From Prorocentrum cordatum (taxonomy: Eukaryota), in NCBI GenBank assembly GCA_963575745.1, contig CAUYUJ010000316.1, positions 1 to 64,000 on the forward strand: DNA of 64,000 bases, given 5' to 3'. Within the stretch, counting starts at the first letter, position 1, and each line of letters begins with the position of its first letter. The position numbers and the translations under genes are program-made. Positions 1-64,000 of this stretch are shown in pieces. The notes beneath the pieces are model-generated. The model was given only the letters and a program-made list of their open reading frames with translations. It made no database searches and was not told the DNA's origin.

Positions 1-739
1 AATACTCTCCCACTTCCCCTGATGGCGTCCGGAAGATATTCGGCACCCCCCCCGCGTACTGTTTTTTTACACACAGGATTCCCCGGAGTTGGGTTTTCGC
101 TTGTGTTTTTTTCTAAATGCTGCTCTCGTTGAGGCGTCGGCCTCATTTCTGCCCCCGAATCGTTCCGAATCGTGCTCCCGCTGCAGCGTGGGCCTCATTT
201 TCGGATCGGTGTTTGGCCTCCGTCGTTCAGGGTGGCGTTCTCGCCCCAGCGCGGGCCTTTTTCTCGCGCGCCCATCCGCCCGCCACCACCGCGCCGCACC
301 GCCACCACCACCACCACCACCACCACCCCCACCACCACCACCACCACCACCACCACCACCACCACCAGCACCAGCACCAGCACCAGCACCAGCACCAGCA
401 CCAGCACCAGCACCAGCACCAGCACCAGCACCAGCACCAGCACCAGCACCAGCACCAGCACCAGCACCAGCACCCGCACCAGCACCAGCACCAGCACCAG
501 CACCAGCACCAGCACCAGCACCAGCACCAGCACCAGCACCAGCACCAGCACCAGCACCACACCACAACCACGCACACACGCACGCACGCACGCACGCGCA
601 CCACCACCCACTACGCACGCGCGCGCGGAGCCACAGGTCCGCTACGACACGCGTCCGCGGATAGAGAAAATCAGCGCCATGGTAAGGGATGGGAGGGAGG
701 GGTAGGACGTCAGATATGACGCGAGCGCACCTAGCTTGT
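1..739 (+). mobile_element. Non-autonomous repeat element (ACAA...TTGT family), copy 1; 5' end cut by window edge
   Basis: 1-230 is similar to 29127-29330. The 65-bp 3' module CGCCATGGTAAGGG...GCGCACCTAGCTTGT (675-739) recurs at 18132-18196 and 29592-29656. Contains (CCA)n/(CCAGCA)n and is followed by (CCT)n. Confidence 0.7.
301..560 (+). repeat. (CCA)n grading into (CCAGCA)n microsatellite
   Basis: Directly visible. Confidence 0.95.
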
Positions 740-1433
740 CCCCCTCCCCCTCCCCCCCCCTCTCCCCCTCCCCCTCCTCTCCTCCTCCTCCTCCTCCTCC
801 TCCCCTCCTCCTCCTCCTCCTCCTCCTCCTCCTCCTCCTCCTCCTCCGCCTCCTCCTCCTCCTCCTCCTCCTCCGCTGCCTCCTCCGCCTCCTCCTCCTC
901 CTCCTCCTTCTCCTCCTCCTCCTGCTCCTCCTCCTTCGCCTCCTCCTCCTCCTCCTCCTCCTCCTCCTCCTCCTCTTCCTCCTCATCCTCCTCCTCGTCC
1001 CTCCCCCTTCTTCATTAAGGCGGAGGATTGAAGCCTCGGTGGGATTGGGCAGGGATTCAGCAGGATGGAGACGGCGGCGACGAGGACTCCCCAGGCCACG
1101 AGCCACGCAGAGAGAACGAGCCCAAAGCCCAAGCACCCACTCAAGAGGGGGGGCGCAAGGGAGGAAAACAGAAGAGGGGGGCCGCAGAGGGGGAGCTTGG
1201 ACTCAGGGTGTCCATGACAAAGCGCTGGGCCCACCAGGGCCAAGTGGGGGCCAAACGCAGGATTTACGAGCCGCGACCAGCTGCCGATGCCAACCAATCT
1301 ACACAGCTACCTGGTCAATGTGTGTGTGCAGAAGCTTCAGGCATGTGTCGATTGGCTTCCTCTCGAATTGTGTCTGGCTAACAGGGTACACGTTGCAAAA
1401 TGCTGAATACGGCGCTATGAGACATGGTGCACG

Positions 1434-2317
1434 CTACACGTGCGGGGGCAGCCAACTAGACTCACATGTCACACGGTTGAAGAAGTACGTCATGCCGCTC
1501 ACAGGGTCGCGTGCAATCTCCAAGCTTTGAGGCAGTATGGGTGGCAACTGTTGTCCCAATGACTGGAGCTGTCGAGCCAGGGCCAGCATATCCACCACGT
1601 TGCCAGCAGGAGCATGCCCAGAGACCGCGGGACGCTGCTGCATGAAAGTTCCTGTTTCTGTTACCGCTGCCGAAGGCATGGCCTGTGGCGTCTCCGGCAC
1701 TGGACTCGGCTCAGAGGCCTGCTGCGCTGGAGTGGAAGAGTGCGCTGGCGCAGAAGGCGGCGCGGCTACAGCAGCTGCTCCGGTCTCCTCGTCTGCGGCG
1801 GTCTTCACGTCCTCCACAGCAACAGTAGTAGCAGCAGGCCTCTTCACCGAGTGGCACAAGCTTGCCCCTACAGAGGGAGCTCTGCTCGGGACGGGCGTGC
1901 CGCGCCGGCGCCGAAATGTTGAGCGCTCGCCGAGTTCCTCCTCCAGCTGCGCGTGCTTCGGCCGCGCCGGGGGAGCAGGACCAGGTGCTGGAGCCTTTGC
2001 CCCATCGTCGCCTTCGGCACGCGGAGGGAGAACAGGATCATCGCGACGAACTTGTGGTTTGTCCAGCCACATCTGCACGACTGAAGTACCGTCGCTACTT
2101 GCATGACCACGGTCTTTGGCAGACAGATTGCCGAGGGTGGGTCCTCGATGACCGAGCTGACCACCAGCGAATGTGCAGGACCAGGAGGCGCACGCTCCGG
2201 AGACACCACTATCTTGTACTTCATCTTGTCGAGTTCCTTGGCCTCGCCGATGGAAATGTGGACACGACGAGTGGCCACCTGGCGCTGAATCCACCGGAGA
2301 CGAGCAAAAACAACCAT
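1434..2317 (-). pseudogene. WW-domain protein gene or retrocopy, apparently frameshifted
   Basis: ORF 1434-2294 ends in LPQSLEIARDPVSGMTYFFNRVTCESSWLPP, a WW consensus with the first Trp lost. A protein-like N-terminus (1868-2317) is in another frame. Confidence 0.5.
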
Positions 2318-3309
2318 GGGAAGAAATAAGGCGAGTTGGGTCAGGTGAATGATGTGAGCCGATCTCTAAGCAAATGCGTGATCGAGACAGCTCTCCTCCC
2401 CCTCCTCCTCCTCCTCCTCCTCCTCCTCCTCCTCCTCCTCACCTTCTCCCCCTCCTCCTCCTCCTCCGCCGCCTCCTCCTCCTCCCCCTCCACCTCCTCC
2501 TCCTCCGCCTCCTCCTCCTTCCCCTCCTTTCTCCTCCTCCTCCCTCCTCCACCTCATCCTTCTCCTCCTTTTCCTTCTCCCCTTTCTCATCCTCCTCCTC
2601 CTCCTCCTCCTTCTCCTCCTCCAAAAACCCCGTGGTGACCCCGAATCCCCATTGACTCACCACGCGGCGTGGCACCACACAGTTTGGGAGCCCACGACGA
2701 TCCTCCTTGTGAGGGGCAAGGTGGGGACTGGCATAGAGGGGGGGAAACATCGACCTGGAATCGGCGATACATCGCCGATAGATCGGCGATGGGCCCCCAT
2801 GGTGAATCCGCACATTCTTGAGCGGGGTCGGATTTCTCATCGGCGATCAATGGGCGATTGGGGGGCGATGCATCCCACCCTACGGCAGGTTCGTGTCGTG
2901 TCGACCCAGCCGCTGCTTCATCACACCGCGGGGATCGTTCAGCCTTGAACGATCGGCCGATTCCGAAACGCCCGATCGTTCAATATCGACCGATGCTGCT
3001 TCGCCAACGGCGTTCAACGTAGAAGGCCGGCGGCGGGGTCACCGTGGGTCGACACGACGCGAACCTGCCGTATGCCTCCTGTTCCACCCCCCCCGGTCGT
3101 TACCCTTAGGTCTGGCGTGTCCCCCTGCAGGCGGATATTGGACGAAAAATAAAAAGAATACCCAAGTAATATTCCGAAAGACGTGCAAAAACAGTCAAAG
3201 AATCGTCCCCAGACTAGTTCTGACTATGTCTGACTTTTCCCCGTGCAGAAGGACAGGCCCGACTTGACCCCATCTTTACCCCGGCCCTGGCAGGAGGCAG
3301 CTGGGGACT

Positions 3310-3474
3310 ACCTACCAGACCACCCCAACCCAACCCGAAGACCCGAATTTGACCCGAATTTCGGGTTGGGGGGGTACGGATACCATGTGTTTTTTCAAAG
3401 TTCCCCGACCCCCCCCCACTGGAAATCGAGGATAAATTTGGGCCTTCGGGTTGGGTTGGGGTGGTTTGGTGGGT
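3310..3474. repeat. Small MITE-like inverted repeat
   Basis: ACCAGACCACCCCAACCCAACCCGAAGACCCGAATTT (3314-3350) pairs with 3434-3470 with 3 mismatches. Confidence 0.6.
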
Positions 3475-4689
3475 GGTGAGCTGGGGGCCTGCCAGCGAGG
3501 CGTCTGCACGGAGTCCCACGTGGAGAGCTTCTGCCAGGCCTCGCCGACCTCTGCGGCTCGCACGCGGGCCCCGGCGGCCGCCCGCCGACGCCGTCGGTCG
3601 TCGCTGTCAACGCTCGATGGCTTCCGAACGTCTTCGACGGATTTTCAAGATCTTCGAAACTTTGCCGTCGTCGTCAACTTCGTCGTCGTCAACTTCGTCG
3701 TCGTCGTTGCCATCGCCGTCCATCATCGTTTTCCGTCGGCCGTCGTCGTCGTCGTCGTTGTCCGTCCGTCCTCCCTCCTGCCGTCGCCGGCGTCGACGCA
3801 GGAGCAGGCCCACGAAGGCTCCCGGAGGCTCAGGAGGAGGAGGAGGAGGAGGAGGAGGAGGAGGAGGAGGAGGAGGAGGAGGAGGAGGAGGAGGAGGAGG
3901 AGGAGGAGGAGGAAGAGGAGGATGCCCGCGGGGCAAGGCGGCTGTGTCGATCCACAACCACCCCCGCGCGCGCCCCCGCGCGCGCCCTCGCCTCGGCGCG
4001 GTCACGCGCCCGAGGCCGTCTGGCAGGCCTCGGCCTCGCCTCGTGCCGCCCGCAGCAGCCTCGCCACCTTGGTGGCCATGCCAGGCGAGCAGCTTCGCTC
4101 TCGCGCGCGGCGCCTAGGCCTCGGCCAGCCGCCGCCGCCGCCCGCAGCCCCTGCTTCGCTTCGAGCAGCAAGGCCACCTGCAGGCGACTGGCACCCCTGC
4201 TGCATCCTGGCCTCCTTGGCCACGCCTCCGCCGCCCGCAGCCCCTGCTTCGCATCGAGCAGCAGAGCCACCTGCAGGCGGCTGGTACTCCTCCTGCAGCC
4301 TGGCAACCTTGGCCTCGCGCCGCGGCGACGGCGCCGCGCTGCACGCGCGCCTGCCGCGCCGATGGGGCGCACCTCCTTCCTTCCCGCCAGCAGGCGGCTC
4401 CTCCAGCCTGGTCGCCAGCAGCACGTCCACGCCGTCCTCCTCTGGGCCGCCCGCCTGCGGCTTGCTCTCGCCTCCTGGAGTCCCTGCTGCGGCCAGCCTC
4501 TGCGAGCTGCCTCCTCCTCCACGGGCAGGCGGCTCTGCAGGCGTGGTCTCCTGCACGCCCGCTCCTGCAGCCGCGGCGTTGACCGCCGCTGGCTGGTCTG
4601 CCCGCCCGCCAGCCACCTCCACGCCCAGCGGCTCCCCACTGAGGTCATCGAGGCGCGCGATGACGACTGGCACCACCCTCGCCGTGCGG

Positions 4690-7338
4690 GGCGCGAGCCC
4701 CCGCTGCAGCTTGGCCACCACAGCGCTGCCCGAAGCGGACGGCGGCATCTTGCACTCACCGCTGAAGCCGCATGCCCTGGCGGCGCCCGCGACCCCGCAG
4801 AGGCGGCAGGCGACCAGCGGCATCCTGCGCTCCAGCTGCTCGTCCACGGTAGGGCGGATGACCACCAGGTCGTGGGCGGTGAGCCCCCTGCTGCCTCAGC
4901 CTCCTGTTGGCCTTCGCCGCGTCCGCCAGAATGGAGCCGGGCGTTCACCCACTCTCTCCTCCCACCTGCAGGCTTCGCACCACCTGGGCTGCCCAGGCTG
5001 CCCGCGCCAGGTGCACGCCACCTGCGCGGCTGCCGTGCGCCTCTCGGGAAGAGCCCGCTGCTGCTTCACCTTGCCATGCGTGGTGCCGCTGCCGTCAATC
5101 CAGGTGCCCGCTGCCGAGCACCAGACCCTGTCGACGAGGCCTCGGCGATGAGCAAGCCGCAGGCACTCACGGCCAGGCAGGCGTCCCGCAGCGGCCGCTT
5201 CCTTGGCCACGCGGTCAGCCAGACGATTGCCGTACCAGTCACGGTGCGACACCTTCCCAGCCACCACCTGCTGCCTCGTGCTGCGGCTGGGCACCCACCC
5301 CAGGTGCACCTCGCTGCCCAGTCCTCCGCGTTCATCCAGCAGCGCCCAAGCTTGCCTCCATAGGTGCGCCCAGGAATGACCGCTGGCCGTCGTGCGCATG
5401 CGCCCCACCTGGTAGAAGCCGTCGAACGCGTACTTCGAGTCGACAAACCAGCACTGCGTCTCCGTAACCGTACCTCAAGGCCATGATCACCGCCGTGAGC
5501 TCGCCGCCGTTGATGTCGACGCACGGGCCGACCATCTGGCCAGCGATCGACGCCCTGTACACGTCATCTCCCTCCATCAGCGCAACTGCAATCCAGCCCG
5601 CCGACGTGAACTCGCCGTAGTCCGCCTCGAACACCGAGCCGTCCAGGAAGAGCTCACCAGCTGGCAGAACACCTCCATCATGGTCGCCCTTCCAGCAGAC
5701 CAGGTCGCTGGCCTGAGGCTTGCGCAGCCCCCTCGGCACTGGCCACAGGCACCTCTCCAGCAGCAGCTGGACCCCAGGCTCCTGCCATCTTCCCCTGGGG
5801 TCCTCCAGGTCTGGGGGAAGGGCCAACACCTCTCGCCAGCTAGCACAGTCGCAATGCCTGTGCATCAGGGCGCCCTCCAACCCGCACCTGAGGCACTCCG
5901 CGCTACTCGCCAGCCCCTTCTCCGCCTTACGTGCCTGCGTCCACTGCCCGTTGACGATCAGGGACCGCAGGTGCGCCATCTCGCGCTGCGTGGGCCGCAC
6001 CTTGACCTTGCCAGCACCTCCTCCCAACAGACCCTCAGGGTGGAGCACTCTACCTGTGGTGGCCAGTCTCACCAGCGGCTCGAGCTCGCCACCTGCTGCC
6101 AGGTGACCATTCCCTGGGTCCTTGCTGACCTGCCTCCACTGCCGCCTCTGCACCCCTCGCATGACCAGCCTGCGCACGACCCACGGCGCCACGTCGAACG
6201 GCGCGATGGTGTTGCCGTCGTCCATGACCCAGCTGTTGGCTGCGTCCACCTCCCAACCGATCCTCCGCAGCGACATCGCCGTCGCCGCGCACGGCCCCTG
6301 AACGCGAGCCCAGGTGGTGGCCCTTTTGTCCAGCAGGCAGCGGACCACCATGTGGGGAGGCACCCAATTCTCCCATACCGCCCGCAACAGCATCATCGCG
6401 GGCATGCAGGTCGCGTCGATGATCGGGTCGAGCCCAGGCTGAAGCATCAGCCCCAGCGACCTACTCTTGCCTCTTCTCCAGCTCCTGCCTCGCCTCAGGG
6501 AAGTTGGCGAGCGCCCTGGACTTCTTGACCGCGACCGCCAGGTCCACCTCGCCGAGCAGGACCTCGAGATGCCTGGCCGCTGTCGCGATGTCCACGACGA
6601 CGCGCTGCAGGCCCCCAACCCCCCTGATGATGAGATGTCATCCACGACCACCGAGAGAGCCACAGTGGGTACCAGCTCCTGCAGCCTATCCAGCGGCTCC
6701 AGCAGCAACATCTTGAGCATGAGCGTTGCCATCTCATCTCCTGGCAGCACAGCATGCTCCGTGTAGATGGCATCGCTGACCGCCTCGTCGCGCGCCAGCC
6801 ACCTGGCCGACATGTGCAGGCTGATCTGCAGCTCGAGCTGCCACAAGGGAAACCCCGTCTTCCTCGCAGCACGAATGAGGTGCCCGTGCTGCACCTGCTC
6901 GCACGCCTTGAGCAAGTCCAGGAGCGCCAGCGCGGCGACCCAGCTGGGGGCGTCGCCTGCCTCGCGTCCTCTGGCCGTGGCCCACTCGCACTCCACCGCC
7001 TGCTGCCAGACCGCCCTCTCACAACCCTTCCCTCTGGACGCCCAGAAGAAGGGCCGATCGTTCTTGCGCTCCCACTCGACCGCCGCTGGCCTGCAGAGCC
7101 TTGTCTGAATCCTCGCGAGCACGTGTGCGATGGCCACCGGCCTCACTCCTCCTAACCTCTTTGCCAGGAACACAATCTTGTTGTTCAGCTGCGGCCACTC
7201 CGCCGCCTGCTCTACCGCCATCACGACGTCGATGAGCGTCTCGAGGCCCTCGTCGCTCAGCTCCAGGAGCTGCCGCGTCTTGACTGCCTCGAAGCCCGCC
7301 GCGGTGCCCATCCTGAACGTGCGCAGCACCGCCTTCAT
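4690..7338 (-). pseudogene. LINE ORF2 RT / RNase H / C-terminal Zn region, frameshifted
   Basis: RT motifs VFLAKRLGGVRPVAI, LLDLLKACEQV, VLPG, VVDD. GQWTQAR..CLRCG..HRHCDC. RNase H LFLDGS, GGEL, GNRLADRVAK. C-terminal VACRLCG. Motifs are spread over several frames. Confidence 0.85.
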
Positions 7339-8479
7339 CCTCCACTGAAGGCCTACCAGGCCTCACGCCCAAGTCGTCTGGCCACGCCAGATCCTCATGG
7401 GCGCGCTGCACCCTCCAGAGCTTGCCCCACGCCTGCTCGAGGGCGTCCAGCTCCTGGCAGAAGCTGCGGGGGCCTGCCGCGGAGCTACCGTCGCTGCCTT
7501 GCCAGCCCACAGCCACCCTCGTGACTGCATGCAGCCCTCCTGCTCCTCCCTTCAGCTGCCTGTCGACCCACTCGTCGAACTGCCTGCCGCGCTCGTCGAG
7601 GTCACGCTTGGCATGCTGGTGGCCAGCCTGGCCAGGGTCAAAAGGGCCACGGGGTCCCAACTCGCAAGCCCTGCATGCTGCAGCACCCGCAGCCACCTGC
7701 CCGCCTCCGTGCTGGCGTGGTTGCCTTCCTGCTCGCTATCGGCCTGCTCTTGCCACTGCCTGACCCTCTGAGGCACCAGCTCCGCCAGCCTAGGCGCGGA
7801 GTCGAGCGCATCAATCCGACCTCGGGGCGCCTGGACCCTCGCCGCGGCCTCCAAAATGCTGGCCACTCTCGCCATCCACGCTGCTTCAGGCGCGTGCCTC
7901 GGCGCCCGCGGCTCCTGGACCCCGCTGCGTCGCACCCGCTTGGTGGAGAAGCCCTGCGCCCTGCCCACGTACCTGCCCCTCTGGTCCTCCAGCTGGCACG
8001 CGCCCAGCCACTCCTCCTCTGCGCAATCCAGGCAGGTGGCGAAGGCAGCAGTGAGTGCGTCCTTGGCGCAAGTGCCCTCGCGCTCCACCTCGCCTGCACC
8101 GCCGCCCTGCTTCGCCTCCTGCACCTCCACGCGCCTCCACGGCAAGAGGGCGGCCTTCTCTCCCCAGAGGCGGGGGGGGCCTCACGCATGCTCCTTCAGC
8201 CACTTCAACCTGAAAGGGACTACCCGCGATTCCATACGGCGCCTGGCTCGGATGCATGCCGCCAGTCCCAGCATGGGGAGCAGCTCCTGGGCAGCCTCCG
8301 TGCCCCTCCTGCGCCGCCACCTCCTCCTCTGGCCCGCGCTGCATTCCGCGGACCTGCAGCGCGTCATGCCAGGCGGCACCGCGCTGCACGCAGCACTTGC
8401 TCAGGCTGCCTCCAGAGGCTTCGGCGGCCAGCGTGGGCGGAGGCGGCGGCGCGCTGCCGAGGGGGCCCCGCCTCGCCCG

Positions 8480-9075
8480 CTGGTCCTCCTGTTTTTTTTT
8501 CGAGGATGCCGTTGGCATGGGCAGCGCCTCGGGGCCGCCGCCTTCCCTCAGTGCGCTGCTGCTGGCCAGAGCCACCAGGCCTGTCATCCTCATGTGTTGT
8601 TTTTGTTCGAGGGCGCCGTTGGCAGCGCCTCGGGGCCACCGCCTTCCCACTTCACTTGGCCCCCAGTTGGCAGCGGCGCCGCCCTCCTTCGGCCGCGCCT
8701 GATGGCTCACGGCGTCGACCAGCGCGCGTGCCACCTCTGAGTGTCCAGCGCCCTCCTCAGCCTCCTGCGGTTTTTCGAGGACGCCATCAGCAGCGCCTCG
8801 GGGCCACCACCTTCCCTCTTCTGCTGGCCCCCCGCCGGCCTCGGCGCCGCCCTCCTGCGGCCTCGCCCGCTGGCCCTCGGCGTCGACCAGCCTGCGCGCC
8901 ACCTCTGCGTGGCCGGCGCTCTTCTCAGCCTCCTGTGTTTTTTTCGAGGACGCCCTCGGCAGCGCCTCGGGGCCACCACCTTCCCTCTGCACGCTCCTCC
9001 ATGCGCGCCCCCTCTGCCTCATGTGGTTTTCCGTGGATGCCACTGGCAGCGCCTCGGGGCCGCCGCCTTCCCCTC
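8480..9075. repeat. Degenerate minisatellite inserted in the LINE ORF2 linker
   Basis: Core GCAGCGCCTCGGGGCCRCCRCCTTCCC occurs 5 times (~8521, 8622, 8790, 8958, 9046), each preceded by a T-run. Confidence 0.8.
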
Positions 9076-9199
9076 GCACTCGGGCGAGCCCCAACCTCGG
9101 CGCCCTCCTCTAGCGCCCTCAGCTCGCCAGCAGCTGCTGCCAGGCCTGCGCCTAGCTGCTCCCTCACACGCTTCCTCGCCCGCAACCAGCTGCTGCGGT

Positions 9200-9875
9200 G
9201 ACCCCTCGCGCAGCGTCCGTGCGGCCTTACCTCAGGCAAAGCCCGAGGCCTCTGCGCCACCCTCATGGCGCCCTCCAACTTCTGCTTGGCGACCTCGACG
9301 ATGACTGGCGCGCGCGGGCACGCAGGCGAACCAACCACCACCTGGGCGCCCTGCGCGAGCAGCCCGCGCGACACTAGGAAGTAGTCGATGATCCGCCCTG
9401 ACGCCATACAGGTAGGCCCCGCTGGTCTGACCACGGACGCGTCGAACAGCGCCAGCACCCCGCCTGCCTGCAGCTCCTCCCCACTGAGATTCCAATCCCC
9501 ACCGACCACGTACTCTCTGCGGCACTGCCTGAGCCTCCTCGCCAGCAACTTGACCCAGTGCACGTGAACTCTGCCGTCCACCACCACCGCCGCCTGGTGA
9601 TCCTGGACTTCCGCCATCCCGCGGCAACGTCGCACCATGGTGATGAGCCCCCCCTGTGCTAAGCCCCCCTGGCTCAGACCGCACCGCTGGCGAACTCCTT
9701 GCCCGCCATCCTTGACTACGGAGCTGAGCCTCGGCATCTCTGCTCCGTCCCTCCAGCAGCCTGGTCTCCTGCACCAGGATGGCGTCACAGTCCTGCACCT
9801 CCTGCACCATCGAGCACTTGCCCAGGCTGCTGAACGCGTTGACGTTGACCGTGCAGATCCTCCAGACGCCTATCT
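9200..9875 (-). pseudogene. LINE APE/EEP endonuclease domain, frameshifted
   Basis: ICTVNVN, ILVQET, VVGGDWN, IIDYFLVS, and PRAPV where the catalytic His appears replaced by Arg. Confidence 0.85.
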
Positions 9876-9880
9876 CCTTG

Positions 9881-11014
9881 CTAGGACTCTGCGTCCATAT
9901 CCTCCTCTCCCGTGCGCATCTTCTTGGCCTCGTTGATGAGGGCATCAGCCGCCTTCCTCTTGTCGGGGTCCACGAACTGCTCCTCCAGCTCCTTCCAAGC
10001 CTGCTGCACCTCAGGGGATGGCTGCTGCGGCCGAGGTTCCGCCCCAGCAGACGACCTTGCCACTGCGCCTGCCCTCGTGGCTGCAGCAGCGCCAGCCCCC
10101 GCAGGAGGCGGTTGCACAGGATCTGGCTCTCCAGATCCCACCCCTGCCACCTTGCTCTTCCACTCGAACAGCTTCTCGACCGCCTCGGACAGCTTGACGA
10201 ACTCACCGCAGAGCACTGGGTTCGCCGCCACCCCGCTGGACTTGGCCCAGCCTGCGAGCGCCGCCTTGACCTCTTGCAGGGAGGCAGGGGCGGCGGGCGC
10301 TGCAGTCGCCACCTCAGCTGCCACGGCGGTCTCCGCCATCCTGGCACTCTGAGCCGCCAGCGCCTCGCGCGCTCTGGCGGCTGCCTCAGCCAGCTCCTGC
10401 CGCAGCTGCCCCAGCTTATCCGTGAGGTCCGCCGTCTCGTTGATGGCCGCCCTCGCCTTCGCCCTGGCCAGCTCCAGCATGTGCTCGGTCCGCTTGACTC
10501 TCTGCGCCTTCTCGTCGGCCAGCAGCTGGGCGGCTTTGACGGCCTTATCCTTGGACAGGTCGTCACCCAGCCCCTCGCGCACCAGCCGCCTGGCCTGCTG
10601 GAGCTCGTTCCTGATCCTCGCGCTGAACAGCTTGGTTGCGATGGCGAACTGCACATCTGACATGCTTACGAGCTCGCGACGCTCATCGTCACTGAGCACC
10701 ACTCCCGCAGCACGCTGACCTCCTTTTCCGCTCTCATCGCCACGCCACCACGGCGCACGGGTCGCAGGCGCGCCAGCACCGGCACGCCCACCACGCCCGC
10801 CACCGCCAGCCCCAGCAGGAGCACCGCCACGACCTGGAGCCCCCTGCGGCAGGAAGCTGCCCAGGACCCTCTCCAACGGCTTGCCGCCCCCCTGGCATCC
10901 GTAGCGACAGCACATGCTCTCGGCGAAGTTGTAGTAGCTACACGCCTGGCGCACCCATCCCACGGGCCCGCCTGAGCGACCTCCTCCACGCCCTTGTCCC
11001 GCGTCGTGCCCCAT
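9881..11014 (-). CDS. LINE ORF1: degenerate RanBP2-like Zn finger plus coiled coil
   Basis: 377-aa ORF with WVRQACSYYNFAESMCCRYGC and a long Ala/Glu/Lys helical region. Lies just downstream of the SL and upstream of EN. Confidence 0.75.
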   Translation of the reverse strand: MGHDAGQGRGGGRSGGPVGWVRQACSYYNFAESMCCRYGCQGGGKPLERVLGSFLPQGAPGRGGAPAGAGGGGRGGRAGAGAPATRAPWWRGDESGKGGQRAAGVVLSDDERRELVSMSDVQFAIATKLFSARIRNELQQARRLVREGLGDDLSKDKAVKAAQLLADEKAQRVKRTEHMLELARAKARAAINETADLTDKLGQLRQELAEAAARAREALAAQSARMAETAVAAEVATAAPAAPASLQEVKAALAGWAKSSGVAANPVLCGEFVKLSEAVEKLFEWKSKVAGVGSGEPDPVQPPPAGAGAAAATRAGAVARSSAGAEPRPQQPSPEVQQAWKELEEQFVDPDKRKAADALINEAKKMRTGEEDMDAES

Positions 11015-11118
11015 CGCGCGCGAGAAACTGGAGGAGAGGCGCCCGACTGCCAGAGCGCAAAGACTCTTGCCTGCCGCGGACTAGCGGTATCCGTGCGATC
11101 CCCTCGGGAATCTGGCAT

Positions 11119-11140
11119 CTTGAGCCAAAATGGCTACGGA
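11119..11140 (-). other. Intact dinoflagellate spliced leader (DinoSL) at LINE 5' end
   Basis: Minus strand reads TCCGTAGCCATTTTGGCTCAAG, a 22/22 match to DCCGTAGCCATTTTGGCTCAAG. Confidence 0.97.
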
Positions 11141-11989
11141 AAAGGAGGAGGAGGAGGAGGAGGAGGAGGAGGAGGAGGAGGAGGAGGAGGAGGGGGCAGG
11201 GTGGCGAGGTCGGAGGAGCGTGGACGCCCTGTGGCATCCTCGGAGGCCTCCCGGCCTGCGCGGGGCCCCATGGGGAGGCTGCCGCGGGCCGCCGAGCCTG
11301 GAAGAAGCAGGACGCGCCAGCAGCTCAGTTCCTGGGGCCCATCGTCGCGCTCCTGCGGCCGCGGCCTATCCCAATGGCCTCTGGCAGAAGGCTGGAAGAA
11401 GCCTGGAAGAAGCGGGACGCGCTGGCAGCTCCTGGGGCCCCTCGTCGCACTCCTGCGGCCGCGGCCTCTGCCAGTGGCCTCTGGCAGCAGGCCTCCTCTA
11501 TGAGATCGGAGGATCGCGCCGCATCGCCGACGCCGATGCATCCGCGATGCATCGCCGATGCTCTGGCGACGCTGGCGGTGCATCGGCGACGCCAGCGCGG
11601 GGAACTTCGGGCTCCACATAGCGCCGCACCGGCGAAGCGTGTCGGCGACGAGGCGTCATCCTCAGACCAAATCTACAGTCGGGCTGCTGAAAGACGGAGC
11701 GCTAGATGAGGAACGAAGCCCCTTTTCGGCTCCACAAACGCCTGCGTGGACGAGGAGCGCTAGAGAAACAGCCATGGAAAGACCGAAGGAACACCGAACC
11801 ACTTCCGAATGCAAACGGTTCCTTATTTCAGCGTCGTGTTGTACTTTCGGGCGCGGCCTGAATGACCCCCAGCAAACCATCCCCTTCCTTGACGTCGCCC
11901 TCGCTTTTCAAGCTTCCCTCCAGCCGCAAAACTAACCATCTGCATTGCAATCGTTCTCCCATCTGCTCGAAGGGTATCCCAGGAAGCAG

Positions 11990-12555
11990 TGGTCGTCGCC
12001 GTCGTTGCCGTAGTTGCTGCCGTCGTCGTCGCCGTCGGCGTCGGGGTCGCCGTCGTCAACGTCGTCGTCGTCGCCGTCGCGTCGTCGTCACCGTCACCGT
12101 CGCCGTCGCCGTCGCCGTCGGCGTCGCCGTCGCCGTCGTCGTCGCCGTCGCAGTCGCCGTTCGCCGCCGCCGTCGCCGTCACCGTCACCGTCGCCGTCGC
12201 CGCCGCAGTTGTCGCCGCCGCCGCCGTCGCCGTGTCCGCCGTCCGTCGTCGTCGTCGTCGTCGCCATCGCCGTCGTCGCCGACGTCGTCGCCGTCGACGT
12301 CGTCGTCGTCGACGTCGTCGCCGTCGTCGTAATCGTCGTCTCCGTCGTCGCCGCCGTCGTCATCGTCGTCGTCGTCGTCGCCGTCGCCGTCGTCCCCGTC
12401 GCCGCCGTCGCCGCCGTCGGCGTCGGCGTCGCTGTGGCCAACGTCGTCGCCGCCGTCGTGAGCGCCGTAAACGTCGTTGCCGTCGTCGTCGACGTCGTCG
12501 TCGTCGTCGTCGTCGGCGTCGGCGTCGCCGTCGTCGTCGCCGTGGACGATGCGCC

Positions 12556-12588
<33 letters not shown>

Positions 12589-12830
12589 ACCGTCGCCGGC
12601 ACCGCCGTCGCCGTCGCCGTCGCTGTCGCAGTTGCCGTCGACGTCGCCGTCGCCGTCGCCGACGTCGTCACCGCGGTCGTCAACGTCGACGCAGTCGTCG
12701 TCGACGTAATCGTCGTCGCCGTCGGCGTCGCCGCCGTCGTTGTCGTCGTCGTCGTCGCGGCAGTCGTCGTCGACATCGCCGCCGTCGTTGCCGTAGATGT
12801 CGTCATCGTCAACGTCGTTGTCGTCGCCGC

Positions 12831-12863
<33 letters not shown>

Positions 12864-12887
12864 CGTTGTCGTCGTCGTCGACGTCGT

Positions 12888-12921
<34 letters not shown>

Positions 12922-13005
12922 AACGTCGCCGTCGCCGTCGCCGTCGCCGTTGCCGTCGCCGCCTCCTTCGCCGTCGCCGTCGCCGTCGCTGTCACTGTCG
13001 CTGCA

Positions 13006-13036
<31 letters not shown>

Positions 13037-13241
13037 CCGGCGTCGCCGTCGCCGTCGTCGTCGTCGTCGCCGTCGTCGACGTCATCGACGTTGTCGTCGT
13101 CGATAATATTCGTATCCGTCGTCGCCGCCGTCGTCATTGTCGTCGCCGCCGCCGCCGCCGTCATCGTCGTCGCCGTCGTCGTCGCGGCCGTCGTCGTCGA
13201 CGTCGCCATCGTCATTGTCGCCGTCGTCGTCGTCGTCGCCT

Positions 13242-13283
<42 letters not shown>

Positions 13284-13287
13284 CCGC

Positions 13288-13318
<31 letters not shown>

Positions 13319-13408
13319 CCGCGACGCGCCGCCGCCGTCGCCGTCGCCGTCGCCGTCGCGTCGTCGCGTCGTCGTCGCCGTCGCGTCGCCGCCACCGCCG
13401 CCGTCGCC

Positions 13409-13448
<40 letters not shown>

Positions 13449-14070
13449 TCGTCGTCGTCGTCTTCACGGCCGTCCGTCGTCGTCGTCGTCGTCTTCACGG
13501 CCGTCGTCGTCGCCGTCGAAGCCGTCGCTGTCGCCAACGCCGTCGCCGTCGCCGCCGCCGCCGTCGCCGCCGCCGTCGCCGTCGTCGTCGGCGTCGTCGC
13601 CGTCGTCGTCCTCGTTGCCGAACAGAGGCGTGGGCCTGCGCCTCCAGCGAGAGCCGCGCCGCCCCCATGCGGTCGCCCCGGTCCTCGGGCAGCCCCCGGG
13701 CGACAGGCGGACCACGGCCGCGGGCGGCGGCGGCCGCGAAAACCGACGCCGACGGCGACGGCGCGGACGCCCGCGCGCGGGCGGCGCGCGAGCGCCGCGC
13801 CGACGACGGGCGCGCCGACGGCGTCGGCGACGGAGCCAAGAACGATGACGACGACAACGACGACGACGAGGATGACGACGACCACGACGACAACGACGAC
13901 GACGACGACGATGACGCCGACAACGACGGCGGTGGTGGCGGTGGCGGCGGCGACGACGACGACGACCACGGCGGCGGCGTCGACGACGACGGCGGCGGCA
14001 GCGGCAGCGGCGGCGATGGCGGCGGCAGCGGCAGCGGCGCGGCGGCGACGGCGACGACAACGACGAACAG
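11990..14070. repeat. ~2-kb (GTC/GCC)n array that flips to (GAC/GGC)n near 13740
   Basis: Directly visible; extremely CpG-dense. Confidence 0.95.
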
Positions 14071-14265
14071 TCGAGATCGCAATTGTTTCTACCCCGGTGG
14101 GCCTCGAAGAGGCCAGCTTGGGGCCTGTGGTCGTCGACAGGGCCGTCGACAGGCGGCCCACGGTTTCGTCCGCCTCCTCCTCCTCCTCGTCCTCTTCCCC
14201 GTCCGCCTCCTCCTCCTCCCCCTCCTCCTCCTCCTCCTCCTCCTCCTCCTCCTCCTCCTCCTTCG

Positions 14266-14287
14266 TCCGTATCCATTTTGGCTCAAG
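14266..14287 (+). other. DinoSL relic at the 5' end of the second LINE
   Basis: TCCGTATCCATTTTGGCTCAAG, 21/22 match, just after a (CCT)n tract. Confidence 0.93.
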
Positions 14288-16742
14288 TGCGTAGTGTTTC
14301 CCTCAGGACTTGCCAATCTGGCGTGGGGGGATTGCGGCCCCCGACAGCTCACGCGTCTCCCAAGTGGCCTGCCCTGGCCTGGAAGCGCAGCTTATTTCTG
14401 ATATCTTAACTCCCGCTCTCGTGCCTTGCGCTCACTGTACACGTTGCCTGCGGGCGGATGCCACAGCCTGATGCTCCTAAGAAGCCTGCCTGCGGGCGGA
14501 TGACACAGCCTGATTCTCCAAAGAAGCCGAGTAGACACTCCCAGCGGCGTCGTGCGGCAGCGGTGGATTTGTGCTGGAAGTGGTGCAAGCACCCCGTGTC
14601 GGGTGCGCCGTGGTGGAATCGAGCAGATGCAGTCAGTTGCAGGAAGTGTGGAATTGCCAAGGCGCCGTCGTCAGCTCATGTTCGGCCCGAGCCCTCGGCA
14701 CCTGCCAAGCATGGGCCAGGCGCGCCTGGGGGGGCAAGTGACCCAGGCGTGGCGCCATGGCACGGGGATCGGGTCCGAGAGTTGGCGAAGCAGCTGGCTC
14801 AAACCAAGGGTCAGCTTGCCAACAAGGGAGTGTAGGATACGACGATGGAGGCCGGCGCGGGCGAGGCCGACGCGTTACCCCCGCGGCCGTCCAGCACCCA
14901 GGTGCGTGCCAGATTGGAGGAGATCGACGGCTCGCTCAGGGCCATCGTCAATTTTAAGGACTCGTGCTTCGTGCAGGCGCGGGGGGAGTTGGGGAGCGAG
15001 CGGCGTAAGATTCGCGGGGAGCTGGAGGCGGCCAAGCCCGTGCCAGCACAGTTGCGATCGCTGTCGATCCAGGCTCACAAGCTCCAGCTGAAGAAAAGTA
15101 AGCACGAGGATCTGTTGGCCAACGCCAAGGCAGACATGGGGAAGGCCAAGGAGGCCATCCGTGTCCAAAAGGAGCTGGTGGCAGAAACGGAGAAGGCCAT
15201 ATTGCAGATCGCTGAGGAGCAGACGCGTCTGGCGGCCGCCGTGCCGCGGCCTCCGCCTGCGCGGGCTGAGGCGGACGAGGTCGCGGCGGCGCTGGACATG
15301 TCCGTCAGCAAGCTGGGCGACCTCCTGGCGGGCCTCGGCGACGACGGCACCCTCTCGTCGAAGCTCGGCGGCGCGCTCGAGGAGGCGCGAGCCCTGGAGG
15401 AGCGCAAGAAGGCCGCCGAGCGGGAGGCCGCCCGTGCTGCCGCCGAGCAACGAGAAGCCGCTGCTGCTGGTGGCGCAGGTGGAGGCCGGCGTGCCGCCGC
15501 GGCCGCTGGTGCAGATGGAGGTCCCAGGGATGGGCCTTGCGTCGACACTCCCTGTCCTCATGATGGTGGCCTTGATGAGCTACGGGACTGCCTTGGCAGG
15601 GTTGGCATCGAGGTTGAGGCCGAACGCCGCAGAGGAGGAGGCGCGCGGTGAGATGCGCACGCAGCAGGGCGGAGTCACGGGATGGCAATCTGAGAAGCGG
15701 GCTGAGCTGGAGCAGGAAAGCTGTGCGCCTCTCCTTGTGGATCGGCCTGGTGACGAATGCAGCTACAGGCATGCCCAGTGCGGGCGCAGTGGCTGGTTCG
15801 CTGGATGCTGACTCGTTGCTCAATACTCAAAGTGTGCCTGTTGCTGCGACTGGCGCGGTGAACGCTGGCGGTGGCCGATGCGGGCCCAAGGGCAAGGCCG
15901 AGGGCCGCGGGCGCGGGTGGACGAGACGAGCCGCGGACGCGCGGAAGGGTCGATGCCTCGCCCCTGCCCGAAACTCCTGCTCGCGCCGTCGACGGACGTG
16001 CTGCGGCCCCGAGCGGAAGGATCTCTGCGGCCCTCGCCTGCCCTCGGCCCGCCACGGCAGGCGGCGTGGCTCTGGCGGCGTCTTCGACTGCTTCGACATC
16101 TTCGAGCGGACGGCTGACTGGAGCGGTTCCCTCGTCCGCGTGTTTTTTTCGCATGCGGTTTCGGAAGACGTGCCGGGGCACCCTGCTGAATCGCCAGCAG
16201 TGGACAATACCTTCGGCGAGCATAAGAAGGGCAGCATTGTCACGCTCAACGTTCGACGGGGAAGCAGATGGGGGGGGAATTCCTCGTCGGATGCCCCCAC
16301 GCCGTAGTTATGCTGCAGGAGCACCACATCTCAGCTAACCTCTTGGCCGACGCTCAGGCACGGGTGACCGACATGAACTGGCAGGGCTTGTGGTCAGCAG
16401 CGAAGGAGACTGGCAGTGCCAGCGGGGCGCAGTCAGGCCTGGCCATTCTGGCAAGGCCGACGGTCTTGGTCACTCGTGCCCCGTTCATGACGAGTGACTC
16501 CCTGGCAGATGGTCGCGCGCTCCCAGCTCAAGTGCACTGGGGAGTGCCAGGCGGCGTCGTGCTCATCTCGGTCTACGCGTGCGTGAACGAGGGCTGGTCG
16601 GACAACGTTTACGTGATGCAAGAGGCGAGCAGCCACGTGGAGCGCCTCAACTACGCGGCGTACGACTGGATTGTGGCAGGCGACTTCAACATGCAGCCGT
16701 CCGAGATGGGTGACCTGCCCTGGCTGCACGGCTTGGGCGGCA
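14266..16742 (+). mobile_element. 5' part of a second LINE (ORF1 plus partial endonuclease), 3'-truncated
   Basis: Zn-finger-like WCKHPVSGAPWWNRADAVSCRKCG. Coiled-coil ORF 14845-15651 after a stop at 14833-14835. EEP motifs MLQEHH, GLAIL, LISVYA, WIVAGDFNM. Ends abruptly in (CCT)n. Confidence 0.85.
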
Positions 16743-16745
16743 TAC

Positions 16746-19035
16746 TCCTCCTCCTCCTCCTCCTCCTCCTCCTCCTCCTCCTCCTCCTCCTCCTCCTCCT
16801 CCTGGTCCTACCCCTCCTCCTCCTCCTCCTCCTTCTCCTCCTCATCCTCTTTCTCCTCCGCCCCCCCTCCTCCCATTCCCCCTCTCCTCCCCCTCCTCCC
16901 GCTCCTCCTCCTCATCCTCCTCCCCCTCCCCCTCATCTTCCACCTCCTCTTTCCCTCCTCCTCCTCCTCCTCCTCCTCTTCCTCCTCCCCTTCCTCCCAG
17001 TCCTCCGCCTCCTCCTGCCCCTCCCCTCCTCTTCCTCCTCCTCCTCCCTCCTTTTCCTCCTCCTCCTCCTCCTCCCTCCTCCTCCTCCTCCTCCTCCTCC
17101 TCCCCCTCCTCCTCCTCCGCTGCCCCTCCTCCGCCTCTTCCGCCTCCTCTCCCTCCTCCCCCGCCTTGTCTTCCTTCTCGACTTCCTCCTCCTCCTCCTC
17201 CTCCTCCTCTCCTCCTCCTCCTCCTCCTCCTCCTTCTTCCCTCTTCCTCCTCCCCCTCCTCCTCCTCATCCTCCTCCCCCTCCTCCTCCTCCTCCTCGTC
17301 CTCCTCCGCCTCCCCCTCCACCTCCTCCTCCTCTTCTTATTATTATTCTTCTGATTCTTACTCATCTACGTTTTCTTCTGGTTAATAGTATTAGTATTAA
17401 TCGTCGTAGTCTTCTTCGTCTTCTTATTATTCGTAGTGTTTTCTTCGTAGTCTCAGTATTCGTATTTTTCTTCTTAGTATTATTATTCGTCTTCTTAGTA
17501 AAATCCTTCATAACCTTATTCTTCCTATTATTATTATTCCTCCTCCTCCTCCTCCTCCTCCTCCTCCTCCTCCTCCTCCTCCGCCTCCCCCTCTTCCCTC
17601 CTCCTCCCCCTCCTCCTCCTCCTCCTGCTCCGCCTCCTCCTCCTCCTCCTCCTCCTCCTCCTTCTCCTCACCTTCCCCCTCCCCTTCCTCCTCACCGTCC
17701 CCCCTCCCCTTCTCCTCCTCCTCCTCCTCCTCCTCCCCTTCTCCTCCTCCTCCTCCTCCTCCTCCTCCTCCTCCTCCTCCTCCTCCTCCTCCTCCTCCTC
17801 CCTCATCCTCCTCCTCCTCCTCCCCCCCATCCTTCCCTTCTCTTCCTCTCCCCTTCCTCCTCCTCCTCCTCCTCCTCCTCCTCCTCCTCCTCCTCCTCCT
17901 CCTCCACCATCACCAGCACGACCACCACCACCATCACAACCACCACCAGCACCAGCACCAGCACCAGCACGAGCACCAGCACCAGCACGAGCACCAGCAC
18001 CAGCACCAGCACCACCACAACCACGCACACACGCACGCACGCACGCACGCACGTGCACCACCACCCACTACGCACGCGCGCGCGGAGCCACAGGTCCGCT
18101 ACGACACGCGTCCGCGGATAGAGAAAATCAGCGCCATGGTAAGGGATGGGAGGGAGGGGTAGGACGTCAGATATGACGCGAGCGCACCTAGCTTGTCCTC
18201 CTCCTCCTCCTCCTCCTCATCCTCCTCCTCCTCCTCCTCCTCCCCATCCTTCCCCTCCTCTTCCTCCTCCCCTTCCTCCCATTCCTCGTCCTACTCCTCT
18301 CCTCCTCCTCCTCCTCCTCCTCTCCTCCTCCTCCTCCTCCTCCTTACCCTCCTGTTCCTCATTCCTCCTCCCTCCTCCTCCTCCTCCTCCTCCTCCTCCT
18401 CCTCCTCCTCCTCTCCGCCTCCGCCTCCTCCTCCTCCTCCTCCTCCTCCTCAGCCTCCCCCTCTTCCTCCTTTTCCTCCTCCTCCTCTCCCCCCCCTCCA
18501 TCCTCTTCCTCCTCCTCCTCCTCCTCCTCCTACTCCTCCTCCTCCTCCTTCCTCCTCCTCCTCCTCCTCCTCCTCCTCCTCCTCACTCCTCCTCCTCCTC
18601 ACCTCCTCCTCCTCCTCCTCCTCCTCCTCCTCCTCCCTCTCCTCCCTCTCGCCTCCCCCTCATTCATTCACCCTCCTCCCTGCTCCTTCTCCTCCTTTTC
18701 CTTTTCCTCCTCCTCCTCCTATCCCCCCCTCCTTCCTCCCTCCTCCTCCTCCTCCTCCTCCTCCTCCTGTCCGCCTCTTCCTCCTCGTCTTCCTCCTCCT
18801 CCTCCTCCTCCTTCTCCGCCTCCTCCTCCTCCTCCTCCTCCTCCTCCTCCTCCTTCCTCCCCTTCCTCCTCCTCCTCCTCCTCCTCCTCCTCCTCCTCCT
18901 CCTCCTTCTCCTCACATTCCCCCTCCCCTTCCTCCTTTTCCTCCTTTTCCTCCTCCTCCTCCTCGCTCTCCTGCTGTTGCTGCTCCTTATTTTCCTCCTC
19001 GACTCCTTCTCCCCCCTCCTCATCCTACGCCTCCT
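16746..19035 (+). repeat. Long polypyrimidine (CCT)n-derived tract with an embedded ACAA...TTGT-family 3' end (about 17930-18196)
   Basis: Directly visible. 18015-18196 is nearly identical to 560-739. Confidence 0.9.
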
Positions 19036-20149
19036 CCGTTTTTGGCTTGAAAAACACGGGTCCTGTGGGAACCGGGGCCCTTTCCCAATACGCAGTTCTC
19101 CCGCGTAGTGTTTGTTACGCTCCCGGGGTTCGCGGAAGGCCCCGGGAATTCACGGCCCGTTCCCCTCTGGACCCGCCTGTTTCATCACGGCGCGTCGTCG
19201 AAGCCGTCGCCCCCGTCGTCGCCGCTGCCGACCCGCCCTCCCTGTACCCGCCCCGCCCGGGACGGCTCCTTCCACTCCACGCGCCCCAACACCTGCTCGT
19301 GGTCCACTTCAAACACGAAGGCCTGGGCCAGCGCCGGGCGAGGCAAGGACGACGAGGGCGACGAGGACGGCGACGTGGACGGTCACCGAAGGGCAAGTTC
19401 GACAACGACGACGACCAGGAACTAGGGCAAGATCGGCAAGGGCTACAACCACGGCGGCGACAATGACAAGGCCGAAGGCGGCCAGAACGTGGACGACGAG
19501 GAAGAGGACGACGACGACGACGACGTCGACGAAGCCGACCAAAAAGAATTGTTGCTGTGTTTCGCGGTAGCGGCCGGTATTACCGTCCCCGGCCCCACCC
19601 TGGCGGCGTGACGATTCGTGCTGGCGCCTCCAGCGCAGGAGCATGGTTTTCTCGGCCCATCCCTCAACGCTGTTGCTCCTTATCCTCCGCACTCCCCCCG
19701 CCCCGCCCTGCACTCGCGCTGCCCGAACTCCGCCGCATGCGAACATGCACCCTCGCTGCGCGGGTCCGAGTGAAAGCGCGGCGTGCCGCGGGGTCGCGGC
19801 CTTCCCACTGCACCACCTCCACCAGAACGGCTCGCCCCTCTGAGGAGGCACCGCCAGACGGCGGCAAGAATCGGAAGACTTCGCGTTTCACCCAGTATCA
19901 CGAAATTCCGCTCCACGAGCTCCGTCGACACCCTTTGCCCCTGCGCGCAGGTCTCGCCTGACAGCGGCAGCCAACGGAACGCCCAGCTACATATCCCACG
20001 CCACCAGTCCCACCAGTTCCGCGCTCACCTCCAGGGCAAGCGCGCGAAGAAACAATAGTCCGACAACCGAAACAAACACAACTTCCCACTACTGAGCTAT
20101 ATAGCGCTCGTCTCCCGAACCAACACCGTACCCGGAAACAATCAGGCTA

Positions 20150-21000
20150 CCAGAAGCTTTTCAGTGTTCCAAACCTTCCGCCTCCCGAAACTCTACTCCA
20201 CTCCTCGACGGCGTTCCTCATCGAAGGCCCGGTTACTGCGGGAGACAGTGGGCAGTCCACGGAGGCCAAAAACTGCGCCCAAACCTGCGCCACGACGGCA
20301 GGCAGCAGGCTGCAGGTTGGACTAAACACCTGATCATTTATGTTTGCCTCGCAGGCACAAACTCTGTGGAGCAACGTCTCTGGCGGTTGGCCTCGCAGGC
20401 CCATGCTCTGTGGAGCAGCGTCTCTGGCTCCTTCGCACACCTGTCGCGCAGCTGCACGGGGAGGAGGTACCCCTGCTCTATGCACCTGGTCTTCGACCAC
20501 TGTCCCCCGCTGACGACCGTGATGTCCAAGGCTGTCTGGTCTAGCTGTCCCAACTTCTCGAACCTCTTCTGCTCCTTGACAATCGGCCAAAAAAGTCTGC
20601 TCCAGCCACCTGTCCCTGTCCGTGAGTGTACACGTCGGTGGGAAGAAGTAGGTCGAGACATGAAGTAGGAAGGCAGACAAAGTACATTGGGTCCTGGACC
20701 ACCCAGAGCATAACAGAACGCAGCAAAAGCACTCCGACTATTGACGCAGAAAGGCGCCTGAAGTACATTCGACTCTGGGAATCCAAAAATAGATACTTCC
20801 AGCGACCGACGTGCAGGGCGGCAGCAGCACCGCCACAATCCCCCACGGATGTCCGCCGCGAGGTCGTCGATGGGCTGTTGGAAGCAGCCCTTGGGGTCGA
20901 ACCCACCGTCCAAGGCCGAAGCGACGTGCCACTGCTCCGTCTGGTGCGCGCCAAGCTTTGTGGATGCCATGACAATGGACACTCTAACAATCCTACCATT
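20150..21000 (-). pseudogene. Degenerate LINE ORF2 fragment (post-RT zf-RVT-like region)
   Basis: VSGGQWSKTRCIEQGY...DRCAKEPETLLHRAWAC. A ~44-bp tandem duplication sits at 20347-20428. Confidence 0.65.
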
Positions 21001-21488
21001 GAACTCATGAAGCTAAGTGTTAAATGTGTAAAACGTGTTCTACAAGTGTTTCAAACATGCTTATGAGGGCGATCGTTTTCACGCAGACGCTTCTATATCA
21101 TGCGGTGTGCAGCCAGACGAGATAACGTCATCTCACGAACGCTTTGCAACGGCAGAGCCTCTGAAAGCTTCTCCAGAGACCCCAGACAAGGTCAGGGACA
21201 GCAGGGTTGGGCAAAGAGAGTCACATAAAATTGGGAGGGAAAACTTTGAGCAAAAATGGGCCGCGGTCGCTTCCCACTCTCGCAGTTTCCACCCGCCCTC
21301 ATTCCAGTCAAAGACAGTGCCATGAGGGCGATCGTTTTCACGCAGACGCTTCTATATCATGCGGTGTGCAGCCAGACGAGATAACGTCATCTCACGAACG
21401 CTTTGCAACGGCAGAGCCTCTGAAAGCTTCTCCAGAGACCCAAGACCACTTTGTGCCCCGGGCCCATGAATGCCCTGGGATCCTTAGA

Positions 21489-24400
21489 TCACGACAAGTT
21501 TGAAAGCAGTCCCTGACCAGACCGAGCGAGATGACATGAGTGAAAAACCTCGGCAAGCTTTTTACAAAGGCGGGGGGGGTAGGGCTGTGCAATTAAGGTC
21601 CAGGATTTCCCATTCGGGGCTTTGCCAGAGAGCTCGAGGTGGGGGCGACCAGACCGAGAGCACACCCCCCGCCCTTTACACTTAAAAGAGTCCAGAGTCC
21701 TACACACGCCGTCAGGTATATTACACAGCATGAGTCTAGTTGCTTTTCTCCATCGGGTACCGAATTGGCAAAAATCTACTCGTTCCAATTTGACTTGCGG
21801 ACAGGCGAGAAACCTTAGAACCTCAGGAAGGATCCAGAACATCGAGGTGAGAGGGTTCTCGACGATGCACGGGACCTTCATTCTCAGGCAGAGGCGTACC
21901 AGTTTTATCGTGAACCTGGTCAGCAAGTTACCGATACGCACCTTCTCCATGTCCACGGCACTGAGCTCCGCCAGGCCCCAGGGAAACTCGTTGGATCGGA
22001 GCGGCGGTGGGCGCCCACGACGTGCCCGGCTCAGTGTGTGACAGGGAGTTGCGATCATCACACCTTTTATCTTGCCAGTCCGGACTCGATTCAAAAGTCT
22101 TTGTTGATTTCGATTCTTTGTTAGATCGTGATCTGGGCCATGCACGACATCGGTCACTGTAGCACGGCCTCCAAGTTTAGTCACTTCCGCTGCGACACCT
22201 CCGCAGCCGGAGTAGACGTCCTCAAAAGCCCACTGCGCGGCAGCGACGGTACGGCGGGCGGGGCGAGGCCGTTCAGCATCACGTCCTGCAGGTTGGCCTC
22301 GCACCACAGGGCGAACTGCTGGAAGCTTTTGGGCAGCCGCTGCCACTGTGCCTGCGCACGGCCGCCCTTCTCGTAGCGGGCGACGCTTTTGTGGCTGCCC
22401 CAGCGGCCACGCTTCATGATCTCGTCCAGCGTGCGTCGCAGCTGCAGACGATCCCACGACGCGCCGCTGTGGCGGAGCTGGTAAGGGACCAGCTCTGGGA
22501 GCCCCAGCCGCTTCGCAGCCGCCTTGAACTGCTTCAGGTATGCGGCGTAGCTGTAGTTGAAGACGGGCTCGTCGCCGTTCTTGCCGCGCACCAGCTCGCG
22601 CAGCAGCTGCGTGGTCCACGCCTCCTCTTTGTCCCAGATGACGGTGTCGTCGTAGATCCCCACCTTGGTCGGCCTCAGCTCCTCGGACGGCCGGATGACG
22701 AACGCCCAGTGGGGACCCACGTTCGACGACGGGGGGATGAGCCACTTCGCCTTCAGCTCGTGAATCTCCCCAGGCCGCGCGTAGGTCACAAGCGCGGCCA
22801 GCGTCTCGATGGCCATCGTGCGGAAGCCCGCCCGCACCAGCTCCACCATCAGGGCCGCCCACACCGGTCGCGCCTCGGGGAGCCGCGACTGCCCAGGAGC
22901 CAGGCGGTCCCAGCCCTGGAGGGCACGGTGGGCGCGGGGAAGCCGAAGGGTCCCAGCTCGCCCGAACTCCGGGCGGAGGCCCTTGATGGCCGCCAGCAGG
23001 TAGTGCCCTACGCTCCCGTCCATGCCGTTGAAGAACTTCTCGTCGAACACCTCGATCAGGGCGAAATCGACCTCCTCCGTGGAGTCGAGCGAGAGACCGA
23101 GCCTGGCGCAGTCCTGCACGAACCCCTCCATCACCTCCACGTACTGCTGGTCGACCTTCTCCCCCACGGCCTTCGTCTCCAGGAACGAGCGGCCGAGGGC
23201 GTCGGCCTCCACCGAGAAGCGGTCCTGCCTCACCAGCGCCGTACTCAGCCTCCTCAGCTTCGCCGGCTGCGAGATCGGCACGCTCCTCGGCAGACGCGGG
23301 ATCTCCCTCCGCGGTCGAGCCGACGGAATAGCCGACGCCTTCTGTGCAGCACTGCGCCCGTTGCTCAACAGGCGCCGATCCTCTCGCCGAACCGGCGGCG
23401 GCCGGGTCAGCCCCTGCAACCGCATCGGGCTTCGGCCGCTTGTGCCCGGGCTCGTACCGCCGCGATGGACCGTCGGCGGGATTGAGCTCAGACGGCACCC
23501 AACGAACATGGCAACGGATGTTGAGGGCCAGGGAAAGGGCGCACCACCTTCGACAGCAGATGTTCATCTGGAAATCCGAGGCCCTCCCCTTGCAGAACGC
23601 CAAGATCTGGCCCATGTTATCCCCCAAGAAGACGACATGACGACCACCGATACCAGGGCGCTTTGCGAGCCGACGAAGGGCCCAGATCATCCCCTTCGCC
23701 TCCAGAATGTGAATGGCTTCCCTACGGCAGAACCTTCCAGCGTATACAAACTTCCAGGGGGCCTCGTGGATCCAGTCGGGGCTGATGTCGGGGAACTTGG
23801 GGTCCTCCTCCCAGTACTCGTTCGGGTCATTCGTCCCCTTAGGGACGTACACGGTGAACTTGTCCTCCAGGGCATCTCGAGAACCTGCAAGAGCGTGTGC
23901 ACGATGAGCCATATCTTGACGGACCCGAAAACGCATACGCTCGTCGACCCTCCCAACCTGCTTCACATTTTTGTCACTCCAAGAGCTCTCGACAACTCCC
24001 CATCCTGTAGGGCAGGCGTCCGTCGCCACCACCTCGCCATGCCAGGGCAATCTCCACTGAGCAAAGGCAAAGGGTAACAGGGCTCGCGCTGCACTAAGCT
24101 CGGCCCGCACAGAGGGCCAGAGGTCGACCTGCTCTCCACCAGCGCTGCGAATGACCTGGTAGGTCGCAGACAAAACCGACAACAGGGGGCGACGGAGCAT
24201 GAAAATGAACGTCAGGTGGCCAACGGTTGACTCCAGCTGGTGCCCCGAGGCAACTCCACGGTCCAGCAGCCAAGTCAGCAGGCTGTCGACTTTCCACATC
24301 CTCTTGAGCGACGTGGACACCATGCCCTTGCCGCCATCGATTGCCACGCCCAGCACTTCCGACTGAGTCTGGGCCTCGACGCGCTCGTGAGTGGACAGCC

Positions 24401-25568
24401 CCACGTCGTCCAATCGCTCGCAAGCACAATCCTTCATCGTCTGCACCTCCTCAGGCTGACCACCAAGGAACCCCACGTTGTCCACGTAGACATAGTGGAG
24501 AGGCTGCCCACCTGAGGTAATCAGGCGCGAGCCGCCAAACGTCTGCAGGCGCCGATCGGCGGTCGCGCCCGTGGCATCCTCCACCTGCTTGGTGACCGCC
24601 TCCTGCACGAGGTAGAGTGACCACTTGAACCCCATGGGGAGCACCGCGAAGCAGGGGTGCACCCAGCGGTCTGGCGACAGCCACTCCCCCTCAGCCTCGT
24701 GGAGGTGGAGCTCCTCCGCTCGAAGCGGCGGAAGCCCGAAGTAGCGGCTGAGCTCCACATCGATCTTGAAGCGGTAGAACGCGTCCCGCACGTCGCCTGT
24801 GCTGATGAACACCTCCGTGTCGTCGTCGACCTCGATGAGCCCTAGCGACTCGGCGGTGGCCAGCTCCACTCCGGGGGGGTCGCGAAAGCGGCGATTGCTG
24901 CGGCGAGCGTCGACCACTAGCCGCTGCATCCCCGACTTCTTCTTCACGCAGAACACGGTGGCGCGCTCCTTGACAGCGGTGCACCACCGCAACACACCAA
25001 TTGACTCCAGCCGACGGACAAACTTGATGTAGGCCTGTCGATCCCCCGACAAGTTTCGGTCCATGTAGGGTGTGACCGGCTCCGAGTTGTCCTCCAGCTC
25101 CCAAAATTCGATGTCAGGCCTGACCATACGTTCTTCAAAATCTACCAGCATTGATGCAGCCTCAGCTGGCACCACATCGACCGCGTAGGGACAGTCCTTG
25201 CACGACGCGGGTACCGACAACAGCTCTTCCTGGTAGTCGCTCACAATGTGCTCATCCGAGTCGTACCCGGCTCGGGAACGCAGAAGCGCGCGTGCGGCTT
25301 CATGCGGACGAGGTACAGCATCAACAGCCTGAGAGCGCTCCATCACGCCCTTGATGTGCTGGACGGCCTCGGCCTGCGCCGGCGAGCATATCCCCTCGGG
25401 GGCCGCCCCACCGCACCCGCTCAGCCAGTTCAGGGTTGAAATGGCATCATTGGCACGACGAGTGATGGCCTGACGACGAGCGACTCGCTGACACACGCCT
25501 CGGCTGAGACCAGGACGGCGAGGCCCCTCCTCTGCCAGCGGCGGCAAAGGGAAGACCTCAGGCTGCAT
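21489..25568 (-). CDS. pol: RT-RNase H, continuing in frame to a C-terminal C5 cytosine methyltransferase domain (about 21489-22240)
   Basis: Likely ATG at 25568 (MQPEVFPLP). RT: QRLVVDAR, DVRDAFY, VLPMGFKWS, YVDN. RNase H: VATDAC, IHILEA, FLGDN, NPADGPSR. MTase: EDVYSGCGG, ATPCHTLSRAR, ENP, DFCQFGTRWRKAT. Confidence 0.9.
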   Translation of the reverse strand: MQPEVFPLPPLAEEGPRRPGLSRGVCQRVARRQAITRRANDAISTLNWLSGCGGAAPEGICSPAQAEAVQHIKGVMERSQAVDAVPRPHEAARALLRSRAGYDSDEHIVSDYQEELLSVPASCKDCPYAVDVVPAEAASMLVDFEERMVRPDIEFWELEDNSEPVTPYMDRNLSGDRQAYIKFVRRLESIGVLRWCTAVKERATVFCVKKKSGMQRLVVDARRSNRRFRDPPGVELATAESLGLIEVDDDTEVFISTGDVRDAFYRFKIDVELSRYFGLPPLRAEELHLHEAEGEWLSPDRWVHPCFAVLPMGFKWSLYLVQEAVTKQVEDATGATADRRLQTFGGSRLITSGGQPLHYVYVDNVGFLGGQPEEVQTMKDCACERLDDVGLSTHERVEAQTQSEVLGVAIDGGKGMVSTSLKRMWKVDSLLTWLLDRGVASGHQLESTVGHLTFIFMLRRPLLSVLSATYQVIRSAGGEQVDLWPSVRAELSAARALLPFAFAQWRLPWHGEVVATDACPTGWGVVESSWSDKNVKQVGRVDERMRFRVRQDMAHRAHALAGSRDALEDKFTVYVPKGTNDPNEYWEEDPKFPDISPDWIHEAPWKFVYAGRFCRREAIHILEAKGMIWALRRLAKRPGIGGRHVVFLGDNMGQILAFCKGRASDFQMNICCRRWCALSLALNIRCHVRWVPSELNPADGPSRRYEPGHKRPKPDAVAGADPAAAGSARGSAPVEQRAQCCTEGVGYSVGSTAEGDPASAEERADLAAGEAEEAEYGAGEAGPLLGGGRRPRPLVPGDEGRGGEGRPAVRGGDGGVRAGLRQARSLARLHGGGRFRPDRGVRREVLQRHGRERRALPAGGHQGPPPGVRASWDPSASPRPPCPPGLGPPGSWAVAAPRGATGVGGPDGGAGAGGLPHDGHRDAGRACDLRAAWGDSRAEGEVAHPPVVERGSPLGVRHPAVRGAEADQGGDLRRHRHLGQRGGVDHAAAARAGARQERRRARLQLQLRRIPEAVQGGCEAAGAPRAGPLPAPPQRRVVGSSAAATHAGRDHEAWPLGQPQKRRPLREGRPCAGTVAAAAQKLPAVRPVVRGQPAGRDAERPRPARRTVAAAQWAFEDVYSGCGGVAAEVTKLGGRATVTDVVHGPDHDLTKNRNQQRLLNRVRTGKIKGVMIATPCHTLSRARRGRPPPLRSNEFPWGLAELSAVDMEKVRIGNLLTRFTIKLVRLCLRMKVPCIVENPLTSMFWILPEVLRFLACPQVKLERVDFCQFGTRWRKATRLMLCNIPDGVCRTLDSFKCKGRGVCSRSGRPHLELSGKAPNGKSWTLIAQPYPPRLCKKLAEVFHSCHLARSGQGLLSNLS
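22181..23509 (-). CDS. Tyrosine recombinase, overlapping pol in another frame
   Basis: Catalytic set YARPGE (R), PTKVG (K), YQLRHSGAS, RGRW, RYEKGG (Y). Confidence 0.93.
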   Translation of the reverse strand: MFVGCRLSSIPPTVHRGGTSPGTSGRSPMRLQGLTRPPPVRREDRRLLSNGRSAAQKASAIPSARPRREIPRLPRSVPISQPAKLRRLSTALVRQDRFSVEADALGRSFLETKAVGEKVDQQYVEVMEGFVQDCARLGLSLDSTEEVDFALIEVFDEKFFNGMDGSVGHYLLAAIKGLRPEFGRAGTLRLPRAHRALQGWDRLAPGQSRLPEARPVWAALMVELVRAGFRTMAIETLAALVTYARPGEIHELKAKWLIPPSSNVGPHWAFVIRPSEELRPTKVGIYDDTVIWDKEEAWTTQLLRELVRGKNGDEPVFNYSYAAYLKQFKAAAKRLGLPELVPYQLRHSGASWDRLQLRRTLDEIMKRGRWGSHKSVARYEKGGRAQAQWQRLPKSFQQFALWCEANLQDVMLNGLAPPAVPSLPRSGLLRTSTPAAEVSQRK

Positions 25569-25698
25569 CTTGAAAAAGAAGGTGAAGCTCAAGTAGGCGC
25601 CGAACGCGAGCCTGAGCTGAAACGCTGCGCCCGAAAGCGCTGCCCCTCTGAGGTAGAAGCGACTAGCAGCGGGGTCCCTGCCAGTCGCCGTCGCACAG

Positions 25699-27195
25699 CT
25701 AAGCGTCTGCCGCGCCTCCAGCCCCCTTCTTGGCGGCTGCCTTTGCCTTCGGGTTGGCGGTGGCTGCACGCACTTCTTGGGCCTTCTGGCGCTGCTTCTC
25801 AATCTCGGCTTTCTCTTTGGCACGGGTGGCCACGTGAGCGGTGAGGGCTGGGGCGATCCCCGCCGTCCGCTGCTGATGGCCTGACCACAGTTCCTCATCC
25901 TCAAAGCGCCCCTCTCCTGGACCACGACTGGCCGCGTCCAACAGCAGCTGCATCCTCCTCGCCAGCACCTCGAACGCGGCCAGCGACGCGAGGTTGAGCT
26001 GATCGTAGCACCCGGCGTGCTCCAGCAGGCGGCACATCGCCTGGAGCTCGTACGCGAGGCGGTCCGAAGCGGCGATGCGGTTCTCGACGAGATACTTGTG
26101 ATACCACTGCATCGGGGAGCCTCCAGTCCTCTCAATGTTCTTCGCCATCCACAGCATGGTGCGCGGGCCCTCGACGGGCCAGTCCTCATAGAAGCTCTCG
26201 TGCATCTTGGCGACGGCATCCTTCCACGAGCGGAACCTCTCGCCCTGCTCGTCGTACTGCACGGACAGGGTCCTGGCGTCGTCAAGGTCCAGCTCAGGCG
26301 GCGCGCTCGCAGGGCCAGGCAGAGGAGGCACAGGTGCCGCAGGCCCGTCGCGGGCCATGAGCGCGGCAATGTCCTTCCAGCGCCTGGCCCCAAAGCCAGG
26401 CACGTCGTCCACGTGGAGGCGGTAGAGCACCACGACGTCCTCGGCGGTCCGACCCGCGGCAGGGGTCGCGGCGACGCTCACCAGCATCCGATCCCCCAGC
26501 CTGCGAGCGTCCTTCTCGGCAAGGATCGTCGCGACGGTGAACTCGGTGCCGAGAGGGAACGAGGAGCTCGGCTCGCCAACGACCCAGCGGTAGTCCTTCT
26601 CGTCCTCCACGATGGCGGTCGCCTCGGCGGCGACAGCCTCCTCTCGGGGTGGAGAGGTCTGGGTGCCCCCCTTGTCGTCGTCCTCGTCCTCGGGCGCATC
26701 CAGCACAATCGGTGGCGCCTTACCCCGCCCGCGGCGGGCAGGAGCACCTCCCAGCCGCCAGAAGTCCTCCAGCGCCAGCACGCGCCCGTCCCACTGCTGC
26801 GTGTGGAGCGGCGCGGGCAGTGGCACCTCGCCAGCGGCGAGCGCCTGGCGCGCCAAGTGCCGAGCCTCGATCACCTTCTCGCGGAGCTCCCGGGCGCCGA
26901 TCTCACGTCGGAACCGGTACCTCGGCGAGGCCACGTGCCGAGGAACCCCGCCACCAGGTGCCAGCACGATGAACTCCTCGATGTCAGGGCCTGACAGACA
27001 TTCAGGCATCTGGTCGCCGTCAGGGGACTCCGTGATCCACTCCTCGAAGCTCACCGGCCACAGGCACACGCGCTCGTGCAGGAGGTCCTCCCCGGCGTCC
27101 ATGTAGCGCACCAGGATCCTACTGCCCGGCATCAGCCCTCTCAATGACGCCGCCACCCCGGAGGGCAGGGCGCCTGATCCTGCTGCCACCAGCAT
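25699..27195 (-). CDS. gag-like ORF of the YR retrotransposon
   Basis: About 500 aa, protein-like (HERVCLWP, WPVEGPR, YDQLNLASLAAFE), in the gag position upstream of pol. First ATG at 27195. Confidence 0.75.
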   Translation of the reverse strand: MLVAAGSGALPSGVAASLRGLMPGSRILVRYMDAGEDLLHERVCLWPVSFEEWITESPDGDQMPECLSGPDIEEFIVLAPGGGVPRHVASPRYRFRREIGARELREKVIEARHLARQALAAGEVPLPAPLHTQQWDGRVLALEDFWRLGGAPARRGRGKAPPIVLDAPEDEDDDKGGTQTSPPREEAVAAEATAIVEDEKDYRWVVGEPSSSFPLGTEFTVATILAEKDARRLGDRMLVSVAATPAAGRTAEDVVVLYRLHVDDVPGFGARRWKDIAALMARDGPAAPVPPLPGPASAPPELDLDDARTLSVQYDEQGERFRSWKDAVAKMHESFYEDWPVEGPRTMLWMAKNIERTGGSPMQWYHKYLVENRIAASDRLAYELQAMCRLLEHAGCYDQLNLASLAAFEVLARRMQLLLDAASRGPGEGRFEDEELWSGHQQRTAGIAPALTAHVATRAKEKAEIEKQRQKAQEVRAATANPKAKAAAKKGAGGAADA

Positions 27196-27526
27196 CCTGA
27201 CGGGCTCCGCGTCGCGCGCCGGCACAGAAGCCGCCGACCGCCGCCACCACCACGTTGAACACGACGGCCGCGATGAGCAGCGCCCACGGCGGCCCCTCCG
27301 GGCAGCTCAGCGTCGGGCACGCCGGGCAGACCGCCTCCGGACACGTCACCTCCGGGCAGGTCAGGTTGGGACAGGCAGGGCCGGGCGGACAGGGCGGTGG
27401 GAGCGGGCAGGGCTCTGACTGACCGCCGGTCGAGGTCCAACTGGCCACCACGCCGGCCACCGCACCGCGGCCTATCTCCCGCGCCCCCGACTGGAGGAGG
27501 TCGCTCAGATAGTCTGGGAGCACCAT
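27119..27526 (-). CDS. Small Cys/Pro-repeat membrane protein (ORF0 of the YR element)
   Basis: ATG about 20 bp inside repeat A1. Repeated CP(x3)CP units followed by hydrophobic WALLIAAVVFNVVVAAVGGFCAG and a basic tail. Confidence 0.6.
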   Translation of the reverse strand: MVLPDYLSDLLQSGAREIGRGAVAGVVASWTSTGGQSEPCPLPPPCPPGPACPNLTCPEVTCPEAVCPACPTLSCPEGPPWALLIAAVVFNVVVAAVGGFCAGARRGARQDAGGSRIRRPALRGGGVIERADAGQ

Positions 27527-29110
27527 CCAAGGTGCGACGCCTCAAAAACTTTGAGCAAAAATGGGCCGCGGTCGCTTCCCACTCTCGCAGTTTCCACCCG
27601 CCCTCATTCCAGTCAAAGACAGTGCCATACAGGTTAAAACATGTTCAACACATTTTTAGACATCTGGAAATGATTTGGCAGCATGCTTCCTCTCCATACA
27701 TCGACTTCCACAAGCGCCAAGCCCGGATGGACACGAGCAGGGACAAGAGCAGGTGCACGCCCCGAGGGGCGGCCCTCGCAGAGCTCGGCGGGGGCGCTGG
27801 AGCGCAGCAACTCACAGGTCGTAACACGTGATTGCTTCACGACCCAGAATCACGGCCCTCGTGCCAGGCACCGCCGAGGACGCGGCTTCCCCCACCTCCT
27901 CCTCCTCCTCCTCCTCCTCCTCCTCGTCCTGCTCCTCCTCCTCCTCCTCCTCCTCCTCCTCCTCCTCCTCCTCCTCCTCCTCCTCCACCTCCTCCTGCTC
28001 CGACCCAGGATCTGCAGCATTGGCTCCGCTGGGTGCCAGCCACCATCTAGCAGCGTGGCCACCACCGCTCGAAGAGGCCCTCTAACCCCAGTCAACCTGC
28101 GGACGCCGAGCTCGAGGATGCGTGATCGGATCTTCCGCCAAGCTTGAACAACCCTGCCGTGCATGTCCGGGGGGCCTCTGCCACGATGGGAGGATGAGGC
28201 GGAGGAGGAAGAGGAGGAGGAGGAGAAGGAGGGGGAGGGGGAGGAGCAGGGAGAGGCGTGGGGGGGAGGGGGGGGGAGGAGGACGGGGCGAGGGGGAGGA
28301 AGGGGATGGGGAAGGAGGAGGAGGGCGAGGAGGAGGAGGAGGAGGAGGAGGAAGAGGAGGAGGCAGGAGAGGAGGAGGAGGAGGAAAACGGGGACGAGAG
28401 GGGAGGAGGAGCGGAAAAGGAGGAGGCAGGGGAGGGGGAAGAGGAGGAAGAGGGGCAGGGACGATCTCCCCCCCCCCCCCAGCGTCGGCCGCCGGGGTGC
28501 CACGCCTGGTCCCGCACCTGCCTGTGCAGCGATGCCCAGTAGTCCACGGACTGCGGGTCCAGCAGGTTCGAGGCCTGGGCACGTGTTTTCTTTTGTTGCG
28601 GGCCACCACGGGGTGGTGGGGGATCCCTCCGTCCTTGATCCCTCCTCCTGCTCCTCCTCCCCCTCCTCCTCCTCTTCTCCTCCTTTTCCCCCCTCCTGCG
28701 CCCTCCTCCTCCCCCCTCCTCCCCCCTCCTCCTCCCTCCTCGCCCTCCCTCCTGCTCCCCACTCTCTTCCCACCCTCCTCCACTCGGGGGGAGGGGGGGC
28801 AAGCATCGGAGCTCGAGGCTCCAGGCCCGTGAGCGTTGCTCCTTGCTCACCCTTCCTGGGGGGGGGGCCCTCGGGAGATTCCCTCGTCGTCAGCGTCGCA
28901 GCGCGCGAGAGGTGCGTCTTGAAAGGCCGCGGTCCCCGCGAGGAGGAGGAGGCGGAGGAAGACGTGCCATCCTCCTCCCCCTCCGCCTCCTCCGCCTCCT
29001 CCCCCTCCGCCCCCTCCTCCTCCTCCTCCTCCGCCTCCTCCTCCTCCGCCTCCTCCGCTCCCTCCTCCTCCTCCTCCTCCTCCTCCTCCTCCTCCTCCTC
29101 CTCCTCCTCC

Positions 29111-29656
29111 ACAATTACTCAATATGAATACTCCTCTCCCTCTTCCCCTGATGACGGCTTGAAAGTGTCCGACCCCCCCCGCGTATTGATTTTTTACACA
29201 GGTTTCCCCGGAAATGGGTTTTCGCCTGCATTTGTTTCCAAAATGCTGCTCTCGCTGAGGCGCCGGCCTCATTTTCGGGCCCCGCTCGTTCCGAATCGTG
29301 CTCCCGCTGCAGCGCTGGCCTCATTTCCGTGCTTCCGCCCGTGCCGGATCGTGCTCCCGCTGCAGCGCTGGCCTCATTTCCACGCTTCCGCTCGTTTCGA
29401 CTCGTGCTCTCGCTGCAGCGCTGGCGTCATTTCCCGTGCCATGCCACGGCGTGCAATGCAATGCTAGGTTGATACTACGCTTTGCGGTGCTCTTCTACGC
29501 CATGCCATGCCGTGCTCTACAATGCATCGCGTACCCTTTCGGGATCAGTGCCCTGCTCGACATCCAACAGTGCGAGTAGAGAAGGGATCTACGCCATGGT
29601 AAGGGATGGGAGGGAGGGGTAGGATGTCAGATATGACGCGAGCGCACCTAGCTTGT
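29111..29656 (+). mobile_element. Complete 546-bp non-autonomous element ACAATTACTCAATAT...CACCTAGCTTGT within (CCT)n
   Basis: Sharp borders against CCT tracts, homology to 1-739, and three internal tandem units (TCGTGCTCCCGCTGCAGCGCTGGCCTCATTTCC). Confidence 0.75.
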
Positions 29657-30749
29657 CCCACCCCCTCCTCCTCATCCCCTTCCTCCTCCTCCTCCTCCTC
29701 CTCCTCCTCCTCCTCCTCCTCCTCCCCCTCCTCCTCCCCCTCCTCCTGCCCCTATAGATCTCCGCCCCTCCTTTCTCCTTCATCCTCCCTCCTCCGACAT
29801 CATCATCTTTCCCCCTCCTGCTCGTCGCTGTCCTCACCCCTTTCTCCATCATGCTCCCGGCCCCTGCCATTCTCCTCATCCCGCCTCACCCTCCTATGCC
29901 CCACTCCTCCTCATTCCTCTGCCAACGCAGCTTGAACGTCCGTGGCGCGTTTGCTCGCTTGCTTGCTTGCTTTCTCGACCACTCTTTATCCCCCGTGGCC
30001 TTCATATTTCATCTCATCATCCATCCGCCATCCTCTATGATGCCTCCTCCCTCCTCCTCCTCCTCCTCCTCCTCCTCCTCCTCCTCCTCCTCCTCCTCCT
30101 CCTCCTCCTGCCCCTCCTCCCGCTCCTCCTCCTCCTCCTGCCCCTCCTCCTCCTCCTCCTCCTCCTCCTGCACCCCCTGCACCCTCCTCATCCTCCCCTC
30201 GTCGCCTCCAATCTCGGTTCGTCCTCCTCTTCTCCCTTTCTCTCATCCCTTCCCCTCCTCGGCATGCTCCATCATCTACCTTTGTCTTGTCATGGTCCCG
30301 ACCCCCGACACTGGTTGTCAGACATGATGTTCAACCTGGCTCAGTCTCTCTCTCCCTCTTCATGCTCCCTCCTCGTCCTCCCCTTTCCCCCCCTCCTACC
30401 CTCGATTCCCCCTTCCTCCTCACTCCCTCCCTCCTCTCTTCCGAGCGCCCCCAGCGGGCGCGCTGGCGAGTGGGTGATGATGTGCAGTGGGTGATTCGAG
30501 TGGGTGGTGCAGATGGTCCTTTCTGGCGCGGTTGGTGTGCAATGGGTGATATTATGTGAGCCATTGCCCGATTGCTGGCACCGTGTGTGCGCATCTGGCG
30601 CGGTTGGTCTCCAGCAGGGCAGTTTCTGGTGCGGCTGGTCACCCGTACACGGAGCTCAAGCTTCTTCCCTGAGGCGTTTGAAGGATGAGACGCACTATTG
30701 GTGGCCGGCTGGGCCCTCCCTCACTCCCTTTCCAGAGGCCCCCCCAATG

Positions 30750-31380
30750 AGGCGTCGATGTATCGGCGATGCATCGGTCACCACGTCGGCGTAGAGAAAA
30801 TCGGGCTCCACATCGACCCGCACCGCCGATGCATCGGCGATGCGGCGCGAGCCTCCGACCCCATCTGGGAGGCCTGCAGGAGGCCAGCCTGGCCAGCGTT
30901 GTCCCCCCAGACCTGTCTCTGGCGGTCCAAGGAACTGGAGTCGGAGGATCGCGCCGCTAAATCTGAAATCTGACGCGAACTCCCGCCGCAGGCATCCAAC
31001 GAAAACTAGACCGTCAAAATCTGGGACGCGCTCGTCAAAAAGCGCTGGCAAACCGAGTTCGGGCTCACTCGAGTCTTACGTTTCCCCGACAATACAGCGC
31101 CCATGCATCGCCGATGCATCGGCGATGCGGCGCGAGCATCCGACCCCATCTGGGAGGCCTGGAGGAGGCCAACCTGGCCAGCCTGTCACCCAAATCCTGT
31201 CCCTGGCGGTCCAAGGAACTGGGACGGAAGATCGCGCCGCATCGGCGATGCAGCGCCGATGCAGCGCCGATGTATCGGCCATGTCGGCGTAGAGAATATT
31301 GGGCCCCACGTCGATCCGCACCGCCGATGCGTCGGCGATGCGGCGCGATCATCCGACTCCATCTGCTCGGACCTCATCTC
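30750..31380. repeat. GCATCGGCGATGC-rich composite repeat with duplicated blocks
   Basis: About 30825-30957 resembles 31110-31240, and 30757-30850 resembles 31268-31350. Related motifs at 2760-2875 and 11505-11650. Confidence 0.75.
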
Positions 31381-33463
31381 GGCGGCTTAAAATATTTCTT
31401 TGGACGCCCGAAACCCAGACATGCGACGTCCTGATGTTTTCAATACGCGGTCCCCAACATCCCGACCATTTTCCCCGGGACTGGTTTTCCATCCTGCATC
31501 GTTTGTTGACGGTCCGGTGGCTCAGCGAGGGCCCCCGGAGCTTGAATATGGCCCAACACTTCCCGTCGTGATTTTTTGAGACGTGATCATGTTTGGGAAG
31601 GTGTACAGAGCAAATGGGTACGATGCCCAACGACAAGCGTTGTTCAAATCCGACAGCGGCGGCTCTTGGGCACTTGACTCGCAAGTATGGCGCTCTCAAG
31701 CCCGTGCCTTTGTTTCAGTGGCTCTGTCTAGCTCTCGGCCTCCGAGGCCTCTTCAGGACAGCCCTTGACTGAAATGGCTAAGGAATGATGTCCGCACGTG
31801 CACATGCGACACACTGCTGACTGCAGTGCTGCGCGATAGGCGAGTCGCTGCACCTGCAGATGACGATCAGCGGCCCCCCACGGCCCGGCGCGGCGCGGCC
31901 TCATGGTTCATGTAGTGGCCGGGGTGCTCGACTATCCTCGGGGCAAGCGTGGTCGGACCACGCCCGAGGGCGCCCCTGGCCCAAGGTGCCCCCAGCTGCA
32001 GATGTGTCGCTCCGCTTCGGCGCCTCGGGGGCCCCCTGGGCCTCGTGAGGGGTGCACAGATGGTCGTACAGGATGGTCTAGGCGTGCTCGGTCTGCGCAC
32101 GCAATCTTCTAGGTCCCGCCTCCCCCCCCCCCCTCCATCTCGGGGGGGTGCTGGAGGTGTCCCTGGCCCGAGGTGCCCCCAGCCCTTCGCTCAGCTTTGG
32201 GGCCGCTGGGGCCCGCTGGGGGATGTTCGTCTTCCGCTCCATCTCCCATATTTTCCCATATTTTCCCGGGAATCGACGAATCATTGTGTCTGCGTTTTTT
32301 TTCCTCTCGACTTGGACCTCCTGGGGGCACTTCTAGCAACACCCGACCAGCGGCCAGGCCCACGGCGACGCCTCCACCTGGGACCCTTGCGCAGGCGCGC
32401 CGCGCAAGCCCCCCCCCACCCCTGCCGATTGTTACCTCCGCCGGCGGAGCCGCCCTCGTTCTACTTCCGCCAGCTGAGGCCGCCTTCTGCCGAGAGAGAG
32501 GTGCCGACTCATTCGGTCCTCGAAGACGCGGCCCGTTCTGGAACCCCTCAGATGTATGCTGTCGCGCGTAGACAGCATGCATGTGTGCTGCGAGACACTA
32601 CAAAAACTGGGGGAACCGGCATGCACCCATACCGCTTCTCCCCGGATCTCTCCTGGGGTGCGTTCTGACCAGACCTTCGAGGCCCATCCAGCGGTGGCGA
32701 CGAGGGCCTCCCAGGACGCCCGACGAGGCGAAAGCGGGGGACGGCTGGGGCTGCTGGGGCACCTCGTCCTCCCCCGAAGAGGTGCACGTGTGGGCCCGCG
32801 GGGCGGCGCAGTGGACGCCGTCGTGGCCGCGCAATGGACGCCGTCGTGGCCGCGCCGCCGTGGCGGGGGCGGCTCCTGAGGGTGGCCGCGCAGTGGACGC
32901 CGTCGTCGCGCGCGCTGGGCCCCGCCTGGGGCAGCCGACCACGCGCGGCTGCGGGGCCGCGGGAGAGGGGGGGGGGGGGGGCAGGGAGCACGGAGGACAG
33001 AGCACGGAGGAGGAGGGGAGGAGGAGGGGAAGGGGAGGGGGAGGGGAGGAGATGGAGGGGAGGGAGGAGGAGGAGGAGGGAGGAAGAGGAGGAGGAGGAG
33101 GAGGAGGAGGAAAGGAGGAGGGAGGGAGGCGGAGGAAGGAGAGGAGGAGAGGAGGAGGAGGGATGGAGGAGGAAGGAGGAGGGGGGGGGGGAGGAGGAGG
33201 AGGCGGAGGGAGGAGGAGAAGGAGGAGGAGCAGGGGTGGGCGTGGGGTCCAAGGAGGAGGAGGACGACGACGAGGAGGGAGGAGGGAGGAGCAGGAGGAG
33301 GCGAAGGAGGAGGAGGCGGACAGAGGGGGGGCTCCGAGGACAAAGGAGGACAAGGTGGGTGTGGGGGGGCGCGGGGTACAGCGAGGGCGGAGGCGGATGC
33401 CAGAGGAGGACGAGGAAGGCGGAGGGGGAAGACGAGAGGGATGAGGACGGAGGAGGAGGACCG

Positions 33464-33589
33464 TCCCAAGAGGCCCAAAGCATTGAAGCGCATCCTTGTT
33501 TATGTACTCGTTTGACATACTCAGAATCCCAAGAGGCCCAAAGCATTGAAGCGCATCCTTGTTTATGTACTCGTTTGACATACTCAGAA
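33464..33589 (+). repeat. Perfect 63-bp tandem duplication
   Basis: TCCCAAGAGGCCCAAAGCATTG...GACATACTCAGAA occurs twice. Confidence 0.95.
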
Positions 33590-33989
33590 TTGGGGTCCTC
33601 AGAACGCCGAAGACGGCCCAAGAGGCCCCCAAAACAACCCACCGACGTCACCGAAGCCCCCAGACAATGCCGAAGAGGACCCCAAGACGGCCCAATGAGG
33701 GGCATCACAGGGGGAATTCGGTCCCATACCCCCAAGATGACCATCGAGCCCGCCAAGGGGCCCTCCAAAGCTCCAGATGCCCCCCAGCACCCCCCACGAG
33801 GCCCCAAAAAACCTCCTCCAACAGGCCACCAAAAGACCCGCAAGGCGCTCCCGAAAGGCCTCCCAAAAAACCTCAAGAGGCATCTAAGAGGTCCCTGTAG
33901 CCACGACCACGGCACGGCGGCGGAATGGGCCGAATGCCCCTGGAACCTTTCACAAAGGACGCCCTTGGGCGCGTCTGGAGTTTGTCGCG

Positions 33990-47555: not shown

Positions 47556-50500
47556 TCACCCTTGCGTGGCGGGGGCGTCCTCCGGAGCCCCGACCGCGGG
47601 CGCCGTCTCGGTGGAGGCGGAATCCAAGGACTGGGGGGCCTCGGCCGAGGGGGGCTCCTCCTTCTTAACGACGGTGGAGGACTGGCCGAAGTTTGCGAAC
47701 AGGCTGGCTGGCGGCGGCGGCGCCGACGCCGACGCTGCGGCGGAACCGGAGCCCGAACCGCCAGCACAGTTCTTCGAGATGGCCTCCTCGATGTTGCAGA
47801 TGCACTCCAGAACCTTGGACTCCTCCTTCGTGGTGTACCTCTCCATGTGCGTCTTCAGCGTCCTCAGGCGCATAGCTGCGGTCCCGTCCTCGACGCATTG
47901 CACGCGCCAACCGAAGATGGGTTCATCCCCAATACCCATCTCGCATACCACGTAGCCCGCGGGGATGAACACCACAGAGTTGGGAGGCACGGTGCCCTTC
48001 ACGAAGCAACCAGCGTCATGCATCGCGGCCTCGACCTTCACAATCTCTGCCCCGCTAAGCTCCATCTCGAAGAAATCCTCTGCGATGTTGGAGACGGTGT
48101 TGGTCTTGCTCACCTCGACGTCGCCACCGTTGAGATTTCCCATGCAATCGTAGACGAACTCGTAAGGCGCGCACACAATCTCACGACTGCCCTTGTACTG
48201 GTAGCGGATGTTGCCGACGCAGTGGTGCTCGAAACCAACGGACATCATGTCTACGTTGCAGCCCCACTGGCTCAGTGGTGGGGATTGCTTCATCGCGATG
48301 TTGTCGGGGACGAAGGACATCAGCGCTGGCGCCAGCGTGGCAGATACGGTTGGGAGCACTGTGCACTGCACCTTCTTCCGCTGTTTGACTTGCTCTGTTC
48401 CTGGCATTTGCGCCATGAAAGTCGTAGTCGAGGTCTTCACGTGAGGCTTCAACGCAAGGCTCAGAAGCTCGTTCGCGTTCAGGACCACGTACGGCTTGGT
48501 CTTGTCGAGGGTGTTGTTGCGATGGGCCTCGGTGAGCTCCTCCAAATTTCCGAAGCGGCTCATCTTCTGGCAAAGCTCCACGAGCTGGCGGCCAGCGACG
48601 TCGCCCGTGGCGCCCGTGTTTTCCTGCGGCTGGGGTTGCAGAAAAGGCAGAGTCGCCTTCTGAGGCGCAGCGGCCGCCGTCCGCCCAGCCTGCCCGGCGC
48701 CGTTCGAACCTGTCCTCGCCCTCTTGCTGGCCGTGGCGGCGGCGGCGTTGTCGGCCTTGGTCTGAGCCCTGGGAGGGTGTAGTAAGAAGCATTTAGTTCA
48801 GTTTTCAGCTCTGAATCGGCTCTGAAGTCAGGAAAAAACTCCCCCCCTCCTCCTCCTCCATTTCCTCCTCCTCCTCCCTCCCTCCTTCCCTCTCCCTCCC
48901 TCCTCCTCCCTCCTCCTCCCTTTCCGTTTGAACTTCAAAAACATCTGCAAACCTTTGGATGATTGCGAACAACAATCGTTAAACAAGTGTGACCTCCTCT
49001 TCTGCGTCCGCGAAGTATCGACGGCCTTGGACAAGGCCTGCACGCCAGTCTTCACACGGTCCACCAGCTCCTTCGACTTTTTCACGGCGTCCATCACCTG
49101 AGCCTCGAATACCTTGAGGCTCTCCTCGTTCGCCTCGCAGATGTGGTACTCGGCCATCACCGACAAGATCACGAAGGGCTGGCACTCGTCGAGGTCCTGG
49201 ACAGGTAGCGTCTCGCCATCACGAATGAATTGCGCCTGGGCTTCCTGCCACTTCAGAAGAACAATGTGAGCAGACTTCATGTTCATCAGCGCGCGGTCTA
49301 CGACGGCCGGATCCTCGAGAACCTTCTTCGTGGCATTCGCCAGATAGTTCACGATCGTCCGGACGCTCGCTGCCCCCATCCAGCTCCTCACTTCCCGGCG
49401 TCCTTCTAGTGTCGCCCCGTCTCCTTGAGCTTCATCCCGCGGATCCCGCGCCTCGTTCAGGATGTCTTTGATGGCATCTGGGACGTTTGACTGATGTTCG
49501 GATGAAGTCTTCTTGAGAAAGTCCGCGGCCCTGGCGAGGGACGCGAATGTGCTCGATTCAGCCTTGACCTCCTTCTCGAGGTACGCGTCGTCTGGCTTCA
49601 AAGACAACGCCGTCAGGAGCCCCATCCTGGCCTGGGCTGTGGCGAGCTCGTCTTTGAAGTCGTCGGTCTCCGGTCCTGTCATCTTCTCCTTGACCTCCTT
49701 GTACTTCGTGCACACATCAGCCTCGAGCTTAGTCGCCACCTGAATAGCTGCGCCCAACTTGCGGCGGATCTTATTCAGGTTAGTTCCGAAATCGAACGTC
49801 GCTTTGCGCCGCTTGGCGCCGCCAGGACCAGTGCTGCCGCCAGGATTGTCTGTGGGGGACACCTCGGAAGAAGGAGCACCTGGAGGCCCTGCCAGCGGCG
49901 CCACTAGCGGCGCCAGGTCAGCCGCCTCCTCGTCCTCTCCCCATGCTGCCTCAGGCAAGGCCCCGAGCTGGCCATTCGACGGAAAGTGGCGCGTGCCGTC
50001 CGGGGCCGACAGCGTCATCCCGGCCGCCACCGCCTTCGCTTGCCCAAACATTGAATCGGCGTCGGCCTCGAGGAACTGCTTCTTGACATTGCCGCTGCGG
50101 ACAACCTCTGCTCTTTGCTCAATCTCCTTCTCTTTGACTTCGTAATTCTCCATCTCGATGCACATCCACTCGATTTTCTCCCCAGTGACGCGGTCGGTGG
50201 TGGTCGACTTGTGCTCTGGCTTGGTATTGCCCGCGACGTATTCCCACTCCAGCTTGCACCGATGCGCCGACCATCCGTACTCGGTTTTGCAGTGGTTGGC
50301 AAAACCGAAGAATGTCTTCCAAACTGCCTTTCCTCCAGTCACGTTCCTCTTGATGATAGCATCCTTCCTGAAAAACTGAATGGCGTTGAAAGAAGCAGTT
50401 TTTTGGCCCCGCCCTGCTGACTGTTTGACCGTGTGGGCCTGGGTAATCATCTGCAGGAACAGAGGAGAGAGCTCCTGCTTGGCTTTCGTGAACTCCTGCC

Positions 50501-50756
50501 ATTCTTCACCTCTACCTCCTGTTTGCTTTTTCGTCTCGTTGGTGACATTGTTGACGGTTTTCTTGTGCTCGGTGCAGAAGCTGCTCCCCTTCACCTTGAC
50601 GCAACCGCAACCGATGGCACATAAGTTTTCAGTTGCATTGGCAGGGGCCCTCTGACGGCGAGCGCCAGCCGGCGGTTGAGGTGGCGGAGGCACTCCACGA
50701 GCCTCGTCAAGCCCCTCAGGTTCGAACTGGAGCGCCTGCGGAACGTTGTCGCCCAT
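47556..50756 (-). CDS. ~991-aa protein: N-terminal C3H Zn finger, coiled coils, C-terminal JmjC/cupin-like beta-helix
   Basis: Exons 50756-48994 and 48768-47556 are joined in frame by a 225-bp GT-AG intron (AG|GTCACA...CCCAG|G). Motifs CAIGCGCVKVKGSSFCTEH, YQYKGSREIVCAP, TVPPNSVVFIPAGYVV. Start codon uncertain. Confidence 0.75.
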
Positions 50757-51457
50757 GACGGCAGGCGGCCCGGCCGAAGTTGTGCTGCGTAGTTGGTCGA
50801 ACAAAAGGACGCTCTCTGAGGGCAGCCCTCAGCAGCGTAACTGGCTGGCTTCTCGAGCTAAAATCCTACGCCGAGACGACGAATCGGACGACCAGTCGGC
50901 GCAGTGAGAGAAGGCAAGACCCTTGACCTTCCAATTGAGACCTTCGTGGACGTCGTTTGGCCAGCGCATGGCCAACAAGGCTGAGGATGCAGGGGCAGCC
51001 TTGCGGGATCCCTGCATCTTCGTTACAGTTTTCTCCGACCTGCTCCTCCTGATCTTTCCTACCACTCCTTCTCCCTCCCTCCCTCCCCCTCCTCTCTCCA
51101 ACCTCCAACCCTTCCTCATTCCTATCATCATCCTCTCAGGGTCCCTGGCTGCAGCCATACACAGAGAGCGTTTTTGGGGCTGGCAAAAATGGAAGGAAAC
51201 AGAAGTAGGAGGAGGAGAGGAGAAGGCGAAGGAGGGGGAGGGGGAGAAGGGTGAGGAGGGGGAGGGGGAGTATCAGGAGGAGGAGCAGGAGGAGGGGGAG
51301 GAGGGGGATGATTGGTTGTTGTTTGTTCGCTATCGCTACATCCTGGCACCGGGACCGACTCCACGCACAGCGCTGCACCCCATACTGTGAAAGCTCGGTT
51401 GGCCCCGGCGCCGGGCATAAATTTCTGGCCTTGCCAAGGCCCGAAGGCCTGAGGCCA

Positions 51458-53737
51458 TCAGTCTCCGCCCAACCCAGCAGCAGCCAAATCAGGCGTTCCG
51501 AATTGAAAACTCTTGCGCAAGGCCTTGGCCGGTTTATCTGGAGTGGCGACGCGCTTGCGGCACGAGGGAGGAGTGCTAAAAACCTCAGGAGTCTCAGGAG
51601 TACCCAAAGAAGTCGACTGAAGAGAGTCCTCAGTCTCCTCAAGGTTTGGGTCCTGGTCCGGGCTCAGCTTTTTAGCAAGCTCCTCGAGAATGGCTTCGTC
51701 CCCCACCCAGCGGACAGAGCCCAGCACGAAAAGGATGATGTACCCGATCGACGGCTCGTGCATAGCGTTCCCTGCAAGGTCTTTCAGTTCAGCCTCTGCC
51801 AAGGTGTCGAGGACATCTTGAAAGGAGCACCTGAAGGGGTGCCCCTCCTTCTGGTTCTCGAACACCGGCTCCCCCATCATGGCGAGGTGTTGCAGACCGC
51901 CTGCAATTTCATCGGTCGTCATGTTCACGAGCGTCCCGTGGTGACACAAGCAAGGGAGGAAACAACTCTTGCTCCCAAACTTTGGGCTCTGCTCCACATC
52001 AACAATGAAGCTGCCGTCGAAGCCCTGGTACTGTAGCATCTCGGCCTCATAGGCGCGCTTGTGGGTCATCGCATACGGGGGCAGGCATTTGCTCACCGGG
52101 ATGTGCTGGTGCGGCGCGAAACTGTTGCCTTGAGTTGCGGCCTTCTGCGACATCACCTCCCGAGTGTACTCGCGAGGCGCGTCCCAAACACACTGGGGTG
52201 AGGCAACAACTTTACGACCGAACATGCTGAAGAAGTCGTCCCACGAGCGCCCGAGGCAAACAACACCCTTCAGGGTTAGAATGGTGAACTGCCTTGGCCG
52301 CAGCATTGGGAAACCAAGATCCACTGGGGACATGACGGCATGCGTGATCCGCGAATGCCAGAGTGGCATGAAAGGAATGTGGCGAATTCAAGGGCTCCCT
52401 CGAGGGCGCGAAGTTATTCGCGCTTCGCGCTTCGCCGTCCTCCTTCCTCCTCCCCCTCCTCCTCGTCCTCCTCTTCTCCCCTTTGGGAGGGCGGCGCGAG
52501 GGCGCGAAGTTATTCGCGCTTCGCGCTTCGCGCAGCGCGAAGCGCGAACTTAGGAGCCCTTGCGAATTGTTCGCCTTCGAATGAGATAGCGATGGGTGGT
52601 GGTCGGCGGAATGGCGCAGCCATACGGATGTCGTAGACGTGCCCGAACTCCTCGTGCAACCAGCGCCGCGTACATGGGTCTGGAGTGATCTCATGAATCA
52701 CCACATGCGGGCGCTGATCTAGAACGAAGGCGACCCATACCTTCCATGCCCTCATCGAGACTCCGGCCGCTTTCTCTCTCTTGCCACGCCTGCTGACTTC
52801 CTTGCAGACGGTCCCGGCAGACCATATGGTCAAAGGGTCTCCGTCGCCGACATTGGTGCCCATCATCGCTGTGAGCGGAACTCCGGTGCTGTGGCACAGG
52901 CACGGAATGCGATCCTTGAAGATAGGCTCCTTGCTGGCCCGCATGACCACGCCCATCTCCTCGTAGGCCGCCTGCTTCACGTCATTGGCGGCCTCTTCTG
53001 CCGGCGTCAACGTGTCCAGTTGCTCGCGCATGTGATCCGTCAAGAGATCGTTCAAGTCGGAGACGACGTGCATGGGCCTGGAGTCCCCGGTGTGCGCCAT
53101 CAGCACCTTCTGAGCGCACTCCTTCTTCTCAATGGCCAGGCCAGTCTTCATCAGCGGGCGGCCGTGATGCGTCAACAACATGCGATTGTTGTCGAAGACG
53201 TGCTTGAGCTTCCCGAAGGCCGACATCGCCGTCCCCTTCCCGGCGTACTGCTCGTGTAGGAAGACACCGCGCTTCAGATTGAGCTTCAGCGCCATCATGA
53301 ATTCCTTGTTCCCCACAACGGCCTGAAGCGCAGGGGGCCAGGCATCAGGCTGCGCGGCTCTCTCTCTTAGCTAAGAATCGAAGAAAACGCGAATTCAGAC
53401 GTCGTCTGATCCCTGCACCCGCAAAACATATGGCGCCATGCCCCCTGAAAAAACATTGGGCACCGCTGGGGGTCGACTCGTTGCCCCCTGAAAAACATGT
53501 TGGGGCGGAGGCGTTTGTTTTGGTGAGAGCGCGCGATTCCTTCACCCCGCCCAACGCCTGATAGGCGCTGATCGGCCAGGCGAATATGTCCGTGGTGCTC
53601 GCGGGGCCGGGCAACAGGTGCTCGCGGTCATTCCACCAGTTCAGACTGCCCACCCGGTGAGAGCGAATCATCAGCTGGTGCACAGGTGGATCAACTGCAG
53701 CCGCCATCTGCCCATGGTTGCCTGTCTGGTCTGCCAT
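51458..53737 (-). CDS. C5 cytosine DNA methyltransferase (~587 aa), interrupted by a 281-bp insertion
   Basis: Segments 53737-53558, 53322-52630 and 52348-51458, with a GC-AG intron at 53557-53323. Motif I EQYAGKG, II IEKK, IV SAGTVCKEVSRRG, VI VIHEIT, VIII DLGFPMLRPR, X LAGNAM. Confidence 0.82.
52349..52629. mobile_element. 281-bp insertion (MITE-like or non-canonical intron) in the methyltransferase
   Basis: Flanked by a GAT duplication. Contains the IR CAAGGGCTCC/GGAGCCCTTG and a 35-bp direct repeat (52401-52435, 52497-52531). Removing it restores the frame (YD|ITHAVMSPVDLG). Confidence 0.65.
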
Positions 53738-54165
53738 GTAGGGCAAGCAAGATATTCCAATAACGAAGGTGAATCTCAGCTTCTGGGCAAAATGGCAGCG
53801 CTAGGAGGGCCGGAGAGGGTCGATATCCAAACTGGCCTTCAGCGATGCTTCAGTAGCCTCGGGGGTAAGAGTACCCCCAAAGAGGATGGATTTGAGGTTG
53901 AGGAGGACCTCAGGTGCCCGCGGCACACCGTCTCGCGAGGCCGCCCCCTGGAGAAGGGCGCCCTGCGGCCCAGGCCGCGACGCGCGAGGCGCGATTACCT
54001 CCGCGCGCCTCGGGGGGGGGACCTGCCCCAGGTCGCATCTTCGGCATCTTCCGGCCGCCGGTCTTGGGGCCATCTTGGAGTCCTCTTGGGGCCCTTTTGG
54101 GGCCCTCTTGGGCCCTCTTGGGGCCTTGGGGCCCTTTTGTGGAGCCCTACACCAGAAAACTGACA

Positions 54166-54874
54166 AAAACATTGAAAATCACCGAAAACCGCTGAAAACA
54201 GCGAAAACGGTGAAAAAACATTCGAAAATTTGAAAATCACCGAAAACCGCTGAAAACAGCGAAAACGGTGAAAAAACACTCGAAAATTTGAAAAACATTG
54301 AAAACCGCTGAAAACAGCGAAAACGGTTGAAAAAACAAAAAAAAAACAAAAAAACAAAAAAAATAAAAAAATGCGCGAAAAATTGTTTTCCAATGGAATT
54401 CATGCGAAACCGCCGGGGCGGAGTTTCGAGGAGTTTCGAGCTGCTCGAAACCGGTTTCGAGCTGCTCGAAACTGGAGCTCGAGCGCAGTCGCCGAACCTT
54501 AAGGTTTTCATGCTTTTAGAGGCCCCCCGCTCCCGGGAAATGTTTTGCCAAAACATTTCCCGGGAGCGGGGGGCCTCTAAAAGTATGAAAACCTTAAGGT
54601 TCGGCGACTGCGCTCGAGCTCCAGTTTCGAGCAGCTCGAAACCGGTTTCGAGCAGCTCGAAACTCCTCGAAACTCCGCCCCGGCGGTTTCGCATGAATTC
54701 CATTGGGAAACCAATTTTGGCGTTTTTTTTGTTTTTTTTTTTTTTTTGCTTTTTTTTTTTTGTTTTTTCAACCGTTTTCGCTGTTTTCAGCGGTTTTCAA
54801 TGTTTTTCAATTTTTCGAATGTTTTTTCACCGTTTTCGCTGTTTTCAGCGGTTTTCGGTGATTTTCAATGTTTT
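54166..54874. repeat. ~700-bp palindrome with a 1-nt loop at 54548
   Basis: Core arms 54390-54547 and 54549-54706 (158 bp, one G-T mismatch). Outer arms are A-tract/T-tract units, with one extra ~58-bp unit on the left. Confidence 0.97.
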
Positions 54875-55579
54875 CAATGCTTTTGTTTGTTTTCGGGTGG
54901 TTTCACCCCCCTGGGAGGGCCCCAAGACGGCTCCAAGAGGGCCCCCACGAGGAGGGGGAGACAGGATGAGACCCCAAGAGGGCCTCTAGAGGGTCCCAAG
55001 AGGGCACCAAGATGCCCCTGGCGATTTGGGGGTGCACCCCCAAATTGGGAAGCCTCCGTTGTTCAAGTGTGGTGCCCATCGGTTTGCTTGCATATTGATT
55101 TCGCATAGCAAAGACCATGTTTTTTCGCCCAAGCCGACGTGACAAAAATGTGCGGACGGCTCTCATCGGGAAACCCCGGGAGGAGGAGGGAGGAGCCTGT
55201 AACGGGCGACCCGCGCGGGTCACCCGGCACCTCTGGCACGGCGTGGGCCTTCCTGGCTCTGGCACGGCGTGGGCCTTCCTGGGCATCTCCCAGGCCCCGA
55301 AGACGGCTCCAAGACAGCCCCAAAGAGGCCCCAAGAGGGCAACAAAGGGGGGCCCTCCTGCCCGCTGACCTCCCTCCGCCCTAGGAAGAGGGGCAAGGGC
55401 ACGGCAGGGGGGCGGAGGGGGGCCAGCCCTCCTCCTCCTCCTCCTCCCTCCTCCTCCTCCTCCTCCTCCTCCTCCTCCTCCTCCTCCTCCTCCTCCTCCT
55501 CTCCTCCCTCCTCCCTCCTCCCTCGCCGCCCTTCTTTCCACGCCCTCTCTTCCTTCTCTCCTTTTTTATCCCAGTCTAA

Positions 55580-58500
55580 TTAAGAGCTGGAGCTCTGGCT
55601 ACCACTGCTAGAACTCGAGCTGTCACTGCCACTAGATGCGCTAGCAACCTTCCGCGACTTGGGGCCCCTGCCCCGTTTACATGCAGGCTGCTGCGATGAC
55701 GCAGTGATTTTCCGCTTCTGCCTTGCAGGAGGCCTTGGCTCATGATAAGTTGGATCAAGCCTACCGACCTCCAGCTCCTTCATGGTGGGCAAGCCAACGA
55801 ACAACACACTGTTGGGGATGTCCATGTGCACGTCTCTAGTGGCACAATCCATACACATGTTGAGCCACCGACAGCATGCCCTCTGAACGTTCAGATCTTG
55901 AGGGCCATTCACTTTGCCCCTGAAGCTAATAGTCCGCGTGCATCCCGTCCTTGGCTGCCCTGGCTTTTGGTGAGCACTCTGTCGGCAACATGTCGCCTTC
56001 CACGTGCTCGGAGGGATAAAAGCTACATAATGAGGGCCCCAGTAGAATGATTTCTCGTGTGGTGGATTTCGGGAGAAGCGTGTCGTAGCTGGGGTCTGAG
56101 TCTTGCGACTCTCGTGGCTGACGCGCGCCGTCGCCGCCGAGCGCGGGGCGGCGGGGGCGGCCCCCCCAAGGCACTCGTTCACAGCCTTCTCAAAGTCGAT
56201 AGCCCTCTTACTGGCACTGGCGCCCGCCTTGGCCTCGGCCTCGGGCTCAGCCGTTGGTCCAGGGTCCTTCGGCATCGGCTTGTCGAGCTTCTCTGGTCCA
56301 GGCTCGGACTCTGTCTCCTTGGGCTTGGGCGGCGGGCCCTCGCCGCATGGCGGCCCGAGCGGCGCAACGGGCGTCCATGTCTTAAGATCCTTGCTCTTGG
56401 GCTCGGCCTTGCCCGGCTCTGCAATAGTCGGCGGTTTCATTGTAAAGCCACCGTCGTCATCTACGGTAAGACGTTTTTGCTTCCTTGTCGGCGCAGTCAC
56501 GCCGATCTTGACCAGGAGGTCGTTGTAATAAGCCGAATCCCGGAAGTGCTCGATACACTCGATGCCATGGTCGCGAAGCTCTTGCCAGAATGCCAATGCC
56601 AACAAACACGCCCTGGAGGGCACTCCCGATGCCCTCCACCAGAAGACCTTGGGCATCTTCTCTTGGCTGATCATTGTGGGCGGAACTCTCTCGCGGAACT
56701 TTGGTATCTGGATAACCCACCCATCGTTGCGTATCTTCTCGATGAGCTCCCAATTGGTCATGTCCTCCAACGCCACGTCACTTCGGCCCTGAGTCACGGG
56801 CCTGGGATTAGACAGCGTGATGGAGCACCTAATCGACGAAGCCCCTTTCTCTGTGATCTGCCACGCTCGTCGTGTATCGCCATGCTCTTGGCGCGGCAAC
56901 TGTTTGACTGCGCCCTCTGATTGCAACTCCTCCAGCATCTCGTGAAGCTCGGCATGACTGTCGACCTCGATGTCAAGCTCCAGCGCTCGAGGTTCTTGCG
57001 AATCGTCTTTCGACTCCCAAGCCTGGGCGGCCATGCACGCTCCCAGCGCTGTAGACGCCCGCTTGCCGTCGACCTTCGAGTTCGATGTGGAGTAGGCCAA
57101 GCACGGGTCCCTGTCCCATATTGTGATTGATTGCACGTCCACGGTGTCATTGAGCATGTAAGCAACGCTCTCCCGCTTGCGGTGTTCGGCAGATGGTTGC
57201 AAGTCGATGGTGAGTTGCTCTTTTCTCGCATCCGAGGACGTGATATCATGAACGCAGACTGCCTTGGAGCGTACGGACAGGCCAGTGTCGAAGTCCGTGT
57301 GAGCCCTCTTCATCTTACTTGGATTCCTCTGTGTAATCCGAAAAGCGAAACACTTCGACTCTGGCTCCACAATCGCCTCTTGGGTCCCCTTGCAGCCAGT
57401 GCCAAGGCCATTCTGCATGAGATTCCCGTCATCCTGCTCGAACTCCAAGATCTCGGCACAGTCCAACTCGGCCATGATTTCTGCAAGCACCTCTGGTGGC
57501 AACTCAGCGTCACCACCAACGCCTACTTCAGTCATCTCGTCCACGAGCTCTACGTAGCAGGTACCCGGGTCTCTGACATTAGGTCGACTGAACAGTGGCT
57601 CGAAGATGGAGGCGCCAGTGGAGGAAATGCCAGGGCACACCACAGTGTAGAAGCTCCCCGGGCCTGCGGTATCTTCGAAGTGGGCGGCTTTCAGTTGGCG
57701 GAATACCTTACCCAAAACTTCCGAAATGTCAGCGTCACTATTCGTAGCAAATTTGCCGCCACCGTCGCTGCCGCCCTTGCCTCCTCCTGGGCCCCCAGTC
57801 GGGGGCGGCGGCGGCGGCCCGCCGCTGCCGCTGCCTCCGGGTCCATGTCCACCTCCGCTCGGGCCTGGCGAGCCGCCGCCGCCCGGGCCGCTGGCTCCGG
57901 GAGCTCCGTCGCCACCTGGCAGGTCTGGGCCCCCGCCGCCGCCGCCTCCTCCTGGCGGCTGACCCGGCCGCGTGAGCGTCACTCCCTGCACGTTGGCGTA
58001 CTGCGTCGGCGCGTCGCAGCGATAAACAACCTGATTCACAACAGAATGCGGGATCGTTGCGTCCAGTCTAACGCCATTGGTCGTTGCAACCAGATAACCT
58101 TGCACCAGCGGGTGGTTCATCAGGCCCAGACTCGCTGCCACGCTTCGCCGATCAGCGACGCCCTTGACGCAATCTACGAGCTCGTCAGCGAATTCCGCAT
58201 GCGCCTCAAGAATCTCGTTCTTCCGAAGGGTCAAGCTCGCGTAAGCTGGACTGTGGTTGTGGCAAATCCTCAAGCGTTGGCTCACATAAGCGTGAAGTCG
58301 TTCAACGCCGACCTCGAGGTTGGGGGTGAACAGGAATCCGTTGCGGTAGTGGCGAAGCTCTGGCAAGTGACATAAGTCGACCCCTCTGATAAACGTAAGA
58401 ACCTGTCGACGGAGCGCACCTGTGGGCTTCCAAAAGAAAACTTGCTCCTCCTCCTCTTCCTCATCCTCCTTCTCGCAATGCTCCCCATCATCCTTTTCGG

Positions 58501-61500
58501 TTTTTTTCCGTCCGTTTGGCCATGGACCTCCCAGGGACCCAGGACTGATTCCCTGTGCCCCCGCCAAAAAAGAGTGAGGTGAAAAGAGGGTGAGGAGGGG
58601 GTGAGGAGGTGGGAGGTGAAGGCGGAGGTGAAGGCGGAGGTGGAGGAGGTGAAAGAGTGGGTGAGGAGGGCGACCAACCTCCGATCCATTTTGGAATGGG
58701 AGCCCTGGGCGCCCGGCTCCAGCAACTCACGCGTGATAGCATGCATTCGAGTGCGCTGGTCCAGAGTGCACCGCTGATACTGCGCCACACATCTCGCCAT
58801 GCCAAGGCGCGCCCTCCGTTGGTCAACATGTCCGAGGACGCATAACTTCAATGGGAGAGCTTGCCAGGCATCCGTCTTCACCCGCAAGTGCAGCAACATA
58901 CGTTGCTTACCATACTCGAAGTCAAGCGCGAGGGTAGCCTTCTGCTGCTCAGAGATCCTGCGGCAATGCAAGAAGAGAAATTCCTGGCATGCCTGGTCCA
59001 CAGTTGCATCGAAAAATGCGTCCAAACCTCCATCGGCAATCTCGGGGCACCTTCTCCCGCGCATGGGGCACTGGCACTCAACGCCGTACCCATGATTGGC
59101 AAGCACCTCCTTGATGTGCTTGCTGTGACACCTGCATGACTGACACCACGCGCTCATGTGCGTAAGCACGCTGTTGAGGGAATGCAGCAAATGAAGGAAT
59201 GCCCAAAAGTAGTGAGATGACAGCGACACATCCACGGTACGTGCAATGGAGCCAACAGATTCGTACCTGGGGGACCGAGGGATCCAGATGCATGCGCTCG
59301 CTCCGCAAAGAGCCTTCCCCATTTGTGTCAGATCCCAAAGGCCCAAAACAACGCTGACCCAAACGGACCAAACTGAAACTGACCGAAATGGTCAACCCCC
59401 CCCAGAAGCAATTGGAACGCGAAATCCCTCGAGATGGAATGGCGCATGCATCTCGCCCCCTCGGTACTTGCCATCGCCATCGGCGTCGGCGAGACCAGCC
59501 CCGTCTCGCTCGGCCTCGCCCCGGCCGCGGTCCAGGAAGTTGACCAGATTCCAGGTGGAGCGGATCACCTGGGCGCGCGCGCGCGAGACAGGCAGACGAG
59601 ACCCCCGGAGGAGGAGGAGGCAGGAGCCGTGACCTCTTCCCTGTCGAGCAACCACGACGAGACGGTCTCCACAATGCCCCACGCTCGCCCGCCGTCGAAC
59701 GAGGGTGGACCAGAGCTGAACTTCCAGTGCAGCGCCTGTGGCACCAAGGCGGTGTTGTAGAGCTGCCTGTTATATGGAGCGTGGAAGAAAGAAACGACCT
59801 TAGACAGCGGCTCCTTCATTTCGCCCCAAGTGTCAAGGCTCGCCAGCAAGCCCTTGCACATATTGTCAACCAAGTGGAACGTTCCAGGAATGTACAAAGA
59901 CCTCAGGAATGAGATGCGACACCCAGCTTCTGCGTCCACGAATCCGTCGTCATCTGTCATGTGCATATCTTTCCAATATGGAAAAGCCTCGTCCACTGAG
60001 ATCTCCATTGTGTTGATGTCCATCTCGGTCCCCATATCTGCGCAGATGCCGACGACGCAAGATGCCAATTGAACTGAGCTCGCCCATGTGTCCGTCTCCA
60101 GGCGTAAGCTGTGGCACACCGCATGCATCTTTGCAGCCAGACTGCTCCTTCGGGTGCCTAGAGCCGTAGGTGGTAGAGTGTGCTGTACGATCTTGGAAGC
60201 AAGCTGCCATCTCAGGTCCTCGTGTACCTCGCAGTCGGCCGGTGTCTCCACTGCGTGTTGCATCATGCGACTGGCGACGTCGGCGCACTTGTCGAGATCG
60301 TCTCCAGAAACGACCTGCAGCTCGCACAACTCCCAATTGCGACCACCTTGGGGGCTGGAGTCGATCAGAGCAAATATTACAGGCCGAACATCGGCAGCGA
60401 GCAGCTTGGCATGGCGACGCCGGTTCATGATCATGAACGCCGCGTCGACGCAGAGGCGAGCGCGGGACGCCGTCGCTTCTGATATGGTAGCAGTTCCAGA
60501 TTCAACCATGGCCTTCAAACTACCGCGCCACACGGAAGGTAAAAGGCGGAGAGCCTGTCGAAGAGAAGTCTGTAGCGCACCAGCGGACCTCAAGTTGAAC
60601 GACAGAATAATACACTCTAACAGAAAACCAGCTCGGTACTGCACGAACTTCCCTAGCTCCTCGTTCCAGTCTCCCCTTCGGCATAACATGATAGACTGAT
60701 TGATTGCACGTTCTTCGCTGCACTCGTGGTCTGCTGCCCTGAGCCAATACACAATTCTCTCAAGCTCGATCCTGTCACCGGGTGAACCATGCACTATGCT
60801 GTTTGTCCATCGGACAAGGGCGTCAGCGATGTACCCCAGTTTGCCACTCCTCGATACCCCCGTCGAGTTCAAGGTGTCCAGGGCCTCAGTTCGGAGAGCG
60901 ACGTGGCGGTCCTTGCATTGGCTCCAGCGCTGCATGTTTCCAATGTCGTCTTTGATCCCGCGCATGTCACTGCTGATGTCTATCCTAACTCCAGGCGGTA
61001 ACGCAAGCAACTCCCACGCGCCAGAAACCACCAGCTTGGCCGCAAAGCAAGGCAACATCAATGTTGACGATGGAGCGGCACCGTGTACCAAGTTGTTGTT
61101 TGGAAAGTAGTCCCGCCAAGCACGAACTAGATCCCCCGCCCGTACCCCGTGGGACGTGTGTGCGGCGAGGGCCTGTTCAATACTGTATCTGGATAACCCA
61201 ACTATAGTTGTATTCATCGAGCAGCCTCCACGTGTGAATGAATTTACGTTCACATCCAGCTCAGCGGCGGCAAGCACGCGCCAGAAGCATGCCTGACCAG
61301 TGCAACCCATGGCGGCCATGACTGTTTTCTGTGAGAGCAGATGTATATCCATTTCGGACCTACATGCGCGATCCAACTTCAAGGCCACGAGCCCAACGAC
61401 CTTACCGTGAGCTTCAGCCCACATCCGCTGGCACATGTCCATAAAACTGGGCTGCTCTTCCCCGCCCCAATCACATAGGATGTCCAGCAATTGGGTCTGG

Positions 61501-61601
61501 AGGGTTTGCTTTGCAACTTTCGGAAGCCCGAGTTCGGGGCTTTGGTTTTCATCACGGAATCGCCCTGGAAGCCCCGACACCCAACACAACCTCACAGTCA
61601 T
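55580..61601 (-). CDS. ~1820-aa DDE (hAT-like) transposase, 4 exons
   Basis: Exons 61601-59634, 59568-59468, 59266-58713 and 58419-55580 total 5463 nt in frame, with introns GT-AG 65 bp, GT-AG 201 bp and GC-AG 293 bp. Candidate catalytic LIDSSPQ (D), CADMGTE (D), PGTFHL, RAWG, VERLHA (E). Also CQSCRCH, CPMRGRR and a C-terminal Cys/His cluster. Start codon inferred. Confidence 0.8.
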
Positions 61602-62007
61602 CCTATGGGCTGGGATCCCTGCAAAGGCCAAAATTGCTGCGTTGTGGCAGGGGCAGGGGAGGAGGAGGAGGAGGAAGGATGCACCTCGCCTGCGCCCTGC
61701 GACACCCCGGGCTCGCCCCTTCCATCGTCGTCGTCCTCCTCTGGGACCCACTGAGGCCCCGCGGAGGCCCAGAGTCACCGAACGCTCTCCGTCCAAAGCT
61801 TTTCACGGCGCGAGGGTGTCTGGGCTGGGGGGTCAAGCCGACCCCTCAAGGACCCATCCAGGGATGCTCCTGGGCTGAGAATCTCGAAGTGGATCCAGCC
61901 GCGGCGGCGACGAGGGCGCCCTGGGAGGCCCAAGTCCAGAAACCTCAGACCTCGGAGCATGACGACGACGACGCCGCCGCCGACGACGACGACGACGGCG
62001 GCGGCGG

Positions 62008-62039
<32 letters not shown>

Positions 62040-62391
62040 GCGACGGTGACCGGCGGGCCGCAAGCGTCGGAGGTCCCTGGCCCTGGCCCTGCCCCTCCTC
62101 CTCCCCCTCCTCCCTCCTACCCCTCCTCCTCCCCCTCCTCCCTCCTACCCCTCCCTGCCCCTCCTCCTCCTCCTCCCCCTCCTCCTCCTCCTCCTCCCTG
62201 CTCCTCCTCCCTGCTCCTCCTCCCTGCTCCTCCTCCCTGCTCCTCCTCCTCCCCGCACTTCATTTTCCTCCCTGCTCCTCCTTTTCTATCTGGCGATGCG
62301 CGATCCAGTGAATCCGCATGCCCCCGCCCGCTGGGTGAAAGTTACTACGTTCCCTCCTCATTTCCTCCTTCTCCCTCCCTCCTCCCCTTTC

Positions 62392-64000
<1,609 letters not shown>

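What the first reader, a model, noticed from the sequence alone, without database searches (positions are those of the whole stretch)
21489..23509. Retroelement methyltransferase reachable only through ~400 codons of dual-coding sequence
The MTase domain lies downstream of the YR gene but in the pol frame, which stays open across the whole YR ORF. There is no Met in that frame between RNase H and the MTase SAM-binding motif. It must be made as an RT-RH-linker-MTase polyprotein, by frameshifting from YR, or by cis/trans-splicing. A fusion could methylate cDNA as it is made. DNMT-bearing retrotransposons are known in Symbiodinium. Caveat: high GC3 in YR makes stops rare in this particular frame.
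Basis: partly seen in the sequence, partly recalled or inferred. Interest (0 to 1): 0.7.

Follow-up and report, generated by a model that had tools for sequence, protein, structure and literature searches.

The report
Recombinase gene nested inside retrotransposon polyprotein
A jumping gene of a dinoflagellate-type genome hides its whole recombinase gene inside a stop-free spacer of its polymerase gene, so that ribosomes can read on to a small, so far unannotated cytosine-methyltransferase-like domain at the end.

Summary
On the minus strand lies an intact tyrosine-recombinase (YR) retrotransposon, 27628..21063, with split direct repeats A1-B1-A2-B2. Its pol ORF (ATG 25568, stop 21489) reads RT, RNase H, a 412-codon linker and a C-terminal methyltransferase (MT) domain. 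The YR gene (ATG 23509, stop 22181) lies wholly inside the linker, in the +1 frame.

The open frame is not a GC3 artefact. Synonymous shuffles of the window's YR expect 7-8 pol-frame stops; none is seen. In 43 metagenomic relatives with intact YR there are 2 stops where 441 are expected, and 42 of 43 have none. The same offset in the relatives' RT, RH and MT gives 0.85-0.87 of expectation. YR codons avoid T at position 3 in 40 of 40 elements. The linker is not conserved as protein; YR is.

The MT domain has a C5-cytosine-methyltransferase fold (Z 12.6 to M.HhaI). It matches neither the Dam-like MT of DIRS elements nor, above threshold, Pfam's DNMT model.

Best reading: one RT-RH-linker-MT polyprotein. 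This is a new variant of the known DIRS "long ORF overlap" and of DNMT-bearing dinoflagellate DIRS elements. Translation and activity are untested.

The parts
27545..27628 (-). A1, the 5' split direct repeat (84 nt)
   Evidence: 100% identical to A2 at 21240-21323
25699..27195 (-). gag-like ORF (first Met at 27195, stop at 25699-25701)
   Evidence: Open frame. No Pfam match. The same protein is the N-terminal part of the named database protein P0179. 'gag' is assigned by position only.
21489..25568 (-). pol ORF: ATG 25568 to stop 21489-21491; RT - RNase H - linker - MT
   Evidence: The N-terminal (V/I)FPLP motif next to the Met is shared with full-length relatives.
24198..25568 (-). reverse transcriptase part of pol (P0001 aa 304-760); motif C reads YVDN at 24488
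   Evidence: RVT_1 is weak, E 0.011, below the cut-off. tblastn gives 26-36% identity to relatives. Some relatives carry a precomputed PF00078.
23463..24197 (-). RNase H part of pol (aa 761-1005), ending in the motif WVPSELNPADGPS
   Evidence: tblastn to relatives, E 1e-9 to 1e-42. Weak PF00336 match at aa 990-1010.
22227..23462 (-). pol-frame linker, 412 codons, stop-free, no Met, rich in A/G/R/P; overprinted on YR
   Evidence: The pol-frame translation finds a match in 1 of 80 relatives' loci, and that one is weak.
22181..23509 (-). tyrosine recombinase gene, +1 frame relative to pol (first ATG 23509, stop 22181-22183)
   Evidence: 16 of 36 family members match PF00589, best E 2.8e-6. Catalytic-type R/K/RH/W/Y columns are conserved. 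The AF2 model (pLDDT 89.5) matches Cre at E 4e-6.
21492..22226 (-). C5-cytosine-methyltransferase-like domain (aa 1418-1662): motif I 22226, PC 22052, ENP 21866, FCQxGxxWRK 21770, AQPYP 21590
   Evidence: AF2 pLDDT 93.7. All top Foldseek matches are C5-MTases. VIA Z 12.6 to M.HhaI. A profile against PDB finds C5-MTases at E about 0.02. No Pfam match for the window's copy.
21322..21446 (-). B1 repeat (125 nt)
   Evidence: 99.2% identical to B2
21240..21323 (-). A2 repeat (84 nt)
   Evidence: 100% identical to A1
21063..21187 (-). B2 repeat (125 nt), separated from A2 by a 52-nt spacer (21188-21239)

Best explanation
This is a young, intact retrotransposon of the DIRS order, with Ngaro/PAT-type split direct repeats.

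Its pol gene is translated from its own ATG as one long protein: RT, RNase H, a tether of about 410 residues, and a compact C5-cytosine-methyltransferase-like domain. The tether is the pol-frame reading of the DNA that encodes the tyrosine recombinase in the +1 frame. It is not selected as an amino-acid sequence. It is selected only to contain no stop, which is achieved mostly by avoiding T at the third position of YR codons.

The recombinase is made separately. Its first ATG sits in or next to the codons of the conserved C-terminal RNase H motif. How ribosomes reach that ATG is unknown.

Shown here: the architecture, the family-wide absence of stops, the codon signature, the folds of both domains, and the conservation of the catalytic-type Cys and Glu. 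Inferred: that the linker is really translated, that the MT is active, and that, being tethered to RT, it methylates the element's own cDNA. The last point is borrowed from the proposal made for SymbioDIRS-Dnmt3.
For: Window:
- 0 pol-frame stops over YR against 7.3-8.2 expected.
- No Met in the pol frame from aa 972 to 1473.

Relatives (80 metagenome loci):
- In the best-hit table, RT/RH and MT usually share a frame and YR sits at +1. By count, YR is at +1 to MT in all but 2 loci with a YR hit, and RH shares MT's frame in all but 7 with an RH hit.
- 34 of 41 relatives with RH and MT have an unbroken RH-to-MT frame.
- 42 of 43 with intact YR have zero pol-frame stops over YR. In total there are 2 against 440.9 expected, while the third frame has 655 against 566.
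- These 43 fall into 34 lineages at under 70% YR identity, and 33 of them are stop-free.
- The same offset in the non-overlapped RH, MT and RT of the same loci gives 512/602, 806/923 and 639/756.
- GC3 of YR exceeds that of RH in 40 of 40 elements. Mean T3 is 0.139 in YR, 0.293 in RH and 0.306 in MT.
- In 15 pairs at 56-74% YR identity, substitutions pile up at YR position 3. Pol-frame identity in the same columns is only 26-47%.
- Predicted proteins of 1365-1501 aa with RT-RH-linker-MT exist in the protein library.

MT domain:
- Cys of PC, Glu of ENP and 14 other columns are invariant in 41 sequences.
Against: - There is no direct evidence of translation. No RNA run could be listed, and no proteomic or ribosome data were available.
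- 30 of 34 elements have 1-5 Met codons somewhere in the linker, some 11-40 codons before motif I. Internal initiation is therefore possible in those copies.
- 7 of 41 relatives are broken or frame-shifted between RH and MT. In one of them (L029) a stop lies 13 nt after RH while the rest stays open.
- The 80 loci were chosen by their MT match, which favours intact copies.
- Synonymous shuffles overestimate stops somewhat (ratio 0.85-0.87 in controls; 0.61 in the window's RT-RH).
- RT motif C reads YVDN rather than YxDD, so the enzymology of this family is not textbook.
Confidence: 0.8

Rival explanations
1. MT is made as a YR-MT fusion. Ribosomes translating YR slip back one base (-1 frameshift) near the YR stop and continue in the pol frame.
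For: The pol frame is -1 relative to YR. The YR stop lies between 130 nt upstream and 43 nt downstream of MT motif I in 31 of 34 elements, so the geometry would allow it.
Against: This route needs only the last few codons of the overlap to be open, not all 400 or more. A canonical X XXY YYZ heptamer occurs in the last 200 nt of YR in only 7 of 59 elements, and 4 of those are near-identical copies. The window has none.
Confidence: 0.05
2. MT is translated from its own mRNA, made by cis-splicing from RH to MT or by spliced-leader trans-splicing just upstream of MT. The genomic read-through frame is not used.
For: Relict spliced-leader-like sequences occur in the window (the motif is recalled from memory), which fits a trans-splicing host. 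Some relatives have a Met 11-40 codons before motif I.
Against: The window, L017, L025 and L072 have no Met at all in the linker, and where Mets occur their positions vary. Neither kind of splicing explains the removal of about 440 expected stops along the whole overlap, nor the T3 depletion in YR. No spliced-leader-like sequence (up to 2 mismatches) was found in 331 kb of relatives' loci.
Confidence: 0.08
3. The open frame is a by-product of high GC3 in YR and has no function.
For: YR GC3 is 0.86-0.90 in the window. An antisense frame over YR is also long: 22181..23485 on the plus strand, 434 codons.
Against: Shuffles that keep the window's own codon usage still expect 7-8 stops. Relatives with GC3 of 0.54-0.65 expect 12-18 stops each and have none. 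GC3 is raised only in YR, in 40 of 40 elements.
Confidence: 0.01
4. The linker is kept open for a reason other than reaching MT, for example to keep ribosomes from terminating inside the element's RNA. On this view MT is a passenger.
For: Nothing direct. It cannot be excluded from sequence alone.
Against: MT itself is strongly conserved. It gives E 1e-35 to 1e-54 across the 80 loci, has 16 invariant columns including the catalytic-type Cys and Glu, and stays in frame with RH.
Confidence: 0.04

Closest known systems
DIRS1-like retrotransposons with 'long ORF overlap' (Dictyostelium DIRS-1; Piednoel et al. 2011, PMC3266345, passages read; Goodwin & Poulter 2001/2004 recalled, seen only as references)
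   Same: A YR retrotransposon with gag, a pol that reads RT-RH-MT, and a YR ORF that overlaps pol over hundreds of codons in another frame. A long overlap was reported in half of 28 annotated elements.
   Different: [quoted passage not shown] Here the whole YR, catalytic domain included, is nested between RH and MT. There the termini are inverted repeats plus an ICR; here they are split direct repeats. There MT is Dam-like (PF05869); here it has a C5-MTase fold and no PF05869 match.
SymbioDIRS-Dnmt3 of Symbiodinium (de Mendoza et al. 2018, PMC5890265; passages, section 6 read in full; figures and supplements not seen)
   Same: A dinoflagellate DIRS-order element with A-coding-B-A-B repeats. 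A C5-type methyltransferase shares the pol ORF with RT, and YR is in a separate ORF. cDNA self-methylation has been proposed for it.
   Different: Those DNMTs are Dnmt3-type and were found with PF00145. The window's MT has no Pfam match, and 7 of 41 family members reach PF00145 only at E 0.0088 or weaker. PF00145-bearing RT proteins in the library are only 24-34% identical in RT-RH over 14-71% of the query. The one inspected, P0225, has the order RT-DNMT-RH with YLDD. hhalign of the MT profile against P0225 aligns motif I only, probability 15%. That P0225 is a SymbioDIRS-Dnmt3 is my inference. The passages I read do not mention a pol/YR overlap.
PAT-like and Ngaro elements (Szitenberg 2014, PMC4157794; Ribeiro 2019, PMC6681497; passages only)
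   Same: Split direct repeats A1 ... B1-A2-B2; gag, RT/RH and YR. PAT-like elements also carry an MT.
   Different: [quoted passage not shown] I could not see the figures that give the domain order of PAT-like elements.
C5 cytosine methyltransferases (M.HhaI, DNMT1, DNMT3, DNMT5, Dnmt2)
   Same: The fold: Z 12.6 to M.HhaI over 207 aligned residues at rmsd 4.3, and Z 11-12 to DNMT1, DNMT5 and DNMT3A. Motif I FxGxGG-like, PC, ENx and a C-terminal xPYP helix are conserved. The motif names are recalled.
   Different: Only about 245 residues, with hardly any target-recognition domain. In its place is an invariant Cys/Cys/Cys/His set. It has ENP rather than ENV. Sequence similarity is below Pfam's threshold.

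Membership tests
DIRS order (tyrosine-recombinase retrotransposons) | Encodes a tyrosine recombinase instead of a DDE integrase | tested here: met
   16 of 36 family YRs match PF00589, best E 2.8e-6, although the window's own copy does not. Conserved R, K, R-H, W and Y columns. The AF2 model matches Cre, lambda Int and Xer at E 4e-6 to 1e-3. No integrase or protease family was found in pol.
DIRS order (tyrosine-recombinase retrotransposons) | RT and RNase H of the LTR-retrotransposon type in pol | tested here: inconclusive
   RVT_1 scores only E 0.011, 15.9 bits against a cut-off of 29.6. The RH region gives a weak PF00336 match. Homologues at 29-40% identity carry a precomputed PF00078. De Mendoza 2018 notes that Symbiodinium DIRS RTs align poorly to Pfam seeds. 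No phylogeny was made.
PAT-like / Ngaro-like structural group | Split direct repeats A1 - internal - B1 A2 B2 | tested here: met
   A1 27628..27545 equals A2 21323..21240 (100%). B1 21446..21322 equals B2 21187..21063 (99.2%).
DIRS1-like superfamily | Inverted terminal repeats plus an internal complementary region | tested here: not met
   Self-comparison of the element finds only the two direct repeat pairs. The 25 longest inverted repeats listed, of 199 found, all lie in low-complexity arrays at 27.9-29.1 kb, outside the element.
DIRS1-like / PAT-like 'MT' domain | MT domain of the Dam type (Pfam PF05869) | tested here: not met
   No PF05869 match for the window's domain at E up to 10, nor for any of 41 family members at E up to 1. 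The fold is that of C5-MTases.
SymbioDIRS-Dnmt3 | Dnmt3-type DNMT domain recognised by PF00145 within pol | tested here: not met
   The window's copy has no match. 7 of 41 relatives match only at E 0.0088 or weaker. hhalign against the PF00145-bearing P0225 gives probability 15%, motif I only. No DNMT phylogeny was made.
C5 cytosine methyltransferase superfamily | Class I MTase fold with motif I (SAM), the PC catalytic Cys and the ENx Glu | tested here: met
   pLDDT 93.7. The top 49 Foldseek rows are all C5-MTases, E 1.7e-5 to 5.7e-4. Z 12.6. C80, E141 and P143 are invariant; P79, F23 and G25 are conserved in at least 90% of sequences. The profile search of PDB finds them at E about 0.02-0.03.
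C5 cytosine methyltransferase superfamily | Methyl transfer to cytosine C5 in DNA (or RNA) | not testable with these tools
Substrate and activity are inferred.

The most novel reading that the evidence does not exclude
This is a very large and so far unannotated clade of dinoflagellate-type YR retrotransposons. It gives 5564 representative clusters at E<=1e-3.

The clade independently acquired a minimal C5-methyltransferase, with a Cys3His cluster in place of the target-recognition domain. It tethers that domain to RT through a spacer of 400-490 residues whose DNA is the recombinase gene read in another frame.

The spacer would be a rare case of a long translated overprint selected only for 'no stop'. 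The cost is paid by the codon usage of the overlapped gene (T3 halved). The tethered enzyme would mark nascent cDNA with 5mC.
Probability: 0.4. Interest if true: 0.65.

Novelty: new variant of a known kind. Interest (0 to 1): 0.55.

Why it matters
It gives a clean, quantified case of selection on a frame only to stay open. There are 2 stops where about 440 are expected, with a measurable cost in the codon usage of the overlapped recombinase gene. This makes the old "long ORF overlap" of DIRS elements directly testable.

It also suggests that methyltransferase-bearing retrotransposons are under-counted. This MT domain escapes Pfam, yet it has thousands of relatives, many at the end of RT proteins. 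If so, elements scored as "DIRS without DNMT" in dinoflagellate genomes may in fact carry one. That bears on how these heavily methylated genomes and their transposons interact.

Tried and rejected
- Own genome: none is held, so the other copies in the host genome could not be surveyed. The window holds only one copy.
- RNA evidence: no RNA holder was listed by the look-up of sequencing runs.
- Organism names: cluster look-ups gave no names for 10 relatives.
- PDB by sequence: the single MT sequence found nothing, and the YR profile found nothing at E<=1.
- NCBIfam on 41 MT members: only scattered single hits, with dcm at E 0.013 in one member.
- ESM Atlas: the nearest cluster is auto-named 'DNA (cytosine-5-)-methyltransferase family protein', score 0.98, with no common Pfam. 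This is a lead only.
- A -1 slippery heptamer at the YR end: not conserved.
- A spliced-leader relic as a family feature: the degenerate match inside the A repeats is not seen in the relatives.
- Literature: searches found no description of a YR gene nested between RH and a C5-type MT. The pairing of 'Prorocentrum cordatum' with 'DIRS' returned nothing. Figures and supplements were not seen, and Goodwin & Poulter's papers and Repbase are not in the library, so a prior description cannot be excluded.
Full report
**What is there**

The window is GC-rich, 0.46-0.75 per 2 kb. On its minus strand one search lists a stop-to-stop frame 26477..21489 (1662 codons). A second frame, 23563..22181 (460 codons), lies entirely inside it, and an upstream frame runs 27306..25699. 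translate them.

One search gives these positions:
- The gag-like ORF has its first Met at 27195 and its stop at 25699.
- Pol has a Met at 25568, next to a (V/I)FPLP motif that also sits at the N-terminus of full-length relatives.
- RT motif C is at 24488, and the RNase H C-terminal motif WVPSELNPAD at 23507.
- The first ATG of the nested frame is at 23509, and its stop at 22181.
- The methyltransferase motifs lie at 22226 (YSGCGG), 22052 (PC), 21866 (ENP), 21770 and 21590. Pol stops at 21489.

The nested frame is +1 relative to pol. The pol frame has no Met between residues 971 and 1474.

The element is bounded by split direct repeats. A1 27628..27545 equals A2 21323..21240 (100%). B1 21446..21322 equals B2 21187..21063 (99.2%). 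The order is A1-internal-B1-A2-(52 nt)-B2. The near-identity of the repeats suggests a recent insertion. Only one copy lies in the window, and no whole genome is held.

**Is the open frame more than chance?**

I shuffled synonymous codons of the nested gene, which keeps its protein and its codon usage.
- Window, pol frame: a mean of 8.2 stops is expected and 0 are seen; 1 of 5000 shuffles had none. From the ATG it is 7.28 expected against 0, and 0 of 3000 shuffles reached 0.
- Window controls, same test: gag 13 observed against 13.07; RT-RH 16 against 26.2; the third frame of YR 18 against 13.0.

So the shuffle can overestimate by up to about 1.6-fold, which does not explain zero.

**Relatives**

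A full HMMER scan with the C-terminal 303 residues found 5564 representative proteins at E<=1e-3 and 2156 at E<=1e-10. Many are 1350-1540 aa long with the match at the very C-terminus. The six I read are RT-RH, then about 400 residues of low-complexity sequence unlike one another, then MT.

A metagenome scan with the MT alignment returned 80 loci, the best of 143 confirmed. These were picked by their MT match, so they are biased towards intact copies. tblastn with the window's domains shows mostly the same layout: RT/RH in one frame, YR in the +1 frame, MT back in the RT/RH frame. By count, YR is at +1 to MT in all but 2 loci with a YR hit, and RH shares MT's frame in all but 7 with an RH hit. 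The window's linker, read in the pol frame, finds a match in only 1 of 80 loci, and that match is weak. The YR frame finds matches at 1e-6 to 1e-70.

Counts:
- Of 41 relatives that hold both the RH C-terminus and MT, 34 have one unbroken frame from RH to MT. Seven do not: six have RH and MT in different frames, and L029 has a stop 13 nt after RH.
- Of 21 loci with YR but without RH, 19 are open over the whole YR match. L033 is an edge artefact, open to the contig start. L064 has 2 stops.
- In the 43 relatives with an intact YR match of at least 250 residues, the pol frame over YR holds 2 stops in total against 440.9 expected. 42 of 43 have none, where 0.27 such loci are expected.
- The third frame of the same DNA holds 655 stops against 566 expected.
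- The 43 make 37 clusters at 90% YR identity and 34 at 70%. 33 of the 34 are stop-free.
- Like-for-like control, using the same offset in the non-overlapped domains of the same loci: RH 512/602.3 (0.85), MT 806/923.1 (0.87), RT 639/755.8 (0.85).

Relatives with YR GC3 of 0.54-0.65 expect 12-18 stops each and have none. GC richness is therefore not the cause.

**The codon signature**

- In all 40 elements with RH, YR and MT (39 relatives plus the window), GC3 of YR exceeds that of RH. The means are 0.70 and 0.525.
- T at YR codon position 3 is halved: 0.139 in YR against 0.293 in RH and 0.306 in MT.

A pol-frame codon over the overlap is made of YR position 3 followed by YR positions 1 and 2. 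A stop there must begin with T at YR position 3.

In 15 pairs of relatives at 56-74% YR identity, substitutions concentrate at YR position 3 (for example 81/53/147). Identity in the pol frame over the same columns is 26-47%. YR is the conserved protein, and the linker is conserved only in being open.

**The domains**

YR:
- 16 of 36 aligned members match PF00589, best E 2.8e-6. The window's copy does not.
- Invariant or near-invariant R, K, R-H, W and Y columns fit the recombinase catalytic set (the assignment to roles is from recall).
- The AF2 model (pLDDT 89.5) matches Cre at E 4e-6 with TM 0.50-0.58, then lambda Int and Xer.
- A profile search of PDB by sequence found nothing.

MT:
- No Pfam family matches the window's copy even at E 10. 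A single-sequence search of PDB also found nothing.
- 7 of 41 aligned members touch PF00145 at E 0.0088 or weaker, and none touches the Dam family PF05869.
- The profile finds 46 PDB sequences at E up to 10, and the top 38 are all C5 cytosine methyltransferases. The best is E 0.018. The alignments cover motif I to the PC motif.
- The AF2 model is confident (pLDDT 93.7, pTM 0.89).
- All listed Foldseek matches are C5-MTases, E 1.7e-5 to 5.7e-4.
- VIA-align gives Z 12.6 to M.HhaI (207 aligned residues, rmsd 4.3), 12.2 to DNMT1, 11.5 to DNMT5 and 11.4 to DNMT3A, spanning model residues 10-257.
- Sixteen columns are invariant in 41 sequences. They include the Cys of PC, the Glu and Pro of ENP, and a Cys/Cys/Cys/His set (C171, C201, C207, H214 of the domain) where a target-recognition domain would be. 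That this set binds zinc is my guess.
- The ESM Atlas's nearest cluster is auto-named a cytosine-5 methyltransferase family, without a Pfam family.

**How the genes sit together (33 relatives plus the window)**

- The first ATG of the YR frame lies within -46 to +59 nt of the end of the RH match in 32 of 34 elements. It is often at -10 or -19, inside the codons of the SELNxADxPSR motif.
- The YR stop lies between 130 nt upstream and 43 nt downstream of MT motif I in 31 of 34.
- The linker is 339-499 codons long. It holds no Met in 4 of 34 elements (the window, L017, L025, L072) and 1-5 Mets at varying places in the others.

The recombinase gene thus fills the RH-MT spacer almost exactly.

**Mechanism**

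Only translation straight through from RH to MT requires the entire overlap to be stop-free. A -1 slip from YR, a splice, or a separate start would each need at most its last part. Canonical -1 slippery heptamers occur near the YR end in 7 of 59 elements (4 of them near-identical copies) and not in the window.

I therefore put 0.8 on a single RT-RH-linker-MT polyprotein. The linker would be a long tether, presumably disordered, with A 17.7%, G 17.0%, R 15.0% and P 11.2% in the window.

Translation itself is not shown. No RNA run could be listed. A transcriptome-derived 'complete' ORF of 1368 aa (P0193) has RT-RH, a linker and a degenerate MT-like end. It shows only that such an unspliced RNA exists in some species.

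How YR is translated from an ATG 2 kb inside pol is open. A subgenomic or trans-spliced RNA, internal entry, or a +1 shift from pol are all possible. That the tethered MT methylates the element's own cDNA is borrowed from the proposal for SymbioDIRS-Dnmt3 and is untested.

**Comparison with what is known**

[quoted passage not shown] In them the catalytic YR domain lies in the non-overlapping 3' end (Piednoel 2011, passages). Ribeiro 2019 says the same in general terms.
- Their MT is Dam-like (Muszewska 2013; de Mendoza 2018; the 2026 preprint 10.64898/2026.05.21.726589).
- De Mendoza 2018 (section 6 read in full) describes Symbiodinium DIRS elements with A-coding-B-A-B repeats and a Dnmt3-type DNMT in pol, found with PF00145, besides 'DIRS elements lacking DNMTs'.
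- In the protein library, the closest named RT-RH relatives are unnamed products of Prorocentrum cordatum, up to 97% identity. PF00145-bearing RT proteins are far off, at 24-34% identity over 14-71% of the query.
- The one PF00145-bearing protein I read (P0225) has the order RT-DNMT-RH and a YLDD motif. hhalign of the MT profile against it aligns motif I only, probability 15%.

The element is therefore a new variant of two known things. It has the DIRS long ORF overlap, here as a complete nesting of YR in an RH-MT spacer. It is also a DNMT-bearing dinoflagellate DIRS element, here with a different, minimal and unannotated C5-type domain.

My searches found no description of this arrangement. 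I could not see figures, supplements, Repbase or the Goodwin & Poulter papers, so a prior description cannot be excluded.

**Verdict**

This is a new variant of a known kind, of moderate interest.

Noticed in passing
window 24477-24488 (-); relatives: RT motif C reads Y-V-D-N, not YxDD. 6 have YxDD: the five PF00145-bearing proteins and P0155. 37 matched neither pattern. An Asn in place of the second catalytic Asp is unusual for an active RT.
   Followed up: partly
window 11119-11134 (-), 14272-14287 (+), 27550-27565 (-), 21245-21260 (-): A 16-base dinoflagellate spliced-leader motif (recalled from memory) occurs once exactly and once with 1 mismatch elsewhere in the window. It also occurs with 3 mismatches inside repeats A1 and A2, on the element's sense strand. 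That makes 4 matches against 0.52 expected. No match with up to 2 mismatches was found in the 80 relatives' loci.
   Followed up: partly
window 25699-26477 (-): The pol frame is open for 909 nt upstream of its ATG and overlaps the last 259 or so codons of gag. A named database gene model, P0179 (97% identical), joins gag to pol through a predicted splice. Whether a gag-pol fusion is made is not known.
   Followed up: no
window 21492-22226 (-): The MT region has much lower GC3 (0.56-0.57) than gag (0.82), RT-RH (0.69-0.76) or YR (0.86-0.90) of the same element.
   Followed up: no
window 21639-21770 (-): Invariant Cys, Cys, Cys and His (domain positions 171, 201, 207, 214) sit where C5-MTases have their target-recognition domain. 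This may be a zinc site.
   Followed up: no
window 27800-29800 and 16000-20000, 36000-38000: Long (TCC)n/(GGA)n-like low-complexity arrays lie directly upstream of the element. Stretches with a GC skew of about -0.5 lie elsewhere.
   Followed up: no
L026:617-3040, L029:4746-4759: Variants among the relatives. L026 has a shorter RH-MT spacer (about 280 codons), no recognisable YR by tblastn, and decayed MT motifs. L029 has a stop 13 nt after RH, but the rest of the linker-MT frame is open.
   Followed up: partly
P0193: A transcriptome-derived 'complete' ORF of 1368 aa has RT-RH, a linker and a C-terminal region that looks like an MT domain without its glycine and Cys motifs.
   Followed up: no

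What the first reader, a model, noticed from the sequence alone, without database searches (positions are those of the whole stretch)
51458..53737. C5 DNA methyltransferase as cargo of a cut-and-paste transposon
The SAM-binding and catalytic motifs are all present in order but divergent: YAGKG for FxGxG, GTVC for GxPC (Cys kept), HEIT for ENV (Glu kept), PMLRPR for PQxRxR, and GNAM. It differs clearly from the MTase of the YR retroelement about 30 kb away. It could methylate the element's own CpG-rich TIRs or palindrome, for self-marking or to control transposition (inference).
Basis: partly seen in the sequence, partly recalled or inferred. Interest (0 to 1): 0.85.

Follow-up and report, generated by a model that had tools for sequence, protein, structure and literature searches.

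The report
DNMT5-like methyltransferase inside a DNA transposon
An intact, transcribed gene for a cytosine DNA methyltransferase of the DNMT5 type lies inside a 15.7-kb cut-and-paste transposon, a rare case of a DNA transposon carrying a eukaryotic-type DNA-methylating enzyme.

The parts
46658..46665 (.). left target-site duplication CGTTCCCT
   Evidence: Script; read directly.
46666..46688 (+). left terminal inverted repeat, 23 nt, TAGTAACTTTCACCCAGCGGGCG
   Evidence: There are exactly 2 matches in the window with up to 3 mismatches allowed; 0 of 100 shuffles had 2.
46666..62347 (-). whole 15,682-bp TIR/TSD-bounded element; its long ORFs and the MTase gene all read on the minus strand
   Evidence: It is the only inverted pair of 13 nt or more in 46-63 kb that has a TSD of 3 nt or more.
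62325..62347 (-). right terminal inverted repeat, identical 23 nt
62348..62355 (.). right target-site duplication CGTTCCCT
51329..53785 (-). transcribed span of the MTase gene as covered by the spliced contig (5' UTR 48 nt, 3' UTR 129 nt)
   Evidence: table 8, record 6 of run X1: 1941 nt, no mismatches, three pieces.
53558..53737 (-). CDS exon 1 (ATG at 53737)
53323..53557 (-). intron 1, 235 nt. There are 7 equivalent placements because of a 6-nt direct repeat; one of them is GC..AG.
52627..53322 (-). CDS exon 2: motif I (YAGKG), a family-specific insert of about 140 aa, motif IV (GTVC), motif VI (HEIT)
52346..52626 (-). intron 2, 281 nt. None of its 4 equivalent placements has canonical ends (AT..GG, TC..GA, CC..AT, CG..TC); 3-nt direct repeat ATC.
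   Evidence: The RNA fold has z -4.75.
52389..52562 (.). 174-nt MITE nested in intron 2: perfect 10-nt TIR CAAGGGCTCC, 6-bp TSD CGAATT (52383-52388 and 52563-52568), very high copy
   Evidence: In one search the depth of the bin 52372-52597 that holds it is 5.3e3 (X1), 6.9e3 (X5) and 6.7e5 (X10), and loose ends fall exactly at 52389 and 52562.
51458..52345 (-). CDS exon 3: motif VIII (PMLRPR), target-recognition region, motif X (GNAM), acidic/low-complexity tail, stop
59565..61796 (-). 743-aa ORF, candidate transposase. Unverified: conserved D / D / H-x-x-D stretches are shared with its one relative.
   Evidence: There is no Pfam match and no PDB match, and the model is unusable.
55580..58567 (-). 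995-aa ORF of unknown function inside the element
48828..50804 (-). 658-aa ORF of unknown function inside the element
54214..54884 (.). 671-nt near-perfect palindrome (94.5%) between the MTase gene and the 995-aa ORF; AT-richer, CpG o/e 1.78

Best explanation
The locus is a real, transcribed, three-exon gene for a 587-aa C5 cytosine methyltransferase. It belongs to a divergent family whose catalytic domain is closest to DNMT5 but which lacks the SNF2 ATPase. The gene lies, with several long ORFs of unknown function, between the perfect 23-nt inverted ends of a 15,682-bp element flanked by a perfect 8-bp target-site duplication. It was therefore moved as a passenger when that element last transposed by a cut-and-paste (TIR/DDE-type, hAT-like by TSD length) mechanism. 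Shown: the gene structure, the spliced contig, family membership, conserved catalytic residues, the DNMT fold of the nearest full-length relative, and the TIR/TSD borders. Inferred: the protein methylates cytosine in DNA by the usual route (Cys of motif IV attacks C6, Glu of motif VI protonates N3, methyl group from SAM bound at motif I/X). Also inferred: CG or hemimethylated CG is the likely substrate, as for DNMT5. Any benefit to the transposon is not shown.
For: Gene and transcript: the contig of run X1 (1941 nt, depth 8, 0 mismatches) lies as 53785-53556 / 53320-52627 / 52345-51329. Translated, it gives a single ORF of 587 aa from 53737 to 51458. Runs X1-X4 hold 0.74-0.75 of the stretch's words, which equals the exon share 1941/2601. 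Only X1 was laid, and all four runs are from one study.

Family: a search of 1.84 billion representatives with exon-2 ORF A gave 108 hits at E<=1e-3, 28 at <=1e-10 and 5 at <=1e-30. Of 36 relatives scanned, 9 show PF00145 at E<=0.01, 2 of them above the 22-bit cut-off, and no other family appears. The window has the family residue at all 11 nearly invariant columns.

Profile against the PDB: DNMT5 7r76_A at E 9.3e-22 over profile positions 215-491, M.HhaI at 2.1e-9, DNMT2 types at 1e-6 to 2.5e-5, DNMT1 at 0.04. The one longer relative found, P0116, has PF00145+PF00176+PF00271, the DNMT5 architecture, at E 1.4e-21. ESM Atlas: 26 of 30 (exon 2) and 25 of 30 (exon 3) nearest clusters are in the PF00145 set.

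Transposon: TIR and TSD were found and read. The 23-mer occurs exactly twice, inverted, and in 0 of 100 shuffles. 0 of 100 Markov resamples gave an inverted pair of 14 nt or more with a TSD of 6 or more, and 0 of 100 gave any inverted 18-mer pair. No inner inverted pair of 13 nt or more has a TSD of 3 or more.
Against: PF00145 gives nothing for the window's own ORFs at E<=1. Plain sequence searches of the PDB also give no DNMT.

The window's own spliced protein was not folded; the fold evidence rests on a relative with about 32% identity.

The kind of run X1 is not on record, so RNA origin is inferred from the two skipped introns. Expression rests on one study.

No transposase is recognised. 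The 743-aa ORF has no Pfam match and no PDB match, only one relative and an unusable model (pLDDT 37.2). The superfamily and the element's autonomy are therefore open.

Only one copy is in the window. In DNA-like run X5 the gene's depth (about 0.4-3.8) is like that of other low-copy parts of the element, not like a high-copy repeat.

In DNMT5 proper the MTase domain is held in an autoinhibited state that is released by hemimethylated DNA and the SNF2 ATPase (PMC9998398, passage). A SNF2-less form may therefore be inactive or need a partner.

The looser control (10-mer TIR with TSD>=6) gave chance hits in 7 of 40 resamples. The weight therefore rests on the 23-nt length and the 8-bp TSD.
Confidence: 0.8

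Rival explanations
1. The gene is a passenger only. A host DNMT5-like gene, introns included, was picked up at the DNA level by the transposon, as in transduplication by Pack-type elements. It works for the host or for nobody, with no role in the element's own life cycle.
For: The gene has two introns. Intron 2 sits where 5 of 11 close relatives (P0001, P0003, P0004, P0005, P0009) stop matching right after Y-D/S-I/F/L, which fits an old intron position in a cellular gene family. The family is large and mostly found on short, transcript-like contigs. SNF2-less Dnmt5 paralogues are described as ordinary exon-rich genes in dinoflagellates (PMC5890265 and PMC12344493, passages). The element is low-copy.
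Against: The gene is complete, with its own UTRs, and is transcribed from within the element. Captured fragments are usually partial. The perfect TIRs and TSD show the unit moved recently with the gene aboard. Nothing tested here separates 'useful cargo' from 'hitch-hiker'.
Confidence: 0.35
2. The protein is a catalytically dead or non-DNA enzyme: a pseudo-enzyme that only binds (methylated) DNA, or an RNA m5C methyltransferase like DNMT2/DNMT6.
For: Motif IV lacks the Pro of the usual P-C pair, and motif VI is H-E-I rather than E-N-V. There is no SNF2 partner domain, whereas DNMT5 needs its ATPase (PMC9998398, passage). DNMT2-type chains are among the profile and fold matches.
Against: The Cys, Glu, R-x-R and G-N residues are nearly invariant across 23 diverse members, which argues for retained catalysis. 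DNMT5 itself has T-S-C at motif IV (alignment). The best profile and fold matches, and the longest aligned spans (372-377 residues, including the target-recognition region), are to DNMT5, a DNA enzyme, and not to DNMT2.
Confidence: 0.2
3. The TIR/TSD pair is not the border of one mobile unit. Two related short elements inserted near each other by chance, or a rearrangement produced the pair, and the MTase is an ordinary resident gene between them.
For: No transposase was recognised inside. Only one copy of the unit is seen. The interior holds other repeats: the palindrome, satellites and the MITE.
Against: Two independent insertions would each carry their own TSD. Here the 8 bp outside the left end equals the 8 bp outside the right end. 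No partner ends are found, because the 23-mer occurs only twice in 64 kb. The subterminal (AGG)n and (CCT)n tracts are also arranged as mirror images.
Confidence: 0.07
4. The motifs are chance matches in a non-MTase protein.
For: Pfam and single-sequence PDB searches are blank.
Against: Profile, language-model and fold evidence all converge on C5-MTases.
Confidence: 0.01

Closest known systems
DNMT5 (SNF2-coupled maintenance CG methyltransferase; solved structures 7r76/7r77/7r78/7t02)
   Different: There is no SNF2 ATPase or RING domain: the protein ends at 587 aa and no PF00176/PF00271 was found in the element's ORFs. Motif I keeps an aromatic residue and G-x-G (Y-A/S-G-x-G), whereas the DNMT5 chain aligned reads C-S-G-T-E there. 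An insert of about 140 aa with conserved Cys lies between motifs I and IV.
SNF2-less DNMT5 forms of dinoflagellates and other algae ('DNMT5c'; exon-rich Dnmt5 paralogues of Symbiodinium)
   Same: Both are DNMT5-related catalytic domains without an ATPase, and both are intron-containing, expressed genes (PMC9998398, PMC5890265 and PMC12344493; passages read).
   Different: DNMT5c is described with an N-terminal extension of about 1000 aa (PMC9998398, passage). Here only about 85 aa precede motif I. None of those passages places such a gene inside a transposon. No joint phylogeny was made here, because no reference sequences were on hand.
DNMT-carrying retrotransposons (SymbioLINE-Dnmt, SymbioDIRS-Dnmt3, Copia/Gypsy-DNMT3, EpiLTRs)
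   Same: A mobile element carries a C5-MTase with conserved catalytic residues (PMC5890265 and preprint 10.64898/2026.05.21.726589; passages read).
   Different: Those are class I elements with the DNMT domain fused into pol or in an intronless ORF, and their DNMTs are of DNMT3, DNMT4-like or bacterial-like type. Here the element is class II (TIR plus TSD), the gene is separate with its own introns, and it is of DNMT5 type.
Mariner-1_OLpv (Tc/mariner transposon in a marine giant virus that encodes a C5 DNA methylase and an EcoRII-like nuclease)
   Same: It is a cut-and-paste DNA transposon that encodes a C5-MTase next to its transposase (PMC3627910, passages read).
   Different: That one is a restriction-modification-like pair in a viral genome, with a bacterial-type MTase that the standard domain model recognises strongly. 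Here the element is a 15.7-kb nuclear element, the MTase is a eukaryotic DNMT5-type with spliced introns, and no nuclease partner was recognised.
hAT superfamily transposons
   Same: 8-bp TSD; short perfect TIRs (23 nt) that start with TAG; all genes on one strand. That these are hAT features is recalled, not tested.
   Different: No hAT transposase domain, BED finger or hAT dimerisation domain was detected. Other superfamilies also make 8-bp TSDs (recalled: P, Zisupton, Novosib, Merlin). At 15.7 kb it is far larger than typical hAT elements.
Non-canonical introns / introner elements of Amoebophrya
   Same: Intron 2 lacks GT-AG/GC-AG/AT-AC ends, has a 3-nt direct repeat across its borders, folds strongly (z -4.75) and is 281 nt long. 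Farhat et al. report that more than 60% of introns are non-canonical, with 3-5-nt direct repeats and end-to-end inverted repeats (PMC7789003, passages read).
   Different: By my own reading, not a computed result, only 5 nt (ATCCG/CGGAT) pair at the extreme ends, against 8-20 nt in the described introners. The organism of the window is not known to me. The high-copy part is a separate MITE nested in the intron.

Membership tests
C5 cytosine methyltransferases (DNMT fold) | Motifs I, IV, VI, VIII and X in unpermuted order, with the SAM-binding G-x-G, catalytic Cys, Glu, R-x-R and G-N | tested here: met
   See for positions. The window has the family residue at all 11 nearly invariant columns of A1.
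C5 cytosine methyltransferases (DNMT fold) | Match to Pfam PF00145 above its gathering score | tested here: not met
   0 families at E<=1 for the window's ORFs. Among 36 relatives, 9 match at E<=0.01 and only 2 lie above 22 bits. This is an operational criterion of one model, not of the fold.
C5 cytosine methyltransferases (DNMT fold) | Significant profile similarity to solved C5-MTases | tested here: met
   Profile A1: 27 of 29 PDB matches at E<=1 are C5-MTases, the best at 9.3e-22.
C5 cytosine methyltransferases (DNMT fold) | Three-dimensional fold: Rossmann-like catalytic domain plus target-recognition domain | tested here: met
C5 cytosine methyltransferases (DNMT fold) | Methyl transfer to C5 of cytosine | not testable with these tools
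   This needs an enzyme assay or a 5mC profile.
DNMT5 proper | DNMT5-type catalytic domain (closest to DNMT5 among DNMT classes) | tested here: met
   No tree with all classes was built.
DNMT5 proper | C-terminal SNF2-type ATPase (PF00176/PF00271), with or without RING | tested here: not met
   The CDS ends at 587 aa. No such domains are found in any long ORF of the element. It is therefore filed as DNMT5-like, not as DNMT5.
DNMT5c (as described by Hoguin et al. 2023) | No ATPase, and an N-terminal extension of about 1000 aa without known domains | tested here: not met
   The ATPase is absent, but only about 85 aa precede motif I. Full-length relatives are 500-600 aa.
Cut-and-paste (TIR) DNA transposons | Terminal inverted repeats flanked by a target-site duplication of fixed length | tested here: met
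   Perfect 23-nt TIRs and a perfect 8-bp TSD, with controls.
Cut-and-paste (TIR) DNA transposons | An encoded DDE-type transposase (for an autonomous element) | tested here: inconclusive
   The 743-aa ORF has conserved D / D / H-x-x-D stretches shared with P0115. It has no Pfam or PDB match and an unusable model.
Cut-and-paste (TIR) DNA transposons | Mobility: several copies or empty sites | not tested
   No genome is held. There is only one copy in the window, and the laid stretch did not include the ends.
hAT superfamily | 8-bp TSD | tested here: met
hAT superfamily | hAT transposase with a C-terminal dimerisation domain | tested here: inconclusive
   No Pfam family at E<=10 for the 743-aa and 354-aa ORFs, apart from one chance-level DUF.
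Non-canonical introns of the Amoebophrya type | Non-canonical ends, with a 3-5-nt direct repeat across the borders | tested here: met
   Four equivalent placements, none canonical, with direct repeat ATC. This rests on one contig.
Non-canonical introns of the Amoebophrya type | 8-20-nt inverted repeat between the 5' and 3' ends of the intron | tested here: inconclusive
   By my own reading, only 5 nt pair at the extreme ends. No terminal pair of 10 nt or more is listed. The fold pairs the regions near the two ends.

The most novel reading that the evidence does not exclude
A class II transposon encodes its own DNMT5-type (maintenance-like, hemimethylated-CG-preferring) cytosine methyltransferase and uses it on itself. 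The enzyme would keep the element's CpG-bearing ends and inner CpG-rich palindrome methylated, so that transposase access opens only in the hemimethylated state just after replication. Alternatively, it would make the element look like methylated host DNA. Either way this would be a self-encoded epigenetic switch for a cut-and-paste element, and the first DNA-transposon-borne eukaryotic-type DNMT.
Probability: 0.15. Interest if true: 0.85.

Novelty: new variant of a known kind. Interest (0 to 1): 0.62.

Why it matters
Transposons are usually the targets of cytosine methylation. Cases where they carry the methylating enzyme are few. In the texts I read they are all retroelements (DNMT3, DNMT4-like or bacterial-type), plus one restriction-modification-like Mariner in a giant virus. 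A spliced, transcribed DNMT5-type gene that travels inside a TIR transposon would add a third enzyme class and the other transposon class to that list. It would also give a natural SNF2-less DNMT5 catalytic domain, which can test whether this domain works without its ATPase. Finally, it offers a defined element (ends, palindrome, gene) on which self-methylation and its effect on excision can be measured directly.

Tried and rejected
- **First gene model.** My first model, made by eye, used GT-AG introns at 53545-53323 and 52625-52324 and gave 584 aa. It was wrong. Homologues showed it would delete about 10 conserved residues, and the spliced contig gave the true junctions.
- **Searches with the window's ORFs.** Pfam gave nothing. 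PDB searches with single ORFs gave no DNMT. The word-indexed homologue search of ORF A at near length found none among 1048 candidates.
- **Whole genome.** None is held.
- **Related loci.** Alignment A1 was too diverse for the locus search. With A2, 1 of 53 candidate stretches in metagenome contigs was a relative: L001, 1583 nt, with no flanks. In viral contigs 0 of 17 were relatives. The TIR 23-mer has no exact match in viral contigs.
- **Candidate transposase.** It has no Pfam match and no PDB match, and only 1 relative. The AF2 model has pLDDT 37.2, so it was not used for fold search. The 995-aa and 658-aa ORFs gave only chance-level hits.
- **Retroelement about 30 kb away.** The 1634-aa ORF shows weak RVT_1 (E 0.048) and a viral RNase H-type hit (0.0027) but no PF00145. 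It has no hhalign match to the family (probability 0.14%) and no PDB hit. 42 further ORFs of 200 aa or more in 1-46 kb show no PF00145.
- **Selection.** The listed differences of run X10 on exon 2 change 8 codons, 3 synonymous and 5 not. That is too few, and the contigs may come from a paralogue, so no dN/dS claim is made.
- **Sequencing runs.** No RNA holder is listed.
- **Literature.** Searches listed no paper that describes a DNMT5-type gene inside a DNA transposon. This covers only the held open-access library, and I did not open supplements.
Full report
**1. What is in the sequence**

The window is GC-rich (about 0.55-0.75 in 2-kb steps) and eukaryotic in character. No whole genome is held for it. 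A third ORF upstream (53746-53345) holds the ATG at 53737.

I first drew two GT-AG introns by eye. That model was wrong. Laying public contigs on 47400-54160 showed a 1941-nt contig of run X1 (depth 8, no mismatch) in three abutting pieces: 53785-53556, 53320-52627 and 52345-51329 (table 8). Translated, it gives one ORF of 587 aa from the ATG at 53737 to the stop ending at 51458.

Runs X1-X4 (one study) hold 0.74-0.75 of the words of 51300-53900. That equals the exon share, 1941 of 2601 bases. Only X1 was laid. The kind of these runs is not on record, so I infer cDNA origin from the two skipped introns. DNA-like run X5 covers both exon-intron borders (52595-52747 and 53474-53765), so the introns are in the DNA. 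The gene is therefore intact and transcribed, and no repair of the ORF is needed.

**2. The introns**

Intron 1 is 235 nt. It can be placed in seven equivalent ways because of a 6-nt direct repeat, and one placement is GC..AG (53557-53323).

Intron 2 is 281 nt (52626-52346). It has four equivalent placements (AT..GG, TC..GA, CC..AT, CG..TC), none canonical, and a 3-nt direct repeat ATC. Its removal gives Y-D-I-T-H-A-V-M-S-P-V-D, which matches the uninterrupted relatives across this point. The RNA folds far better than shuffles (z -4.75).

Nested in intron 2 is a 174-nt MITE (52389-52562) with perfect 10-nt inverted ends and a 6-bp target duplication, CGAATT. The depth of the bin that holds it reaches 5.3e3, 6.9e3 and 6.7e5 in runs X1, X5 and X10, and loose ends fall exactly at its borders. 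Without the MITE the intron would be about 101 nt.

In alignment A2, five of eleven close relatives that look like unspliced genomic ORF calls stop matching right after the same Y-D/S-I/F/L. This suggests, but does not prove, an old intron position. Non-canonical introns with 3-5-nt direct repeats and paired ends are described for more than 60% of the introns of Amoebophrya (PMC7789003, passages read). I do not know the organism of the window. An insertion-free allele as the source of the contig is not excluded.

**3. Is it a C5-MTase?**

Single-sequence tests are blank. Pfam gives nothing at E<=1, PDB sequence searches give no DNMT, and the word-indexed homologue search finds none. The ESM Atlas pointed to PF00145 for both halves independently: 26 of 30 and 25 of 30 nearest clusters, with top scores 0.95 and 0.94.

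The exhaustive HMMER search of 1.84 billion representatives with the exon-2 ORF found a family: 108 hits at E<=1e-3, 28 at <=1e-10, 5 at <=1e-30, and at best 46% identity. Full-length members have 500-600 aa. Of 36 relatives scanned with Pfam, 9 match PF00145 at E<=0.01, only 2 exceed the 22-bit cut-off, and none matches any other family.

In the 23-sequence alignment A1 the nearly invariant columns include:
- the Gly residues of motif I;
- the Cys of motif IV;
- the Glu of motif VI;
- R-x-R of motif VIII.

The window carries the family residue at all 11 such columns. Distant members read ENV/ENS at motif VI where the window reads HEI.

The A1 profile matches the PDB chain 7r76_A, which titles DNMT5, at E 9.3e-22 from motif IV to motif X. 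It then matches M.HhaI (2.1e-9), DNMT2-type enzymes, HaeIII and DNMT1 (0.04). 27 of the 29 matches at E<=1 are C5-MTases. The only longer relative found, P0116 (2031 aa), has PF00145+PF00176+PF00271, the DNMT5 architecture (E 1.4e-21).

The window's own spliced protein could not be folded with the tools, so the fold is shown for the family and not for this very protein.

The "divergent" motifs are family traits. DNMT5 itself has T-S-C at motif IV (alignment). Hoguin et al. describe DNMT5-specific substitutions in motifs I-V (PMC9998398, passage).

The protein lacks the SNF2 ATPase that defines DNMT5, so it is DNMT5-like and not DNMT5. SNF2-less DNMT5 relatives are known from dinoflagellates and other algae (PMC9998398, PMC5890265, PMC12344493; passages). 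The described DNMT5c has an N-terminal extension of about 1000 aa that is absent here.

**4. Is it transposon cargo?**

A script that looked for exact inverted 10-mers flanked by direct repeats in 40-64 kb returned one pair. Read directly, the ends are a perfect 23-nt inverted repeat, TAGTAACTTTCACCCAGCGGGCG, at 46666-46688 and 62347-62325. Each abuts CGTTCCCT on its outer side.

Controls:
- The 23-mer occurs exactly twice in the window with up to 3 mismatches allowed, and in none of 100 shuffles.
- None of 100 order-1 resamples gave an inverted pair of 14 nt or more with a TSD of 6 or more, and none gave any inverted 18-mer pair.
- A looser criterion (10-mer with TSD>=6) does arise by chance, in 7 of 40 resamples. 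The weight therefore lies on the length and perfection of the pair.
- Among exact inverted pairs of 13 nt or more in 46-63 kb, only this one has a TSD of 3 nt or more. No inner element encloses the MTase alone.

Subterminal (AGG)n and (CCT)n tracts mirror each other. The 15,682-bp unit therefore inserted as one piece with the MTase gene inside, which is what "cargo" means. The perfect ends and TSD suggest a recent event.

An 8-bp TSD and a TAG terminus fit hAT (recalled), but other superfamilies also give 8 bp.

The transposase is not identified. The 743-aa ORF 61796-59565 shares conserved D-, D- and H-x-x-D-containing stretches with its single relative P0115 (45% identity). It has no Pfam match and no PDB match. 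Its model is unusable (pLDDT 37.2).

The other long ORFs (995, 658 and 354 aa) are unexplained. No second copy of any element ORF lies in the window. In run X5 the gene's depth is that of a low-copy sequence.

**5. How it most likely works**

Shown: an intact, transcribed gene whose product keeps every catalytic residue of C5-MTases and whose family has the DNMT5-type fold.

Inferred: SAM-dependent methylation of cytosine C5 in DNA by the Cys/Glu mechanism, probably at CG and possibly with a preference for hemimethylated sites, as in DNMT5.

Open questions:
- Can the domain act without an ATPase? In DNMT5 it is autoinhibited until hemimethylated DNA and the SNF2 domain release it (PMC9998398, passage).
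- Does the element profit from it?

The TIR has 2 CpGs and the terminal 300 nt have CpG o/e 0.53-0.55. The inner 671-nt palindrome is CpG-rich for its composition (o/e 1.78). Methylation-sensitive transposase binding is known for some TIR elements (stated in PMC3627910, passage; details for Ac are recalled). A replication-coupled switch is therefore conceivable, but it is untested.

**6. Comparison and novelty**

DNMTs inside mobile elements are known in several places:
- in LINE, DIRS, Copia/Gypsy and 'EpiLTR' retroelements (PMC5890265; preprint 10.64898/2026.05.21.726589; passages);
- as a bacterial-type C5-MTase, with an EcoRII-like nuclease, in a Mariner element of a marine giant virus (PMC3627910, passages);
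- as a parallel, DNA transposons carrying TET/JBP dioxygenases in fungi (PMC12730594; search listing and start of abstract only).

In five literature searches and the passages read, I found no DNMT5-type gene inside a class II element. This is limited to the held open-access library, and I did not open supplements.

I rate it a new variant of a known kind. The main weaknesses are one locus, no identified transposase, no second copy and no activity data.

**7.

I could not confirm any MTase in the retroelement about 30 kb away. Its 1634-aa ORF shows only weak RT and RNase H signals and no match to PF00145 or to the family profile. Neither do 42 other long ORFs in 1-46 kb. The comparison "differs clearly" is therefore untested.

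Noticed in passing
window 52346-52626 (minus strand): Intron 2 of the MTase gene is removed in the contig of run X1 although none of its four equivalent placements has GT-AG, GC-AG or AT-AC ends. It has a 3-nt direct repeat (ATC) across its borders and folds strongly (z -4.75). It resembles the non-canonical introns described for Amoebophrya. An insertion-free allele as the source of the contig is not excluded.
   Followed up: partly
window 52389-52562: A 174-nt MITE with perfect 10-nt inverted ends (CAAGGGCTCC) and a 6-bp TSD (CGAATT) is nested in intron 2. The depth of the bin that holds it is 5e3 to 7e5 in runs of three differently labelled organisms, so it is an extremely abundant element shared between them.
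   Followed up: partly
window 53323-53557 (minus strand): Intron 1 is flanked by a 6-nt direct repeat (TCAGGC), giving seven equivalent placements. Only one is a known type (GC..AG). Such a long border repeat is unusual for an ordinary intron and may also point to a transposon-derived intron.
   Followed up: no
window 54166-54905, with flanks about 53886-54160 and 54916-55360: A 671-nt near-perfect palindrome (94.5%) is built of 58-nt and 19-21-nt subrepeats. It is flanked on both sides by 11-nt GC-rich repeats (TCTTGGGGCCC and relatives). In the bin 53954-54160, on the left flank, depth is 1.5e4 (X5) and 5e5 (X10). It looks like a foldback-type or satellite insertion inside the transposon.
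   Followed up: partly
window 46782-46959 and 62094-62252: Subterminal (AGG)n and (CCT)n tracts lie about 120 nt inside the two ends of the element in mirror arrangement. They may be part of extended subterminal regions.
   Followed up: no
window 52997-53303 (exon 2): Run X10 (another organism label) holds short contigs about 90-96% identical to exon 2. The listed differences change 8 codons, 3 synonymous and 5 not. They could come from a close homologue, a paralogue, or the same element in a related organism.
   Followed up: partly
window 21489-26393 (minus strand) and 16268-18121 (plus strand): A 1634-aa ORF has weak reverse transcriptase (RVT_1, E 0.048) and viral-type RNase H (E 0.0027) signals. 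A 617-aa ORF has a weak Exo_endo_phos endonuclease signal (E 0.0011). These are retroelements. No PF00145 signal was found in them.
   Followed up: partly
window 55580-61796 (minus strand): Long ORFs of 743, 198, 354 and 995 aa tile this stretch almost without gaps but in changing frames. They may be exons of one or two very large genes with short introns. The 995-aa ORF has a Gly/Pro-rich low-complexity block and a Cys-rich C-terminus.
   Followed up: no
window 11989-14401 (plus strand): ORFs here match a CitMHS-type transporter (E 1.1e-8) and DUF2339 (E 6.8e-14). These are probably ordinary host genes upstream of the repeat-rich half of the window.
   Followed up: no
L001 1-1583: The contig that encodes relative P0002 reads straight through the position of intron 2. 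It lacks about 80 residues of the target-recognition region that other full-length members have. It is probably a transcript, possibly alternatively spliced.
   Followed up: no
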